A stretch of DNA of 55,468 nucleotides, the filler included, from Stramenopiles sp. TOSAG23-6 (lineage: Eukaryota), in assembly GCA_900128565.1 (NCBI GenBank). It is 4 parts of 4 records of this genome, joined end to end, with 100 filler letters (N's around TTAATTAATTAA, not from the genome) between each part and the next. Parts side by side here need not be neighbours in the genome. Positions count along the whole stretch, not along the records: positions 27,881 to 41,640 come from LT636159.1; 3 more parts are not named here. The stretch is one strand, 5' to 3'. How positions within the stretch are numbered: the first letter of the stretch is position 1; each line of letters begins with the position of its first letter. A model generated the notes under the pieces. The model searched no databases. It was not told the origin of the DNA and worked only from the letters and a program-made list of their open reading frames with translations. This document shows positions 1 to 55,468 of this stretch, one piece after another. The position numbers and the translations under genes are program-made.

Positions 1-1334
1 CACCGCGCACAGATCTGATTTTTTTTGAAGATTAAGGATTTTTGGAAAAAATGGTAGGGGGTCTGAAATTTGACAAAAAATCAATTGTATACGGATTTTC
101 GTACCTAAGGCTCCTGAGCGTCCATATTTGTCGATATTTTTAGATAATTCTTTGGTGCAGCTGCAACATTATCTGCAGGGATTTGTTAGTAAAAATGGAA
201 GGGGTCTGAAAGTTCAAACCTTCGAGTATGTCAAGGAGAACTCGGATTTTAAAATAATGCATTTTTGACTTTCGTATGGTTCGACCAAAGTAAAGTATAT
301 TGTTTCGTCTGCATTATATACATTGTTCATTGTATCATTTCAAAAAACCAAACCCCCAGTGACATACTATGCGATTAGAACAGATCAACAGTAAAACTTT
401 GGTCTTGAAAGATGAAATATTTTTTTTTGGAGGTGCACCACAAAATAGTTTCTCAATTTCCCACGAAATGGGGGGTGGAATTGGTCGCCGCAAATGTCGT
501 ACAAAGACTACTTTGAAAAAGTCTGAAATACCTACAGTTGATGTTGCTGATATTGCATATAATAATTACAACGGTCAGCACTTTAAAATCACATATAGCG
601 AACTTGTAGGTCAAGAAAATACACCTGTGAATACCTCAAATACAAAGAAATCACATCAAAAGATCTTTATGTAAACTCCTTAAGGAAGTTACTACCCAAC
701 ATAATGATAATGTAGAAATATGAAAATTGATGGATACTGAAGCGAAATAAAACGCATATATTACTGGAGATGCAACCAGAGTTGAGTTTCCAGCAAGTAT
801 TAAGCTATTATTGCAATGGTACTAGACATGTGGTCTTTGTTCATTTATGAGAGAAACACTTAACCTTGTAAACAACTTATTTTTCAAGAATTGTCTTTAT
901 TTTAGTGCATATGAAATATACTAGACCAATCTAAAATAACAGGAAAACGTACCAATGCAATAATTAAGTTTGATATTAACTTTATCTTTTGATTTTAGTT
1001 GTCTTCTGTTGCATGCCCATGGCACGGCAATTTATCTGTAAAGATGACAAATAAGTACGAAATTTTGTACCAAAAAAAAATATCCCCTTTTCACTCAATA
1101 ACTTTACACCAATTAATAGAGGAAGGTTCTGTGAGTTCAGAAGTGTCTTTACATTGAAAAAATATTAATTCTTTGTCATTCTACAATAAATCTATTTTGA
1201 ACTGTTTTAGAGTATTTTAGAGTAAAACAGCTCAAAAATTTCAGACCCCTTGCCATTTTTGCCTTTTTGGTACGAATTTTTTCGTACTTAATATTTTTCT
1301 TAATCTTCAAAAAAAATGAAATCTGAGCGCGGTG
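1..1334. mobile_element. Non-autonomous DNA transposon-like element with ~36-bp terminal inverted repeats (CACCGCGC...)
   Basis: 1-36 CACCGCGCACAGATCTGATTTTTTTTGAAGATTAAG matches the reverse complement of 1299-1334 with few mismatches. Subterminal AAAAATGG..AGGGGTCTGAAA occurs at ~46-68 and ~191-211 and inverted at ~1238-1260. No intact transposase. Left flank/TSD is not visible. Confidence 0.75.
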
Positions 1335-1503
1335 TCAAAGTTTTACGATCACGGTTTTAGCTTAGGCTAGAGCTGTTAGGTACAAAATTTACTATGAAAA
1401 CTTTTATGATGTGTATGATGAAGAATTTAATATATGAAATAAGATTTGTATCATTTATATTATAACGAATAGATTCCTAATTCTTGTATTGATATGTTTT
1501 TTT

Positions 1504-1872
1504 TCAATTGGGGATAATTTGTTCTTCAAGTTCTTCTAACGCAACTGATACTTCATTTTTTAGAAGTTTAATTTTATGATTGCTTCTCTCACTCTCTTGA
1601 AAACAAGTCTTTCGTAGAGCATCAACTTCTGCATTCATTGTACTAAAGTCCCCTAATAAAAGCGATAATTTTATATCTGTAATACACTTTAGAACAGATT
1701 TGGCAGCACCGACAATATTAGCAACGTGTACAGGTGTTGATACACCGTCACAAAACGACGCGGATTTTTCAGTCGGAATGGGAGCTGTCCCCAATAAGTC
1801 ACCAAAGTTTTCACGAAGCTGACCTTCAGCACGTACCAATGCAGTGGTTAATTCAGCTCGCGACTTTGCCAT
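1504..1872 (-). CDS. MED22: Mediator complex subunit 22
   Basis: 122 aa; ANIVGAAKSVLKCITDIKLSLLLGDF resembles the Med22/Surf5 core. Confidence 0.7.
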   Translation of the reverse strand: MAKSRAELTTALVRAEGQLRENFGDLLGTAPIPTEKSASFCDGVSTPVHVANIVGAAKSVLKCITDIKLSLLLGDFSTMNAEVDALRKTCFQESERSNHKIKLLKNEVSVALEELEEQIIPN

Positions 1873-1885
1873 ATTAAATACTATC

Positions 1886-1945
1886 TATAGAAAATTGGAC
1901 ACTGATCAATGGACTTATAGAAAATTGGACACTGATCAATGGACT
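1886..1945. repeat. Perfect 30-bp tandem duplication just upstream of MED22
   Basis: TATAGAAAATTGGACACTGATCAATGGACT x2. Confidence 0.9.
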
Positions 1946-2008
1946 ACGTTGCTTAAAGAGAGAATGGTGGTGGTGTCAAGACTCAACTCAAGAGTCAAAA
2001 CGAAAAAT

Positions 2009-2023
2009 TAACCCTAACCCTAG
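2009..2023. promoter_or_regulatory. Telo-box-like (TAACCC)2 motif in the MED22/DNAJC3 divergent promoter; recurs at 8614, 9632, 18814, 25914 and 41873
   Basis: TAACCCTAACCCTAG; all six intergenic copies lie upstream of genes. Confidence 0.5.
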
Positions 2024-2137
2024 CTGATGATCGCTAATATTGCAACGTCATCGTGAAATCGTCAAATTTTTTTTCTCGAATCGAACAAAACAAACAACGA
2101 AGAAGATAGACACAATAATCTTTCTGGGATCATCAGT

Positions 2138-3713
2138 ATGAGTTTGTGTCGTTTTTTATGGGTTGTACTTTCTGTTCTCTTTGGGAGAAGCTTCCGCCAG
2201 GTCACTTCAGTACAGCAAGTATCAGTAAGTAAGCTTCGGGCTGCGGCTGATTCAGCCATTGTTGCGAAAAACGACACAAAGGCTGCAAAATTGTTGACTC
2301 AGGTAACCAAACTAGAACCAAATAACCACAATAATTTTTACAAACTCTTCCGAGTTCATCTCCGGCTTAAGAAATATACTCACGCTGTGAGAGATTTGCG
2401 TAATGCGTTGAACATCAAACCAAATTTTGGATCTGCTTTATTACAATTGGCTCGACTTGAAACAAAACTCGGTCACTGTGAGGATGCGGTAAAGACGTAT
2501 GGGAAGTTAGTAGCGTGTGGTTCTTCTTGTACAGATTATCAAAAAAAGATTCAAAATGGTCTTTCAAATGCAGAACAATGTATTGTACTCTTAAAAGAAG
2601 CTCATGCTTCAAAGAATAATCGTTCCGTGGCAGTAGATGCCCTTGGGAAAGTTGTTGAATTAAGCCCTCTTTCTCATGACCTTCATCTTTCGAGAGCTAA
2701 AGCTTTGATGGATTTAGAGAAATACTATGAAGTATTAGCTGACACCGGTAAAGCTCTGAAAATACGACATGATTCGATGGATGCTTTATTAATGCGTGCA
2801 AAAGGCTATTATAAACTTACTGAGCATGACATGGCAATGTATGTTTACATGATGAGTCCCTTGGAAGTGTTCAAATTTTATTCAATTTTTTTTTTTAACG
2901 AAATTTTATACCTAACAAGTTTCAATTTTGATATATATTCCAAAATAAATGCGCCATCTTAGAGAAGGTCTGAAATATGATCCTGAGCACAAACTTCTTA
3001 AACAACTCTACAGAATATTGAAGAAAATAATTCGTTTCACAAATAATGCGAATAAAAAATTTGCAAATGGTGAATGGGCAGAATCCAAACAAATGGCACA
3101 GAAAGCAATTGATGCTGATAAAACCCACTTGTCTCATAACAAAACCTTATATGTTATACAAGCAAAAGCAGAGTCAAAGCTAAAAGACCACCGTGCTGCT
3201 GCACAAGCAGCTTCAGAAGCTATTCGCTGTGACCCTTCTTTTATTGAAGCGTATATAGTTCTTGGTGATGCTCAAATCCAATTGGATCAATTTGATGATG
3301 CTGTTAGATCAATGCAACAGGCTGTAAAATTAGACCAACAAAATGAAAACGCAGCAAATGGATTAAAACGAGCCGAAGCCGCTTTGAAACAATCGAAAGA
3401 AAAAAATTATTACAAAATCTTGGAAATTCCAAGAGATGCAAATTCTCGCGAGATTAAGAAAGCATATCGCGCATTAGCATTAAAATGGCATCCAGATAAA
3501 CATGATTCTGAAAACGATAAAGAAAATGCAAAAAAGAAATTTCAAGATATTGCTGAAGCATATGAAATATTATCAGATGATGAACTAAAAGCAAAATATG
3601 ATAGAGGGGAAGATGTCCTTCAGAATCAAGGTGGTGGTGGTGGACATTCTCAACAAACATTTCACTTTTTTAATGGAGGTGGTGGACAACATTTCCATTT
3701 TTCTCATCGATAA
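2138..3713 (+). CDS. DNAJC3: ER TPR + J-domain co-chaperone (P58IPK/DNAJC3-like); exons 2138-2838, 2951-3713
   Basis: Signal peptide, TPR repeats and C-terminal J domain (NYYKILEI...WHPDK). The spliced join gives EHDMAMRHLREGLKYDPEH. Confidence 0.88.
2839..2950 (+). other. GT-AT family intron (112 nt) in DNAJC3
   Basis: GCA AT|GTATGT...TTTTATACCTAAC...CCAAAATAAAT|G CGC CAT; removal joins two ORFs in different frames. Confidence 0.8.
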
Positions 3714-3907
3714 TTGTGTTTAAAATAAAATATCTTTTAAAAATTTAATTTTTCTACAATGTTTTATTAGTATAATTCTCATAAACTGTTTAACAAGTTA
3801 ATTCTTTCTGTTTATTGAAAAATTACAATAGATTTTTTTTTAAATGTTGGAAATAATTTCTTTTTATTCAATATGGAAATTAAATTGAAATTCAATCTAC
3901 ATTTTTA

Positions 3908-5140
3908 TTAGTAATTTTCATATCCTGGTGCTTTTACTTCTTTTAACCATTTCAATACTTCTAATTGATCATATTCAGCTGCACTGAAACACGTACTATT
4001 ATCCCATGGACAAGGTGGACTTAGACTTCTTAACCATTTTAATACTTCCAAGTGACCTTTTTCAGCTGCCCAACTACATGTATCTTCATCCCATGGACAA
4101 GGTGGATTTTGACTTCTTAACCATTTCAATATTTCCAACTGACCACCAGAAGCTGCATGATCACACGTATATTCATCCCACGGACAAGGTGGATTTTGAC
4201 TTCTTAACCATTTTAATACTTCCAAGTGACCATTTCCAGCTGCATCTTTACACGTATCTTCATCCCACGGACAAGATGGATTTTGACTTCTTACCCATTG
4301 TAGTACGTCTAAGTGACCATTATAAGCTGCATTACTACACGTTTTTTCATCCCACGGACAAGGTGGATTTTGACTTCTTAACCATTTCAATATTTCCAAG
4401 TGACCACCATCAGCTGCACGAGAACACGTAAATTCACTCCACGGACAAGGTGGATTTTGACTCCTTACCCATTTTAATACTTCCAAGTGACCATATTTAG
4501 CTGCAGAATAACACGTTCTTTCATCCCATGGACAAGGTGGATTTTGACTTCTTACCCATTTCAAAATTTCCAAGTGACCATCTCTAGCTGCATTGAAACA
4601 CATAAATACATCCCATGGACAAGGTGGATTTTGACTCCTTACCCATTTTAATACTTCCAAGTTTCCATGTGAAGCTGCAGAATAACCCGTTCTTTTATCC
4701 CATGGACAAGGTGGATTTTGACTTCTTACCCATTTCAAAATTTCCAAGTGACCATCTCTAGCTGCAGAAACACACGTATCTTCATCCCATGGACAAGGTG
4801 GATTTTGACTTCTTACCCATTTCAATACTTCAAAGTGACCACCAGAAGCTGCAATATCACACGTTTCTTCATCCCATGGACAAGGCGGTTTTTGACTTCT
4901 CAACCATTGTAAAAACACTAAGTCACCACGCTTAGATGCTATACGACACGTTACTTCTTCACCCCAATCAGCACCAACCATCCAAGGCCTCTGCTTATCA
5001 TTTGACACAACTCTCCCGGAGAGTCTATCTTCCAGAGCTAAATAGCTGACAATATCAACAGCAGGACCTAATCCATGAAAAACCTTTTGAAAAAGTTTCG
5101 CAACGGCATCCTCTGTTCTAGTTCGTTTTTGTGCTGCCAT
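3908..5140 (-). CDS. Ankyrin-like repeat protein with ~13 tandem 25-aa QNPPCPWDExTCxxAAxxGHLEVLKWLRS units
   Basis: 75-bp DNA repeat period at ~3950-4915; CPW-type ankyrin repeat. ATG at 5140 preferred over the upstream TTG. Confidence 0.85.
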   Translation of the reverse strand: MAAQKRTRTEDAVAKLFQKVFHGLGPAVDIVSYLALEDRLSGRVVSNDKQRPWMVGADWGEEVTCRIASKRGDLVFLQWLRSQKPPCPWDEETCDIAASGGHFEVLKWVRSQNPPCPWDEDTCVSAARDGHLEILKWVRSQNPPCPWDKRTGYSAASHGNLEVLKWVRSQNPPCPWDVFMCFNAARDGHLEILKWVRSQNPPCPWDERTCYSAAKYGHLEVLKWVRSQNPPCPWSEFTCSRAADGGHLEILKWLRSQNPPCPWDEKTCSNAAYNGHLDVLQWVRSQNPSCPWDEDTCKDAAGNGHLEVLKWLRSQNPPCPWDEYTCDHAASGGQLEILKWLRSQNPPCPWDEDTCSWAAEKGHLEVLKWLRSLSPPCPWDNSTCFSAAEYDQLEVLKWLKEVKAPGYENY

Positions 5141-5510
5141 TTTTATCCTTCGTGTAAAGACACTATAATGTTTTTGTGGCCAGATTTGGAATAGAGCACG
5201 ACGTCGTCGTGTCAATTATTTATAGCAAATTTAGCTAATGGTAAAAGTCTTGACTTTTCGTTTTCGTTTTCTTAGTCAAACACATCAATTTAATTCTATT
5301 CGTATTATAGTAGTAGTAGATTTCTCGACTGAAGTTTAAGTTTACAGTAGAAACAGAAAGTGTTCCACTCTTTCATATCAGTATCATGTCTTTTTTATAG
5401 CTAGAAAAAATGCCATTGTGTCAATGAATGTCTTACTTTAATAGTATAAGTTATTGTACCTATCGGAAAAAAAATAGAATGAATCTTTTCTGTGAGAAAG
5501 CTTGAGAGAA

Positions 5511-6617
5511 ATGAAATCAGCATCGTCTTCGAGTAGCTCTTCCCCGTATAGAATTCATATTATCCAGGCTTTAAAAAGTAAAGTGCATGATGAGGCAATG
5601 CGAATTCTCAAGCGTGTCGAGAAAGTTGTTGCACCAATCATGAGAAAGCATAAATGGAGAGTCGTTAAACTTATAGAATTTGTCCCGAAAGATGCTAGTC
5701 TTCTGGGTATGAATGTGAACCGTTCAAAGATAATGATTAGAATGCGACGCAACAAAACTACATCAGATTTTCTTCCTTTTGATCATATATTATGCACCAT
5801 GTTACATGAATTGGTGCACATGAAATTTAGTGCTCATAATGCAAAGTTTTATGCATTATTAGATGAATTGAAAGGTGAGGCTGAATCTTTACTATCAGGT
5901 GGGACTTTAGCATTTGATAGTGTTGGTAGTGTATTAGGTGGTTCGAATGTTGCCGACCGAAATCTCTCTGTTCAGGAACGTCGAAAAGCAGCACTACATG
6001 CGGCTGAAAAACGTAGAAAACATCAAAACTTAGTCGGTGGTACAGCAGGTGGACGACGTCTTGGCGGTGCATCTTCATCGAACAAACGATTAACACCAAG
6101 ACAAATAAGAGAAGCAGCTGCAGAAGCTGCGGCAGCTCGTGCCAAAATAGATAAAGGTGGTTGTCGTGCTATTTCCGATGGGGTTTTAGTCATTGATGAC
6201 GATGATTTTGGAAAAAATACTAAAGAGAGTCTAATCGAAGATCTTGACTGCAAAAAAAGATCTGAAAATATAAATGAGAGGAAAATTACTGACTTGACTT
6301 CTCCAATAGTATCTGGTAAATGTTCAAAATCAAAAAAGTCATTTGTGCAAGAAAGTGATGGTCCAGGTAAGAATATTGAATCAATATTACCCTGGAGTTG
6401 TTCGCAATGCACTTTTAAAAATGCACCTCGGATGATTTACTGTGAAATTTGTAATGCTCCTAAGCCTACAACACTTCAGAATAATCAAATAGTTAGTACA
6501 AATACTATCAACGATAAGAAAAAACACAAACTTTCAAAACCAAACCAACGTAAACAAAATGTGAAAAGAAGAAAATTTCATCGAGGTACTCCAGCAATTG
6601 ATCTTACGAATTTATAA
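5511..6617 (+). CDS. WSS1: WLM/Wss1-like metalloprotease with RanBP2-type zinc finger
   Basis: PIMRKHKWRV..L.EF.P, LLGMNVN, TMLHELVH (HExxH), and WSCSQCTFKN...CEIC zinc finger. Confidence 0.82.
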   Translation: MKSASSSSSSSPYRIHIIQALKSKVHDEAMRILKRVEKVVAPIMRKHKWRVVKLIEFVPKDASLLGMNVNRSKIMIRMRRNKTTSDFLPFDHILCTMLHELVHMKFSAHNAKFYALLDELKGEAESLLSGGTLAFDSVGSVLGGSNVADRNLSVQERRKAALHAAEKRRKHQNLVGGTAGGRRLGGASSSNKRLTPRQIREAAAEAAAARAKIDKGGCRAISDGVLVIDDDDFGKNTKESLIEDLDCKKRSENINERKITDLTSPIVSGKCSKSKKSFVQESDGPGKNIESILPWSCSQCTFKNAPRMIYCEICNAPKPTTLQNNQIVSTNTINDKKKHKLSKPNQRKQNVKRRKFHRGTPAIDLTNL

Positions 6618-7023
6618 TTTTTTTTGGAAATATTTATTAGGTACAAAATTTCCTATGAAAAAAAGATAGATCTTACGAATTTATAACTAGCATACCAGAA
6701 AAATAGAAAACAATTCATTAGATAGAATAAACCAAATAAGTAAAAGTTGAATGTAAACTGGAACGAAACTGTTCATTTGTGTATTTCAAATACCTTTTTA
6801 TCTTGACGTAGATTTATTCAACATCAAACAAAATAAATATATAAACTAAATAAATACAACAAAAAAAAAACACGAAAGAATTTATTTTTTCGTGGATAAA
6901 TAGATGCAAAGCACAAATGTATTAGTATACCTGGTGCCATCATAGTAAGATTTATTTACAAAAAATGAATATTGGTCCCATATGCCAAGTTAACTATAAA
7001 TTTCTATAAAAAATATTGTAGCA

Positions 7024-8490
7024 TTAGATATATTTTAGAGATTCGTCAGTGTTTGATCTACGTCTATGAGAGCTAGCAGAAGCATGTATTTTGGAAAAAT
7101 ATTTCAAAAAAAATCGTTAGGTACAAAATTTCGTAGAAATTCAAATTTGAAAATGTACATGCTGCACTAAAGATCTTCTGTTTGGTTCGATATTAATTGG
7201 ACTACAGCTACGTAGCAAAGCTAATGATTCCGCACTAGAATTACTTGGGATAGGATAAGGGTTACTCAGTGCATTATTTGTAGAATGTAAAGTTTCATTA
7301 TTTCGGTTAAAGTTTAGTTGCAATAATTCTTCGTTGACTGGTTCCACACGCATGGAATGTAACGGGCCCATGTCATTGTTTGAATTATTTGTATTATTTG
7401 TATTTAGGGTAAATTGACTATTTTCTACTGTACTAGGGGCTCCAGAGTTTTCACTATTATATATATTATCAATATCATAATTATCATCATAATTTGGTCT
7501 TTTAAGGGATACTGCCATTGGCACAGTATCATAACTCTTATCGTGTTGGTACGTGTTAGGGTTAGGGTTATCGTGTTGGTACGTGTTAGGGTTAGGGTTA
7601 TCGTGTTGGTAAGTGTTATGAACGCTATCTGTATTTATTCTTGAGTGATCTTGATGATCATGAAAATCAGGAGCATCCTTAATATTTTTTGTAGGTACTA
7701 TTTGCACTTCAGCAGAATATCGGTTTTCTGCATTACGCAACTGATCCTTCTCAGTAGTCACAATGTGCTGATACACCGTACGCATCTCTTCTAACCATTT
7801 GTTTCTCTCTGCTTCGCTAGAACACTGCAACGCTAATTTTAACGGTCTTTGCCTATACTTAAGACCAATCATATGACCAAAGAAACCTGCCGGCTTATGT
7901 TCGAAGTCGACAAGCCCTGTCATTAAAATACAATAGGGTTTGTGAAAATATTGAAAACTTACCCGAGAGGCTCGAGTTTGTGACGTCATACGCAAAAAAC
8001 CACGGGGGATGTCGTCATAATCAGCAGTAACAGAATAAGTGAACACGCCATCAGGTCGAAGTCTAAAATAACGGCGTCTCCAATTTGTAAGTACCCTAGA
8101 ATGAACAGACTGTTTATTAAGCCAACCAGCGTGGCCCATTAGAACTTCTCCCTTTTTATTTACGACAAATCCTCTGGGAGAGTCTACTGCTACCGTTGAC
8201 GAAGCTTGCAATAATTCACCAATATCTGCAACATCTAAACGCAAATCAGCAGCCTCACGACGATATTTCGCTCGTTCAACTTCAAAAGCACTAAGTCGAC
8301 GATTTCTTGTTCTATTCACGACTGAATTACCGAGTCTGATTTTTGCCCTTTTGTCATTAGCTCCCTTATACACAACCTGAGCATAGTCACAAGTATCCAC
8401 AGTTCCAAAGTGGACTTTACGAGATGCAGACTTCCTACGCTTCATATGTCTTGTACCTAGTCCAACTATAGAAGACTTAATTGGCTTCAT
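7024..8490 (-). CDS. PH-domain protein; exons 8490-7159, 7083-7024
   Basis: HAGWLNKQS...NWRRRYFRL...SEAERNKWLEEM is a PH fold. The last exon is inferred from the family intron. Confidence 0.75.
7084..7158 (-). other. GT-AT family intron (75 nt)
   Basis: Minus strand CAG CAT|GTACATTTT...TACGAAATTTTGTACCTAAC...GAAATATTTTTCCAAAATACAT|GCT; contains an in-frame stop. Confidence 0.72.
7538..7611 (-). repeat. Coding 30-bp tandem repeat (HDNPNPNTYQ, ~2.5 copies)
   Basis: TTATCGTGTTGGTACGTGTTAGGGTTAGGG repeated on the + strand. Confidence 0.85.
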
Positions 8491-8687
8491 TTCTCAAAAT
8501 GTATCAACTATTATTTTTTGATTTTTTTACTCATAGATTTGTTTTTTTTTACGGTGAATGGGAAATTTGGAAATTACCGGATATGCGGATGATAATCGTA
8601 ATATATCGAACTGAACCCTAACCCTATATTATGTTATTTGAAAAAAAATATATGATTTTAAAAAGTATCCATTATTTATTATAAATT

Positions 8688-9533
8688 TCATTCATGCTTA
8701 TACTTCATTTTACGAAATTTCTGAAATTTCTTTAGTAATTTAGTTGACCAATACATACGCCCTAAAAGAATTGTCAGTCCAGTTAGAGCTGTAGAAAGTT
8801 TAACAAACTTTGGCAAATTCTTAGCTTCATCAAAAATCACATATTTTAGAATAGAGAAAGTTCCGATAGGAGATAAAATGAGTGCCGAACCTATATAGAC
8901 AAATGTTAATAAATACGTCGACAACGTCAAAAAAATCGGTTCGCCAAAGACTTCAGCAAATTGCCGCAATTTTAAAAACATATTTGGGAGTTCTGTAAGA
9001 CAGAATGCCACAGCAACAATTTGCGACCCTCTGCCAGTTTGATACAAAAAATAGATATCACCAGCAGTAATAATGTGATGGATAATGTATATCATACTCG
9101 AATTCAGAGATTCTCCAAAGAGAAATATCTTTGTTATGATAACGCTTGTGTCAAACAAATAGTAAGCAATTGAAATAGGAATAGCCCAGTCCGCAAAGGG
9201 TCTATATAATTCTTCTTCTCTTGGCAGGTCATAAATGATTCTTTTTCGATGTACCAATTGTGCAATTACACATTTAAAAGACATATACGCCATAAGTGCA
9301 GCATATATCATAGATACAGCTCTGCATCCAAATTTGAATGAAAGATAACGTTGCTCAGATTGTGACAAATCAGTCCAGAGAAACACTCGGAAGATGCAAC
9401 AAAATAGTGCAGCAAGCAAGACAAAAGCAACAAACAACAAAATATTTGAAGCTGTTGGATATGTATAATCTATTGGTGGCGTCACTATATGTAATATACC
9501 ATTCAAAACGGAGTTGGGTAATTCCATTTGCAT
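8688..9533 (-). CDS. TLC (TRAM/LAG1/CLN8) domain membrane protein
   Basis: Multi-TM; YYLFD, IIHH and LTELPN.FL motifs. Start codon uncertain. Confidence 0.7.
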   Translation of the reverse strand: MQMELPNSVLNGILHIVTPPIDYTYPTASNILLFVAFVLLAALFCCIFRVFLWTDLSQSEQRYLSFKFGCRAVSMIYAALMAYMSFKCVIAQLVHRKRIIYDLPREEELYRPFADWAIPISIAYYLFDTSVIITKIFLFGESLNSSMIYIIHHIITAGDIYFLYQTGRGSQIVAVAFCLTELPNMFLKLRQFAEVFGEPIFLTLSTYLLTFVYIGSALILSPIGTFSILKYVIFDEAKNLPKFVKLSTALTGLTILLGRMYWSTKLLKKFQKFRKMKYKHE

Positions 9534-9929
9534 TGTTTGCAAAAAAAACTTTATAATTTTGATAAATACTGTAGACGATCCGCGACTATCGATCACTAGT
9601 TTAAAACCTGCTTGGTGGTTTACCTACTAGCCTAGGGTTAGGGGTCGGCGGTGCTGAATTTATTGTCAGTTAGAGCCGGCCAGAGAGAGGCGATGACTGT
9701 TTATAACCAAGGCGCTACTGTAGGATAATATACAAGAAGAGTGCTGTGCATACACGATTGGCTAACTGTCCATACCACAATTGAGTAAGCTTGATTCAGT
9801 TGTTAGTTAGTACGTTGAAGTTGCTTTCCAACTCAGTGTTTACCGGTATAATCACTCAGAAGAGCTCGACTACTGAAACAACCAACATTGTTGCCGTGCT
9901 AGAGTTGTGCGTGTCTTTCCTGTGCACAG

Positions 9930-12900
9930 ATGTTTTCTAGTCTTGGCGCACTAATAGGTGCATATCCTGAAGAAGAAGATGAAAATAAGCAGTCCAGTCC
10001 CATATCGCCTCGTGATATGGACACAGCAGAATACAACAAACGGCGGCATGCTTTTCGAGCAGCTTCAATAAGAATAAATAGTGCAGTTATAGATAACGAC
10101 TTCCTATCTGAAAACGATGCTGATTTCTCTCATTCTACTGAAGCTTCTACTACGAATGATGTTTCAATAGATGTACTTTCATCACCCCAACCACGTGGAT
10201 TTTATTCCGAAGATTCCGAAAACAAGTTCGACTTAAGTAAAGTTTCTACTCAATCGAAATCAAGGTTAAATAGGCGGAAAGACGCCAATACGTTGGCTTT
10301 TATCCCCTTGGGTATATTTTTGATGCCAATGCTCTTTATACGAAATTTTGGTCGAACAATAAAGCTTTCTCCTGGGATGGTACATTATAATGAATTTTAC
10401 TCTAGGAAAGCTTGTCAAGAAAATAATTTAGAACCAGATGGATTACAAATCGTTGTTAGGTCAGGAAACAAAGGATTTCAACTGTTGTTTGGACTTTTAT
10501 TTTTTATATCAACGTTATGGGGTTTTTATATTTATGCTATTTATCGTGCTTATTTTAAAACAATCAAACATCAACAGTTGACTATATGTGCATGTTTCAT
10601 CATTTCAGCATTAATAATTGATATTGGGGAAACGCTATTTAGTTTAAATGGGATATGCGAAGGTAGTTGTATTTTTCTGATTGCGTTTGTATATACGATT
10701 CCAAGGTTGACATTTGTGCAAAGTGTGTGTACGGCAATGGGTATCTGGTTCAGCTATAACTTTTTAGCTTTATTTTTTATACATGAAGAAACCTGCCTTG
10801 GACGTGATCCAAGTGCTAAACTTTATCTAGCCATTATCCAATTAATGTATGCCATAGCTTTTGCTTACCCTGGTGATTATGTATTTAGCATTATTCGAAA
10901 GGACACTGCAATGAATGAACAAGTAAAATTAAAAGTTGCAAGTTATGAGCAAGATAAGCAACTATTCAATACTTTATTAGATCAAATTTTGCCAATGGAA
11001 AAAGTTAGAGATATAGTGGAAAGTGGTTCCACCGTGGCAGATCAAGTCTCGAATTGCACTATAATGTTTTGTTTTGTCACAAACATAGAAAATCCGTCGA
11101 TAAAAAAAATGGATCAACACATTCATCTGAATGCATTGTTTTCTAAATTTGATGAAGTAATTGATGATTACGAGACTGTAGAAAAGATTAAAAATATTGG
11201 TTGTGTATATATGTGTGTATCAGGAATTAAAAAAGGTGCAAAAAAACATGCTGAAAATATGCTGGATTTTTGTCTATGTATCACACAAATAATTCAAAAA
11301 TATACAGAAAAGACGACTGACTTACACACTGTTCCCCTCCATTGGAAAATTGGTCTTGCTAGTGGCCCAGCTGTTGGTGGAGTTATTGGTGGTGATAAGT
11401 TTACATATGATGTTTTTGGGGATACAGTCAATCTAGCATCGCGGATGCTTTCGAACGCTCCAAAGGGTCGAATAATGACTACAGAAAAGACTAAAAATGT
11501 CCTACAGAATACATTCAATTGGATTCCCCATCCAAAAGGTAAAGTATTCCTCAAAGGTAAAGGTATGACTCCGGCATTTTTCATCACTAGTCGCAAAAAG
11601 GGAACAATGCCTCTTCGTTCTCTCCGATCTCGAAATTCTAGAAGAAATTCTAAAATTTCTTTTCTCAGGAAAGGTATTTCACAATTGAATTCACAATTGA
11701 ATATTGTTGTGCCTGATAATAATGATCATAATACACTAATAACTGATGAAGAAACTGGTGGTATTGAATTAACTACTTCGAGACGAAAGTTTCCTACAAA
11801 AAAATCATCTTGTGTTGAGGAGTCAGAAAGAAAGAAATCTTGGGCCATCGAGGATAAAGATCAAAAGGAAAAAATAAAGAAATCACTTTGGTATGAAAAG
11901 TCTTGGTCTGCTGAGAAATCTGAAAAAAATCGCGATGAAACTTTTTTTCCTATGAAAAATATGAAAAATATGAATATAGAGGAAATATTAAATATGAATG
12001 AAGAAGATTCTTTACAGGTCACTGGTTGGTTTATTTTACCTTTTTGTGTTGCTTTTCGCAAATTACATTGGAAATTACTTCGATGTTTTGAATGTCTTCG
12101 AAATCGAACTAGTCAAAAATTAATATATAAATTAGATAAACTGATGGAATTAGAACGAAATTTTAGTCTGCAGAAGAAGAAAAACAAACATAATGTTGCG
12201 TTGTGGGTGTTATCCTACCTCTTCGTTGATGTATGTTTGCATGCATGTACTCGACTTTTTATTGTATCAGATTTCTTGACGAACGACTTTGATGTTAAGC
12301 AAAGTGTTTATACTCAAATTGCAGATGTAGCCATGTGGTTATGGATTGTACCTACAATGCTTTTATTCGGAATATGCTTGCTTCCTAAAAGAAAGAAATA
12401 TGAATTAAGTGATTACGGATTCGAAGAGACGTCAAAACGATTTTCTAATTATAACATATCATCAATGGAGAGTGTATACACCTATGTTGATGAATCGAAA
12501 AAAAATTGTCATATAAACACAGTTTCATTTCTGTGTATGATATCTGTTGGACTGGCACATTTATTACAGGTTGCTGTTGAGCCACACTTTACATTCTCGT
12601 TAATCATTTATTTTATATTTACGACGTTATTTGAATTAATTTCGTTTGAAAGCATGCTGTTAACCAACTTGATAATTTTTTCTCTTTACCCGGTTGCGGT
12701 TGTATATTCACCGAATTCGAAGGTAATTACTCATTTTCGAGTTCCACATATGTACNTTTTATTTTTTATTTATTTTTTTTATAGTAAATTTCGTACCTAA
12801 CAAATTTAAAATTTTTTTTTTATTTTTTTTTACAAAAAAATCGATTTTATTTTTTTTATAGTAAATTTCGTACCTAACAAATTTAAAAAAAAATTTTTGA

Positions 12901-13823
12901 AATATTTTTTCAAAATACATAGTATCTCAAACGGATTTGGTTTTGGCGTTTTTAGAATTAGCAATTCCGACACTGACTGTCTGTATTTGTTGCGCGTATT
13001 CTTCTTTGAGGCATGATCGTAAACGTTTTATTCAACTAACTGAACTTTTGAATGAAGAGGATTATGTCAGAAAAAGAAGAGATAATGCGCAACGACTACT
13101 AGAGAAAATCCCGATACCATCTCATGTAATAAAAGACCTTAGAGCTGGACGTCCCATTTACACTGAAACATTTGCGACTGTTTCGTTTGCTGATATTGTC
13201 GGATTCACCAAATTTTCAGGTACAGTTACGGCAATACAACTTGTAAAAATACTGAATACAATGTTTTTAAAATTTGATAAACTTGCAAAACATCATAACG
13301 TGGAAAAGATTAAAACTATCGGAGATTGTTATGTGGCAGCTACTGGCTTATGGGAGGTGAAAGATAATCATACATTTAACTTTGATTCTCCTTGGTCTGA
13401 TGAATCCAATGCCGCGTTAGGATTTGAAATGAAAACGACTCGCTCCAACATAGCAAATCACGCCGTTTTAATGATTCGATTTTCTTTAGATATCCATCGT
13501 GTCATGTTGGCTCTTAATGCTGAGTTTGACTTGAACTTAGTGATTCGATCAGGAGTTCATACTGGACACGTCGTCGGTGGCGTCATTGGATCAAAACGTC
13601 TTGCCTTTGATATTTGGGGTGAAACTGTAGATTTGGCAAATGCTTTCGAAACTAAAGGTATTGGTGGTCGTGTTCATTGTAGTGAAGCTACACGAAATCG
13701 TGCTTCAACTGAATTTGTCTTTGAAAAAAGAAAAGAGCTTATTGAATTACATTTACCAGAAAGAGAACCAATTAAAATTACAGGATTTCTTGTCTTGTCA
13801 AGTAAATTTCCACTCCAGAATAT
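9930..13823 (+). CDS. Membrane class III nucleotidyl (probably adenylyl) cyclase with two catalytic domains; exons 9930-12751, 12921-13823; 3' end cut by contig end
   Basis: Two TM blocks, each followed by a cyclase domain (EKIKNIG...YDVFGDTVNLASRM; FADIVGFT...EKIKTIGDCY...FDIWGETV). Confidence 0.88.
12752..12920 (+). other. GT-AT family intron (169 nt) with duplicated branch-point block
   Basis: CAT AT|GTAC...TTTCGTACCTAAC (twice)...GAAATATTTTTTCAAAATACAT|A GTA. The AG two bases later would frameshift. Confidence 0.78.
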
Positions 13824-13876
13824 GTATGTTTTATATGAATTTCTAATTTAATTTTTTTTTTTTTGGTTTCATACGA
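13824..13876 (+). other. 5' part of a GT-AT family intron, truncated by contig end
   Basis: AAT AT|GTATGTTTT...TTTCATACGA then N-linker. Confidence 0.65.
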
Positions 13877-13976
13877 NNNNNNNNNNNNNNNNNNNNNNNN
13901 NNNNNNNNNNNNNNNNNNNNTTAATTAATTAANNNNNNNNNNNNNNNNNNNNNNNNNNNNNNNNNNNNNNNNNNNN
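13877..13976. other. Artificial contig linker
   Basis: N44-TTAATTAATTAA-N44 (stops in all six frames). Confidence 0.97.
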
Positions 13977-14511
13977 CTTGATTTGCAGCTTTTGTAAACC
14001 ATTCAGCAGCAGTTTTATAACATTTAGTGACTCCTTCACCTTTATTATAACATGAACCAAGACTATCCTGTGCTAATACGTGCCCTTGTTTTGCAGCTTT
14101 TGTACACCATTTTATAGAAGTTTTATAACATTTAGTGAGACCATCACCATTCTTATAACATCTACTAAGAATATACTGTGCGTCCACGTCGCCTTGTTTT
14201 GCAGCTTTTGTAAACCATTCAGCAGCAGTTTTATAACATTTAGTCACACCTTGACCATTATAATAACACACACCAAGACTATACTCTGCTAAACGGTTCC
14301 CTTGTTTTGCAGATTTTGTATACCATTCAGCAGCAGTTTTATAACATTTAGTTACACCGTAACCATTCTTATAAAGTTCACCAAGAAAACCTTGTGCGTG
14401 CATGTGACCATGTTTTGCAGCTTTTGTCAACCATTTTGCTGCAGTTTGATAATTTTGAATGACACCATCACCCTCAAAATACGATAAACCACGTAAATAT
14501 TGTGCTTCCAT
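13977..14511 (-). CDS. Sel1-like repeat protein (3' truncated)
   Basis: 36-aa repeats AQYxLGxxYxNGxGVTKCYKTAAEWxTKAAKQG. Confidence 0.85.
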
Positions 14512-14907
14512 TTGTGGCCTTGATCTGCGGCTTTTGTATGTACTCGAAATAAGAAGTGTTAGTCTCCTTGTTAGAATGAATTATATAACAGGGAGCCGGT
14601 AACGTTCTGATTAGTTCCTCTGAGTTCCTCTGCGACTGACTAGATTAAATGAAATTTAGGGAATTTACTAATTTACTAATTTAGGTACAAAAAAATGATA
14701 CAAATCTATATTTAGGTACAAAAAAATGGTACAAATCTAAGTTTTTATAACACGTGGCAGTGGTGACATGTAGTCAATTTTGCGATTTGCGATTTTCCAC
14801 TATTCACTCGGGTGTCAAGTCAACTATAATCTTGAGCTCACTAGTAATTATTCGCGACAAGCCACATTGAATTGATTAATAGGCGGGGGTATTATATCTT
14901 AGAAACT

Positions 14908-15549
14908 ATGTTTCATGCATTGCTTATTTTGGTCTTATTTCTTAGTGTAAACTTAGGTATATCAACTACGTTCATTGAATTCGACGTACATCGGAATTCC
15001 GAGAAGTGTCTGAGTGATGAACTGGGTGAAATGGTGACTGTTGTAGGTATGGTCTACTGGGATTACGAAGAAAATGAAGCTAAAAGTACAAACAGAATGG
15101 ATGTACAAGTTCAATTTCCTGAAAATAACGATAAAAAGGTTTATTCAAAAGATAAAAAGTCGCAAAAGAATGACCACCAAATTACGTTCCATTTTACAAC
15201 TAGAAACAACGGTGAGCATCATTTTTGCATAAGAAATCGGTATTCTACAACGAAACGTGTAACATTTGAGTTGAATGTAGGTGCAGATGTACGTTACACT
15301 GATGTTGCGAAAGGTATGCACTTTGAACCCATTACTTCTGCTTTGATTAAAGTTGAATTTGCTGCTGAATCAGTATTTAATATGCTCACAGATTTGGAAG
15401 AGCATGAACAAACCATGTCTAAAACAGCAAAAGAAACTCAGAGAAAGGTGAAGCATTTTTCAATTTTCACAATCCTAGTTTTAATAGCGTTTGGATGTTG
15501 GGAGGCACTTTATTTGAAAAAATATTTTAAGGCAAAAAAGTTGATTTAA
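14908..15549 (+). CDS. p24/emp24/GOLD cargo receptor (TMED10-like)
   Basis: Signal peptide, GOLD cysteines, C-terminal TM and YLKKYFKAKKLI tail. Confidence 0.85.
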   Translation: MFHALLILVLFLSVNLGISTTFIEFDVHRNSEKCLSDELGEMVTVVGMVYWDYEENEAKSTNRMDVQVQFPENNDKKVYSKDKKSQKNDHQITFHFTTRNNGEHHFCIRNRYSTTKRVTFELNVGADVRYTDVAKGMHFEPITSALIKVEFAAESVFNMLTDLEEHEQTMSKTAKETQRKVKHFSIFTILVLIAFGCWEALYLKKYFKAKKLI

Positions 15550-15702
15550 TAATAAAAAACTTTGTCTCAATAAAGAAATAAATAGACCAATATTAATGTA
15601 AATACTAATTTATATGGATGATGTACCACAAGAATAATATCTATTATAGTACGTAGTCACCTAATGAATTAAAATGATACGGAATCCAATAATATATCAC
15701 AA

Positions 15703-16830
15703 TCAGAAATATCCCATATCTCCCATTCCACCACCATAACCAGGAGGAGGAAGATGATCAGGGCTAGGTCCCATATGTCCCCTACCTCTACCAGGTGGTC
15801 TGTTACCATGACTACCCGGTCCAAATGGATCGAACCTTGCACCTGGAGGTACACCATCGGGTAACGGTCCACCAATACCATTACGTGCGGAATCTCTACC
15901 AAATATAGGATGGTCAGGTCCCACAGACATTCCACCTCCTCCTCTACCTATGAAATCACCACCAAAACTACCTGCTGGACGAATTCCAGCACCAAAGAAA
16001 GGATCCACGTCTCTGCGAAAGTGTTCACTAACTAATGTTGACCTTTGTTGGTTTCCACTTTGAAGCAATAAATCATTATTTGACATATTATTTGTTGTTT
16101 GATTACGTAGTTCAGCTTTATAAGCTTTACTGTGTGTTTTATTTGTTCTTTGTACTCCTAATTTGCATTTCAGCGGTTCTATGAGAGACGTCTCCACTAT
16201 TTTACGTAAATTTGGAATTTGCGCAATACGAATTGATTTAGCTTTACAAACATAGTCACTAACATTAAAGTCCTTTGAAAACACAGAAGAGTCACAAGAT
16301 TGAACCATCATATGCACTGAGATGACATCTCCTACTATAAGGCACTTCAGTACAATTATATCTTTATTACTACTACCATACATGTATTGAAGTCCATATA
16401 CATGTGAATTTGCACTCCATCCATTAGGAAGAGATTTACTCAAAGATACTTCCTGAGTGTCCTTTGACTCAGAAGGAGAAGTAGTGCCTCGTTGTTGTGA
16501 TACACTTTCAACAAGCCCAGAGCACAGGAAACCTGCTTCAACTATCAACTCATGTAATAAAAAGACAAACACATGTTGTTCGTTCTCCAAAGGTAAATTG
16601 CTATTCTTTATTTTACCCACTAATGATTCTTTACTGCAAGCAGCGTCAATCGCAACACGCTCTTTGTCTATTTTACGTCGTACTTTAGCTAGTGCTTTAC
16701 ACAGCTCCGTGCGAGCAAAACCTTCCGGAAGATCATCTACTGATAACTGAACTTGTGAAAGCTGCTGCCCAGCTACTTCCACATCATGAACTGACAACGA
16801 CTTGATGCCATCCACCGGTGAATTTTCCAT
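15703..16830 (-). CDS. PSMF1: Proteasome inhibitor PI31-like
   Basis: FP-like N-terminal domain and Pro/Gly tail GM.VGPDHP.F...VPPGARFDPFGP; ends in GYF (HbYX). Confidence 0.82.
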   Translation of the reverse strand: MENSPVDGIKSLSVHDVEVAGQQLSQVQLSVDDLPEGFARTELCKALAKVRRKIDKERVAIDAACSKESLVGKIKNSNLPLENEQHVFVFLLHELIVEAGFLCSGLVESVSQQRGTTSPSESKDTQEVSLSKSLPNGWSANSHVYGLQYMYGSSNKDIIVLKCLIVGDVISVHMMVQSCDSSVFSKDFNVSDYVCKAKSIRIAQIPNLRKIVETSLIEPLKCKLGVQRTNKTHSKAYKAELRNQTTNNMSNNDLLLQSGNQQRSTLVSEHFRRDVDPFFGAGIRPAGSFGGDFIGRGGGGMSVGPDHPIFGRDSARNGIGGPLPDGVPPGARFDPFGPGSHGNRPPGRGRGHMGPSPDHLPPPGYGGGMGDMGYF

Positions 16831-17160
16831 TGCAAATTCTGGCAATGAAAAGATGGCTTTTACTAGTAATTTTATCTCTCCACCTTTTTTTTTTTAGAAA
16901 AACGGTTCTGAAAAAACCTATTACTTTATTTCCTTGTCGTTGTCCAGAGAACACAAAGAAAAAAAACATCAGTCTAAAAAAAAACAATGAATTTTTCGAT
17001 TTTTCAGATTTTCAGATTTTTTCGGATTTCGTGTTTTTTAGGAACTCAATTTTTGCTGTTCATTTTGCCACGGGTAGGTATTTGTAGTAGGTCCTATACG
17101 GGTATATCAAACTTCTGTTTTGATTTGAACCATAAACAAAGAAACATAAATTCACACAAA

Positions 17161-17742
17161 ATGAATCAATATAAGAAAATTCTTCTCGCTTCTCTTTATA
17201 TATTCCAGAACAGTGTAGCTATGCAAGGAGGACGCGTTTCTCCATTGTTCTCCCCAGTGGGAAGCCCCGGTCCGGGTCTTTTCGGAGATGAGTTAGCTGG
17301 AACTGATCAAACAGCAGCAGCAGGACCATATTTTCAACCGCCAGACATCTTACAAGCACAAGCTATAGCTAACATCCGGAGGGTAATGCCACCGCTAGAG
17401 AGTCCATATGTGGTGGCTGGTAGTGCGGCGAGGCAGCCCCCCAAGTTGAGATTCAAGGTATCCAACGCAAGCAAAAAAATACAAAAAGAACGCAAGAAAA
17501 AAGAGAATCGGAAGAAACGACGACCAGTTTTCAAACTAAGCGGTCGGCAAATAGAAGAGGGCCAACAACTCGAATCACAGAGAGCAGTTTTAACACTAAG
17601 TGGTCGGCAAATAAGAGAAGCCGAAGTGGGAGAAACATTTCGCATTGAAGAGGGCTCTACAAGTCGCTCTGGGAGAAAACGAAAACAAACAGAGTCATTT
17701 CGTGCTGGTCCTGCAAGTAGAAAAATACGGGGTGAGGCTTGA
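17161..17742 (+). CDS. Hypothetical basic/disordered protein
   Basis: Open frame from ATG 17161; repeated LSGRQI; no recognisable domain. Confidence 0.4.
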   Translation: MNQYKKILLASLYIFQNSVAMQGGRVSPLFSPVGSPGPGLFGDELAGTDQTAAAGPYFQPPDILQAQAIANIRRVMPPLESPYVVAGSAARQPPKLRFKVSNASKKIQKERKKKENRKKRRPVFKLSGRQIEEGQQLESQRAVLTLSGRQIREAEVGETFRIEEGSTSRSGRKRKQTESFRAGPASRKIRGEA

Positions 17743-18080
17743 TGCAGAAGCAAAACAAACATCGACGGAAGAACCGTATCGAACGAGGAATCTTATTTTA
17801 CAATTGAAGTAAGGTAATACTGTATAAATTTAGCTATATATTATAAAAATTAAAAACTCAAAATAATATTCGATTTTGTCTTCATTGATGGAAAATTATG
17901 ATATTTTCGGAAAATTTGCTGGTCATATTAATGATTATTTATTTACTCGAACACTATCTATACACTGCTAAACGATTCGTCAAACATTATTTTCTTTTTC
18001 AGTTTTATCTTAAATAGATCAAAAGATAATTCATCCAAATTTAGTATTTTACACCCGGATAGATTTTAAGTAAACATTTT

Positions 18081-18722
18081 TCATGAAATTAAGCAACACC
18101 CTTTACTATTTCCACCTTTCTGTGATGGTTTTGATGTAGCTGCACTACCTGGGCCTTCTAGCCAAAGTCTTGAAAGTTCTTCGACTGTTTCTTCTATGTT
18201 ATCATTCGTTTTTGAACTAATTTCTAAATAGGTAGCATTTGTAGTTTCGGAGCCAGCAGTTGTTGCTGTAGCTAAAGCATTACCCTCTTCTTGACTGACT
18301 ACACGCGTTCCTAGACAATCACACTGCATACCTACAATAAGTAATGCGTGGGGAATACTGGAGAACTTTTTAATGTCACCCAAATAGCAATTTTCGGTGT
18401 TGATGTTGCCAAGACTTTCAAATGACTTTCGGGAGTTAACGTTAAAAGCTACGATGAAAGCATCAGCTGTTCTATATCGTGATGTACACATTGTTTGGAA
18501 CTTTGAGTTCCCTGATGTATCAAAGAAATTTATCGAGAAACCTTCAGAAGCACGTTCAAATTGAGAAAGTTTCTCTTTGTCGACCTCACATCGATACGAC
18601 TCAAGACCAATGGTAGACTCTTCGTTCTCATCGAATGATCCTTTTACCAAGCGTTTTAACATACATGTTTTACCTACCCCTTCATCTCCTATAACAATGC
18701 ATTTTATTTTTACTGGGGCCAT
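18081..18722 (-). CDS. Divergent Rab/Ras-superfamily small GTPase
   Basis: GDEGVGKT P-loop, STIG, DTSG, YLEISSK and C-terminal CCLIS prenylation motif. Confidence 0.85.
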   Translation of the reverse strand: MAPVKIKCIVIGDEGVGKTCMLKRLVKGSFDENEESTIGLESYRCEVDKEKLSQFERASEGFSINFFDTSGNSKFQTMCTSRYRTADAFIVAFNVNSRKSFESLGNINTENCYLGDIKKFSSIPHALLIVGMQCDCLGTRVVSQEEGNALATATTAGSETTNATYLEISSKTNDNIEETVEELSRLWLEGPGSAATSKPSQKGGNSKGCCLIS

Positions 18723-19277
18723 GTTATTTCAATGAAAAACGAGAAAGTTTTGTAAATTCAAAACCCGAGAGAGGACGAAAACAAACAAACGAATCTTTTC
18801 ATCTTTTTTTTTTTAACCCCAACCCTAGAACCGAACCCTAATTAGTTCACTGAACGGGGTTGGATTGTTTTAGAATTTAGAATCTTAGATTATTGTTTTA
18901 GAGACTGACATTTGTTTACGAAAAACTGCCGACTCGTATAGCTACTATTTTTGCCTTTGTTTACTACGACATTCACAATACATTCAAAAAGTATAAAAAA
19001 ATATGAAGCTCTCTTACATTTATTTTCCAAACTAAAAATTCAACTTAAATTAATTGAAATTAATCGTCTTCAAATCAAAAGTTCGAAAAAATAATGAATT
19101 TTTCTGAAGAATCTGGTGAAGCTATCAAAACTAAATATTTCCTAATTGATCAACAACGAAGTTCAATATAATAATGTCTTCCTATTAACCATATTAATTA
19201 ACATAGTTCAATCTAACAGTCACCAAGTAGATAGATAGATGGCATACTTTAGTCATTTAATGGAGAACCATCAAAAT

Positions 19278-20125
19278 TTACCAAGCATCATCATCGTCAC
19301 CGCCGAACATGTTTCCAACTTCGACTTCTTCTTCTTCCTCTTCTTCTTCTTCTTCGACTGCCTCTTCAGCTGCAGCACCGCCAGCGCCGCCGCCGCCGCC
19401 GCCGCCACCACCGATGACAAGTGACTCAAGAGCAACAAGGCCCTTGTTGATGCACTCGGTAGCATTCTGTGTAGGCTAATATACAAAAAATATGAATACA
19501 AATGAGAGTCTATTTTCAATCTGGTATGTGTTGATATCAACACGTATACAAAAGGTTTACAAAAAGCGTTGTACAAATTGTATCAACACTTATACTGAAA
19601 CATGACAAAAGAAATTGTTTCTACTGAGCAATCATCTTGTGACAAATTTTTATCGTCAGAAGCTTAAAGGTCACAAATGCGACACAATACGCTTTCATCA
19701 GTCTGGAGCGACACGAATATTTAATCAATTTGCAAGGAGAAACAAATTAAGGGGGGAAATGAAACAAAGTGCAAGGAGAAACGGGAGAAAAAGAGAATTG
19801 AAGACCACTACAATTTTGAAGTGGGTACGAATACTGTGCTTTCTACGTTCAGGTATTATGCTAATATTTAGAAACAGTATGAGCTATATCGTCTTACATT
19901 ATTCTAATTATTACCATATCACTGAAACGTAGAAACACTTGACTGGGGATTATTACTATATTCAATGAGTTCACTTACCTTTCCTTCAACTGTGGACATG
20001 AATTTGGTGAGCTGAGCTTCATCAGCTTCGATTCCGACAGAAGTGAGGACAGCCTTGACCTGATCGGTCGAAGGGGTGTCGTTACCACCGAGGACAAGCA
20101 TAAGGTATGCAGAGACGTACTTCAT
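19278..20125 (-). CDS. RPLP2: 60S acidic ribosomal protein P2; exons 20125-19979, 19466-19278
   Basis: MKYVSAYLMLVLGGN...VEGK|NATECINKG..., then Gly/Ala hinge, acidic tail and FGGDDDDAW*. Confidence 0.92.
19467..19978 (-). other. Canonical GT-AG intron (512 nt)
   Basis: AAG|GTAAGT...CCTACACAG|AAT restores the P2 frame; lacks the family core motif. Confidence 0.88.
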
Positions 20126-20460
20126 TTTGTGAGCTACTTTAAGTTGATAACTACAAAGGTCTGAGCTTCGGGAAACACGAACAAAGACAACAACAAACAA
20201 CAACAACACACGCGAAAAGTAGAATTCAATCAGCACTGACTTCACAAAAAAAAAGGATTTTCCGGTTTTTCGTGTTTTTCACATCGAAGAGTCAGTGTTT
20301 GTTTGAAACCGTTCGTCTATTACATCTAGACTTTGCATTAGGTAGATCACGACGACATATTTCTTAAATCAGTGCATAGAAGTAATGGAAATCAATTAAT
20401 ACAGTATTTATCAGTACAACAGTAAGACTGATTGTTGAAGAAGCTTATAGTGAATTGAAT

Positions 20461-23400
20461 ATGGCTAAAACGGCAAAACAGAATAGAAAGAGTCGACCAA
20501 AGGGGCAGAATAGAAAACCTGTGCGTCGATTGCCAGAATCTATTATTGCACGTAAGAAAGCTGAAAGTGTGAGTCAACAAGCTGAACTCAGTCCAAGTTT
20601 AATGAACAGTTTGATGTCATCATCGACTACTAGCTATGGCACTATAAATGATACCACAGATTCTCCTAATAGTAATGGAACTATTCTGCTTTCTGTCAGT
20701 TCAAAGCGAAGTAAAAAAAAACCTCATGGGCAGAAAAAGCGTAAGTTTATTTCCCCAATAGAGAAACAGAAAAGAATGAAACAAGCCGCAAAAATGAGTA
20801 AAAAGAAACGTAGGAAACTTATTAAATTACAGGAGAAGAAAGAAGCCGATGCAAAACGTCTTGCGATTTACAAATCTCTTAGTGAAACGGCAATTAGTAC
20901 TGAAGAGCAAAAACTTTTGCTTCCTTCTGGAAATATTGGACAACTTGGTAGTAAACGTGAACGTGTTAAACGTGCTTTCCGGTTAAATAAAGCTGGTATT
21001 CCACTGACAAACGAAGAGACGGAGATTCTTCTAGTTAGAAATGATAAAGTTGGATCGAATTCGAGCAACTCATTTAAAGAAAAAAGCAACATATGTAGTG
21101 TTTCAAAGGAAACTATTTTTGATGGTAAAAAAAGACCGGATAATATTGAAAATTTCGCTTCGCAAAACGAAAGTATCAAAGATCAAAGTATAACTAAAGA
21201 AGAATGCAAAATTATTAAAGCTAAAACTGAAAGTGAAAAAGATTGCAATATTAGAGTGGCTGAATTGAAAAGTAAGAAAGAAGCAGCAAAGAAAGAGGCA
21301 TTACTCCTAAACCGCGCTAAAAACATAGCTATAATTAAAGCCCAGAAAAAAGAATTACACCGTGTACAGAATGCACCTACAACATGTGTTGTACATATTG
21401 ATCGCAACCCTGAAATCCAAGAACAGAGGCTAAAACTTCCTGTATGTGGAATTGAGCAAGAAATTATAGAATCTGTTCAAAACAATGATGTAATTATTCT
21501 ATGTGGTGCTACGGGCTCTGGTAAAACAACACAAACCCCTCAATTTCTTTATGAAGCAGGTTATTCAACAGCAGCTACAAAACGGGGTATGATTGGTGTG
21601 ACGCAACCACGTCGTGTAGCTGCTATGTCAATGGGTACAAGAGTGGCAGAAGAACTCAATACTCCTCTCGGTAAAAGAGGATTTGTATCGTATCACGTCC
21701 GTCATGATTCATCAGGAGTTCATGATGGTACTCGTATTAAATTTATGACAGAAGGTGTATGTTTTATTCTTTTTCAAATTCGAATTTTTTTTTCGTACGA
21801 CATTTTGTACCTAACGAATTTTTTTTGAAATATTTTTCCAAAAAACATATTCTACTGCAAGAAGGGTGCCGAGATTTACTATTAAAACAGTATAGTGCAA
21901 TTATAATTGATGAAGCTCATGAACGGAATTTGGATACAGATGTTTTGCTTGGCTTATTATCACGTGTCGTACCACTGCGAAGACAAATGTACGATGCAGG
22001 TGAAGTTTGTCCTGGTGAAAATTTCGTTTTACCACCACTTAAACTTATCATTATGAGTGCTACATTAAAAGTATCTGATTTTATCGATAATAAGCGATTA
22101 TTTTCGAAACCACCGCCTGTGATAAAAGCTGATTCGCGAAGACATCCAGTGACGATTCATTTCAATCGAAAAACTCCTTTGAATGACTATCTTAAAAAAG
22201 TTGTAAGTAAAGTTGGAGCTATACATAAAAAATTACCAGAGGGGACAATTGTTGTTTTTCTTCCTGGTCGAAAAGAAATTGAATGGGTTTGTAGAAAGTT
22301 AAGGCGAAAATATGGCCATCGAGCAAATATTGACTGCCAGATGTCAATGAGTGATGAAGATTCTTTTGATAGTGATATAAGTATGAGTGGTGGTGAAAGT
22401 GGTGATGATATTGAACCTGATCAAATGAGAACGCCAAATGAACACTCAAATGAAACATCTACAAGTAATTTGAATAGTGAAAAGATTGAAAATTCTATTG
22501 CAAACGCTGAGACTAATGTTGATGATGTAGATACCAGTCCGATAGATGATATTGTTGTTATTCCAGGGACAATTGAATCATCAAAGTCATCAGAATCAAT
22601 GGACGAGGAAAACAACGGATCTTTATTAGGACCATCAAAACCATCGACGATGCCTATGCATGTACTTCCAATGTACTCTATGCTTCCAAAACAAGCACAA
22701 ATGAAAGTATTTGAACCACCTCCACCTGGGCATCGATTAGTTGTTGTTGCCACAAATGTTGCAGAAAGTAGTATTACTATACCAAATACTGTATATATTG
22801 TTGACTCTGGACGTGAAAGAAACCGCGTGTATAACGCAACTTCTGGAATATCTACATTCGAAGTAAATTGGATATCAAAAGCATCAGCAGATCAACGTGC
22901 AGGTCGTGCAGGCCGTACTGGTCCAGGGCATGCATATCGGTTATATTCCTCAGCCGTTTTCAATGATTATTTTAAACTTTTTTCTCCTCCAGAAATTTTA
23001 GCAACACCATTGGAAGACGTTGTCATTCATTTAAAAAGACTTGGTATTCATCACGTGTCTGCTTTCCCTTTTCCATCAGCTCCACCCGTATCGAATATTC
23101 GACAAGCCTTAGTTGATTTATGGAATTTAGGATTGCTCAATATGGAAGGAGATTCGACATCAAATAGTCAAAAGTTCATAGATAATGTAAAGTATGAAAA
23201 CAATAGTACATCTAAAAACACATCAAATATTTCCAGTAGTATTAACAAAATGAATGAAGTATTAAACGAAGCGAAATCACTTCGTTCAAAACACTTAGTA
23301 AACAAGGTGGGAACAAAAAATCAAGTTTGTGGTGCAAATGATGATGTTATTCATCAAAGTCTTCAACTAGACTTTGCGAAACTAAAAGATGATGGCGAAT

Positions 23401-24929
23401 TAACAAATTTGGGTCTAGCCAGTGCAGAATACCCAGTATCTGCACGATTTGGCAAAATGCTTGCTCTCGCTCGTACATCTAGCTCACAGAATGTCAACTA
23501 TATTCCATATGTAATTGCACTAGTTTCGGCAATGTCAACTCAAGCACCTTTTGTGATGAGTCGCAGTCATGGCAATACTAATGATGCAGAAACAAAAGAG
23601 GAAATGAAAGAAGATCGAGTTAAAGCCATGAAAATGTTAGATAAAGATGGATCCAATTCCTGCAATGCTATCGCATGTGAAATTGAAATTGATGCTAAAT
23701 TAACAGCTGATGAACAAAATGTTTTAGAAAAAAAACGAAAAGAAGAACAGTGTTTATCACAGTGGGCTCATATAGAGAGTGATGCTTTATCACTCCTTCG
23801 TATCGTTGGAGCATATAGCTTTGGTACAAGTTCATCACAACCACATAAACAGCGTGAATGGTGTGAAGCCCGTGGATTGCGTCCGAAAACAATGCGGGAA
23901 ATAGAACAGTTACGTATCCAACTTTCACGTTCGATTTGGAAGCATTCAGAGACAAATAATAATAAGTTGTCAAAGCAACAAAACACAACAAAATTTACAT
24001 TTTACCGTCAAATTCTCCCTCCAACACGCGACGACGAACGCTTCCTTCGACAGGTGATTCTTTCCGGTTATCTAGATCATGTAGCGAAACGTATTGATAA
24101 TATCCATGGCGGTGTAAAGAGGACGAAGGGTCGAGTTGCTTATAGAAGTGTTAATCCATTGATTCAAGAAGAACTCTATATTCACAGCAATAGTTTCGTT
24201 CCTTGTAGACCTGCTCGCAATGGTGATGCTCCTGAATATGTTATCTACAGTGATATAACAAGATCAACCCCACATGATACTAGAACAGAGGAAGAAAAGG
24301 CAGATGATGTTGCTGCTGGTATTTTGGGTAATCCAGATTCGAGATTGTTCATGAGAGGTGTTACTATTATTGAAGCCAAGTGGTTACCTACAGTAGCAAA
24401 TGGATCCCCTCTTCTACACAACGGCGACGAGGTACTACTGGATCCGCCACCATATTATAATACAACCAGTGATAGTATACTTTGTTACCGTCAATATAAG
24501 TATGGCACTTACGCCTGGACTCTTCCATTACAAACCGAAGAGCATCCAAAAGGCTCGAATAAAATTCAATGGTTTGCTCGGCGTCTTCTTGAAGGATGTG
24601 TTGTACTAGATCCAAGTGGGTCTAATGTATTTCATGACTTGAGGCCACATTATGGTGCATCGCCGAAGATTCTTACTGCAACAATTACAAAAGATGGTAT
24701 GAATGGTGTAGATGCAAAAAGGGTTTTGGGCATTATCAGACCTCTCAGACAGCGACAGGTGGATAGTCTTGAAAAACTACTCAAAGCATGGAAAAGTGAT
24801 CCTAATTTTCTAATGAAGGGTCTCCGTAATTGGCTAAAAAAGTCAGAACAGAAACGAATCGTAAGAATATGGCAAAGAATTATCCGCGAATCAAAAAGTT
24901 CATTTAAAAACAACAAAAAGTTCGTTTAA
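20461..24929 (+). CDS. DHX37: DEAH-box RNA helicase DHX37/Dhr1; exons 20461-21756, 21849-24929
   Basis: GATGSGKTTQ, TQPRRVAA, IKFMTEG|ILLQE, DEAH, MSAT, SKASADQRAGRAGRTGPGH. Confidence 0.92.
21757..21848 (+). other. GT-AT family intron (92 nt)
   Basis: GAA GGT|GTATGT...TTTCGTACGACATTTTGTACCTAAC...TTCCAAAAAACAT|ATT CTA. GT-AT restores motif Ib (MTEGILL), and the intron contains no AG. Confidence 0.85.
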
Positions 24930-25128
24930 AAATAAAACACGACGTAAAAAAAAGATGCTTTTATTTCATCAAGCATCTATACATATATATATAATATTTT
25001 CCAGTATACAAGCAGCATGCGATTTAAAAGTGTTTTTTTTTGAAAAGGTTGGTTTTGAATAAAACCAGATGTTTTTTTTTGTACGGAATTTTTGTACTCT
25101 TGCGTCGCTACAACTTTTCAAAAGCAGC

Positions 25129-25542
25129 TTATCGCTTGCGCTTCTTCTTCTTGCTTGATTTCTTGATGAGAGACTTGTGAATGTGTGGAATAACACCACC
25201 ACCAGCAATAGTTGCTTTAATAAGAGTGTCAAGCTCTTCGTCACCACGAATAGCAAGTTGTAAATGACGAGGTGTGATACGTTTCACTTTTAAATCCTTA
25301 GAAGCGTTACCTGCAAGCTCAAGAACCTCAGCAGTGAGGTACTCCAAGATAGCAGCTGTATATACAGCAGCAGTAGCACCAACACGTTGTTTTTGTGCGA
25401 CACGGCGCTTCAAGAATCTGTGAATACGACCCACAGGGAACTGAAGTCCAGCACGAGAACTACGGGACTGTGGTGTCTTCTTGGATGCTGGAGCTTTTCC
25501 TCCCTTTCCTCCCTTTCCTCCTTTTCCTCCTTTTCCAGACAT
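25129..25542 (-). CDS. H2AZ: Histone H2A.Z
   Basis: [71 protein letters not shown]. Confidence 0.97.
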
Positions 25543-25562
25543 TTTTATAAAAGTATGTTTAT

Positions 25563-25819
25563 CTGTTAAGTATGTGATAGAAAAAAGATACGAAGGGTAA
25601 GAATATGAATATATATTAAAAGTAAAAAATTATTGGGAAAAGAAATACAAGATGGAAGAAAAAGTATCAAGCAGTTCAAGCTTATTCTGAGGTACTCCTG
25701 TTCTACATAACTCATCAAATCATTTACATCAACTTAAAAGTATAATGCAGATCATTTCCTCTATTCTTCAAACATTGCCATTATAGTATAGAAATCTAAA
25801 AGTGAATAGTTAAACATAC
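25563..25819 (-). other. Probable canonical GT-AG intron in the H2A.Z 5' UTR
   Basis: Minus strand TAAG|GTATGTTT...CTTAACAG|ATAAAC, ending 20 nt before the ATG; no coding constraint to confirm it. Confidence 0.5.
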
Positions 25820-26187
25820 CTTAAACTTTTTTTAATGAATACAAAAACAACGAAGCCAAAAGAAAACAAGACAAAATTCGAAAAAATTCGCGAAAATTGC
25901 GCGCGAATTTTGCTTAGGGTTAGGGTCCCTAAACCCTTAATTTAAATGAAGAACTCCCAGCAGGCGAACCACAACTCGAAATTTAAAAAGTTCACATTTT
26001 TCGTGTAAGAGGAAAGAAAGAGGAAATTCAAATTTGAAATTATTTGAAAGGAACGAACGAAGTTCCTCTAGTACAGTACCTACAGCAGTCTCTATGTATG
26101 TATAGTGTAATTAATAATTATAACTTGTTCTACTGTGGTAAAAAACTCAAACGAACACACTCACGTTAAACAGTTAGTATAAAGAGG

Positions 26188-26982
26188 ATGTTTTCATATT
26201 GTTCGTGTTGTTTTTTTCGCTGTTTTCCGGTTAGTTTTTGTTGTTGCTGCTCAAGTACAGACTCTAAGGAAACAAAACACAAAAAAGATGACGACTACAC
26301 TGAAGCAAGTGAGTGCGAATCCACTGCGCTTTTGAGTCATCCTGACTCTATACATTTACATTTTGATGCTGATGAGGATACGGAATCAATGACAGAAGAT
26401 CAATTGCAGAGGTTAGTAGATGATCAGATGGACTCACTTCAACAACTTGATCTAGAAATGTCAATATCAGGAGATCTTTCTCCGGGAAGTCCAACAATTT
26501 CTCCACACAAACTAAATAGTGAACGACAAAGTTTTTCACCAAAAGACATAAAATCATGGAACTCTAAAGAAGAAGATGATGATAATATATTTCATCAAAG
26601 TTATAATGCTACTCAAGATCCAGAAGAAAATATCGCCTCAATGGAGAAAGATTTAGAAGAATTTCTTGCTTGTATGGAAGCGACAGAAGATACTGGGGTC
26701 AAAAACCCGCAAAGTTATCTTCAATATGCTGCAGAATTTGATAAAGAAGAAAATATGGACATTATGAAGGAAGAGAATGCTTCTCTCATTTCAGAAAAGA
26801 ATGAATTTGATAGAGGTAATTTTGAAAGTAAAGGAGACGACGATGCAAAAATCAACCAACAAAAACAAAAGGCAAACCTAACTGCCCAGCAGACAACATA
26901 CACAAAAGTAAAAAACAGTATGAAGCCAGTAATGAAAATCGATACGAGTTGTCCGGGGGAGATATTAAATTTTAATGGATAA
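26188..26982 (+). CDS. Hypothetical acidic protein with N-terminal Cys cluster (possible palmitoylation)
   Basis: 264-aa ORF starting MFSYCSCCFFRCFPVSFCCCCSS, with an acidic low-complexity body. Confidence 0.6.
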   Translation: MFSYCSCCFFRCFPVSFCCCCSSTDSKETKHKKDDDYTEASECESTALLSHPDSIHLHFDADEDTESMTEDQLQRLVDDQMDSLQQLDLEMSISGDLSPGSPTISPHKLNSERQSFSPKDIKSWNSKEEDDDNIFHQSYNATQDPEENIASMEKDLEEFLACMEATEDTGVKNPQSYLQYAAEFDKEENMDIMKEENASLISEKNEFDRGNFESKGDDDAKINQQKQKANLTAQQTTYTKVKNSMKPVMKIDTSCPGEILNFNG

Positions 26983-27263
26983 CTATTGTCGATTTTTCAT
27001 ACATTTTACTTATTTATATAGATTTATATATAGACAGAAACCCTGGAAACCTCGCAGAGGCAATCTGAAAACTGTTTTTTTTGCAAACACACAATCTTAT
27101 TTATATTATTAGGCTTATAGGGTTATTAAACAAAAATAAACTTCAATGACCAAAATGAATCGTACAATTACTCATTTTATTAGTATATTTGCTTTACGCT
27201 AAAATATATTCATTAGAAACAAAATTACATGAATAAACCTAAAGTTTTATTAAAAATAAAATT

Positions 27264-27728
27264 TTAATACATATCATCATCTGATATGAGAAAGTCAAAG
27301 GATTCGTCATCTCCTCCAGCTAGACGTTGATTCTTTGAAAACGTACCCCGTTCAAAACTTCTATTAGTTGTCACTGGAGTATTGTCATCTACAGTATAAA
27401 TATCATTTACAGAAGAACTATTTGCATCTCTACTACCAAATGGATCCGAAGCTTCTCTTAATTCTTGAGATCTCGGAATTTTTTTATCAGGAAAAAGGAA
27501 GGTCGAGTGAGCGTCATCTAACACATCCTTAGCATCAAGAACTTCGGCAAGTTTTTCCAATAGAGGACGTCGCGATTTGACGTTTTCAGCAAAATCTAAA
27601 TATGAAAATGCTACGAAATATCCAATAGATGCAAAGAACATTTCAATACAAATGAGCGTATTTTGCATATATGCAGCTTTCGCAACTGCAGTTGTTGCAG
27701 TTGAATTTATGTCTCTATTAAATAGTAC
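27264..27728 (-). CDS. Terminal exon of a TMEM184/OST-alpha family transporter
   Basis: QNTLICIEMFFASIGYFVAFSY motif; upstream exons lie beyond the contig end. Confidence 0.75.
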   Translation of the reverse strand, partial: VLFNRDINSTATTAVAKAAYMQNTLICIEMFFASIGYFVAFSYLDFAENVKSRRPLLEKLAEVLDAKDVLDDAHSTFLFPDKKIPRSQELREASDPFGSRDANSSSVNDIYTVDDNTPVTTNRSFERGTFSKNQRLAGGDDESFDFLISDDDMY

Positions 27729-27780
27729 ATATATGTGAAAAAATATTTCAAAAAAAAATCTAAAAAAATTGTTAGGTACG
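27729..27780 (-). other. 3' part of a GT-AT family intron, truncated by contig end
   Basis: Minus strand CGTACCTAAC...GAAATATTTTTTCACATATAT|GTA CTA; the exact AT used is uncertain within ATATAT. Confidence 0.65.
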
Positions 27781-27880
27781 NNNNNNNNNNNNNNNNNNNN
27801 NNNNNNNNNNNNNNNNNNNNNNNNTTAATTAATTAANNNNNNNNNNNNNNNNNNNNNNNNNNNNNNNNNNNNNNNNNNNN
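27781..27880. other. Artificial contig linker
   Basis: N44-TTAATTAATTAA-N44. Confidence 0.97.
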
Positions 27881-29614
27881 GCAATGTGTAAAGATAAATT
27901 GTTTCTTCAAGACACAGTTGAAAGTGCCTCAGCAAAGGTCGGCGGTTTATCATCAGAGTTACGTGTAGAGGCTCTTGCCTTAGCTCGTAAATTGAATCCC
28001 GGCTTAAAAATGTGGACAAAGACCGATTGGGATCACCGTCGAAAGGTAAAGGAAGCAATGGAGAAACATGGTAATGAGATCAACTCACCTTGGATTGAAG
28101 TTTATGATCCCGGAGAAAAAAGTTTTTATTATTGGCATCAAGAAACACACGAGACAACATGGGAGCAACCAAAGGGATACAAAATGTCATGTGATGACTC
28201 AATTATGAGTTCTGCAATACGAATTCAAAACTTTTGGAGAATAGTTTTAGCTCGAATTCGTACCAAAATAAGAAAGACAGTATTTGATATGAATGTGACT
28301 AAGACCGCATTGATTGAACAGATTTCGGCGAGTAGAACAAGACAACACAAAAATGAAGAGATTATTTGTGATTGGGTAGAATCATTTGACTCTGAAAATG
28401 ATGCATATTATTACTACAATTATGCTACAGGAATGACAGTTTGGGACAAGCCCTCTGATTATGTGATGGCAGCAGATGACTTACTGTTTAAATCTGTCAT
28501 AAAACTACAATGTGCATATCGTTCTCGATGTGCTTATCGCAAATTTCATAGAAAGAAAATGAATCACACATTCTTAGAAAAAATAGCAACAGAAAAGTCG
28601 TTGAGACTCTCAGAAATATCAGCAGAAGCAACATCATATGCTGATATGTTATCAGATGAATTAGTAACTGTCGTTGTTGGACCCGGACAATTAGGTTTGC
28701 AAATGAAAGCTGGGTCTGATGGTTGTGGAGTTATTGTGAAAGGATTTGTCCTTACTAAAGCAAAAACGTTTTCCCGAGCAGGTGTTACCATTGGTATGAA
28801 ATTAGTGAGGGTAAATGGTCGAAATGTCGCATTGTCTGCATTTGGCGAAGTTTTAGATTACTTTAAGAAACATGCAGCGGACCCAAAACGTTTAGTATTT
28901 TGCTCAGCGGAAAAAGATGTTATTGAAATTGCCAACGAAATGGATTCGCTAAGAGAGCTTTGGGCAGCCAGAAGAATTCGTAGAATATGGAACCAGCGCA
29001 AAGCCAACAAAGCGTATAATGAAGAAAAGTTGAATAGATTAATTGAGATCGAGCTGAACACCGAAGCTGTTTTGATTGTTGTACCAACTGGGGAGCGTCT
29101 TGGTGTGGTTCTTGCTCCTTGTCCACAATCACATAGTAAAAATAATACAAAAAAATCGAATATTCCAATCGAAGCATGTGTCAAAGAATTTATCGCTGTT
29201 GGCAGGTCACATGATGGAAAAGCTATCATGGGGTCCATTCAAAGACATGGAGATGTATGTTTTATTTTTTTTTCAATTTCGAATATTTTTTTTTCGTACG
29301 AAATTTTGTACCTAACAAGTTTTACATTTTTTTTTTTTTTTTTCACAAAACATGTACAACTTGGAATGAAGCTCAGCAGTATCAATGGTGTTAGTACATT
29401 GGGTATGCCAACTGCTGATATTTTTGTAGCATTGCGCAAAGCTAGTAATTATTCACAATTTAATCAAGTGGGAACATATTTAGTATTTGGTGAAAAGAAT
29501 AGTAATGATCTTCGATTAGAAGCTGCTAATTTCATCAATTCACAACTTCGAAAACAATCTAGATCTTTTAAAAATGCTACATCGAAGTTGAAATATATTC
29601 TCCGCAAACCTTAG
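27881..29614 (+). CDS. WW / IQ / PDZ-like multidomain protein (5' truncated); intron 29255-29353
   Basis: Two WW domains (W...YYWHQETHETTWEQP; YYYNYATGMTVWDKP), IQ-like IQNFWR/LQCAYR, and PDZ-like GQLGL...GMKLVRVNG. Confidence 0.78.
   Translation, partial: AMCKDKLFLQDTVESASAKVGGLSSELRVEALALARKLNPGLKMWTKTDWDHRRKVKEAMEKHGNEINSPWIEVYDPGEKSFYYWHQETHETTWEQPKGYKMSCDDSIMSSAIRIQNFWRIVLARIRTKIRKTVFDMNVTKTALIEQISASRTRQHKNEEIICDWVESFDSENDAYYYYNYATGMTVWDKPSDYVMAADDLLFKSVIKLQCAYRSRCAYRKFHRKKMNHTFLEKIATEKSLRLSEISAEATSYADMLSDELVTVVVGPGQLGLQMKAGSDGCGVIVKGFVLTKAKTFSRAGVTIGMKLVRVNGRNVALSAFGEVLDYFKKHAADPKRLVFCSAEKDVIEIANEMDSLRELWAARRIRRIWNQRKANKAYNEEKLNRLIEIELNTEAVLIVVPTGERLGVVLAPCPQSHSKNNTKKSNIPIEACVKEFIAVGRSHDGKAIMGSIQRHGDVCFIFFSISNIFFSYEILYLTSFTFFFFFFTKHVQLGMKLSSINGVSTLGMPTADIFVALRKASNYSQFNQVGTYLVFGEKNSNDLRLEAANFINSQLRKQSRSFKNATSKLKYILRKP
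29255..29353 (+). other. GT-AT family intron (99 nt, in-frame, stop-free)
   Basis: GGA GAT|GTATGT...TTTCGTACGAAATTTTGTACCTAAC...CACAAAACAT|GTA CAA; removal gives PDZ-like GDVQLGMKLSSING. Confidence 0.8.
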
Positions 29615-29784
29615 TTAGTTAGTATTTGACTTATATTTGATTTATTCATTTAAATAAGTAAGTTATAACATACAAATAAACGCATATATAAATATAAGCT
29701 TTTTTATATTAACAATAGTGTGTGCCTTATTTACACGTATTATGTAAAGTAAAATATTGTACGAAAAAAATTAAAAATCTCAAA

Positions 29785-30789
29785 TCATTCATTATCAACT
29801 TTCAATTGATCGGGTGATGCTTCGTTGACAAGAGCTCGAGACAACGCAAACATCGGGTCAATGTATTTTGGAAAAATATTTCAAAAAAAAAAAAACTAAA
29901 ATTTGTTAGGTACAAAATTTCGTACGAAAAAAATAAATTCGAAATTGAAAAAAAATAAAACATACATGAGTGGAACATCAAATAATTCCTTTTCAGGTAA
30001 AGCAATTGGGATTTCAGTGCAACCTAAAATAATAACTTCTGCACCCATATCTTTCAAATCATTTACGCAGTTAACAAATATATTTCGTGCTTTTTTTGTG
30101 ACGGGAAATGTTGCTTTTACACCCCATTCTGGATTATAAATTGCGTCATGTAATGTAGATTGCGCATCATTGGAGACTTCAATGAATTGAAATTCACAAA
30201 GTGTATCAGGGTATACATTTGATAAACGAGTACCACTGGTTGACATTAATCCAACTTTTTTTGTTTTTGGAGAAACTTTGCGAATGAAGTTTGCAGTTTC
30301 ATCAATCATGTGCAACAATTTAACGTTTGGTAAAGTGGATATTTTTTCTTTAAAAGGATCCCATATCACCGATGCATGAAATGTGTTACATGGTACACCT
30401 ATAACAACGTGATTACTTCTATTTGTAACATTACTATTTACCGCAGAAAATATTGAATTAACTACTTCAAACATTGCATCACCAGGATTTTCCAAGTCTT
30501 CTCCTTTCTTCTGTGTGATAAAATTTGTACGGTCTGGAATTATGCGAGATTTAGATAAATGAAATATATCGAGATGCCCTTGATCACCGCCTCCAAGAGT
30601 TAACGTGTTTTCTATTATCATTTTGTGTAAAAGGCAACCAGCCATTGGGCCGACACCTCCGGCTATACCAATTGCAGACTGAGCAGCCGAAGTCGCAATA
30701 GTATTCCGAATATTCCTTTGAAACAAATCATTCTTCCCAATGTAGCACATACGATGCATAATGCGACGATATAGTATTGGAACGATCAT
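29785..30789 (-). CDS. PLP-independent aspartate/glutamate racemase family protein; exons 30789-29966, 29860-29785
   Basis: IGIAGGVGP, IPDRT, PCNTFH and LGCTEIP catalytic cysteines; spliced C-terminus VPLIDP. Confidence 0.88.
29861..29965 (-). other. GT-AT family intron (105 nt)
   Basis: Minus strand CTC AT|GTATGT...core...GAAATATTTTTCCAAAATACAT|T GAC CCG. Confidence 0.83.
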
Positions 30790-31420
30790 GGCAATATTTA
30801 TATGATCTTTAGAAGCTTTTGTTTAATAGTGTTTTTTTGTTCGCGTTGTGATTGTTTATTTTTCATTTTTCATTTTTGAGTTTTGACCATCATTTTTTGA
30901 CAACACAAGACTTAGCTTAGTTCTCGCAGCTGCATTTCTGTTATGAACTTATTTATGATAAAAAATTGAAAATTATACGATGACCTATAATATATCTCAG
31001 CTTTGTGCCGACCGTTTTGTAATTATATATTATGATGTATTTGATTGTGCCCACCGTTTAAACTTTATTGTACCATGCAGATATATCCTCTATAGAATAT
31101 CCATATACGAAGAAAAGTTTCGCCAAGTGTAAAATGACGATGCAAAACTTAAAATCTCGATTCTTCAGACTACTCATTATGTCAATTTGTAATTTGTGTA
31201 AAAATGGTTCTTTTTCAAACACGATTTCTTTTTCAAAATTCCTTTTATCGCCTTTTTTAGGGTTATAGTTTATTGTGTTGGATTTCTGCAATACCTCGAA
31301 TATAACCGTTGATATTGCAACGAATTGAAATAATTTCGATACTACTAAAATTAATCTTGTATGATTGTCAATTTCATTATTTTCTATACTTCGAGGAACT
31401 CCAACATAATTGCTGATGTC

Positions 31421-31611
31421 ATGTATTTTAGAAAAATATTTCAAAAAAAAATCATTAGGTACAAAATTTCGTACGAAAAATAAATTCGAAATTGAAAAAA
31501 AATTTCGTATGAAAAAAATAAATTCGAAATTGGTAAAACGTTCAATTTTGAAAAAAAATCTAAAAAAATTTCTTAGGTACAAAATTTCGTACGAAAAAAA
31601 TTAAAACATAC
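31421..31611 (-). other. GT-AT family intron (191 nt) containing two core motifs
   Basis: CTC AT|GTATGT...GTACCTAAG...GTACCTAAT...TTCTAAAATACAT|G; possibly a chimeric assembly of two copies. Confidence 0.6.
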
Positions 31612-32396
31612 ATGAGACTTTGTCTTGGAGCGGCTTCACCACTTGGTCTAAACTCCTTACTAAGAACATCAATACAACAAGCTATTATTGTATGAGCACG
31701 TGTAGCCATTGATACAGGAAAACTTTCACCCAAAGCGCCTAAAAGGCGAAGCATTTTCCCTCGAAGGTTAGCTCTATCATGCTTTGTGCTCCCGACATAA
31801 AAGTCATAGATCACCTTGATCAAGGATGGAGCACCCAAGGTAACACTATCAAAGATCTGCAATTTTACTACTCGATAAATTGGGCTTAATGCCTGCTCTT
31901 TAGCTGAATTATTTGGTTCCCTTCGGAAAGCTTGAGAACAAACACTAATCATACGCACTGCTGACTGACCAATGTCTGCCGATAAAGCATTAACGTACGA
32001 ATCAAATAAATCATATAAAACACACCGCGCAGCCTCCAGATCTTTATCTTTACTTATCGATGAAGCTAAGGAGCTATCGATAAATTCAAGTACACTTGGT
32101 GGGCTTTTTGACACAAATAAGAGGGAATTACAGAGAGCTATTCGTGTTGCAGACTTAGATTCGGCCTCTTGCATGACTCTCTCACTTAAAGTATGCGCTA
32201 TATCGCACGCGCTAAGCATATACATTTTATCATCTCCCTTTAGTGTAACATGTAGATTTACTAATAGCTCCTGTATATTGTCATCTACTTGTTCAGTAGA
32301 AGTCATTTTAAGCTCTCTACTAAGATTTTTTACACTGTCATGAAGATGGCAGAATTTTGAGATGTTTTTTCGGTACCTTCGATTAAATTTTGACAT
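31612..32396 (-). CDS. PRKDC: N-terminal HEAT region of a DNA-PKcs-like protein (continuation unresolved)
   Basis: KMLRLLGALGESFPVSM...KEFRPSGEAAPR resembles recalled DNA-PKcs KVYELLGLLGEVHPSEM...REPK; the rest of the ~4000-aa protein is absent. Confidence 0.55.
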
Positions 32397-32585
32397 TTNG
32401 ACCGAGAAAAAAAAAATTTTTTGGCACAAACCTGGAAAATGAGGATATATATAGTCAGCGGCTGTCGGATCCATCTACTACGCCTACCTATATACAGCTA
32501 AAGGCGGTTGTAGATATATACTAACCAACAAACCAATTTACAAAGGCGATTTGTTATAATTGGAACGGGTATAGATATCTCAGAA

Positions 32586-35411
32586 ATGGTTAAACACAAA
32601 ACTAATCTCGAGAATCCATGGGATGGTGAGGACTGGCAATCTGTTGATGTCACTATGGAAACAGCCATGTCTTGGAGTGAAGGGGGATTTCTCGGTCTTG
32701 AAGTTTTAGATGGCAGCACTGTTGAAGTAAAGAAGGGTAAAGGTGGAGTATGCACGATCAAATCCCGTAGGCCAAAGAAAACAAGTAAGCGTAAGCGTAA
32801 GAACACAAGCAAATCAATGTCTTTTGATTTGTCTTCAAAAAGTACGACAATTCCGAAAGACTATGCAACAGGAAAGCCATCGTTGTCAAAAGATGTAGAA
32901 GAATCTCCTTTGATAACTCGTCCTTCAACTATCGACAGTAAGGAGGAATTACGCTCTATAGATGCCCAGATAGCTTTTCTCGAAGCGAAAAAAATTGATG
33001 CTCAGATCAAAGCGTTACAGGCAAAGAAATATTCGCTCACTAAAAGGATAACAGTGACAACTAATTCAGCAAATTCTGAGTCTGAGCCTAATCCTAACAC
33101 TCAGAAAGAAAAGTGTAATAATGTAAATAGTACAACAGTATCAAGTGAAAAGAAGAAGAAGAAACGCAAACGTGACCGAAGTAAAGAACGAGCAGCACGG
33201 AAACGCCGCAAGGCATCTGGAATTACAGTAGCTGAAGAGCGAAAATTATTGAAAAAGAATTTATCTGGTACTGTTCAGAAAAATACGAGAAACAATTCGT
33301 TAGGTACGGAATTTCGTACGAAAAATCATTGTGACATGAGTGCGTGGGAATCTCTTAATCTTCACTCAGATCTTATAGCTAATTTGCAAAAATTAGGTTT
33401 CGATACCCCAACTCCGATACAACTTAAATGTATTGCTGCTGCTGTAACGACAGGCAAAGATGTTCTTGGTGCTGCTGAAACAGGATCCGGTAAAACTCTT
33501 GCGTTTTCATTACCGATTCTTGTACGTTTTAATCTTGAATTTCGAATTTCAATTTTTTTTTCATACGAAATTTCGTACCTAACAAATATTTTTTCTTAAA
33601 ATTGTTTTTTCACAATACATCATCGTTTATTAGAAGAACGTGACATTTTTGAAGCAAAACGAGCACGAGATACTATGGATGGTATTGTAGAACAAGAACA
33701 ACAATCTGAAGATACACGTCTTCGATGTTTGATCATTTGCCCTACTAGAGAACTTGCACTTCAGGTAACCCGTCATATTATAAAAGTATCATGTGATACT
33801 GGTATTAATGTTATGGCTCTTGTAGGTGGTATGGCACAAGTGAAACAGGATCGATTACTTGCGAAACGTCCTGAGATTATTGTTGGAACTCCTGGACGTT
33901 TATGGCAATTAATGAGAGATGGTCAAGAGCATTTAAATGATCTTTCAGCAGTTAATTTTCTAGCAATAGACGAAGCGGATCGAATGGCATCTCCTGGAAG
34001 TTATCCAGAATTAAAAATGATTTTTGAAAAATTGAAAAAATCAGATGAATTAGTTGAATCAGGATCAATGTTTAGTAGAAAGGCGCAAATGTTTAATGAT
34101 CTCGCTGATTTTGATGACGATGTAGTGAATTTGTCTGAGGATGATGAAGATGACATTGTATCTAGTGATGTGAATGATGATGTAAATGAAGAAGAAAATC
34201 GTACAAATTCATTACCAATGAATGCTGTTTCTCCAAATACTCAAAAACAAAAGAAACAATTAAAGAAACAAGGTCGAAGATATAGTAGAGTACATCGCCA
34301 AGTACTTCTCTTTTCAGCAACTTTAACAATTGGTCAAGAAGGACGTGAACAACGAAAAAGTAACAAAAACAATAATCAAAATGTACAAAACTCTGGTAGT
34401 ATTGATAAGAATATTTATTCTTTAGCTCTTCTTTGTGGTTGTGGCAAATTTTCTACACCTGCAATCATTGATGTTACTACGGCATCTACAAAAACACCAT
34501 CCAAGACTGAAATAATTCAATATGGGAAAAAAAAATCTCAATTTTCACTTCCTGATGGTCTTGAACTTTGTCAAATATTTTGTTCGGATGATGAGAAAGA
34601 TGCATATCTTTATTATTTTTTTTCAGAATATGCTGGGAGGACACTTATTTTTGTGAATGCTATATCACATGTAAAACGATTAACTGTTTTATTACAACTT
34701 TTGAAACTTCCTGCGTACTCTTTACATGCAAAAATGCAGCAACGTGCGCGCCTTAAAAATCTTGATCGATTTCGTGCAGAAAAAAATACTATCTTAGTTG
34801 CGACTGACGTTGCTGCTCGTGGATTAGATATTCCTTTAGTGGAACATGTTGTTAATTATCATTTGCCACGATCTACTGAATTATTCGTTCATCGTAGTGG
34901 ACGTACAGCTAGAGCAAATACAGAAGGAATTAGTATTTCGCTTGTGGCAGCACAGGAACAATCTCTATATAGAACAACATGTAATGTTTTAGGAATGCCT
35001 CAAGGTCTTGCTGCGTTCCCTGTAGATTTGTCTTCTATGAAACAATTACACACTCGTTGTAATATAGCCAAAAAATTAGCAATTTTACAAGTAAAACTTT
35101 CTAAAAAAAAAAGTAAAAATAATTGGTTAATTCAAGCTGCAAGGGACGCTGATATTGTTATGGATGAAAATCTTCGACACGAAATGTCTAATAATGGTTC
35201 TGATGAAAAACGTCAAAAAGTTTTAGTTGCTCAATTAGCAGCGGAAATGAATAGACCTTTACTTGGTCGAGTCAGAGGAGGGATGTTGAAGGTTAAGGTA
35301 GCACATGCCGAAGCAAGTACAAAAAAGAAAAGATCTCAGGAAAAAGCGAAACTAACACGAAAAGCAGCAAGCGATCTCCGATATTCCGGTTCAATGAATG
35401 GATTTAACTGA
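32586..35411 (+). CDS. DDX24: DEAD-box RNA helicase DDX24/Mak5; exons 32586-33521, 33621-35411
   Basis: [10 protein letters not shown]-terminal motif, [46 protein letters not shown]. Confidence 0.92.
33522..33620 (+). other. GT-AT family intron (99 nt)
   Basis: ATT CTT|GTACGT...TTTCGTACCTAAC...CACAATACAT|CAT CGT; contains a stop and no AG; no upstream AT, so an AT-AC reading is impossible. Confidence 0.85.
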
Positions 35412-35563
35412 TATAAATTTAATAAAGAAGAAAAATAAAAATAAAGATTTACTCGCAAACAGAATTGAAACTTAATGTACAATGTCTCTCAACGTCAACA
35501 ACAAAACAGCACCCAATCTCAATCGAGTTCTCTTACATCATTCCTGTGATAATTTTATTTTTA

Positions 35564-38010
35564 TTAATCCTTGTACATATTCTCCTTTCTCGCAATCTTC
35601 GCTTTTGACTCGGTAGTTCTACGTAGATGTCTCGTAAAAGATGTACTTGCACCATTTGAATAAAGGTCCTTAGCAAGATCCGAAAGATCATTCATTGAAC
35701 TTTCGAAATCGAGTCCATTAATCGTGTTTCTAATTGCTCGCCCGTTCAATCCGGCAGCTTTTTCACCTTCAGGCGTATCCGGATATACAAAACACATAGC
35801 CCCGGGTAATCCAGGGGGGGCAAAGCAAGAAAATATCCCATATCTCGCCTTATAATCAAAATAGGTGAAGTCACCCAATACTTCAGGAAGCACATGAATG
35901 ATCACTGCATCACCAAGCACTGCACACGATTCCTGCTTTATCTTTGTTAGCGTTCGTTTTTCAGTGAGAAGACAAGCAGCACGAGCATTTGGTTTACTAT
36001 CGGTTCTGGAAAATTCTCTCTTTACAAAAACAATTTTTATTTCACCCTCCAATCCTGAATTTTCTCGTCTTGACGTTTCAATAGCTAGCTTATCAACAGA
36101 TACATCAAATACTGTATTCGCAATGTTTGCTATACAGCCATTGACATTTGTACTCGACGACACAAACGTTGCATAAGGCATTTTAGATGAATCACCAGGA
36201 AACACAACAATAGAAATTAAATTACCTCGATGTTCACTTCGTCGCTTTGTTTTACAAACCTGTTTGTGGGAATAATTGTGCATTGTTGACTTACCTTTCC
36301 AGTCTAGTTTTTGACCTATGTTGATTGTTATAAAGAATGAAATATTAGTTAGTACACAACTTGTGAATATCATAGATGAAATCTTGGATTCTGTCAAATA
36401 ATGCTCCAATGTAACGTACACGTTTTCCCACAATATTTCACGGATTCACATCTTCCGCAGCTAAAAAATGTATTTTTTAAAGATTCTTTTGTTCCACAAT
36501 TTGCACATATATTTACAGGCATAGGCAATTGAATAATCCGACCAGTATTAGCAGCATCTTGACCTTCTTCGTCCTCTGACTCATTATATGCACCTGCCGC
36601 ATTTTGTCTCTCACGAAATTTTGCACGCATTTCAGGTTGTTTTTCCAATACTTTCGACTGCATTGTCACTCCTTTATCCTCCTCTTGCTGTTCCATTATA
36701 ATTGTTCTACCACATATTTGATCCTCTGAATACGACTGGGTTACCCAAAAGGTCGCAAAAATCGAGCCTTGATCAGCAAATTCTTGAAGTTTCTCTTTCG
36801 TTGAGAGATCCCACATCTTTTCATCATACAGAAATCCCTCCGCTTTACTAGCATGTTTCATTCTCCCATAGCCATATCGCAATTTTTCCCAACCTTTCAG
36901 AACCTTTTCTAACTCTAACCTTAATGCAGACTTGTCTTCTACAAGCCTAATCAAACGTTTCAATTCCTTGCGAATAGTTTTAAACCGTAAGATAGAGCTC
37001 CAAAACTGTTGCGGGTCTACCGCTGCAAATATAGTTGGTTCAAGGCGGTTCGTGTCACCAATAGCCACAGCGGTTCTTAAGTACATTAAAGCCTCCTCAG
37101 GACCATAATCAAGAAATCTCTCTTGACGTGCAACAGATTTTTTTGTCTTGTCAGCAGAAAGGTGCATATATCGCACCTCTAAAGAGTCGTCACGCTCAGG
37201 ATGTGGACAGGGGTATATTAAGTAAGAGCCGTTAGTCACGGCACCCATGCGCTCTGCGGAAAGGTCTTCCTTAGCATCGCGAATGCGATGAGGTGTAAAC
37301 TTACCATAGATAGAGCCTTTTGCTTTTTTTCGTCTTGCAATTGATTTACGTAGAAGTGCATCATCATCGGCAATTTTACAAAAATTAGCCAAGATTGATT
37401 CATCGAGAAGCGGAAAATCATCATTGCACTGGAGTTTATTACAATATCTTGCAACATTTAAATCGGTAAAGTCTAGAACAACTTGTTTCGAGAGAGGTGA
37501 AGTATGAACTAAGCCTGAAATTGCCATTTTCAAGTTACCACGAAACCGACAGCAATCCCCAGAAAGATACTGCCGATCAGTTTCTTGCCCAAGGATGCAA
37601 ATAGCATTGAAGTTTTTCGTTCGCAGATTTTTACGGCCTACACCAACACCACATGGTGTGCACTCTAATATATCGAAATTCGCAGGTTGCAGTGATTTTT
37701 TTCCTTTTTGACCGTCTAGATGACATGCAAATCGTCCATTAGTCTGCTTGTTAATAATTTCACCTACACTGCCATTACATTTACGACCGGTCTCACTCTT
37801 TAACCCATGCACACAAATCAATGAACGAGGTTTTGGTCCCATCCCTTGACTTACAAGAAACTGGCGGTATTCCTCAGGAGTGAAAAATGATTTCAAAGCA
37901 TCCCAGCCTTTCGGACTTTTTGTGCACTCACCTAGAAGCCTTTTGAATTCTGCTTTTCGGCCTTCCTGCATCATACTCAATAATTTCTCGAATTCTGCAT
38001 CATTTCCCAT
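35564..38010 (-). CDS. MYND zinc-finger protein; exons 38010-36420, 36315-35564
   Basis: CANC...CGRC..VKYCGKT-C|QKLDW...HKQVC after splicing; N-terminal VHGLKSETGRKCNGSVG motif. Confidence 0.8.
36316..36419 (-). other. Canonical GT-AG intron (104 nt) with TACTAAC branch point
   Basis: ACG T|GTACGT...GTACTAAC...AACATAG|GT CAA restores the MYND Cys; ending at the preceding AT would create a TAG stop. Confidence 0.85.
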
Positions 38011-38284
38011 GATCAAAGAATAGCAAACTGGTTAATTAAATTTTCTCTTTGAATGGATGGATACTACTGGAAAAATATAGTTTAAAGAAAAGAAACAAAA
38101 TACTAGTAGATTGAACTGGATCAACATTTATATAAATCCCATTATTTCGTGTTTTGTTGACTAGCAAAAGTAGCAGATGTCTTACATCATTCGCGGATGG
38201 TTCTTCTTACGCAAGAAAGACATAGATCATTACTGAATTGGGATTTATTCACGTGTTTTTACCCACGACATTGTTATCACAAGT

Positions 38285-38920
38285 ATGGCACTTCCTGCAA
38301 AACTTGGTTTAATGATTCTAAAGGTTGGTGTAAAGCCATTTGCGAATGCTTTAAAAGAAAGAGCTGCCACGAATGAAGCCTTCGCAAAAACTTGTGCTTC
38401 ATTGGGCCGAAGGGCCACTCGTATGACTGCTTATTTAAAAATTCGCGCAGCTGGCCATGAACCCAAGGTAATTAAGGACACATTATCTAACAAAGCCGCG
38501 GTGAAGCGGGGTAGTGAAGTAATTGCTGAGCTCCTAATATTTAGTATAGTGGGTACAGCTACAGTTGGTGTATTTTCCCAAAAGTCTTACCAGGAAGAAA
38601 TAGAGAAGAAAGAAAAAGAAGAAAGGTTGGACGCTAGATTTAGAGCTTTAAGCGAGTCTGTAGATAAATTACAACAACAAATCAATGAATTGAGAAATAC
38701 TTTGGAAGATACGAAGGCCAAAGTGTCTGTAGAAAAATTGAAAAAAGGTGGTAATGTTTTGAGTGTTTCACGTGCAACCAAAGAAATTGAAGATAATAGG
38801 TCAATGTTGAATAGTAAGTTTTATTTTTGGTGGGATGATGCTTATGCATTGATGTGTTCAAGGATCAATGGCTTGGTGTATTCATGTGGACAAATGTTAA
38901 TGCAATGGTATCGATATTAA
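38285..38920 (+). CDS. OPA3: OPA3-like protein
   Basis: KLGLMILKVGVKPFANALK...AVKRGSEVIAELLIFSI, followed by a coiled coil. Confidence 0.82.
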   Translation: MALPAKLGLMILKVGVKPFANALKERAATNEAFAKTCASLGRRATRMTAYLKIRAAGHEPKVIKDTLSNKAAVKRGSEVIAELLIFSIVGTATVGVFSQKSYQEEIEKKEKEERLDARFRALSESVDKLQQQINELRNTLEDTKAKVSVEKLKKGGNVLSVSRATKEIEDNRSMLNSKFYFWWDDAYALMCSRINGLVYSCGQMLMQWYRY

Positions 38921-38953
38921 TATAAACTTTTCTTTGTAGACTTTTTTTAAATC

Positions 38954-39081
38954 TTTTATTCTTTTCGTTGAAGCAAAGAAGACGAGTTTTTTTTTTTTTT
39001 TTTTAAATCTTTTATTCTTTTCGTTGAAGCAAAGAAGACGAGGTTTCTTTTATTCTTTTCGTTGAAGCAAAGAAGACGAGG
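38954..39081. repeat. Three copies of the CEP44 3' end including its stop codon
   Basis: TTTTATTCTTTTCGTTGAAGCAAAGAAGACGAG x3, with a long T run between two copies. Confidence 0.85.
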
Positions 39082-41002
39082 TTTCTTCAAAACGTCTACG
39101 AACTTCACTTATCCACTCAGGCATTGATGATGACTGTTTCGTTTTCCCCCATTCATGTATTGAATGATATGTAGTTTCTTCTTTACTAGTTTTGACATTT
39201 TTTATTTTTCGTTGATTTAGTTTTATATTTTGATTTTGATTTGATTTTCGATCTTTTTTATTTTCCTCATTTGCTTTTTGATTACATTGAATTACATTTT
39301 GCTTAATATTTTCCTGACACTGATTTTCTTTAGTACAACCTTCTTTCATAGAAGATACTTCAAATGCTGGTTTTTGCTTTATTAAACTATGCTTCACTTT
39401 TTTTGGAATGGTGAATTCTTCTGGATTTTCTGCATTGGCTTTCAAACAAAGATTCCCAAAACAACCATTAGGAAAACTGTTCATACTATTATTATTATCA
39501 TTCTTTTTCACAGAATCATTTTGTTGCTTTTTATTAATTTCGATAGCATCCAAACTATTTAGAACTGATGGTTCATGATCAGTAACTGTTGGTAGAACTG
39601 AATTTACTTTCTTCTCTATTTGTTTTTCTAGGTGATTTAGTCTCATTTTTATCAAAGTAAAAGAGTCATTTTGCTGAGAAGCAGGTTTGCTCACAATGTT
39701 GTTGCGTTCCACTTTATTCATTCTTCCTTCTAACAATAGCATTCTAGCCGATAAAGTTTCCGCCACGTCTTTCATTTGTTTTGCAATTTCTGCAACTTGA
39801 CGAGTTATACTTTCCAAGACGAAGACATTTTGTATATTTTGTGTATTTTCTTCGTTTTGTGTATTTTGTGTATTTTGTATATTTTGTGTATCTTGTATAT
39901 TTAGTGTATTTTGTATATTTTGTGTATTTAGTGTATTTTGTATATTTTGTGTATTATGCGTGTTTTGTATATTTTGTGCATTGTGTATGTTTATTTTGTT
40001 TGTATATGTATTCTCCTCTTCTTTTTCTTTCTGTGGTACAACCGTCAGATCCAGAGGGGTAAAACTTGACGAATTTGAATCCGTACTACATTTCGAACCT
40101 AATGAATTTCGACTTTGCTGAGTGTCACCTTCTTTATTATTATCCTCTTGGACGAGCTGTTCAGGTTTATTCTCCAATGTATAACATACTCTATTTTCTT
40201 GAATTATATTAGATGTATTATCAGTTGCATAACGATTATTTGAAGAGTCATCAAAATTAATACTTTGCTGAAGCGGGCTAGGGTTAGGGTTAGTCATCGT
40301 TTTTTTCTGAAGCATTTCCTTATAAATACTCTGCTGTAGCGTAGGCTGCTTAACTTTTTCATCGACTCGTCGTTTCATCCATAACTTATCAGAAGATAAT
40401 CTTGCCTCTGCACGAAAGACTGCGGAGTTTGTTGCAGCGCGACCACTCTCTCGCTTTCCTTTCAAAGCATTCCGTCGATTCAATACAACTTTTTGTTTTT
40501 CTGTGATAAGTTTACCTTCCTTTACAGCTTTTACAGCCGCAATGCGTTGAGCCCTTCTTACATTTACATCAGTGGTATCCAATTTTCTGTCTTTTCTGGG
40601 TCTCTGAATATTCTTTAGTTTACGTTGACGCTCAGTGTGCTTTTGAAAACACAAATCAATGCACTCACAAAGAAAGATTATTTTCTGTTCTACAAAACCA
40701 TTGGAAAGTAATTGTTGCGAGGTTAGCCGAAGCCGATGATTAAAACTTCGCTGTATTACACGGAGGATTCCACTCACAAAATCTGAATCTGTCTTTGCAT
40801 ACAGGTCGAAACCACTATCAGTAATTAATCTAGCGACATGGCGTGAATAGTCAAGAAAAATATAGTGTAATAGGGGGAGAAAAGACTTTGGGTCACCAAG
40901 AGATAGAGATTCAAAAGAGATTTCACGAGGATACGCTATTCGCTTTAATTGCCCCTTTAATTTGATGAAATTGTTCTGCATGTCACCTGTAGAGTGTAAC
41001 AT
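39050..41002 (-). CDS. CEP44: Centrosomal protein CEP44-like
   Basis: TGDMQNN...LKRIAYP...GDPKSFLPLLHY.FLDYS...DLYAKTD..FV; internal NTQNIQ repeat at ~39826-39985. Confidence 0.82.
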   Translation of the reverse strand: MLHSTGDMQNNFIKLKGQLKRIAYPREISFESLSLGDPKSFLPLLHYIFLDYSRHVARLITDSGFDLYAKTDSDFVSGILRVIQRSFNHRLRLTSQQLLSNGFVEQKIIFLCECIDLCFQKHTERQRKLKNIQRPRKDRKLDTTDVNVRRAQRIAAVKAVKEGKLITEKQKVVLNRRNALKGKRESGRAATNSAVFRAEARLSSDKLWMKRRVDEKVKQPTLQQSIYKEMLQKKTMTNPNPSPLQQSINFDDSSNNRYATDNTSNIIQENRVCYTLENKPEQLVQEDNNKEGDTQQSRNSLGSKCSTDSNSSSFTPLDLTVVPQKEKEEENTYTNKINIHNAQNIQNTHNTQNIQNTLNTQNIQNTLNIQDTQNIQNTQNTQNEENTQNIQNVFVLESITRQVAEIAKQMKDVAETLSARMLLLEGRMNKVERNNIVSKPASQQNDSFTLIKMRLNHLEKQIEKKVNSVLPTVTDHEPSVLNSLDAIEINKKQQNDSVKKNDNNNSMNSFPNGCFGNLCLKANAENPEEFTIPKKVKHSLIKQKPAFEVSSMKEGCTKENQCQENIKQNVIQCNQKANEENKKDRKSNQNQNIKLNQRKIKNVKTSKEETTYHSIHEWGKTKQSSSMPEWISEVRRRFEETSSSLLQRKE

Positions 41003-41185
41003 TGTGTAGAATAACCCGGGGGTTCGGAATTCACGAAGCTCTCTTTTTTGGCTGTAAATTTTCTTCAATTTTTTTCTTGCCAAAATCTCCGTTTATTTCA
41101 AATTCGAAAATGTTGAGATTTTCTCAGAGGCAAAATTTTTACTAATACTAATAAATGAAACGATTATTATATAAGTCTACTACAT

Positions 41186-41352
41186 AATATTTTCAAGACT
41201 TTTTTATTTTTTGTTTTTTTTACCCTAAAATTTAAAAATATTTTCAAGACTTTTTTATTCTTTTTGGTTTTTCAAATATTTTCAAGACTTTTTTATTCTT
41301 TTTGGTTTTTTAAATATTTTCAAGACTTTTTTATTCTTTTTGGTTTTTTAAA
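41186..41352. repeat. ~37-bp repeat (AATATTTTCAAGACTTTTTTATTCTTTTTGGTTTTT, about 4 copies) spanning the NDUFAF7-like stop codon
   Basis: Visible direct repeats at ~41186, 41237, 41275 and 41313. Confidence 0.8.
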
Positions 41353-41485
41353 TGGTTAAAACCAGCAACATCTCCTTTTTCTGTAATGGCAAATGCTTTG
41401 TATATATGACCCATTTCCTGTGGCTCCATCAATCTTTTATATCCATCCACGATATTTTTTGCTTCTTCTTCATCAGCAGCATGCC
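41331..41485 (-). CDS. Terminal exon of an NDUFAF7/MidA-like methyltransferase (not in the ORF track)
   Basis: Manual translation HAADEEEAKNIVDGYKRLMEPQEMGHIYKAFAITEKGDVAGFNHLKNQKE* resembles the RL..P..MG..FK...GF C-terminus. Confidence 0.6.
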
Positions 41486-41574
41486 ATGTAAAGAAATATT
41501 TGAAATTATAAATTTGTTAGGTACAAAATTTGGTGCGAAAAAAATTAAAATTAAAATTCATGATGAAAATGTAC
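41486..41574 (-). other. GT-AT family intron-like unit (89 nt), directly preceded by the 3' part of another copy (41575-41640)
   Basis: Minus strand GCCAT|GTACATTTT...AAATTTTGTACCTAAC...AAATATTTCTTTACAT|GG CAT. Confidence 0.6.
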
Positions 41575-41640
41575 ATGGCAAAAAAAAAAAAAAAAAAAAA
41601 ATAAAAAATTTGTTTAGGTAAAAAATTTTGTACCAAAAAA

Positions 41641-41740
41641 NNNNNNNNNNNNNNNNNNNNNNNNNNNNNNNNNNNNNNNNNNNNTTAATTAATTAANNNN
41701 NNNNNNNNNNNNNNNNNNNNNNNNNNNNNNNNNNNNNNNN
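41641..41740. other. Artificial contig linker
   Basis: N44-TTAATTAATTAA-N44. Confidence 0.97.
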
Positions 41741-42052
41741 AATGAATTATCAAGTACAATTCAATAATTCATAAAATATGATAGGATATATTACATTTCA
41801 AAAAAAAAGAAAAATTAGGCACAAAAAGAGGGTACCAGAAACTAACTTGATAATATTGATTTGAATACGTACTAACCCTAACCCTAGCTAATTATATTCG
41901 CGTCAAATAATGACGATGAGTCAAGCGCGAATCGAAACAGATGGATTAACTTTACGTTTAGTCCTCCTTGGATTGAAATTAATTATTGGTCTTTTCAAGT
42001 TCAAGTGATTGTCGCTCACCACAGTATAATTTAATTTAACAAAATTATAAGG

Positions 42053-43288
42053 ATGCGCAGAGATGTGCTTTTATCTTGGGCATTATTGTTTGGAGTAAAT
42101 ATTATAGGGAATTTCATACTGATTCCTATAAATATGAATTTGCTTCTGCAGGCATTTTTAACTATTTACATTGGTGCGCATGATTCTTTATTAAACGTTG
42201 AGGAGGAAAATCTGACGATGGAGGATGCTGGTATGTTTCCTGTATTTGGATCTTTCATGTTGTTGTCTCTATATGTTGTATTTAAGCTATTTGACAAGGA
42301 ATATGTCAATATGCTTCTACTGGCATATTTTATTATGGTGGGTACATTTGCTCTTGCCAGTGCTATTTCACCATTAGTAAGATGTCTCCTCGGAAAGGAA
42401 ACCCAGAAGGAGAAAAAAACCAAGAAGGAGAAAAAAACAAATGGATCTAATCCTAACGCTTTATTCTGTGTAACAATCCCTCTTCCTAAATTTGTAGACG
42501 ATAAACCTTTGGTTATTTCTCCGGACTTTTCTCAAATTATTGCTTTTCTACTTGCTACCATCAACGCTACAGTATACCTAAAAACCAAACACTGGTGTGC
42601 CAACAATATTTTTGGATGTGTCTTTTCATTATCCGCAATCAAGCAAATTAAACTGGGTAGCTACAAAATTGGGTGCCTCCTTCTCATTGGACTATTTTTT
42701 TATGACATATTCTGGGTTTTTGGGACTGATGTGATGGTCACTGTAGCAAAATCGTTTGACGCACCCATTAAACTTCTCTTTCCCCGTGAGTTCGCCACAA
42801 TAGATACGAAAATGCAATTCTCAATGCTCGGTCTTGGTGATATCGTGATGCCTGGTATATTTCTTGCACTATTACTTCGATTTGATTTCAAAAAATCTCA
42901 GAAAGGAGAGATAGACTGTGTTGACTTGTCTGTTCGAGAAACGGCAACGTTTACTAAAACCTATTTTAACATTGGTATGATCTTTTATACATTGGGTTTA
43001 AGTACAACAGTTTTTGTTATGTATACATTTAAAGCTGCCCAGCCAGCTTTATTATATTTGGTACCTGCTTGTCTCTTATCGTCTTTCCTCCCAGCGTACG
43101 TTTTAGTTTTTTCAATTTATATCTAAATTTGTTTTTCGTACGAAATTTCGTACCTAACAAAACAAATTTNAAAAAAAAATATTTTTTCACAATTTATGTT
43201 ATTCTTTGGAGAAATTGGAAAACTTTTTGCATATGAAGACTTAACTATTGTCGTCCCAGAGGAAGACAAAAAGAAAAAGGATAATTAA
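42053..43288 (+). CDS. HM13: Signal peptide peptidase; exons 42053-43095, 43198-43288
   Basis: YDIFWVF, LGLGD and QPALLYLVP motifs; spliced tail PALFFGEIGKLFAYED...KKKKDN. Confidence 0.92.
43096..43197 (+). other. GT-AT family intron (102 nt)
   Basis: CCA GC|GTACGT...TTTCGTACGAAATTTCGTACCTAAC...CACAATTTAT|G TTA; contains a stop. Confidence 0.8.
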
Positions 43289-43473
43289 TTTGAAGTTGTT
43301 TCGGTGTGATAATATTTATATTTTTCAATCATAATTTATCCTCATATAATACCTTTTAAGGTTTTCATAAAAAATGATGTAAACTTTAAAACACGAAAAT
43401 CTAAATAAATTACAATATTCCAACTTAGATTTTTTAATTTTGATAAATTTGCTACCTTTGTCGTGTTCTGTCA

Positions 43474-43507
43474 GTCTGACCCAAAGGTATATACCTTTGG
43501 TCTGACC
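43474..43507. mobile_element. 18-bp palindrome flanked by an 8-bp direct repeat (transposon footprint or mini-element)
   Basis: GTCTGACC-CAAAGGTATATACCTTTG-GTCTGACC. Confidence 0.5.
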
Positions 43508-43657
43508 AGTACGGTACGCGTAACAAAGGTAACCTCACTTGCTATAAAAAAAATATTACATACATTAATTGCTGCAGCTGCCTTCTACAAATATTATTAC
43601 ACATCTGTGGTGTTACGTTACATTTCTTAGGAAATACACTCTAATATATATTAAAGC

Positions 43658-44635
43658 ATGGTGACAGGAGATGCTGAAATTGAAATTGTTGGTTTGCAGT
43701 ATAAAGAAGAGCGGCATCCTGCACTCACCCAGATCTCGAGCGCAAACAACTGTTCCTGCCTTANAGGACTAATAGTGGATGATGCAATCACTAGTACAAT
43801 TTCGAAGCAAAAAAAGAATTTCTCTCAGCGCGTCATACTAAGCTTGGAGAAAAATCAGTTATTAAGCACATGTTGGGTTGCGTACTGTCTCTTTTGTGTT
43901 AATGCTATTTTCTTCGTTGGTAAGTTTACGGACTGGCCGCTGTCTTGGCCTCATGAAACCGATTGTTCAGAACAAGGATTCCAGAATAGGCGTATGTGGG
44001 GAGAAACCTGTTGGTTCACCTGCATTATTGCATTGGCAATATTTCATGGTGGAAACATTGGTAAAAACCTTTTGAACCAGAAGTACCCTTTTTTCTATCT
44101 GCTCTTCACACTAGCAGTGGCCTTTGGCTCTGTAGTACTTTGTCCCTCTAAATATCATTTTGAACTTAAAAGATCAATGTCAAATCCAGCGGCTATAGCT
44201 ATTATTTTTTCTNTTATTGTTGGGGTAATGATTATTGTCATACATTTGTTTCTTGCAAGGCGAAAAGGTTGGGTATATTTTTTTGTCTACCTCAGTCAAT
44301 TAACTTTACCAATTATTTTACTTGTAACCATAATATTTTTTATGGAAGCTTCACCACTGCGAAACTTACGTAAGGATAATTCAAAAAGAGTATATAATTT
44401 CCATCTACATGTATATCATATATTTGGGTATATGTCTTTTTTTTGTAGATTCACAGAAAGTTTTGTTTCTCGTATTTTCCAATGTGTAGCTGTTGGAATA
44501 TGTATGAGTTATTTGGGACTTTACGGACCAAAACATATGTTTGAACTTAACATTCACAATATTGAAGATAGTAGTATGAGCACATTGAATCAAAATTACA
44601 GATGGTATCAGTACATCAAAGGACCATGCTATTAG
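43658..44635 (+). CDS. Hypothetical multi-pass membrane protein
   Basis: 325-aa ORF with about 7 hydrophobic segments and an FHLHVYH motif. Confidence 0.65.
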   Translation: MVTGDAEIEIVGLQYKEERHPALTQISSANNCSCLXGLIVDDAITSTISKQKKNFSQRVILSLEKNQLLSTCWVAYCLFCVNAIFFVGKFTDWPLSWPHETDCSEQGFQNRRMWGETCWFTCIIALAIFHGGNIGKNLLNQKYPFFYLLFTLAVAFGSVVLCPSKYHFELKRSMSNPAAIAIIFSXIVGVMIIVIHLFLARRKGWVYFFVYLSQLTLPIILLVTIIFFMEASPLRNLRKDNSKRVYNFHLHVYHIFGYMSFFCRFTESFVSRIFQCVAVGICMSYLGLYGPKHMFELNIHNIEDSSMSTLNQNYRWYQYIKGPCY

Positions 44636-44816
44636 TATGTGTAATAATTTGTACAAATCAATTTTTTTATTTATTTTATGAAAAAATAAATAAATTTTCA
44701 ATTTGAATCGGTCAGAATTTGATGGATTGATAACAAGATTCTTGAAAGACAACAAAAAAGCCTTTTTTATTTAGGCATTGAATAGAATTCTTTTATAGTA
44801 CGTCAAAAAAAACATC

Positions 44817-45934
44817 ATGATGACCGCATTAAGAAGGCGCATTTGTCATTTTTATTCGGGAATGACTAATCAACGTACATTATCTTCACTATCGTCTGGA
44901 AATTCTGGTCACGTATGTGTAAATGGTATAGACTTGCATTTTGTGAAAAGTGGCCCACCAGATCCGTTATGCATAGATGATAATCCAATCATTTGTATGC
45001 CTGGAGCTTTAGGAACTGCAGCCACAGATTTTTCTCCCCAGTTAGACAACATAAATGGCCTTGCAAATTCGCATGATGTTATTTCGTTCGATCCTCGGGG
45101 ATATGGAAAATCTAGACCTCCTGTTCGTGATTTCCCCCTTGATTTTTATCACAGGGATGCAGATGATGCTGCTGAGCTCATGAACGTTCTTGGCCACAAA
45201 AAATATACAGTAATGGGTTGGAGTGATGGTGCAATTAGTGCTGTCATCCATGCAGCTCGACATCCTGATCGTGTGAGGAGTTTAATAATATTTGGAGGTA
45301 ACGCCTTTTTTACAGCTGATGATATTGCTGCTTTCGAAGCAACTCGGGATGTTGAAAAATCGTGGAGTTCACGGATGAAAGACACACATACTCCTGTGTA
45401 TGGTTCTGACTTGCAGGACATGTGGTCAGGTGCATGTGATGCATGGGCTCGAATTCTTCATGAACTTGATGGGAATATGTACGCTTTTTAAATTAAATTT
45501 AAAATTGTTTTTTCGAAGAAAACAATTGAATTAAAAATATTTTTCACTAACAAAAAAATTGAACTAAAAATATTTTTCACAATATATCTGCGTCGATGAA
45601 GCACGATCTCTCCAATGTCCTACGTTAATTCTACACGGTGCGAAAGATCCACTTTGTCTTCAGACCCATGCAGAGTGGTTTCTAGACAATATTCCAAATT
45701 CACAATTGAAAATATTTCCTGATGGGAAGCATGTATGAATTATTTTTTTTCAAATTCGATTTTTTTTCGTACGAAAATTTGTACCTAACAAATTTTAGTT
45801 TTTTTTTTTTTTTGAAATATTTTTCCAAAATACATAATCTTCATTTACGTTTTGCTGATGATTTTAATAAAATGGTATCTGAATTTATCAAAAGTGTATA
45901 TATAGAAAAAGAGAAACAAACAGTAAACTTGTAA
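44817..45934 (+). CDS. BPHL: Valacyclovir hydrolase/BPHL-like alpha/beta hydrolase; exons 44817-45478, 45588-45732, 45836-45934
   Basis: PGALG, DPRGYGKSRPP, GWSDG nucleophile; spliced DGNI|C...CPTLILHGAKDP...GKH|NLHLRFADDFN. Confidence 0.9.
45479..45587 (+). other. GT-AT intron (109 nt, divergent family member)
   Basis: AAT AT|GTACGC...CACTAAC...AAATATTTTTCACAATATAT|C TGC. Confidence 0.8.
45733..45835 (+). other. GT-AT family intron (103 nt)
   Basis: AAG CAT|GTATGA...core...GAAATATTTTTCCAAAATACAT|AAT CTT. The internal TAG would add 37 nt and frameshift. Confidence 0.85.
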
Positions 45935-45997
45935 GATTTAGGTATAAAAATTTAATACACAGTTTATAAAATTATAACCATTAAAAAATATACAAAA

Positions 45998-48164
45998 TCA
46001 CTTTTGAAAAGATGCGGGATTTTTTTCGTCTAAACCTTTCAATGGACATTTTCCTTCTTTTTCGCCATGAAATTGTTCAGTATTGCCACAAGTCCAACAA
46101 TAACGAGATTTACTACTTTCATTATCTATCTCGGGGTTATCACTACAGCTATTTTTATCTATATGTTTTCTATCTAAGACAATCACAGCGCTTGTACTAG
46201 CCCAACCAATACAATGGTCTACCATATAAGCAACACGAGGAATATAATATGAACCTACGGGAAGTTTTCGTTTCTTTTGTTTTCTCGATCGTTTCTTTAT
46301 ACCTTTTCCTTTTAAAGTAGTACTATTCGTAGGAGCATCATCACCAATTAATTCAGATTTTGCAATTTCTATTTCAATATTACTATCAACATGTTGACAT
46401 TTGCTGGTGAGTGTCTTTTTGAAATCATCAGTTTTTTGTTTCTTCTTTGGGGGTAATACATCCAAATCATCAGAATTACTATTGTCTATTTCAGTATTTA
46501 CTTTTTGATTTTGAAATGGTGAAGGCACACAAAGTGATGTCAAATCGTGTACCATTGTATTATGTGATGCAGCAACTTGTTGAGGAAAGTCGCCTCTACC
46601 CCAAATACCAGAAGTCTCAGAGATATATATAATTTTATCTACATACTCACAGGAGCGAAGTGCGTCGACAATATTTTCAGGTATTTTAGAACTACAAATT
46701 CCATTTTGACCTTTACACTGCAAAATGACAATATTTTGTGTTTTCTTGATTCCATTAGTAGCTTTTAATTTGTTTTTCTTTGCTGCTTCCTCAAATAAAT
46801 ACAAATTTTGAATAATAGAAGAGGGGTTGCCAACTTCTATACTATTCAAAGAGTCAGAATATCCATTTTTTTTGACGAATGAAGAAAATTGACTAGAATC
46901 AATAATAAAGTTTTCTCTGTAGTGAATATGCATGTTTGATACACTATTCGTAGTACTATCAGTATTTTCATTACTATTTAATATTGCACGATTAATTGTA
47001 CCAAAAAGATTCGATATACTCTGATCTCGCGATACATTCAAATCATCACAATTTCGTAAGTTTTCATCTTTGATGATATTATTTACAGGCTGAATTGGAC
47101 AACAGACTGAACCCCTTTGTATACTTTTAAGCCAATGTGGTAATCCAGTGGCGCAGCTATCCAAACCCAAAAGAGAAATTGATGCGAATGTATTTTGGGA
47201 AATATGTCAAAAAATGTTTTTGTTAGCTACAAAATTTGTACAAAATTTGGTACAAAATCGAAATTTGAAATGAATAATAAAACATACACCTAAGTCGTCT
47301 GACGACTCTCCTAAGTGCCGATGCAACACCAATCAGTTTCAGTGAACGTTGTAATTTGATAGAAACTTTCCTCCAATCATTTTTATCAAATTTTGAAGTA
47401 TCTTGATCTACACGTGCAGGGTAGCCACCCTCCAATAAAATGCCACATGGACCTGAAACTTTTGCTGCGCGGATTTTTTTTTCCGAAGCATTAACAACAA
47501 GCTCATATTCAACTCTTTCAGATTGACGTAATTGACGAAAATGGGTAGGTTTGCATAAAAGAGCACTTTGGTGGACAAATATTTCGTCGCCACCATCATC
47601 GGGTTGAATGAAACCCATGCCTTTCTTTCTATTAAACCAGAGAACAGACCCTCGAAATTTGCCGAATATTGTGTGCCACAGAGGGCAAAACTCCACAACA
47701 TGCCTCCCATGTTGTGCTGAGACACATCCTTTACAATTGCATGGTGTGTCTAATATTCGTACGTATACTGCGTCACAGGATATGTAGAAAAATCCTGGTC
47801 TGTAATCAGCATAACCTTCCGGACGATTATTGTGCACTGAGTACACACCAGGAGGTGGGTTAGGGCGATCAGAAACACTACATTTCTGTCGATATAGCTT
47901 AACACCCGAAGGAGACCATAATTCGTCGTAATATTTTCTTTTATGGAACTCTGTAAAAGAATGCTCCTCTATTTGGTCTTTCTTGAATTCAAAGTAAGGA
48001 CCGTGATCGCCTAGCAACACTCTCTCGTAACCTCTAGCCAATATATTTCCTCCAAAATCAGAGAAAAATACATCCGGTGAACCTTCCTCGGTGACACAAA
48101 GCTTTGACTGCACTAAAAAAAGATCGCGAATTCTATTCTCAAGGCCAATACAAGTAGAAGTCAT
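45998..48164 (-). CDS. Cold-shock-domain protein with unknown N- and C-terminal domains; exons 48164-47288, 47187-45998
   Basis: CSD FRGSVLWFNRKKGMGFIQPDDGGDEIFVHQS; removing the intron joins two ORFs in frame (RLR-F-ASISLLGLDS). Confidence 0.75.
47188..47287 (-). other. GT-AT family intron (100 nt)
   Basis: Minus strand AGG T|GTATGT...TTTTGTAGCTAAC...TTTCCCAAAATACAT|TC GCA. Confidence 0.78.
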
Positions 48165-48520
48165 TCTTGCAAGTAATGTCTAAAAATGCCTTTCTACTAT
48201 GTACACTTGAGAGTGTTAAGCGTAAAGCTAAAAAAAAGCCAGCGCGGAAGGTAAGCTTTTTTTCCGTTTCATGATTTAGATTTAAACACAAAAAATCCGT
48301 ATTTTTTGAGGTTTTCTTGTCGTATTTTTTGCGATTTTTTGTTCAATGTGTTTGATTTAATTTGGCTTTCTATTATCATCAAATTTATATTCGTATTCTT
48401 GTTCTACATATAGAAAAACAAACTAATTCACGATAATCATACAAATTCTTCAATTATTATGTGTTACTACAGCATATTCTAAAAATTTTATCAAAAGTTT
48501 TTTATTAAAAAAATATAAAA

Positions 48521-51500
48521 TCAAGTTGCAAGTGATAAAAGAATAGCTGTACCTCGCTTCACCCAGAAGTCTCCTGGTACACCGGCACCACTCTTTAAGT
48601 CGACTGTAAGCATATACGATGGACGTTCCCGTGTACCTGTGCGAATAGGGAAATAATAGCAGGGGCAATTATATAAACCTTTACTACGTTTTTTGTTCTC
48701 TACCGGTTTGAAGTGCACAATAGGCATTAAGGAGTACAACTCCATAGGATTTGCATCCTTCAGACAGGTATTTTCATAATCCCATTGGGCTCCTTCGAGA
48801 AACATTCCTACAATGTAAGCACCAGCATCAGGTGCTTCTTTGATACTTGTACTTTCGGTATTTGCCATTACTGGGAAATCCCATGAAAGGGAATCAATAC
48901 CCACTCCATTCGCCCGTGCTTCTGTCTGAAGTAAAGCAGTAAGAAAACCTGTAGGGTATGTTAGCCCTGCAAGCCAAAATGACTTTGGTACGCCCACGTT
49001 ACTCCAATTACTAATTTGTTCAGCGCGTTGCTGTAAATCACGAATCCATGTGCCAAGGGATTTCAGAGAAGGATAAGCAAACATCCAAGCGGTCGGTACT
49101 GATCCTATAAGTAATGAATCGAATATTGTTTCAAGTTCAGGTGTGATAATGACGAGACCTTGAATACCAAGTTCAAGTGATTTCAACGATGTATGCATAA
49201 AGGAAAGCAGCTTTGTATATCTTTGTACCTCCTGCATCAAAAAACTCTTAAGTGGTGCTGGATCTGATCTTGAGCTCAATTTCTCTTGAATTTTTTCAGG
49301 TTCAAATGTTTCTGGGACTTTTTCAAGAAGATCTCTGCAAACACCCAATACTATATCAGAGCTGGAGGCACCACCTGTGCTTGCCGACCCAGCACTCAGT
49401 GACAAAATTGTTTTTAACAATATATCAGTATCGTCTATTTGAGATGAAATATCTGCATTACTATGTTGTCCGAATGCAGCAGGTTTGTCAATGTTTGGTA
49501 GCTGACGTATGTATTCTCTGTAGCTTTCTAAATTCCCGTCTACTGGAATGTAATACTCGGATAAAGTAGACATTCGATGCTTTGGTTCCTCAATACAGTT
49601 AGGTGAATAAACTTCATCGATGTAAACATTCAAAAGACGTCGGTCCCATGAATCTGTAACACGGCCACCATAATTAGCTTCTGCAGTTAAATATTGTATT
49701 GCTTCCCAAGGTGTATTCTCAGGATATGTATCCAAGTATAGAACAAGAATATCTGCACAAATCGACCAATCAGAGTCGTTAAAATCGTAAGGAATATTAA
49801 AACCAAGCGTTTTAAACTTTCTCCTTTCTAATAAAATGGAGTGAAACCAACACAGAGAAAAGTAAAGTTTCTTTAACTTATATTTCTGTTCGCTTTTTTC
49901 AAAAATATCATCTTTCGTCAAGTTATACAAACGCAATAAATTTGCCTTAAGTCCACGAGGGGGCTCTGTTGTCATTTTCGCTGCTCGCTGTAAAATTGCA
50001 ATTGGAAATTTTGGGTGTGGGTTCGAAGATAACCATAGCCTGAAATCTTTGTGTGGTTCACCTTCACAATACTCACTGATAATTTTTTCTAGTGTTCCTA
50101 ACCAGCTAAGCATCAAATGACAATTAGCAAGGAAAACCCACGAACCATCTCTTAAAGCATCATCAATTAGTTTTTTGGCAATCGGTCCTTGACCTTGACC
50201 TAGAGAAACTTGTTTTACTTTGATATCTCCCAATTTTTTCCCAAGTGCAACTACTTGGTGTGTAGGGTCAACACCCGGTGATAATACAAATACGAGTGGT
50301 ATCCTACATGTTGATGTTTTGTACACTTCATACAAATCAAAAGGTGGGGGTTCTGTATATTTTGCCCCAATATTATTATCTACAAAGTTCTTTGCGGCGA
50401 AACCAACTCGATCACCACGGAGACATCTTAAAATAAGCATTCGCTGTAATTCACTACATTTGCTATTCCAATCACCAGGCAATGACTCCTTTTCCGGACA
50501 AGGTGTCATGTACCACTCTTTCCAGTCTCTATGAAATTGTTCAAATGTAGACGCGAGACCTTTGAAATGACCACCAGGAAGAGCGTCCAATTCCATGATA
50601 TTATCCCAACCAGTCGGATCAATAAAATCAGTACATGGATTTTCCCTCTGGTCTGACCTATCAAGAACAATTCCTCCTTTCAAGAAGAACTGAAATTCTG
50701 CCATTGGCAATTTACCAGCTTTCGCCATTAGACGAGTGCACATTAAGAATGAGAGAAGCAGCTTGTGCCTTTCAAATAAACCAAGACATGTATAATTATA
50801 AACAGCAAGCATATGGTAATCATTAACTTGTTGAATTCTTTCCTGAATTTCAACTGCTCCGCCGCCCTTGCTGCGGCTCTTTTCAATTGAAGATTGAAAT
50901 AATGCAGAATATGCAGCTAGAGAAAACTGATACATCGGATCAACTCTAGCAAGATCGTTAAGAATAAAGAACAATACAGAAGATTGAATGGAAATAGGTT
51001 TGTAACTATTACGAGCTTCGTCAATCTTAATCTCTGTTTCTTCAGATATCTTAAGTTGCTTCACCACATTAAGTGACGTTGTTTTACTAGCCTGTAGTGT
51101 TTTCACTAAATCTTCGTCATCCAACAAACTTCCCTCTGCCTCTGATAGCATTTTAAGAATTAAATCTTCCAGCTCTACAATTTTTTTCTTTCCAGCAGCA
51201 ACCGTTGCGACGAGTTCGGATTTCTGAATTTCTAATTTTGGTTCTTCTTTTTGTACCACAATACCAAGCAACTGATCTTCAAGACCTTGTTCTTTCACTG
51301 CGAAGTTGATAATCGTTGCTTTCGTTGATACCTCAGGTGTGTAGTGAGGATTTGCTAATTTTGTAGTTATATACATCCGGAAATCTGCACTCCAGTCAAC
51401 TTCTTTTTCACCCAATCGAATGATCTGTCGGGTACCAATTTTGATGATGGCTTTATTTAATACTGGTTCCAATGCCGGGTCGAGTTCTTCTTCGACATCT

Positions 51501-54500
51501 TGTAATAGATAAGGCATTCCAAATTGGATGCTGTTTTCCAGCTGTCGCAAGAAGTCCGCCATTGATAAATCTACAGTTTTTAATTGTGATCCCTCAAGAT
51601 TGCGAATCCATAACTTAGCTTGCTCTTGTGGGTCTATCATCAGCGGCCATCTTTCACATGATGTGACAATGACACCATTTTCTGTGGAGAAACTGTCGCG
51701 AGGCAACCCTTGAATATTCCACATACGAACGTCCGTTGGTTTAGCCAGGAACTCGGAAAAGTCGAAGTCATCCGTCATAGCAACTTCTCTTTTTAGTACA
51801 ACTTCATTCCATATACTTCCAAGTGTTGCACGGTACTCCACATCAAATGGACCAGCATAAGTACGGAAAGCTGTACCTATCAACGAATCGCCAACAGAAT
51901 TCACAAGACTTTTCTGATAACCTGAAATAGATTCGCCCCAACGAACTCTCTCTCCACTTAAACCAGAAACTAACTTATCAGCACGCTCCAGTTTAGTTTT
52001 TAGAGATTCTGCTTCCGCGAGAAGTTTATTTTTTTCACCGACGCTTCCATCATATTTTTCTTTTAGTACTGCTAATTTGTCCAAAACTTCTTTTAACTGA
52101 GCTTGAGCTTTTGCCAAAGCTGCCTGTTTTATACCCAGTGATTTCATTGCCTTCTTTAAAGCTTCTCTTTTAGGTGCAACCTCTTTATGCACTTGACTAT
52201 ATGTGAAAATTGCATGACACCACACACATAAGGCACCCGCGGCCTTTGATACTCGAAAGACTGCTTCTGGATCGAAGTCTGGATTTCTTATATATTTCTT
52301 CAGTTTGTTAACAACTTTAGCGGGGACATTATCTTTGTCGTATCCTTTCACTTGCGATAAGAAATTGGATTCTCCAATTTTTTTCTTTGCAGACGCCCAA
52401 TCTGTTTTACCTTTGAAAAGAGTCATCACTCCCGCAAGAGCAAGCATCACCAATGGTGGTGGCGAAGAATAAGCTTTAACCTCACTAATTGAGGATTTAT
52501 CAAGTTTATCTACCTCTTCCATTGCCTTTTCGAGTGCAGGTAGCGCTCTTCCGAGATCGGCCTGTGCATCGTCTGAGATAGCTTTACATTCCGCGGCTTC
52601 TTTTGATATCCGAATCTCATCAGCTTCGACTTGTTTCCGCTGTTCGTCAGCAATTCGACGTTCTGATACAATAACAACAAGAAGTTCTTCACAATCCTTT
52701 TGCTTCTTTCCCACAATTTCTTGCTTTCTTTCAAGAGCTATAGACATTTCTTCTACCTGTTCTTTAGATTCGTCCAACTTATCCATTCCGTTCTGCAATT
52801 TAACTAACTGGGATTCTAACGCGTGTCGTCTATCACCAAGGATGGTTGAGTAGCCTTTCACAAGCTCAAGATAATGTGTTGGCGTTACATAGTTATGGCG
52901 TTTTAATGAGACTAGCATTTCTTCACTTTTATCAACGACACTTTTGTGAATAGCAGCAAATGATTGAGCTAGTCGTAGTATAACGTCATCTTCTAAACGA
53001 GCATCTTCAAGGAACTTGAGCGCAACTTCCTCTAAAGCATCAGCAGGCCATCCAAGAAACCATGTGATCGTCGTGCAGTTAACAAGTGAGGGAAACATGC
53101 GACATCGATTTCGAAAGCTTGACCCAACAGGCGACATTGCCAATACCACATGCAAATTCGAACGAACTCGTTCAACGAAAAATTCGTACAACTCTTTCTG
53201 TGTGCTTAAACCACATAGGCGACCAGCAGGTTTGACACCTTCAATGATCTCTGTCATATCTTCGGCTTCAAACAAATTAGGAACTTGGCCAATCGACAGG
53301 ATGTTATTTACATCTTCTAGAAATGATTCTTCTTTAATTTGGACATCATTGAATAAGAAAACTGTTGGGTTATTTTCAACACCCGTCATCATAAATAATT
53401 TCTTCAGGTCTTCATGAAAGTCCACGCTACTATATCGTTTGCTGATCTCGATGTTGAAAACCTTTTGCTTACAAATGAAAGAAGCAATACGAGTGAGAGA
53501 TTGCCTACCCGAACCACCAACACCAACAAGCATGCAATTACCTCTAGGTTGTTTGAGTACACGTGAAATAGCACATATATAAAACACGGCGTCGTCGAAC
53601 AATACAAGATTCATTGGAAGATATCCAGGTTCACAGTTGTAATCTTCAAGTGTTGATTCGCAAAACGTCTTTAGCTTCTTAAAATCAGACACTTCTTCAT
53701 AAGGAATAATATTTTCCACGCCAATAGGAGCGGATAAGAAATCAGTAAAAACAGGACCCCTTTGAGGATTATGCTGTCCATCCATCAGATTTTCCCAAGA
53801 AATATCAAAAGTCATTTTGAGTTGATCGTCAATCACACCACGGAAAGATTCCTGATCATCAAATGATGTAAATCTATTCGAAAACACACAGCATGTTTCG
53901 TGTGCAAATAAACGCAACAATGATTCTTTCGTGCCACAACAATTACGGTCAGTTTGACGTATACCTTGTATAACTTTTGCGATATCTCTTAAATTAAAAA
54001 GATAGTGACATTTTACTGGTGTTGGCAAGAATTTTGTCACTGTTGTCTTGTATATGCGAATTAGAGCCATCGCCAAATTTCCTGCCATGTTTTTGACTTC
54101 TTCTTCAAAGTCATGGAAATGGAGCACAAGCATCGTCTCAAATATACGTAATAGTTGTTCGTCTGTTGGCATTGTAAAGTTAATCAAATTGAAACGCGAT
54201 TGTGTGCGCTCGGAAATTTGTGAACGACCACCTCCCGGGGGACCCATTGACGCTATTAGTTGCATATCATTCATTTGCTTCCAAGTTGCTTTCTTACGAT
54301 CATACCAACCGCCATAGTCCATCCATTGTCTGAGAATTTCTACGGCAGCCTGGGAACCAAAAAGATCCTTTGCAGGCATATTCAAGTCGTCTACAAAAAC
54401 AATAAGCTTTTTGCCTCCAGGAGGACCATATTTACCCTTTGCTCTCTTTTCCATACTACCTTCAATAATATCTTGCGTGATTGCAGGTGTCGTTGCTGCA

Positions 54501-55468
54501 GAAAAATTGAGATTCAAACTTATGTAATTATCACCCATCTGGCTTAATGCTTCGGTTATAAGAATTGTTTTACCCGTACCAGTATTACCAACAATAAGAG
54601 TTGGTTTGCATTCCTGCATCATGCATTTCATTATATGCACATTACGAACTGTATCGACAGTTGGTACAATAATGTCAAAGAATTTCGCATTTCTAGGAGG
54701 GCGCCATGACTTAGGAATTTTATCGGACCAAAGTTTGAACTCGTTGGATGATGGGACGACATAGTATTCGTATATAGTATGCGCAGGCGGATAATGAGCC
54801 TCAATATCTCGGGTAAATTCGTCAAATTTAGATCGGCCATCATCTCCGACCCCTCCCCCAATGGACCATGTAGCACAGAATGTAAAGACTTTCTCTAATA
54901 CAGAGCTAAACTTATCACCCAATTTAGATTCAGATACCCCACATAGATTCAGATACCCCACGTTTTGAACACGCAAAAACTTCTAGAAGATTGCACAAAG
55001 ACATCACAGCATTAAAGTCAGGAATTGGTACCATATCTTTGCAATTTTCATTTTTAAATTCGAGCATCGGATCGACATATTTATCGAAAAGACTCTCATA
55101 TAATTTTCGTAATTCGGCATTGTCTTTGCACCACCTGTCTAACCAGGAAGTGACATATGGACGCCACCCCAATTCGTCGACATCTAGGTAAATCATACCA
55201 GCGCGACTTACAGTAGCTGGTGAGGCTACATCAAGATCGCGTACCTCGAAGATGAGAGACATCCAATTTGTCATTGCAATACGATCACCGTTAATAAGTG
55301 TTAATGTCTTGTTATCATCCATAACAGTATTCATAGACTCAATCCATAAAGTATCTACTGGTCCATCTAATACTAGCCACTTCTCTTGAGATCGATCATC
55401 GACAGCCTGGCCACGAAATAAGGAAGAAAGTACCCCATCTTGCCACTCCATTGTGGACAGGTCATACG
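48521..55468 (-). CDS. DNAH2: Axonemal dynein heavy chain, DNAH2/I1-beta-like (5' part outside window; frame break at ~54943-54961)
   Basis: LDGPVDTLWIESMN, GNTGTGKT, GVGGSGRQSL, stalk coiled coil and C-terminus FWVKRGTAILLSLAT. Confidence 0.9.

Follow-up and report, generated by a model that had tools for sequence, protein, structure and literature searches.

Introner elements, as the text of PMC9860276 presents them, are multi-copy spliceosomal introns derived from transposons and found in marine protists and fungi. The intron family that we describe here resembles them in several of the respects given there: its copies are short, near-identical introns of unrelated genes, AT-richer than the exons and equipped with splice signals of their own; part of the copies show short direct repeats or inverted ends, and copies break contigs. 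The survey described in that text began from annotated introns, so that a family with GT-AT borders would be invisible to it. For the tunicate Fritillaria borealis, the account in PMC13326754 discusses a connection with introner transposons whose sites are weak, and rare U12-type introns with non-canonical ends are described in PMC1557818. In the literature that we searched, GT-AT or other non-canonical introns were not found described for MAST-3 or other heterotrophic stramenopiles; in the article text of PMC5778133, the word "intron" appears twice, both times in the methods, and "splic" never.

The window, i.e. the whole stretch of 55,468 nucleotides of Stramenopiles sp. TOSAG23-6 that was analysed, contains a repeat family of 12 complete copies, 75 to 191 nt long, and 3 cut ones, whose layout is GTAYGT...TACCTAAC...T-rich...YAT, the end being mostly ACAT. 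With at most two mismatches, the 5' 13-mer occurs 13 times in the window for 3.8 occurrences expected. The genes in or beside which the complete copies lie (helicase, protease, cyclase, racemase, hydrolase and others) are unrelated. One more copy with the same ends was found on an independent metagenome contig, L001, the only contig matched when a metagenome collection was searched with the core pattern of the family; the same pattern gave no match in a viral collection. At gathering thresholds, Rfam gave no match in the window.

The ends of the family do not vary. When 11 copies are aligned, the 5' GT, the branch-site CTAAC and the 3' AT are among the columns that show no variation. GTA opens all 14 copies retaining their 5' end (as GTATGT or GTACGT in 10 of them), and AT closes all 14 copies retaining their 3' end. 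Among the 13 copies for which it was determined, the branch site lies 31–47 nt from the end, the tail contains 35–59% T, and no AG occurs more than 8 nt past the branch; branch distance, AG-free stretch and T-rich tail are U2-type features. The 5' GT within a consensus complementary to U1 and U6, and the branch box CTRAY upstream of a pyrimidine-rich tract, also are those of a U2-type intron; the terminal AG of such an intron is missing. The copies moreover lie on the coding strand: 10 of the 12 complete copies are preceded by at least 260 open codons that reach the 5' site in the same orientation, one more lies behind a hydrolase domain, both partial copies embedded in an open frame are sense, and no antisense copy was found inside genes of the window. 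Like introners, the family has numerous similar members that sit as introns in genes unrelated to one another, with GT-AT in place of the canonical GY-AG borders of the described families.

The copy under study, at 21757..21848 on the plus strand, interrupts a gene for a DEAH helicase of the DHX37/Dhr1 type, which comprises two exons between the first ATG of its open frame and the stop codon (20461..24929, plus strand) and was identified from its translation, its homologues named DHX37/DHR1 and the Pfam domains DHX37_C, Helicase_C, OB_NTP_bind and HA2_C. We consider it likely that these 92 bases belong, as a spliceosomal intron, to a multi-copy, transposon-like "introner" family whose members the major spliceosome removes in spite of a 3' end that is not AG. 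We infer that the removal takes place at the RNA level, that the major spliceosome is its agent, and that the family spread by transposition. The host, an AT-rich marine stramenopile, might belong to the MAST-3 group, as the label of the nearest gene models suggests.

Removing the copy from GT to AT restores a conserved protein. The sequence reads ...ACAGAAGGT|GTATGT...AAAAAACAT|ATTCTACTG..., and the junction GGT|GT..CAT|ATT that the preliminary description had proposed is borne out by the solved structures: the end of exon 1 and the start of exon 2 fall on consecutive residues in all four DHX37/Dhr1 chains (351|352 in 7mqa_NS, 172|173 in 6o16_A, 495|496 in 6h57_A and 119|120 in 7mqj_A). It is borne out likewise by P0002, the closest good orthologue, with which the GT-AT product aligns free of gaps at the junction and at equal length across motif Ib. 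Near-identical short protein fragments across this junction were not found among the 75 hits from 291 candidates, whose best identity was 61%. The DEAD helicase gene of the DDX24/Mak5 type carries a second intron of this kind, of 99 nt (33522..33620, plus strand), with the flanks CTT|GT...CAT|CAT as claimed beforehand; the ten residues across its junction are identical in the closest orthologue, P0198. In the PDB comparison exon 1 of DDX24 was aligned to its last residue, the alignments of exon 2 beginning about 30 residues in. It had also been asserted that the introns of DHX37 and DDX24 contain no AG at all, and the count is indeed zero in each. A match to the family core in antisense orientation within exon 1 of DDX24 (33275–33325), taken for a while as a candidate further intron, was dropped, as it aligns as coding sequence with P0198. 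The third case, the intron of a signal peptide peptidase (SPP) gene, has 102 nt including one N (43096..43197, plus strand) and a single AG, near its 5' end; its flanks AGC|GT...TAT|GTT agree with the GC|GT..TAT|G described before.

For these three genes, the comparison took in all GT/GC-AG and AT-AC pairs lying no more than 40 nt from the intron ends; the products were scored against orthologues, and the GT-AT product outscores every alternative: 219 against 198 for the next best in DHX37, 171 against 155 in DDX24, and, for SPP, 72.6 against the 133 reference C-termini, with all 26 alternatives at 52.5 or below. The mRNA junctions predicted earlier, GGT^ATT, CTT^CAT and GC^GTTA, thereby receive support at the protein level, from orthologues and structures. 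Taken by the junction alone, GT-AT is not separable from TG-CA in DHX37 and DDX24, nor from TA-TG and AC-GT in SPP. However, GT-AT is the sole terminal pair possible in all 12 complete copies, and it joins the exons in frame in each of the five copies having open frames of at least 250 codons on both sides. The register would therefore be GT-AT, judging from frame, orthology and consistency within the family.

Two further copies weigh on the register. That of a cold-shock-domain gene (47188..47287, minus strand, 100 nt), GGT|GT...CAT|TCG, joins in frame an open frame of 297 codons and one of at least 300; that of a TPR-DnaJ gene (2839..2950, plus strand, 112 nt), AAT|GT...AAT|G, joins open frames of 260 and 254 codons, no PDB chain being common to both sides of this intron. 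Introns could also be read two bases earlier, as AT-AC introns removed by the minor spliceosome or by a U2-type one, the odd copies being errors or exceptions. The preliminary description had observed that most members have AT on both sides, and in fact AT stands just ahead of the GT, and AC just ahead of the closing AT (apart from TPR-DnaJ, which would be AT-AA), in 8 of the 12 complete copies, so that AT-AC yields the same mRNA in those copies. We nevertheless regard this reading as extremely unlikely, since the copies in DHX37, DDX24, SPP and the cold-shock-domain gene, the last being a fourth that excludes it, cannot be AT-AC introns. That the register is GT-AT rather than AT-AC, as first proposed, is therefore supported: in these 4 of 12 copies AT-AC cannot yield the predicted mRNAs, and every AT-AC pair within 40 nt either scores under GT-AT or breaks the frame. 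In addition, all 11 aligned copies agree on the final AT but not on the C preceding it. Minor introns have an extended 5' consensus and a branch consensus near the 3' end, and GT-AT is one class among the rare non-canonical introns of U12 type. The family shares its terminal dinucleotides with that class, but lacks the minor 5' and branch consensus: its 5' end is GTAYGTTTT, and its box TACCTAAC, 31–47 nt from the end, lies further from it than the branch box of minor introns usually does.

The remaining complete copies are found on both strands. On the plus strand are an internally duplicated copy of 169 nt between two cyclase domains (12752..12920), where an AG lies 2 nt beyond the AT and its use would disrupt the frame, a copy of 99 nt in a WW-domain gene (29255..29353), in frame and open also if retained, and one of 103 nt directly after the catalytic-His region of an alpha/beta hydrolase (45733..45835). 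On the minus strand are a copy of 75 nt close to the 3' end of a PH-domain gene (7084..7158), one of 105 nt in an Asp/Glu racemase gene (29861..29965), and one of 89 nt upstream of the CEP44 open frame (41486..41574), which is a putative intron. The three cut copies are a 5' part at 13824..13876 (plus strand), a 3' part ending in TATAT|G at 27729..27780 (minus strand), and the 3' part of a further copy at 41575..41640 (minus strand), adjoining the copy upstream of CEP44. All three are ended by contig ends lying inside them, so that the family may also limit assembly.

The last complete copy, a composite of partial tandem copies (31413..31611, minus strand), behaves differently from the others. 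Its usual AT end at 31421 (31421–31611) is out of frame; the in-frame ends lie 5 or 8 nt further on, at 31416, a second ACAT giving 196 nt, and at 31413, an AG giving 199 nt. That the usual end is out of frame, and that one of the two in-frame ends is AG, are points against the explanation that we prefer.

One may also suppose that the copies are removed as ordinary GT-AG introns by means of cryptic sites in their vicinity, which is how the public gene models treat them, with small deletions tolerated by the proteins. In-frame pairs do exist, 21755–21861 and 21761–21864 in DHX37 and 33526–33633 in DDX24, such pairs are used by the gene models P0001, P0196 and P0197, and the composite copy may end at AG. 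At the opposite, these models delete or replace residues kept by the closest orthologues and by the four solved structures, and they score below GT-AT; in SPP the conserved C-terminus is restored by none of the GT-AG pairs within 40 nt. Combined with the family donor, the first downstream AG of the exon shifts the frame in 8 of 12 copies, the cyclase copy among them; in three (2839–2950, 29255–29353 and 41486–41574) it would be in frame too, which tells against the explanation that we prefer. The case of DHX37 follows the preliminary description, according to which the first AGs downstream of this donor would shift the frame and the GT located 2 nt upstream would cost the residues GILLQ: the first three AGs of the exon (+13, +16 and +25) all are out of frame, and the GT at 21755 joined to the AG at 21861 is in frame and deletes G-I-L-L-Q. 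Removal by cryptic GT-AG sites thus appears quite improbable to us.

The resulting losses can be followed in the models themselves. P0001 has lost part of helicase motif Ib, P0196 and P0197 have lost 12–18 residues after motif I, and P0316 the conserved C-terminus of SPP. The public models matching this sequence force GT-AG pairs or read into the intron; for genomes of this kind, the numbers of genes, the estimates of completeness and the claims of gene decay may have to be re-examined.

It might be asked whether the inserts are removed from RNA at all. They could be recent transposon insertions that disable genes, in pseudogenes or in an insertion-bearing allele, or they could be excised precisely from DNA before expression. 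The ends of the copies resemble short inverted repeats, the one that they share being short and imperfect. The end of the upstream exon also matches the end of the intron, over 3 nt in 7 of 13 copies, 2 nt in two, 1 nt in three and 0 nt in one; the 3-nt matches form a direct repeat across the boundaries, which would suit insertion. Besides, pseudogenised dynein genes are reported in one MAST-3 lineage in the text of PMC5778133. Against this, the interrupted helicase genes have otherwise intact and conserved exons; the copies inside genes are all sense, with 5' site, branch box and T tract, and these signals speak against DNA excision, which would not need them. DHX37/Dhr1 and DDX24/Mak5 are helicases of ribosome biogenesis. 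A ciliate-style excision of the DHX37 copy from TA to TA, which would remove 90 nt, was considered and rejected, as it breaks the frame. Independent seawater metagenomes share 44–71% of the sampled words of the contig, a figure of word sharing only; by the same measure, the best share among the 11 RNA-labelled sequencing runs listed was 0.20, and neither figure is taken as support here. Altogether we hold it improbable that the inserts escape removal from RNA.

The removal could finally take place on RNA but through the pairing of the intron ends, as has been proposed for the non-conventional introns of euglenids and the introner elements of Amoebophrya, without the usual splice-site chemistry. 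In the DHX37 copy bases 3–9 are able to pair with the last 7 bases, and 9 of 13 copies have direct repeats of 2–3 nt over their boundaries, which recalls the direct and inverted repeats of Amoebophrya. Indeed the text of PMC7789003 describes for this marine protist repeated introns with borders other than GT-AG, direct repeats of 3–5 nt at the boundaries and inverted repeats; it also describes the absence of dominant terminal dinucleotides and proposes hairpins joining the exon ends, whereas here the GT-AT ends are fixed, the branch box is clear and no shared hairpin is seen. The non-conventional introns of euglenids, in the account of PMC4770533, likewise have non-canonical borders in nuclear genes, but these borders are variable and accompanied by an end-joining structure, while those of the family are fixed and no common structure was found. 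When 13 copies were folded, no shared RNA fold was found and the z-score was below −2 in 2 of 13 only; the ends are paired in the minimum-energy fold of few copies, in a register that varies from one to another. What is strongly conserved, moreover, is a branch box and a 5' site of the textbook kind. Removal by end pairing seems quite unlikely.

Coming back to the major spliceosome, the process might be as follows. Every copy brings its own yeast-like 5' site (GTAYGT), the branch site TACCTAAC, a T-rich tract and a YAT end. The U2-type spliceosome would recognise the 5' site and the branch site in the normal way; in the second step, the exons would be joined after the terminal AT, 31–47 nt beyond the branch A, no AG being available between. 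In the textbook picture of the second catalytic step, an intron with U as its last base would not be expected to function well, which tells against this process. The same contig carries, about 2 kb from the DHX37 insert, an ordinary intron of 512 nt, GTAAGT...CACAG, in the gene of ribosomal protein P2 (19467..19978, minus strand; Pfam Ribosomal_60s): positions 2–33 of Ribosomal_60s stop at the end of exon 1 and positions 34–87 start at the residue following the CACAG acceptor. Since ordinary GT-AG introns are spliced in the same genome, the recognition of the 3' site would have to allow G as well as U as the last base of the intron.

The AG that ends introns of the major type is among the most constant signals of eukaryotic genes, and a natural family with perfect 5' and branch sites, departing by its last base only, offers a clean system for the study of 3' site choice. 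Extrapolated to a genome of about 20 Mb, the 15 copies in 55 kb would make several thousand. It seems rather plausible, if far from assured, that an uncultured marine stramenopile lineage carries thousands of transposon-born GT...AT introns, removed by the major spliceosome beside GT-AG introns. If so, recognition of the 3' site in the second step takes U as well as G, possibly by way of altered 3' site factors, and the published gene sets of these organisms contain systematic splicing errors. The family has the look of a recent burst of introns born from transposons, and such introns need not bring or recruit an AG.

It is at this 3' end that the family parts from the introners to which it is otherwise close: in the text of PMC9860276, their 5' end is GT, GC or GA and their core 3' dinucleotide AG, whereas AT is found here in 14 of 14 copies. 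Fritillaria borealis provides the other likeness, with introns ending in AC or AT that are handled by the major spliceosome beside ordinary introns, as the account of PMC13326754 has it. On the other hand, most Fritillaria introns escape GT and AG at both ends, a behavior that the same account ties to duplicated U2AF subunits; in the stramenopile protist the 5' end is a strong canonical GTAYGT, and only the last base departs.

The frame of the DHX37 gene (a DEAH helicase of the DHX37/Dhr1 type) is interrupted by 92 bases at 21757-21848, ...GAAGGT|GTATGT...AAAAAACAT|ATTCTA..., at the place indicated by the preliminary description and, as claimed there, devoid of AG (0 within the 92 bases). Exact excision leaves 1,483 open codons up to the stop. 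In separate searches of solved structures with each exon end, the final residue of exon 1 fell on residue 351 of human DHX37 (7mqa_NS), 172 of 6o16_A, 495 of yeast Dhr1 (6h57_A) and 119 of 7mqj_A, and the first residue of exon 2 on 352, 173, 496 and 120 respectively. As these residues are consecutive in the four chains, the exon ends abut with no residue gained or lost. P0002, the closest orthologue, has an equal length across the junction, with residues nearly identical to those of the GT-AT product. The alternatives, i.e. all GT/GC-AG and AT-AC pairs at most 40 nt from the ends, were scored against the orthologue: GT-AT reaches 219 with P0002, versus 198 for the best canonical pair, and the pair 21761-21864 used by the public gene model P0001 (product ...TEGVWCRD...) scores 195. 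It had also been proposed that the first exon AGs would shift the frame from this donor, and the first three, which we checked, are indeed all out of frame; the GT 2 bases upstream combined with the AG at 21861 keeps the frame and loses five residues of motif Ib, again as predicted.

The GT-AT register put forward for two other genes is supported as well. For DDX24, a DEAD helicase of the DDX24/Mak5 type, removal of an AG-free insert of 99 nt (33522-33620) leaves ten junction residues that are the same as in the closest orthologue P0198, in an ungapped alignment; the product scores 171 versus 155 for the next alternative, and all three AGs following the family donor break the frame. For the signal peptide peptidase (SPP), removal of 102 nt (43096-43197) regains the conserved C-terminal segment that follows the PAL motif, with a mean score of 72.6 against 133 reference C-termini; the 26 alternatives out of 26, retention included, remain at or below 52.5.

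The DHX37 insert belongs to a repeat family with 12 complete copies in the window (75-191 nt) and three more cut by contig ends; one extra copy lies on L001, the sole metagenome contig matching the core pattern. Across 11 aligned copies, the columns without variation include the initial GT, the CTAAC within the TACCTAAC box and the final AT, which is mostly preceded by C (A in one copy, T in two). At least 260 open codons on the same strand reach the 5' site in 10 of the 12 copies, and an eleventh sits after a hydrolase domain. The frame is kept under GT-AT in the five copies out of five that have at least 250 open codons on each side (TPR-DnaJ, cyclase, DHX37, DDX24 and cold-shock-domain gene). 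Most copies were said to have flanking ATs: AT precedes GT in 8/12, where the GT-AT and AT-AC mRNAs are identical. The possible end pairs are GT-AT or TG-CA only in DHX37, DDX24 and the cold-shock-domain gene, and GT-AT, TA-TG or AC-GT in SPP, while the shifted reading of the TPR-DnaJ copy is AT-AA. GT-AT is thus the sole pair common to all copies; the register argument of the preliminary description is upheld, with two further copies added.

The first exon AG is also in frame in three copies. In the cyclase copy, an AG just 2 nt beyond the AT would disrupt a frame that otherwise stays open for over 300 codons and enters a second cyclase domain. The composite copy 31421-31611, made of partial tandem copies, loses the frame with the usual end of the family; from the family donor, the frame would be kept with an AT 4 nt before the usual end, with a second ACAT 5 nt beyond it (196 nt) or with an AG 8 nt beyond it (199 nt).

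Conservation in the family covers a 5' site (GTAYGT), a branch box (CTAAC) and a tail rich in T, elements whose sequences match the needs of the major spliceosome. From the branch A to the intron end there are 31-47 nt, and the family copies contain no AG farther than 8 nt beyond the branch. Folded copies share no secondary structure, their end pairing is not conserved, and an Rfam scan of the window gave no match. An ordinary intron of 512 nt (GTAAGT...CACAG) is found 2 kb from the DHX37 intron in the ribosomal protein P2 gene, where the Pfam model runs unbroken over the junction (positions 33|34), so that the same cell must also process AG ends. The major spliceosome would then take YAT besides YAG at the second step, at least in the sequence context of the family. 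Frame, orthology and family consistency support the GT-AT interpretation, and we regard it as quite probable that the family copies are spliceosomal GT-AT introns. Ordinary-looking tiny introns of 29-45 nt (GTAAGT or GTACGT...ACAG) were also picked out by their look, at 7918-7962, 36260-36294 and 36391-36419, all (-); one of them falls within a PH-domain match, and another belongs to a MYND zinc-finger gene, the frame of which could not be closed.

Copy similarity, contig breaks inside copies and short imperfect inverted ends point to a transposon-like introner origin. Among 13 copies, the end of the upstream exon repeats the intron end over 3 nt in seven, 2 nt in two, 1 nt in three and 0 nt in one. 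The TPR-DnaJ copy has AAT, not CAT, on both sides, an argument in favour of target-site duplication; the four copies that lack the exon-intron end repeat speak for insertion behind a preferred (C)AT without duplication. As three contig ends fall inside copies (13824-13876, 27729-27780 and 41575-41640), the repeat probably breaks assemblies. Degenerate copies, or fragments of copies, are found outside the open frames at 6590-6690 (-), 1026-1090 and 1273-1400, one of them flanked by an 18-nt direct repeat. An antisense match of 27-50 nt to the family core occurs in coding sequence within DDX24 exon 1 (33275-33325, +), a region over which P0198 aligns, three residues shorter; it may be an exonised fragment.

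The window is made up of four contigs, each about 13.8 kb long, with N-TTAATTAATTAA-N linkers between them (13877-13976, 27781-27880, 41641-41740); its GC content is 31-40%. The gene content is eukaryotic (DEAH and DEAD helicases, histone H2A, dynein heavy chain, SPP and others). The top protein matches are gene models labelled 'GSMAST32...' by a source (P0001, P0196, P0197), followed by models of one related genome (P0002, 52% identity; P0198, 56%), then oomycetes. Because the best-matching models carry this label, and from it alone, the host is treated as a MAST-3-like marine stramenopile. Public models and representatives matching 20776-24926 (P0001), 32514-35408 (P0196/P0197) and 42035-43123 (P0316) force GT-AG pairs or continue into the family introns: P0196 and P0197 are without 12-18 residues at the DDX24 junction, and P0316, a 96% identical SPP, runs into the intron, then a stop. 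P0001 is 85-97% identical to the window per tblastn segment; the differences inspected are blocks absent from the model, which is also without several more blocks of open frame.

Other features were observed in the window. Two coding tandem-repeat arrays occupy 3856-5025 and 13977-14516, one of 11 x 87 nt (29-residue units), the other of 4 x 108 nt. The telomere-like motif TTAGGGTTAGGG, counted with at most one mismatch, occurs 8 times versus 0.05 expected (2012, 7556, 7586, 8616, 9632, 25914, 40278 and 41876); judged against the ORF list the majority of sites are intergenic, a placement reminiscent of a promoter element, and similar motifs are present on L001. The dynein heavy chain frame is broken at 54930-54982 (-) by a 19-nt tandem duplication, with 2,153 open codons downstream, and is restored when one copy is dropped. 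The duplication may come from faulty assembly or amplification, or the frameshift may be genuine; decayed dynein genes are reported for one MAST-3 lineage in the available part of PMC5778133.

Supplements aside, our literature searches turned up no account of such introns in MAST-3 or in other heterotrophic stramenopiles, and the available text of the MAST-3 single-cell genome paper (PMC5778133) mentions introns in its methods only. In the accessible portions of the respective papers, the major spliceosome of Fritillaria borealis, with its duplicated U2AF subunits, processes introns that end in AC or AT (PMC13326754), and the repeated non-canonical introns of Amoebophrya carry direct and inverted repeats and show no dominant end pair (PMC7789003). 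Introners, as described in the part of PMC9860276 available, start with GT, GC or GA and end with AG, whereas the family of the window has a fixed AT in place of this AG. Introners are already known; judged from its sequence, this family would be one with a fixed non-AG 3' end, and such an end would be new for an introner.

What the first reader, a model, noticed from the sequence alone, without database searches (positions are those of the whole stretch)
29861..29965. The GT-AT introns look like an introner/MITE: terminal inverted repeats, AT target duplication, palindromic core
Seen: unrelated genes share a near-identical intron body: GTATGTTTT, AATTTCGAAT, the 12-bp palindrome TTTCGTACGAAA, TTTTGTACCTAAC, a T run, then GAAATATTTTTCCAAAATACAT. 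The 5' junction AT|GTATgTTTT is the inverted complement of the 3' end AAAATACAT. In 10 of 14 visible donors the upstream exon ends in AT. Established: introners in algae are DNA transposons that co-opt a target-site duplication as a splice site. Inference: an element GTAT..ATAC inserts at AT, and the duplicated AT serves as the acceptor, giving scarless splicing. End-to-end pairing may help choose the 3' site, because several ATs and some AGs after the branch point are skipped.
Basis: partly seen in the sequence, partly recalled or inferred. Interest (0 to 1): 0.85.

Follow-up and report, generated by a model that had tools for sequence, protein, structure and literature searches.

The report
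Repeated GT-AT introns, likely transposon-derived
In this uncultured marine protist genome every intron we could see is a copy of one roughly 100-base repeated element that is cut out at GT...AT instead of the near-universal GT...AG, which points to introns made by a mobile element and to splicing machinery that accepts an unusual end.

Summary
Window 29861-29965 (minus strand) is a 105-nt intron, GTATGTTTT...TTTCGTACGAAA...GTACCTAAC...T-run...CCAAAATACAT. A poly(A) metatranscriptome contig joins 29860 to 29966 with no mismatch. Homologues read straight across the junction.

I found 13 introns of this architecture in 55 kb, on both strands and in unrelated genes. All 13 end in AT. Two of them exclude the AT-AC reading. 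Similarity spans the whole body: mean 75% identity, and 92-95% for three copies. In a seawater DNA run the intron cores reach about 10^3-10^4 times the flank depth.

The upstream exon ends in AT in 9 of 13 copies, against a 9-11% background. The exon base at -3 repeats the intron's -3 base in 8 of 10 AT-flanked copies. This fits a 2-3 bp target duplication that supplies the acceptor.

The inverted termini are only GTAT/ATAC. Anything longer is no better than shuffled sequence. RNA folds are weak. No transposase was seen.

Two antisense copies lie inside coding exons, and there are nested or tandem copies. Both favour insertion at the DNA level.

Public gene models of near-identical sequence force GT-AG at these sites. 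I found no paper describing this.

Verdict: an introner-like family with a non-AG acceptor, a new variant of a known kind.

The parts
29861..29965 (-). The intron of the finding (105 nt, GT...AT), in an Asp/Glu-racemase gene
   Evidence: RNA contig X6 record 16 covers 29761-29860 and 29966-30055 with 0 mismatches. The spliced product reads ...DVPL-I-DPMFALSRALV, as homologues do. Pfam Asp_Glu_race.
29957..29965 (-). 5' splice site GTATGTTTT, preceded by exon ...CAT (29966-29968)
29937..29947 (-). Conserved block CAATTTCGAAT (TTCGAA palindrome)
29918..29929 (.). 12-bp perfect palindrome TTTCGTACGAAA
29905..29913 (-). Putative branch-site motif GTACCTAAC, 45 nt before the 3' end
   Evidence: The branch point itself was not mapped.
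29896..29897 (-). AG of a TTTTAG that is passed over as acceptor
   Evidence: Sequence. The RNA contig uses 29861 instead.
29861..29882 (-). 3' block GAAATATTTTTCCAAAATACAT ending in the AT acceptor
21757..21848 (+). Family intron in DHX37/Dhr1-like helicase. Exon ends GGT, so the AT-AC reading is impossible.
   Evidence: Exon 1's last residue aligns to 6o16_A residue 172 and exon 2's first residue to 173.
33522..33620 (+). Family intron in DDX24-like helicase. Exon ends CTT.
   Evidence: Relative P0003 reads LPILHRLLEE, which equals exon 1 end plus exon 2 start.
45733..45835 (+). Family intron, 95% identical to 29861-29965
   Evidence: Frame kept. Identity.
45479..45587 (+). Divergent family intron in the same gene as 45733-45835 (AT|GTACGC...CACTAAC...CACAATATAT|)
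   Evidence: Frame kept.
29255..29353 (+). Family intron in a WW-domain gene
31421..31611 (-). Composite of two damaged tandem copies (191 nt). Removing it as GT...AT leaves the frame off by one.
7084..7158 (-). Family intron (75 nt) in a PH-domain gene
12752..12920 (+). Family intron with an internal tandem duplication, between two cyclase domains
43096..43197 (+). Family intron in a signal-peptide-peptidase gene. Ends TTTAT; exon ends GC.
47188..47287 (-). Family intron. Exon ends GGT.
2839..2950 (+). Family intron in a TPR-DnaJ gene. Ends AAAT; exon ends AAT.
41486..41574 (-). Family intron directly abutting the 3' end (...GCCAT) of another copy at 41575-41647, which is cut by the contig end
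33274..33326 (-). Antisense copy of the core inside the coding exon of the plus-strand DDX24-like gene, read as ...[13 protein letters not shown]...
   Evidence: nhmmer E 6.7e-9. Translation. Same residues in model P0001.
40073..40122 (+). Weaker antisense copy inside the coding ORF of the minus-strand CEP44-domain gene
   Evidence: nhmmer E 1.7e-6. ORF 39050-41092.
6609..6686 (-). Decayed copy outside any intron, between convergent genes. A 16-bp direct repeat, ATAAATTCGTAAGATC, brackets its core and 3' part.

Best explanation
The 105-nt stretch is one member of a very large family of introner-like elements of about 75-190 nt. This family supplies all the spliceosomal introns visible in this genome fragment, which comes from an uncultured marine stramenopile.

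Shown:
- The repeat unit's edges are the intron edges.
- The spliceosome cuts at a yeast-like donor GTAYGT and at a terminal ...ACAT. It passes over earlier ATs and, in some copies, a well-placed TTTTAG.
- The mRNA is restored exactly.

Inferred:
- The element begins GTAT and ends ATAC or ATA. It inserted as DNA at (C)AT sites and duplicated 2-3 bp.
- The upstream copy of the duplication stays in the exon. The downstream copy became the last bases of the intron.
- Only insertions at ...AT could be spliced out without a scar, so only they survived in coding sequence.
- Copies inserted antisense survive only where they keep an open frame.
- The host's second-step and 3'-site recognition must tolerate, or now prefer, U at the last intron position. 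The conserved T-run plus C(C/A)AAAT-ACAT block probably marks the site.
For: Splicing:
- RNA contig joining 29860 to 29966, 190 of 190 bases matching.
- Codon-exact junctions against homologues for 29861, 21757 and 33522. The last two have non-AT exon ends, which fixes GT-AT.
- Frame is kept across 11 of 12 testable introns.
- All 13 introns end in AT. No GT-AG intron was needed to join any pair of long ORFs.

Family:
- Alignment over the full length.
- Identity 60-95% over 66 pairs, and 92-95% among copies in racemase, helicase and hydrolase genes.
- In DNA run X3 the depth at place 31454 is about 111,000, against 5-15 in the surrounding bins without a copy.

Duplication:
- AT precedes the donor in 9 of 13 window copies and 11 of 15 overall.
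- In X3, 37 contigs of other copies leave the reference just after the shared AT and 21 just after CAT. On the 3' side 23 leave exactly at 29861.
- Exon -3 equals intron -3 in 8 of 10 AT-flanked copies. This includes the two copies whose intron ends AAT or TAT (sequences).

DNA-level insertion:
- Two antisense copies in coding exons.
- One extra-intronic copy.
- Abutting, tandem or composite copies at 41486/41575, 31421 and 12752.
Against: - The inverted termini are only GTAT/ATAC. In 0 of 13 copies does the inverted match beat shuffled arms.
- No transposase domain in the 30 ORFs scanned, and no longer element with these ends was seen.
- AT before the donor could equally be an exon-side splice or pairing signal. 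A to G at exon -2 in 3 copies keeps a G-U pair with the last U.
- In X3 only about 36% (21 of 58) of AT-sharing contigs also share the C, which is less than a clean 3-bp duplication predicts.
- The composite intron 31421-31611 fails the frame test by one base.
- Only one spliced RNA contig was listed. Contigs cannot show how often the AG is used.
- Presence/absence among strains or species was not tested.
- The copy number sums all organisms in the run.
Confidence: 0.6

Rival explanations
1. Same family and same GT-AT splicing, but it spread through RNA. Excised introns reverse-spliced into transcripts, or were retroposed, and entered the genome by reverse transcription and recombination. The AT before the donor is then a preference of the splicing machinery or of 5'-3' pairing, not a duplication.
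For: - The terminal helix (exon -2 to +3 with intron -1 to -5) can form in 10-11 of 12 copies, and G at exon -2 keeps a wobble pair.
- It closes 7 of 9 minimum-energy folds.
- The extra-intronic copy at 6609-6686 has a 16-bp direct repeat bracketing its core and 3' part, and an A-rich end. This looks more like retroposition than a 2-bp cut-and-paste.
- The inverted repeats are too short to prove a transposase.
Against: - Antisense copies sit inside coding exons of two genes, which reverse splicing into sense transcripts would not give.
- Exon -3 copies the intron's deviant -3 base in 2 of 2 deviant cases. This is a direct repeat, not a pairing.
- +4 T to C is uncompensated in 5 copies.
- The folds are not more stable than shuffles.
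Confidence: 0.15
2. These are introns of a transformed minor (U12-like) spliceosome that has expanded, as in Physarum. GT-AT ends are tolerated because the minor system is lax at the last base.
For: - GT-AT is a recognised minority boundary of U12-type introns: 17% of non-canonical U12-type introns in Physarum, where a transposon with a TA duplication was also proposed (passages of 10.1101/2020.10.12.336362).
- The donor is conserved to +9 (GTAYRTTTT), resembling RTATC[C/T]TTT at 7 of 9 positions.
- ACCTAAC resembles TCCTTAAC.
Against: - Positions +5 and +6 are G/A and T rather than CC or CT.
- The branch-like motif lies 31-47 nt from the 3' end, not the roughly 9-12 nt reported for the U12-type branch motif.
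- GTATGT plus CTAAC is the classic major-type pair.
- No snRNA genes are in the window, so this was not tested directly.
Confidence: 0.1
3. No mobility. These are old introns kept alike by strict splicing requirements or by gene conversion.
For: All 13 introns share the motifs, so a strict requirement cannot be separated from common descent using 55 kb alone.
Against: - Spacer segments and two palindromes that are not known splice signals are conserved. Copies in unrelated genes are up to 95% identical.
- Fragments occur outside introns and in antisense.
- Tandem and nested copies exist.
- Gene models of relatives at 52-56% identity read straight across 2 of 2 tested positions.
Confidence: 0.07

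Closest known systems
Introners / introner elements (Micromonas, Aureococcus, dinoflagellates and others)
   Same: - Thousands of near-identical short introns in unrelated genes.
- Unit edges equal intron edges.
- One splice site is carried by the element and the other is made from a short target duplication. The 3-bp case of Micromonas IE1 is described in passages of the review PMC11282704.
- Aquatic host.
   Different: - The acceptor is AT, not AG.
- The inverted termini are at most 4-6 nt.
- In this sample the family accounts for every intron seen.
- The host is a heterotrophic MAST-type stramenopile not named in the introner surveys I searched.
Non-canonical MITE-derived introns of the tunicate Fritillaria borealis (AG-AC, AG-AT)
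   Same: A non-AG acceptor created from an exonic repeat. There it is TAC before the intron (review PMC11282704, passages). The host spliceosome has adapted to odd ends.
   Different: Here the donor (GTAYGT) and a strong branch motif are canonical, and only the last base departs. There is one dominant family rather than many diverse ones.
Expanded U12-type introns of Physarum polycephalum
   Same: GT-AT occurs. A transposon with inverted ends and a 2-bp duplication was proposed as the source.
   Different: The donor and the branch-site spacing here are not of U12 type.
Non-conventional introns of euglenids and hemistasiid diplonemids
   Same: The intron ends can pair and bring the splice sites together (abstract of PMC12621601; review).
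   Different: Those lack conserved borders, a pyrimidine tract and a branch motif. Here the borders and motifs are highly conserved and the pairing is only 5-6 weak pairs.

Membership tests
Introner (transposon-derived intron family) | Many sequence-similar introns in unrelated genes | tested here: met
   13 introns in 55 kb. Identity 60-95% over the full length. Depth about 10^3-10^4 times the flanks in a DNA metagenome.
Introner (transposon-derived intron family) | The repeat unit is removed precisely by splicing | tested here: met
   RNA contig for 29861-29965. Codon-exact junctions for three introns. Frame kept in 11 of 12 testable introns.
Introner (transposon-derived intron family) | Target-site duplication at the junctions | tested here: inconclusive
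   AT repeat in 11 of 15 copies. Third base matches in 8 of 10. Only about 36% of AT-sharing metagenome contigs also share the C. A splice-signal reading is not excluded.
Introner (transposon-derived intron family) | Recent or lineage-specific gain (positions not shared, or polymorphic) | tested here: inconclusive
   Models of relatives at 52-56% identity read seamlessly across 2 of 2 positions. Their genomic DNA was not seen and no polymorphism test was possible.
MITE (non-autonomous DNA transposon) | Terminal inverted repeats of about 10 bp or more | tested here: not met
   Only GTAT/ATAC. The extension is not above shuffles in 0 of 13 copies.
MITE (non-autonomous DNA transposon) | Copies in both orientations and outside genes; an autonomous partner exists | tested here: inconclusive
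   Two antisense exonic copies and one to two intergenic fragments. No transposase in the 30 ORFs scanned. The whole genome is not held.
U12-type (minor) intron | Donor RTATCCTT | tested here: not met
   The consensus is GTA[T/C][G/A]TTTT.
U12-type (minor) intron | Branch motif TCCTTAAC about 10-15 nt from the 3' end | tested here: not met
   ACCTAAC lies 31-47 nt from the end.
U12-type (minor) intron | Dependence on U11, U12, U4atac and U6atac | not testable with these tools
   No snRNA in the window. No genome held.
Major (U2-type) spliceosomal intron | GT donor, CTRAY branch motif, pyrimidine tract | tested here: met
   GTAYRT, CCTAAC or CACTAAC, and a T-run in all 13.
Major (U2-type) spliceosomal intron | AG acceptor | tested here: not met
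   13 of 13 end in AT. The TTTTAG in 29861-29965 is skipped in the RNA contig.

The most novel reading that the evidence does not exclude
In this MAST-type stramenopile lineage the whole intron complement has been replaced or created by one mobile element. The major spliceosome has been retuned so that the standard 3' splice site is ...ACAU rather than AG, and AG is ignored. This would be a genome-wide change of the near-universal acceptor rule while the canonical donor and branch site are kept, driven by a transposon whose target duplication is AT.
Probability: 0.4. Interest if true: 0.9.

Novelty: new variant of a known kind. Interest (0 to 1): 0.8.

Why it matters
Transposon-made introns are the leading explanation for bursts of intron gain. 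Almost all known cases keep the AG acceptor. A family with a canonical donor and branch site but a U at the last intron base would have several consequences:

- It would show how far the second catalytic step and 3'-site recognition can drift when a mobile element imposes its own ends.
- It gives a natural system in which to ask which factor (a U2AF35-like protein, Prp8, Slu7, Prp18 or RNA pairing) reads the acceptor.
- Public gene models for this abundant group of ocean grazers appear to be systematically wrong at these sites. The DHX37-like model loses the conserved ILLQEG segment.
- Annotation-based introner surveys would be blind to the family.

Tried and rejected
- **Whole genome:** none is held.
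- **AT-AC reading:** this shifts the borders by 2. It is possible only where the exon ends in AT, and is rejected by 21757 and 33522. TG-CA (shift by 1) fits formally but has no rationale.
- **More copies from collections:**
  - Metagenome contigs gave only two loci. L001 is chimeric after the intron core; L002 is a clean copy.
  - Viral contigs gave 0 hits for two patterns.
  - Genome contigs gave two bacterial chance 21-mers with no wider similarity.
- **snRNAs:** Rfam found nothing in the window.
- **Strict regex scans for further introns:** they recovered only some known members plus in-ORF false positives.
- **An in-frame alternative for the composite intron:** a donor inside the palindrome (31421-31592) is in frame but implausible.
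- **'Sister lineage' comparison:** models labelled GSMAST32 proved to be of near-identical sequence (blocks 97-100% identical). They say nothing about conservation between species.
- **DNA-level intron-less alleles in run X3:** only 15 of 118 joints were listed, none of them a clean 105-nt skip. This is no evidence either way.
- **RNA cover of the other introns:** no spliced contig was listed for them. Again no evidence either way.
- **Literature searches:**
  - 'GT-AT introns' found 0 papers.
  - GT-AT + intron + spliceosom found 20 papers, none on protist-wide GT-AT.
  - MAST, introner and stramenopile searches found none linking the two.
  - Supplements were not read.

Full report
**What is at the coordinates.** On the minus strand, 29965 down to 29861 reads GTATGTTTT, A, T8, CAATTTCGAAT, TTATTTT, TTTCGTACGAAA, TTTT, GTACCTAAC, AAATTTTAG, T13, GAAATATTTTTCCAAAATACAT. 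The exon ...CTCAT lies before it and TGACCC after it. The window is AT-rich (31-40% G+C). It consists of several contigs joined by N-linkers. The named motifs are strongly over-represented:
- TTTCGTACGAAA: 10 hits at up to 1 mismatch, against 0.26 expected.
- GTACCTAAC: 25 hits against 6.5 expected.
- The 3' block: 13 hits against 5.5 expected.

A profile grown from this one intron finds 21 places at E <= 1e-3. It finds none in the reversed window even at E <= 10.

**It is an intron, and its borders are GT...AT.** The flanking ORF is an Asp/Glu racemase. Removing 29861-29965 gives ...LFDVPL-I-DPMFALSRALVNEA...stop. Bacterial, archaeal and protist homologues read ...VPL(I/V)DPM.AL.RALV... without a gap at that point. 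An ORF-style protein of the window itself runs on into the intron instead.

Logan contigs of four runs were laid on 27881-41640. One contig of a poly(A) metatranscriptome (X6, record 16, 190 nt) covers 29761-29860 and 29966-30055 with no mismatch. Because the exon also ends in AT, this junction alone could be read as AT-AC. Two other members settle it:
- In the DHX37/Dhr1-like helicase the exon ends ...GAAGGT. The last residue before 21757 aligns to residue 172 of PDB chain 6o16_A and the first residue after 21848 aligns to residue 173. Three other chains agree.
- In the DDX24-like helicase the exon ends ...ATTCTT. A relative (P0003, 56% identical) reads LPILHRLLEE, exactly exon end plus exon start.

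For these two only GT-AT fits, or formally TG-CA.

**How many, and are there other kinds of intron.** I defined 13 introns of this architecture: 2839-2950, 7084-7158, 12752-12920, 21757-21848, 29255-29353, 29861-29965, 31421-31611, 33522-33620, 41486-41574, 43096-43197, 45479-45587, 45733-45835 and 47188-47287.
- Removing each as GT...AT keeps a long open frame across the junction in 11 of 12 testable cases.
- The exception is the 191-nt composite 31421-31611, which is off by one base.
- 41486-41574 lies at a gene's 5' end and could not be tested.
- All 13 end in AT: ACAT in 10, and TTAT, AAAT and ATAT once each.
- Donors are GTATGT (6), GTATGA (1), GTACGT (2), GTACGC (1), GTACAT (2) and GTACNT (1).
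- Every place where two long same-strand ORFs needed joining was explained by a member of this family. I found no case that needed a GT-AG intron.
- Two frame breaks remain unexplained and are listed under things noticed.
- Between the branch-like motif and the 3' end (31-47 nt), 1-6 ATs are passed over in all 12 copies counted. An AG is passed over in 4 of 12. In 29861-29965 and 45733-45835 this is a TTTTAG whose AG lies 9-10 nt past the branch-site A.

**One family, not just shared signals.** Twelve sequences align along their full length. Two of the twelve are the 3' halves of duplicated introns. Pairwise identity over 66 pairs averages 75% and ranges from 60% to 95%. The copies in the racemase, helicase and hydrolase genes are 92-95% alike. 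Conserved blocks include two palindromes and a 22-nt 3' block that are not known splice signals.

In DNA run X3 the unique flanks have word depth of about 6-8. Bins containing family members behave very differently:
- 27,918 in the bin holding 29861-29965.
- About 111,000 at one core position.
- Depth falls for the more divergent members, to 240 in the bin with 41486-41574.

This suggests about 10^3-10^4 copies close to the consensus. Depth sums all organisms in the sample, so it is an order of magnitude only. The density in the window, about one copy per 3-4 kb, fits that order.

**Flanks.**
- AT precedes the donor in 8 of 12 copies (p = 2e-6 against 9.4% overall; 11% before other GTAYRT hexamers).
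- With 45479-45587 this is 9 of 13. With the two metagenome copies it is 11 of 15.
- The base before the donor is T in 12 of 13.
- In X3, contigs carrying other copies leave the reference just after the shared AT (37 contigs) or just after CAT (21 contigs). On the other side they leave exactly at the last intron base (23 contigs). No larger class of departure at the donor itself was listed, but the table shows only the best-supported rows.
- Reading the sequences, the exon base at -3 equals the intron base at -3 in 8 of 10 AT-flanked copies whose two ends are both seen. This includes both copies whose intron does not end in CAT (2839-2950: AAT and AAT; 45479-45587: TAT and TAT).
- The match drops to 2 of 8 at -4.

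That is the pattern of a 2-3 bp direct repeat. The metagenome ratio (21 of 58 sharing the C) is lower than a clean 3-bp duplication would give.

**Inverted ends and pairing.** AT|GTAT is the reverse complement of ATAC|AT. Beyond those bases, the anchored inverted match of the first and last 25 nt is not better than shuffled arms in any of the 13 copies (fraction of shuffles at least as good: 0.24-1.0).

As RNA, exon -2 to intron +3 can pair with intron -1 to -5 in 10-11 of 12 copies. G at exon -2 keeps a wobble pair. The T-to-C change at +4 in 5 copies is not compensated.

This helix closes 7 of 9 minimum-energy folds. The folds are not more stable than shuffles (z from -0.11 to -1.75). End pairing is therefore possible but unproven, and the 'TIR' is minimal.

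**Copies that are not introns.**
- A 53-nt core copy lies antisense inside the coding exon of the DDX24-like gene (33274-33326, E 6.7e-9). It is translated in frame as ...[13 protein letters not shown]....
- A weaker copy lies antisense inside the CEP44-domain ORF (40073-40122, E 1.7e-6).
- A decayed copy sits between convergent genes (6609-6686). A 16-bp direct repeat that includes the neighbour's stop codon brackets its core and 3' part.
- A core fragment is intergenic (1370-1400).
- 41486-41574 directly abuts the ...GCCAT end of another copy.
- 31421-31611 is two damaged copies in tandem, and 12752-12920 has an internal duplication.

Antisense and nested copies argue for insertion as DNA. 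The 16-bp repeat leaves room for another route.

**Whose genome, and is it known.** The best protein hits carry the EukProt label GSMAST32. After those come unnamed gene models at 52-56% identity, and then oomycetes at about 38-45%. The best DNA holders are small 2015 runs and seawater metagenomes. So this is an uncultured marine stramenopile of the MAST kind.

The GSMAST32 models match the window at 97-100% in intact blocks, so they describe essentially this genome. They deviate exactly at the introns:
- MTEGVWCRDLLL instead of MTEG|ILLQEGCRDLLL. This is what a forced GT-AG choice (GTAT|GT...AAGAAG|) gives.
- LPILVP(KRA)RDTMDG instead of [12 protein letters not shown]....

On the literature:
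- Passages of the single-cell genomics paper on these lineages mention introns only in its methods (PMC5778133).
- The Incisomonas paper has no occurrence of intron or splice (PMC12614181).
- The two introner surveys contain no MAST or stramenopile term. One states that it accepted AG and AC acceptors (PMC9860276 and PMC12130899, term searches).
- A phrase search for GT-AT introns found nothing. A broader search found only rare U12-type or artefactual cases.

I did not see supplements, which could list species or families.

**Mechanism.** I think it most likely (0.6) that a short element with ends GTAT...ATA(C) spread by DNA insertion at (C)AT. The duplicated AT then serves as acceptor, so that splicing is scarless. 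This is the logic described for Micromonas IE1 (3-bp duplication) and for Fritillaria, where an exonic TAC makes the AC acceptor (review PMC11282704, passages).
- Shown: family membership, borders, GT-AT use, and AT enrichment.
- Inferred: the duplication, the DNA route, and the adaptation of the spliceosome.

Rivals are an RNA-mediated spread (0.15), a transformed minor spliceosome as in Physarum (0.1), and no mobility at all (0.07). For the minor-spliceosome rival, the donor at +5/+6 and the 31-47 nt branch spacing do not fit, but no snRNA could be examined.

**Limits.**
- 55 kb, 13 introns and one listed spliced contig.
- Counts at -3 were made by eye from printed sequences.
- Copy number comes from summed contig depth.
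- Relatives were compared only through their predicted proteins.
- TSD sizes of transposon superfamilies, yeast-like signal names and second-step structural details are recalled, not tested.

Noticed in passing
20386-24929 (+) and 32514-35411 (+): Public gene models labelled GSMAST32 (P0001, P0002, P0121) match the window at 97-100% in intact blocks. At the GT-AT introns they replace true exon sequence with forced GT-AG joins, for example losing ILLQEG in the DHX37-like helicase.
   Followed up: partly
36372-36405 (-): Removing these 34 nt would complete a MYND zinc finger (C..W-DI-HKLC). The stretch has no family similarity and no GT donor, though it ends in AT. RNA contig X8 record 26 runs 18 nt into it unspliced. 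It could be a tiny odd intron, an assembly error or a decayed domain.
   Followed up: partly
54926-54944 (-): A tandem duplication of about 19 nt breaks the frame between a 2153-codon ORF and the ORF upstream of it. It is either an amplification or assembly artefact, or a real small insertion.
   Followed up: no
1-130 and 1200-1420: A different repeat occurs at least twice in gene-poor DNA (CACCGCGC.CAGAT...TTTTTTGAAGATTAAG...GGGGTCTGAAATTT). It lies next to fragments of the intron core.
   Followed up: no
29790-30822 (-): The best named relatives of the intron-bearing racemase are bacterial and archaeal (47-50% identity), alongside a few protist transcripts. If the gene came by transfer, its intron must have been gained afterwards. 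No tree was built.
   Followed up: no
29255-29353 (+): This 99-nt family intron is in frame and free of stops, so retaining it would add 33 residues rather than truncate the protein.
   Followed up: no
L002 about 2700-2830 (opposite strand to the family copy): A second interruption in a related metagenome contig starts GTACGT and has GTACCTAAT. It could end either at CACAG or at CACTAT; both are in frame. Whether relatives also use AG is open.
   Followed up: partly
31421-31611 (-): The gene carrying the composite intron matches only the N-terminal part of DNA-PKcs (Pfam E 1e-6) and has no room for the rest. It may be a fragment or pseudogene, which could explain the frame failure.
   Followed up: no

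Follow-up and report, generated by a model that had tools for sequence, protein, structure and literature searches.

An AG-ending intron beside a family of GT-AT introns in Stramenopiles sp. TOSAG23-6: branch motif, 3' box and a candidate rewritten U1

The window analyzed here, a stretch of 55,468 nucleotides (filler included) joined from four records of the Stramenopiles sp. TOSAG23-6 assembly GCA_900128565.1, is gene-dense eukaryotic DNA of about 35% GC. The signal peptide peptidase predicted in it has its best match in EukProt GSMAST32 (87% identity), and unnamed records come next, ahead of oomycetes and other protists; we read the name GSMAST32 as denoting the marine stramenopile group MAST-3. 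A MYND-finger gene on the minus strand is divided by a 104-nt intron ending in AACATAG, and introns of a repeated family that end mostly in AT, here called the family, lie in other genes of the window. The features are as follows (slashes mark predicted splice junctions).

35564..36315, minus: coding exon 2 of the MYND-finger gene, with the second half of the finger and a conserved domain of unassigned function
36254..36507, minus: MYND finger, split by the intron 36419-36316; spliced YCGKTCQKLDW...HKQVC
36316..36419, minus: intron, 104 nt, phase 1, GT-AG, predicted from sequence, reading frame and gene-finder
36316..36322, minus: AACAT, then the AG acceptor; first AG past the branch, without the family 3' box
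36348..36354, minus: branch motif TACTAAC, presumed branch A 36349, 33 nt from the intron end; full match to canonical U2 GUAGUA
36412..36422, minus: donor CGT/GTACGTTA, family-type, pairing with the variant U1 5' end
36420..38010, minus: coding exon 1 of the MYND-finger gene, closing in ...AAA ACG T; the first ATG in its frame lies at 38010
12752..12920, plus: family GT-AT intron, adenylate/guanylate cyclase gene; one N at 12756
21757..21848, plus: family GT-AT intron, DHX37-like helicase
29255..29353, plus: family GT-AT intron, WW-domain gene
29861..29965, minus: family GT-AT intron, racemase
33522..33620, plus: family GT-AT intron, DEAD-box helicase
43096..43197, plus: family GT-AT intron, signal peptide peptidase
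45479..45587, plus: family GT-AT intron with CACTAAC, without TACCTAAC or palindrome; counter-example to a branch-motif code
47188..47287, minus: family GT-AT intron with TAGCTAAC; second such counter-example in the window

The intron 36419-36316 reads ACGT/GTACGTT...TACTAAC...AACATAG/GTC on its own strand and contains neither TACCTAAC nor the palindromic core of the family, so that an earlier note on this DNA was correct about its TACTAAC branch, its missing core and the TAG stop that an AT end would create. A cut at the AT (36318) produces this T/AG stop and a product of 537 aa, compared with 787 aa for the AG cut, both counted from the start of the stop-to-stop frame. The AG cut is the only one to give together the full frame and the Cys present in all five homologues; these were found by exon 2 alone, in each of them the finger is unbroken and has Cys-Gln where the junction falls, and zf-MYND was confirmed in all four of the five that were scanned. 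Against a profile of the five homologues the GT-AG product scores 91.0 bits, versus 32.0 for the AT cut (which meets the stop), 38.4 for the unspliced reading and 69.4 for a later AG. A GT-AT alternative with both ends shifted 2 nt upstream (AC/GTGTAC..CAT/AG) is also in frame; it was rejected, as it replaces the Cys with Gly, scores 86.6 rather than 91.0 bits, and has a donor that fits U1 at 5 rather than 9.5 of 11 positions. The spliced product aligns with P0123 over residues 72-722 (E 1.6e-102). Two gene-finders place the same junction, one without a splice-site model giving the same frame class and one with such a model giving the exact ends. A U1-complementary donor, a U2-pairing branch motif and a frame-restoring YAG (the TAG end) are all present, and the reading frames confirm 36419-36316 as a real, ordinary U2-type GT-AG intron. 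A candidate second intron at a GTAAGT within exon 2 was discarded, the homologues being continuous there. Metagenome contigs contained no orthologous DNA for the MYND gene, and protein searches for its orthologue returned no match.

Four metatranscriptome runs, available as contigs only and with shares of 0.06-0.17, were compared with 27881-41640. No spliced joint was found in these contigs at any intron in that interval, in any of the four runs, and coverage was DNA-like: intergenic DNA was covered too, the depth over the repeat core was thousands of times the unique depth and near its copy number, and two contigs (X1, 36372-36563, and X2, 36388-36848) cross the 36419 donor unspliced. Because no intron shows a joint and repeat depth approaches copy number, these contigs are uninformative on splicing.

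The cyclase intron 12752-12920 presents the reverse case. It contains TACCTAAC twice (12794 and 12871) together with an intact 3' box, and the AG just past it (12921-12922) is out of frame. Removal as GT-AT yields a protein of 1259 aa with two cyclase domains, and removal as GT-AG one of 980 aa; the four other GTs in frame with this AG are located either 217-244 nt into the exon or within the intron. Judged by its reading frame, the cyclase intron must end at AT. The two introns make a clean test pair and, as the earlier note had proposed, a useful internal control, with AG compulsory in one, AT in the other, and the competing dinucleotide two bases away in each. Besides the cyclase intron, two boxed family copies end in CAT/AG or TAT/AG.

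The family was surveyed in the genome assembly of 21.1 Mb, whose 6236 contigs include fold-back duplicates, so that raw counts are inflated by duplication (fold-back contigs G000:C2, C4, C27 and C115, and duplicates such as C13/C14, are as seen in amplified single-cell assemblies). Introns were analyzed in a sample of mostly long contigs, 917 kb in all and 878 kb after duplicate masking. The family core, CGTACGAAATTTTGTACCTAAC with at most one mismatch, has 5206 genome matches against 0 for the control, and 0 in viral contigs. Removal from GT to AT is in frame in 20 of the 21 testable seeds among 45, with frames taken from codon usage on each side. To count ends, the family 3' end was placed by a weight matrix that omits the last two letters. 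The sample yielded 274 predicted introns; filtering on flanks, donor and Ns left 184, a strong box was present in 156 of them, and 143 of these boxed introns were in frame, the other 13 being out of frame at the box. Four boxed copies are 2 nt out of frame (G000:C1 +22994, C2 +15420, L107 and C50 +17661), and in the first of these the frame is restored, with one and the same product, by moving either the donor 2 nt upstream or the cut 2 nt downstream. The gene-finder's low-score bin, which is biased to AG by its model and holds false introns, was left out of the counts. The comparison set consisted of seven hand-picked non-family GT-AG introns; donor-plus-TACTAAC matches numbered 85 (with repeats), fewer than the 222 of the control, so no count of non-family introns is given.

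The 143 in-frame boxed introns end in AT (116), TT (9), AG (7), AC (3), AA (2), GT (2) and four single dinucleotides. Their donor is CAT/GTAYGTTT, with T at +7 in 141, C or T at +4 in 140 and T at -1 in 130 of the 143, and the family has a terminal inverted repeat, GTAT...ATAC. Non-AT ends equal the last two letters of the exon in 13 of 27 cases, where 20,000 permutations gave at most 7. On this basis the family is a MITE-like introner, GTAY...ATAC, with a 2-nt target-site duplication, the second copy of which, mostly AT, serves as the acceptor. Where the exon end is not AT, copies with a perfect box have 5 matched and 2 AT ends and copies with a worn box 8 matched and 24 AT ends (p=0.03), while pairs with a non-AT exon end and an AT intron end outnumber the converse by 26 to 9 (p=0.006). 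Given this excess and this asymmetry, and taking box wear as a rough proxy for age, selection seems to preserve AT at the intron end or to favor its gain. Donors other than GT occur among the 143 introns as AT (8), GA (2) and GC (1), and one family copy starts in AT and ends in AC, with its exon end also AC.

It had been proposed in the earlier note that the extra C of TACCTAAC, or else the palindromic core, directs introns to an AT pathway, perhaps via a variant U2, and that branch motif should be tabulated against acceptor. Between classes this tabulation does show an association, TACCTAAC being present in 111 of 143 family introns and in 0 of 7 non-family introns, but such an association follows from shared descent of the repeat sequence. 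Within the family none is seen: TACCTAAC accompanies 87 AT and 6 AG ends and other motifs 29 AT and 1 AG (p=1.0, 143 in-frame introns), which is the outcome that the note itself had set against its idea. Genome-wide, matches to TACCTAAC plus the 3' box number 3931 with an AT end and 193 with an AG end (4.7%; controls 0; raw counts). The AG-ended ones include G000:C28:19747-19785 and C26:12454-12494, and six TACCTAAC copies with an AG end are in frame in the sample. Two apparent further cases of TACCTAAC with AG were discarded, as C1 -15421 is antisense to a gene and C4 +778 is in frame at TT rather than AG. CCTAA is retained in 102 of 116 AT-ended copies, which would favor the proposal, but it is missing from the other 14, and AT-ended introns without it include 45479-45587 and 47287-47188 in the window and a 73-nt copy without any core. 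Of the AT-ended copies 33 of 116, and of the AG-ended copies 2 of 7, retain the palindromic core intact.

The converse combination also occurs, as one family copy (L149) has TACTAAC in the branch slot and an AT end in frame. Among ten TACTAAC-box loci, L149 is the only one with TACTAAC in that slot; an upstream TACCTAAC or TACCTGAC precedes it in eight and one is unclear, and 17 further TACTAAC-box-AT matches and one AG match are not counted as evidence. TACTAAC is also seen in the branch slot of the family copies C314, C451, C1300, C2777 and C3679. The search for a variant U2 complementary to TACCTAAC returned none: the sole U2 found, which aligns identically on two contigs, has the canonical GUGUAGUA, and its predicted pairing with TACTAAC is -6.1 kcal/mol versus -2.8 for TACCTAAC (one example each). 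The U2 branch-pairing region, U5 loop 1 and the U6 ACAGAGA all match the Rfam consensus. The idea of a code in the branch region is thus largely refuted by the DNA, and we consider it very improbable.

The 3' box separates the two test introns more clearly. It scores 14.6 in the cyclase intron, compared with -10.5 (AG register) and -4.9 (AT register) in 36419-36316; by score the AACAT of the latter is no family 3' end, its -4.9 standing against at least 5.9 in 129 family copies, themselves selected at a score of at least 5. We infer that the box, present in the cyclase intron and lacking in 36419-36316, is a better discriminator than the branch motif. An earlier AG between branch and end is passed over in 36 of 124 AT-ended copies, mostly at 11-19 nt from the branch A, while the first AG past the branch is used by 36419-36316 and by five of the seven hand-picked non-family introns, the other two skipping it (relative to the branch motif as picked). 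The branch-to-end distance in the family varies from 33 to 48 nt (5th to 95th percentile; median 40) and so is no strict ruler. Pairing between the intron ends was considered as an acceptor signal and set aside as weak, with a median probability of 0.04 in family copies.

These counts remove the branch motif as the determinant and point to the box. A mechanism can be proposed in which canonical U2 would read TACTAAC, and CCTAAC less well, the extra C being a letter of the repeat and not a code, and in which the acceptor would be set by the 3' end rather than by the branch. Family copies carry a fixed box (AATATTTTTYCAMAATAC) and would be cut 2 nt past it whatever the letters, the two letters before the cut being the target-site duplication of the MITE-like introner, mostly AT; introns without the box, such as 36419-36316, would default to the first AG past the branch. 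It is probable that 36419-36316 is removed by the same major spliceosome as the AT family, with its acceptor chosen through the 3' box or this default. Our guess for the factor reading the box is a changed U2AF, by analogy with Fritillaria. No U2AF1-like gene was recognized among 16 CCCH hits (six loci read, the others judged by spacing) from a loose search of an incomplete assembly. In Prp8, the stretch matching human residues 1452-1611, where we place the 3' splice-site loop, has 4 differences from human in 160 residues.

At the donor, the component that appears to have changed is U1. A single U1 was found (G000:C1146:349-508, and at the same place on C6122; E 8e-12), aligned over all 166 model positions with a score of 54.1 bits, which is below the Rfam cut-off of 69.5, and it belongs to a 640-nt cluster of U5-U2-U1-U4 genes (G000:C1146:9-645; L053). 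Its 5' end is AAACGUACAUGG where the consensus is AUACUUACCUGG, with changes at positions 2, 5 and 9 that face +7 T, +4 Y and -1 T of the family donor, and it pairs better than the consensus end with 139 of 143 family donors. U1 with this changed end would pair with CGU/GUACGUUA at 36419-36316 and with CAU/GUAYGUUU in the family. For the 36419 donor the computed pairing is -12.5 kcal/mol with the variant and -2.1 with the Rfam-consensus end. Non-family introns have mostly AG/GTAAGT donors, and for six of them the computed pairing is -6.8 to -14 kcal/mol to the canonical end and -2 to -3 to the variant, although two of these six were picked by that motif. U1 appears to have been rewritten to fit family introns. 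The broader reading, of a single major spliceosome re-tuned to one introner in a MAST-3-type stramenopile, is put forward tentatively, at somewhat short of an even chance: U1 would have been rewritten for CAU/GUACGUUU at three positions, one of them opposite the last base of the exon, an element-borne 3' box would fix the acceptor of family introns, with U favored over G as the last letter, and AG scanning would survive only as the default for introns without a box, such as 36419-36316, whose donor already fits the new U1.

The fragmented assembly may lack a second U1, given how weakly the non-family AG/GTAAGT donors pair with the variant. This opens an alternative in which an unassembled canonical U1 serves the old GT-AG introns and the variant serves the family, so that donor type, not the box, would bias the acceptor. 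The far better fit of the six non-family donors to the canonical end speaks for such an arrangement, as do an assembly in 6236 contigs and the scoring of 41 of 253 U1 candidates. We consider it unlikely, because 36419-36316 ends in AG despite its variant-type donor, so that donor type cannot decide the acceptor. Moreover, the canonical end ACTTACCTGG matches the genome 24 times against 21 for the control, without a U1 at any of these 24 loci; the variant is the U1 that sits in the snRNA cluster; and the fit of the non-family donors is partly a product of choosing two of the six by the canonical pattern itself. In metagenomes, 111 pattern hits to the variant U1 included none resembling the snRNA cluster by blastn. 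Still less credible is an explanation in which family introns are excised in a different register (NN...AC, AT-AC-like), are handled by a minor spliceosome or are removed from the DNA, so that the contrast between AT and AG would be only apparent. GT-AT splicing does rest on reading frames, and AT-AC and GT-AT cuts give the same mRNA wherever both repeat copies are AT (90 of 143, the cyclase intron included). Where the copies differ, however, the GT register keeps the conserved residue, as in the peptidase intron 43096-43197, where it gives an Ala shared by 13 of the 15 most frequent homologue words, and the complementarity to U1 falls in the GT register. No U12 snRNA match was found in this incomplete assembly, and the donors are GTAYGT, from which the U12-type donor consensus, RTATCCT, differs. 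The mechanism we prefer keeps a single major spliceosome, and would assign acceptor choice to the 3' box or to the first AG.

By its letters, 36419-36316 is a hybrid of a family-type donor with an old-type branch and acceptor, since its donor fits the variant U1 while the six non-family donors fit the canonical end. The donor GTACGTTA agrees with the family GTAYGTTT at 7 of 8 positions; the exon ends in GT and the intron in AG, leaving neither a duplication match nor an AT. Its 104 nt had been described as a family-like length. Six of the seven non-family introns measure 97-127 nt, however, and the branch lies 33-39 nt from the end in five of the seven, so that a length of about 100 nt would be the norm of this organism and no sign of kinship. 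We think it likely that 36419-36316 is an old intron with a remodelled donor. That it is instead an old, decayed family copy, from which the C, the core and the box have disappeared and whose end has been converted to AG, a true intermediate, is possible but somewhat doubtful, and would be compatible with the mechanism favored above. Descent from the family would account for a donor unlike that of all seven non-family controls and for a mean pairwise score to family copies of 45.1, above all 150 spacer shuffles (37.4 +/- 3.0), or above all but 1 of 100 on repeat; in the repeat its z is 2.3, compared with -1.3 to 1.2 for six non-family introns, 2.8 and 3.2 for two decayed copies and 0.6 for one borderline copy. 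It would sit less easily with a family profile score of 9.2 bits, where members score 42-89: this value is reached by 16 of 500 full shuffles and 77 of 500 spacer-only shuffles, and non-family introns, which share the length and branch spacing, score 8-15 bits. The best pairwise score is reached by 13 of 150 shuffles, the GC content is 29% against at most 26% in family copies, and ageing copies seem to keep or gain AT, not AG.

A yeast-like consensus comprises a GTAYGT donor and a TACTAAC branch. In its GT, its TACTAAC, its use of the first AG past the branch and its TAG end, 36419-36316 resembles canonical U2-type GT-AG introns; the genome as a whole departs from the canonical yeast-like system in that the GT-AG type is a minority and the U1 found pairs with a pyrimidine at +4 and a U at -1. 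A standard U1 is reported to be kept in 69 Saccharomycotina species (10.1101/2022.06.08.495308). The same source describes co-evolved U1 in Entamoeba (AACAAAC) and Mastigamoeba (ACGUAC), the latter having the same core as here and the former an A at position 2 as here. In the sections of that paper drawn on, no change facing exon position -1 is reported, whereas here the change of C9 to A faces the T of the CAT target site.

The closest parallel for the intron ends is in Fritillaria borealis and F. pellucida, which are reported to have non-canonical, transposon-derived introns with AT acceptors at 34% and 44%, GT-AG in the minority and donors mostly AG (PMC13326754). There, a duplicated and divergent U2AF is described as reading the non-canonical 3' ends, and the U1 5' end is strictly conserved (PMC13326754). 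As far as that account goes, the two systems share a YAY that both precedes the donor and closes the intron, common AT acceptors, a GT-AG minority and a U2 spliceosome without U12; unlike Fritillaria, the present genome retains GT donors, is dominated by one family and has U1 itself changed. The introners of Micromonas and other organisms are described as MITE-like elements that contribute one splice site themselves and gain the other through the target-site duplication (PMC11282704, PMC12130899), and the family resembles those of Micromonas in its thousands of copies, its terminal inverted repeat (GTAT...ATAC) and an acceptor supplied by the duplication. In the Micromonas example as described the duplication gives AG, whereas here it gives any two letters, mostly AT; PMC12130899 also reports 3' sites AG and AC, and its main text mentions neither MAST nor stramenopiles. 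Non-canonical introners of Amoebophrya are reported to have inverted and direct repeats and variable ends with no dominant dinucleotide, and U1 was not found (PMC7789003). Repeated introns are common to that system, from what is described, and this one, in which U1 is present and end-to-end pairing is weak. In the literature searched, with subscription journals largely outside it, we found no paper on MAST-3 introns, nor a title on genome-wide GT-AT introns.

If the variant U1 is the working one, an snRNA would have followed the target-site preference of a transposon even on the exon side of the donor. For this lineage, gene models built on the GT-AG rule will be wrong, as in the nearest named protein to the peptidase, EukProt GSMAST32.ASY1.ANO1.2563.1, whose final residues, AYVLVFSIYI, come from reading through the unspliced intron at 43096.

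Several further observations were made in the course of this work. A worn family copy ending in AAAT lies in a TPR/DnaJ gene (window 2839-2950, plus) and has an in-frame AG 12 nt downstream, both ends keeping the frame, and a compound family element with two cores (31407-31611, minus) has a box end that misses the frame of the first donor by 2 nt. Lone family cores occur at 33306 (minus), antisense to a helicase exon, and at 1382 (minus), in non-coding DNA. Upstream of a gene at 29618-29680 (minus), GTATGT...TACTAACTAACTAAG may be a short GT-AG intron in non-coding DNA, its AG 8 nt past the branch motif. Elsewhere in the genome, G000:C73, C537, C2146 and C5808 contain repeated non-family GTAAGT...TACTAAC introns in tandem arrays, possibly a second small intron family. 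Telomere-like boxes (AACCCTAACCCTA) are scattered in the window at 7560-7596, 2013, 8617, 9642, 25924, 40288 and 41877, close to gene starts and within a short array.
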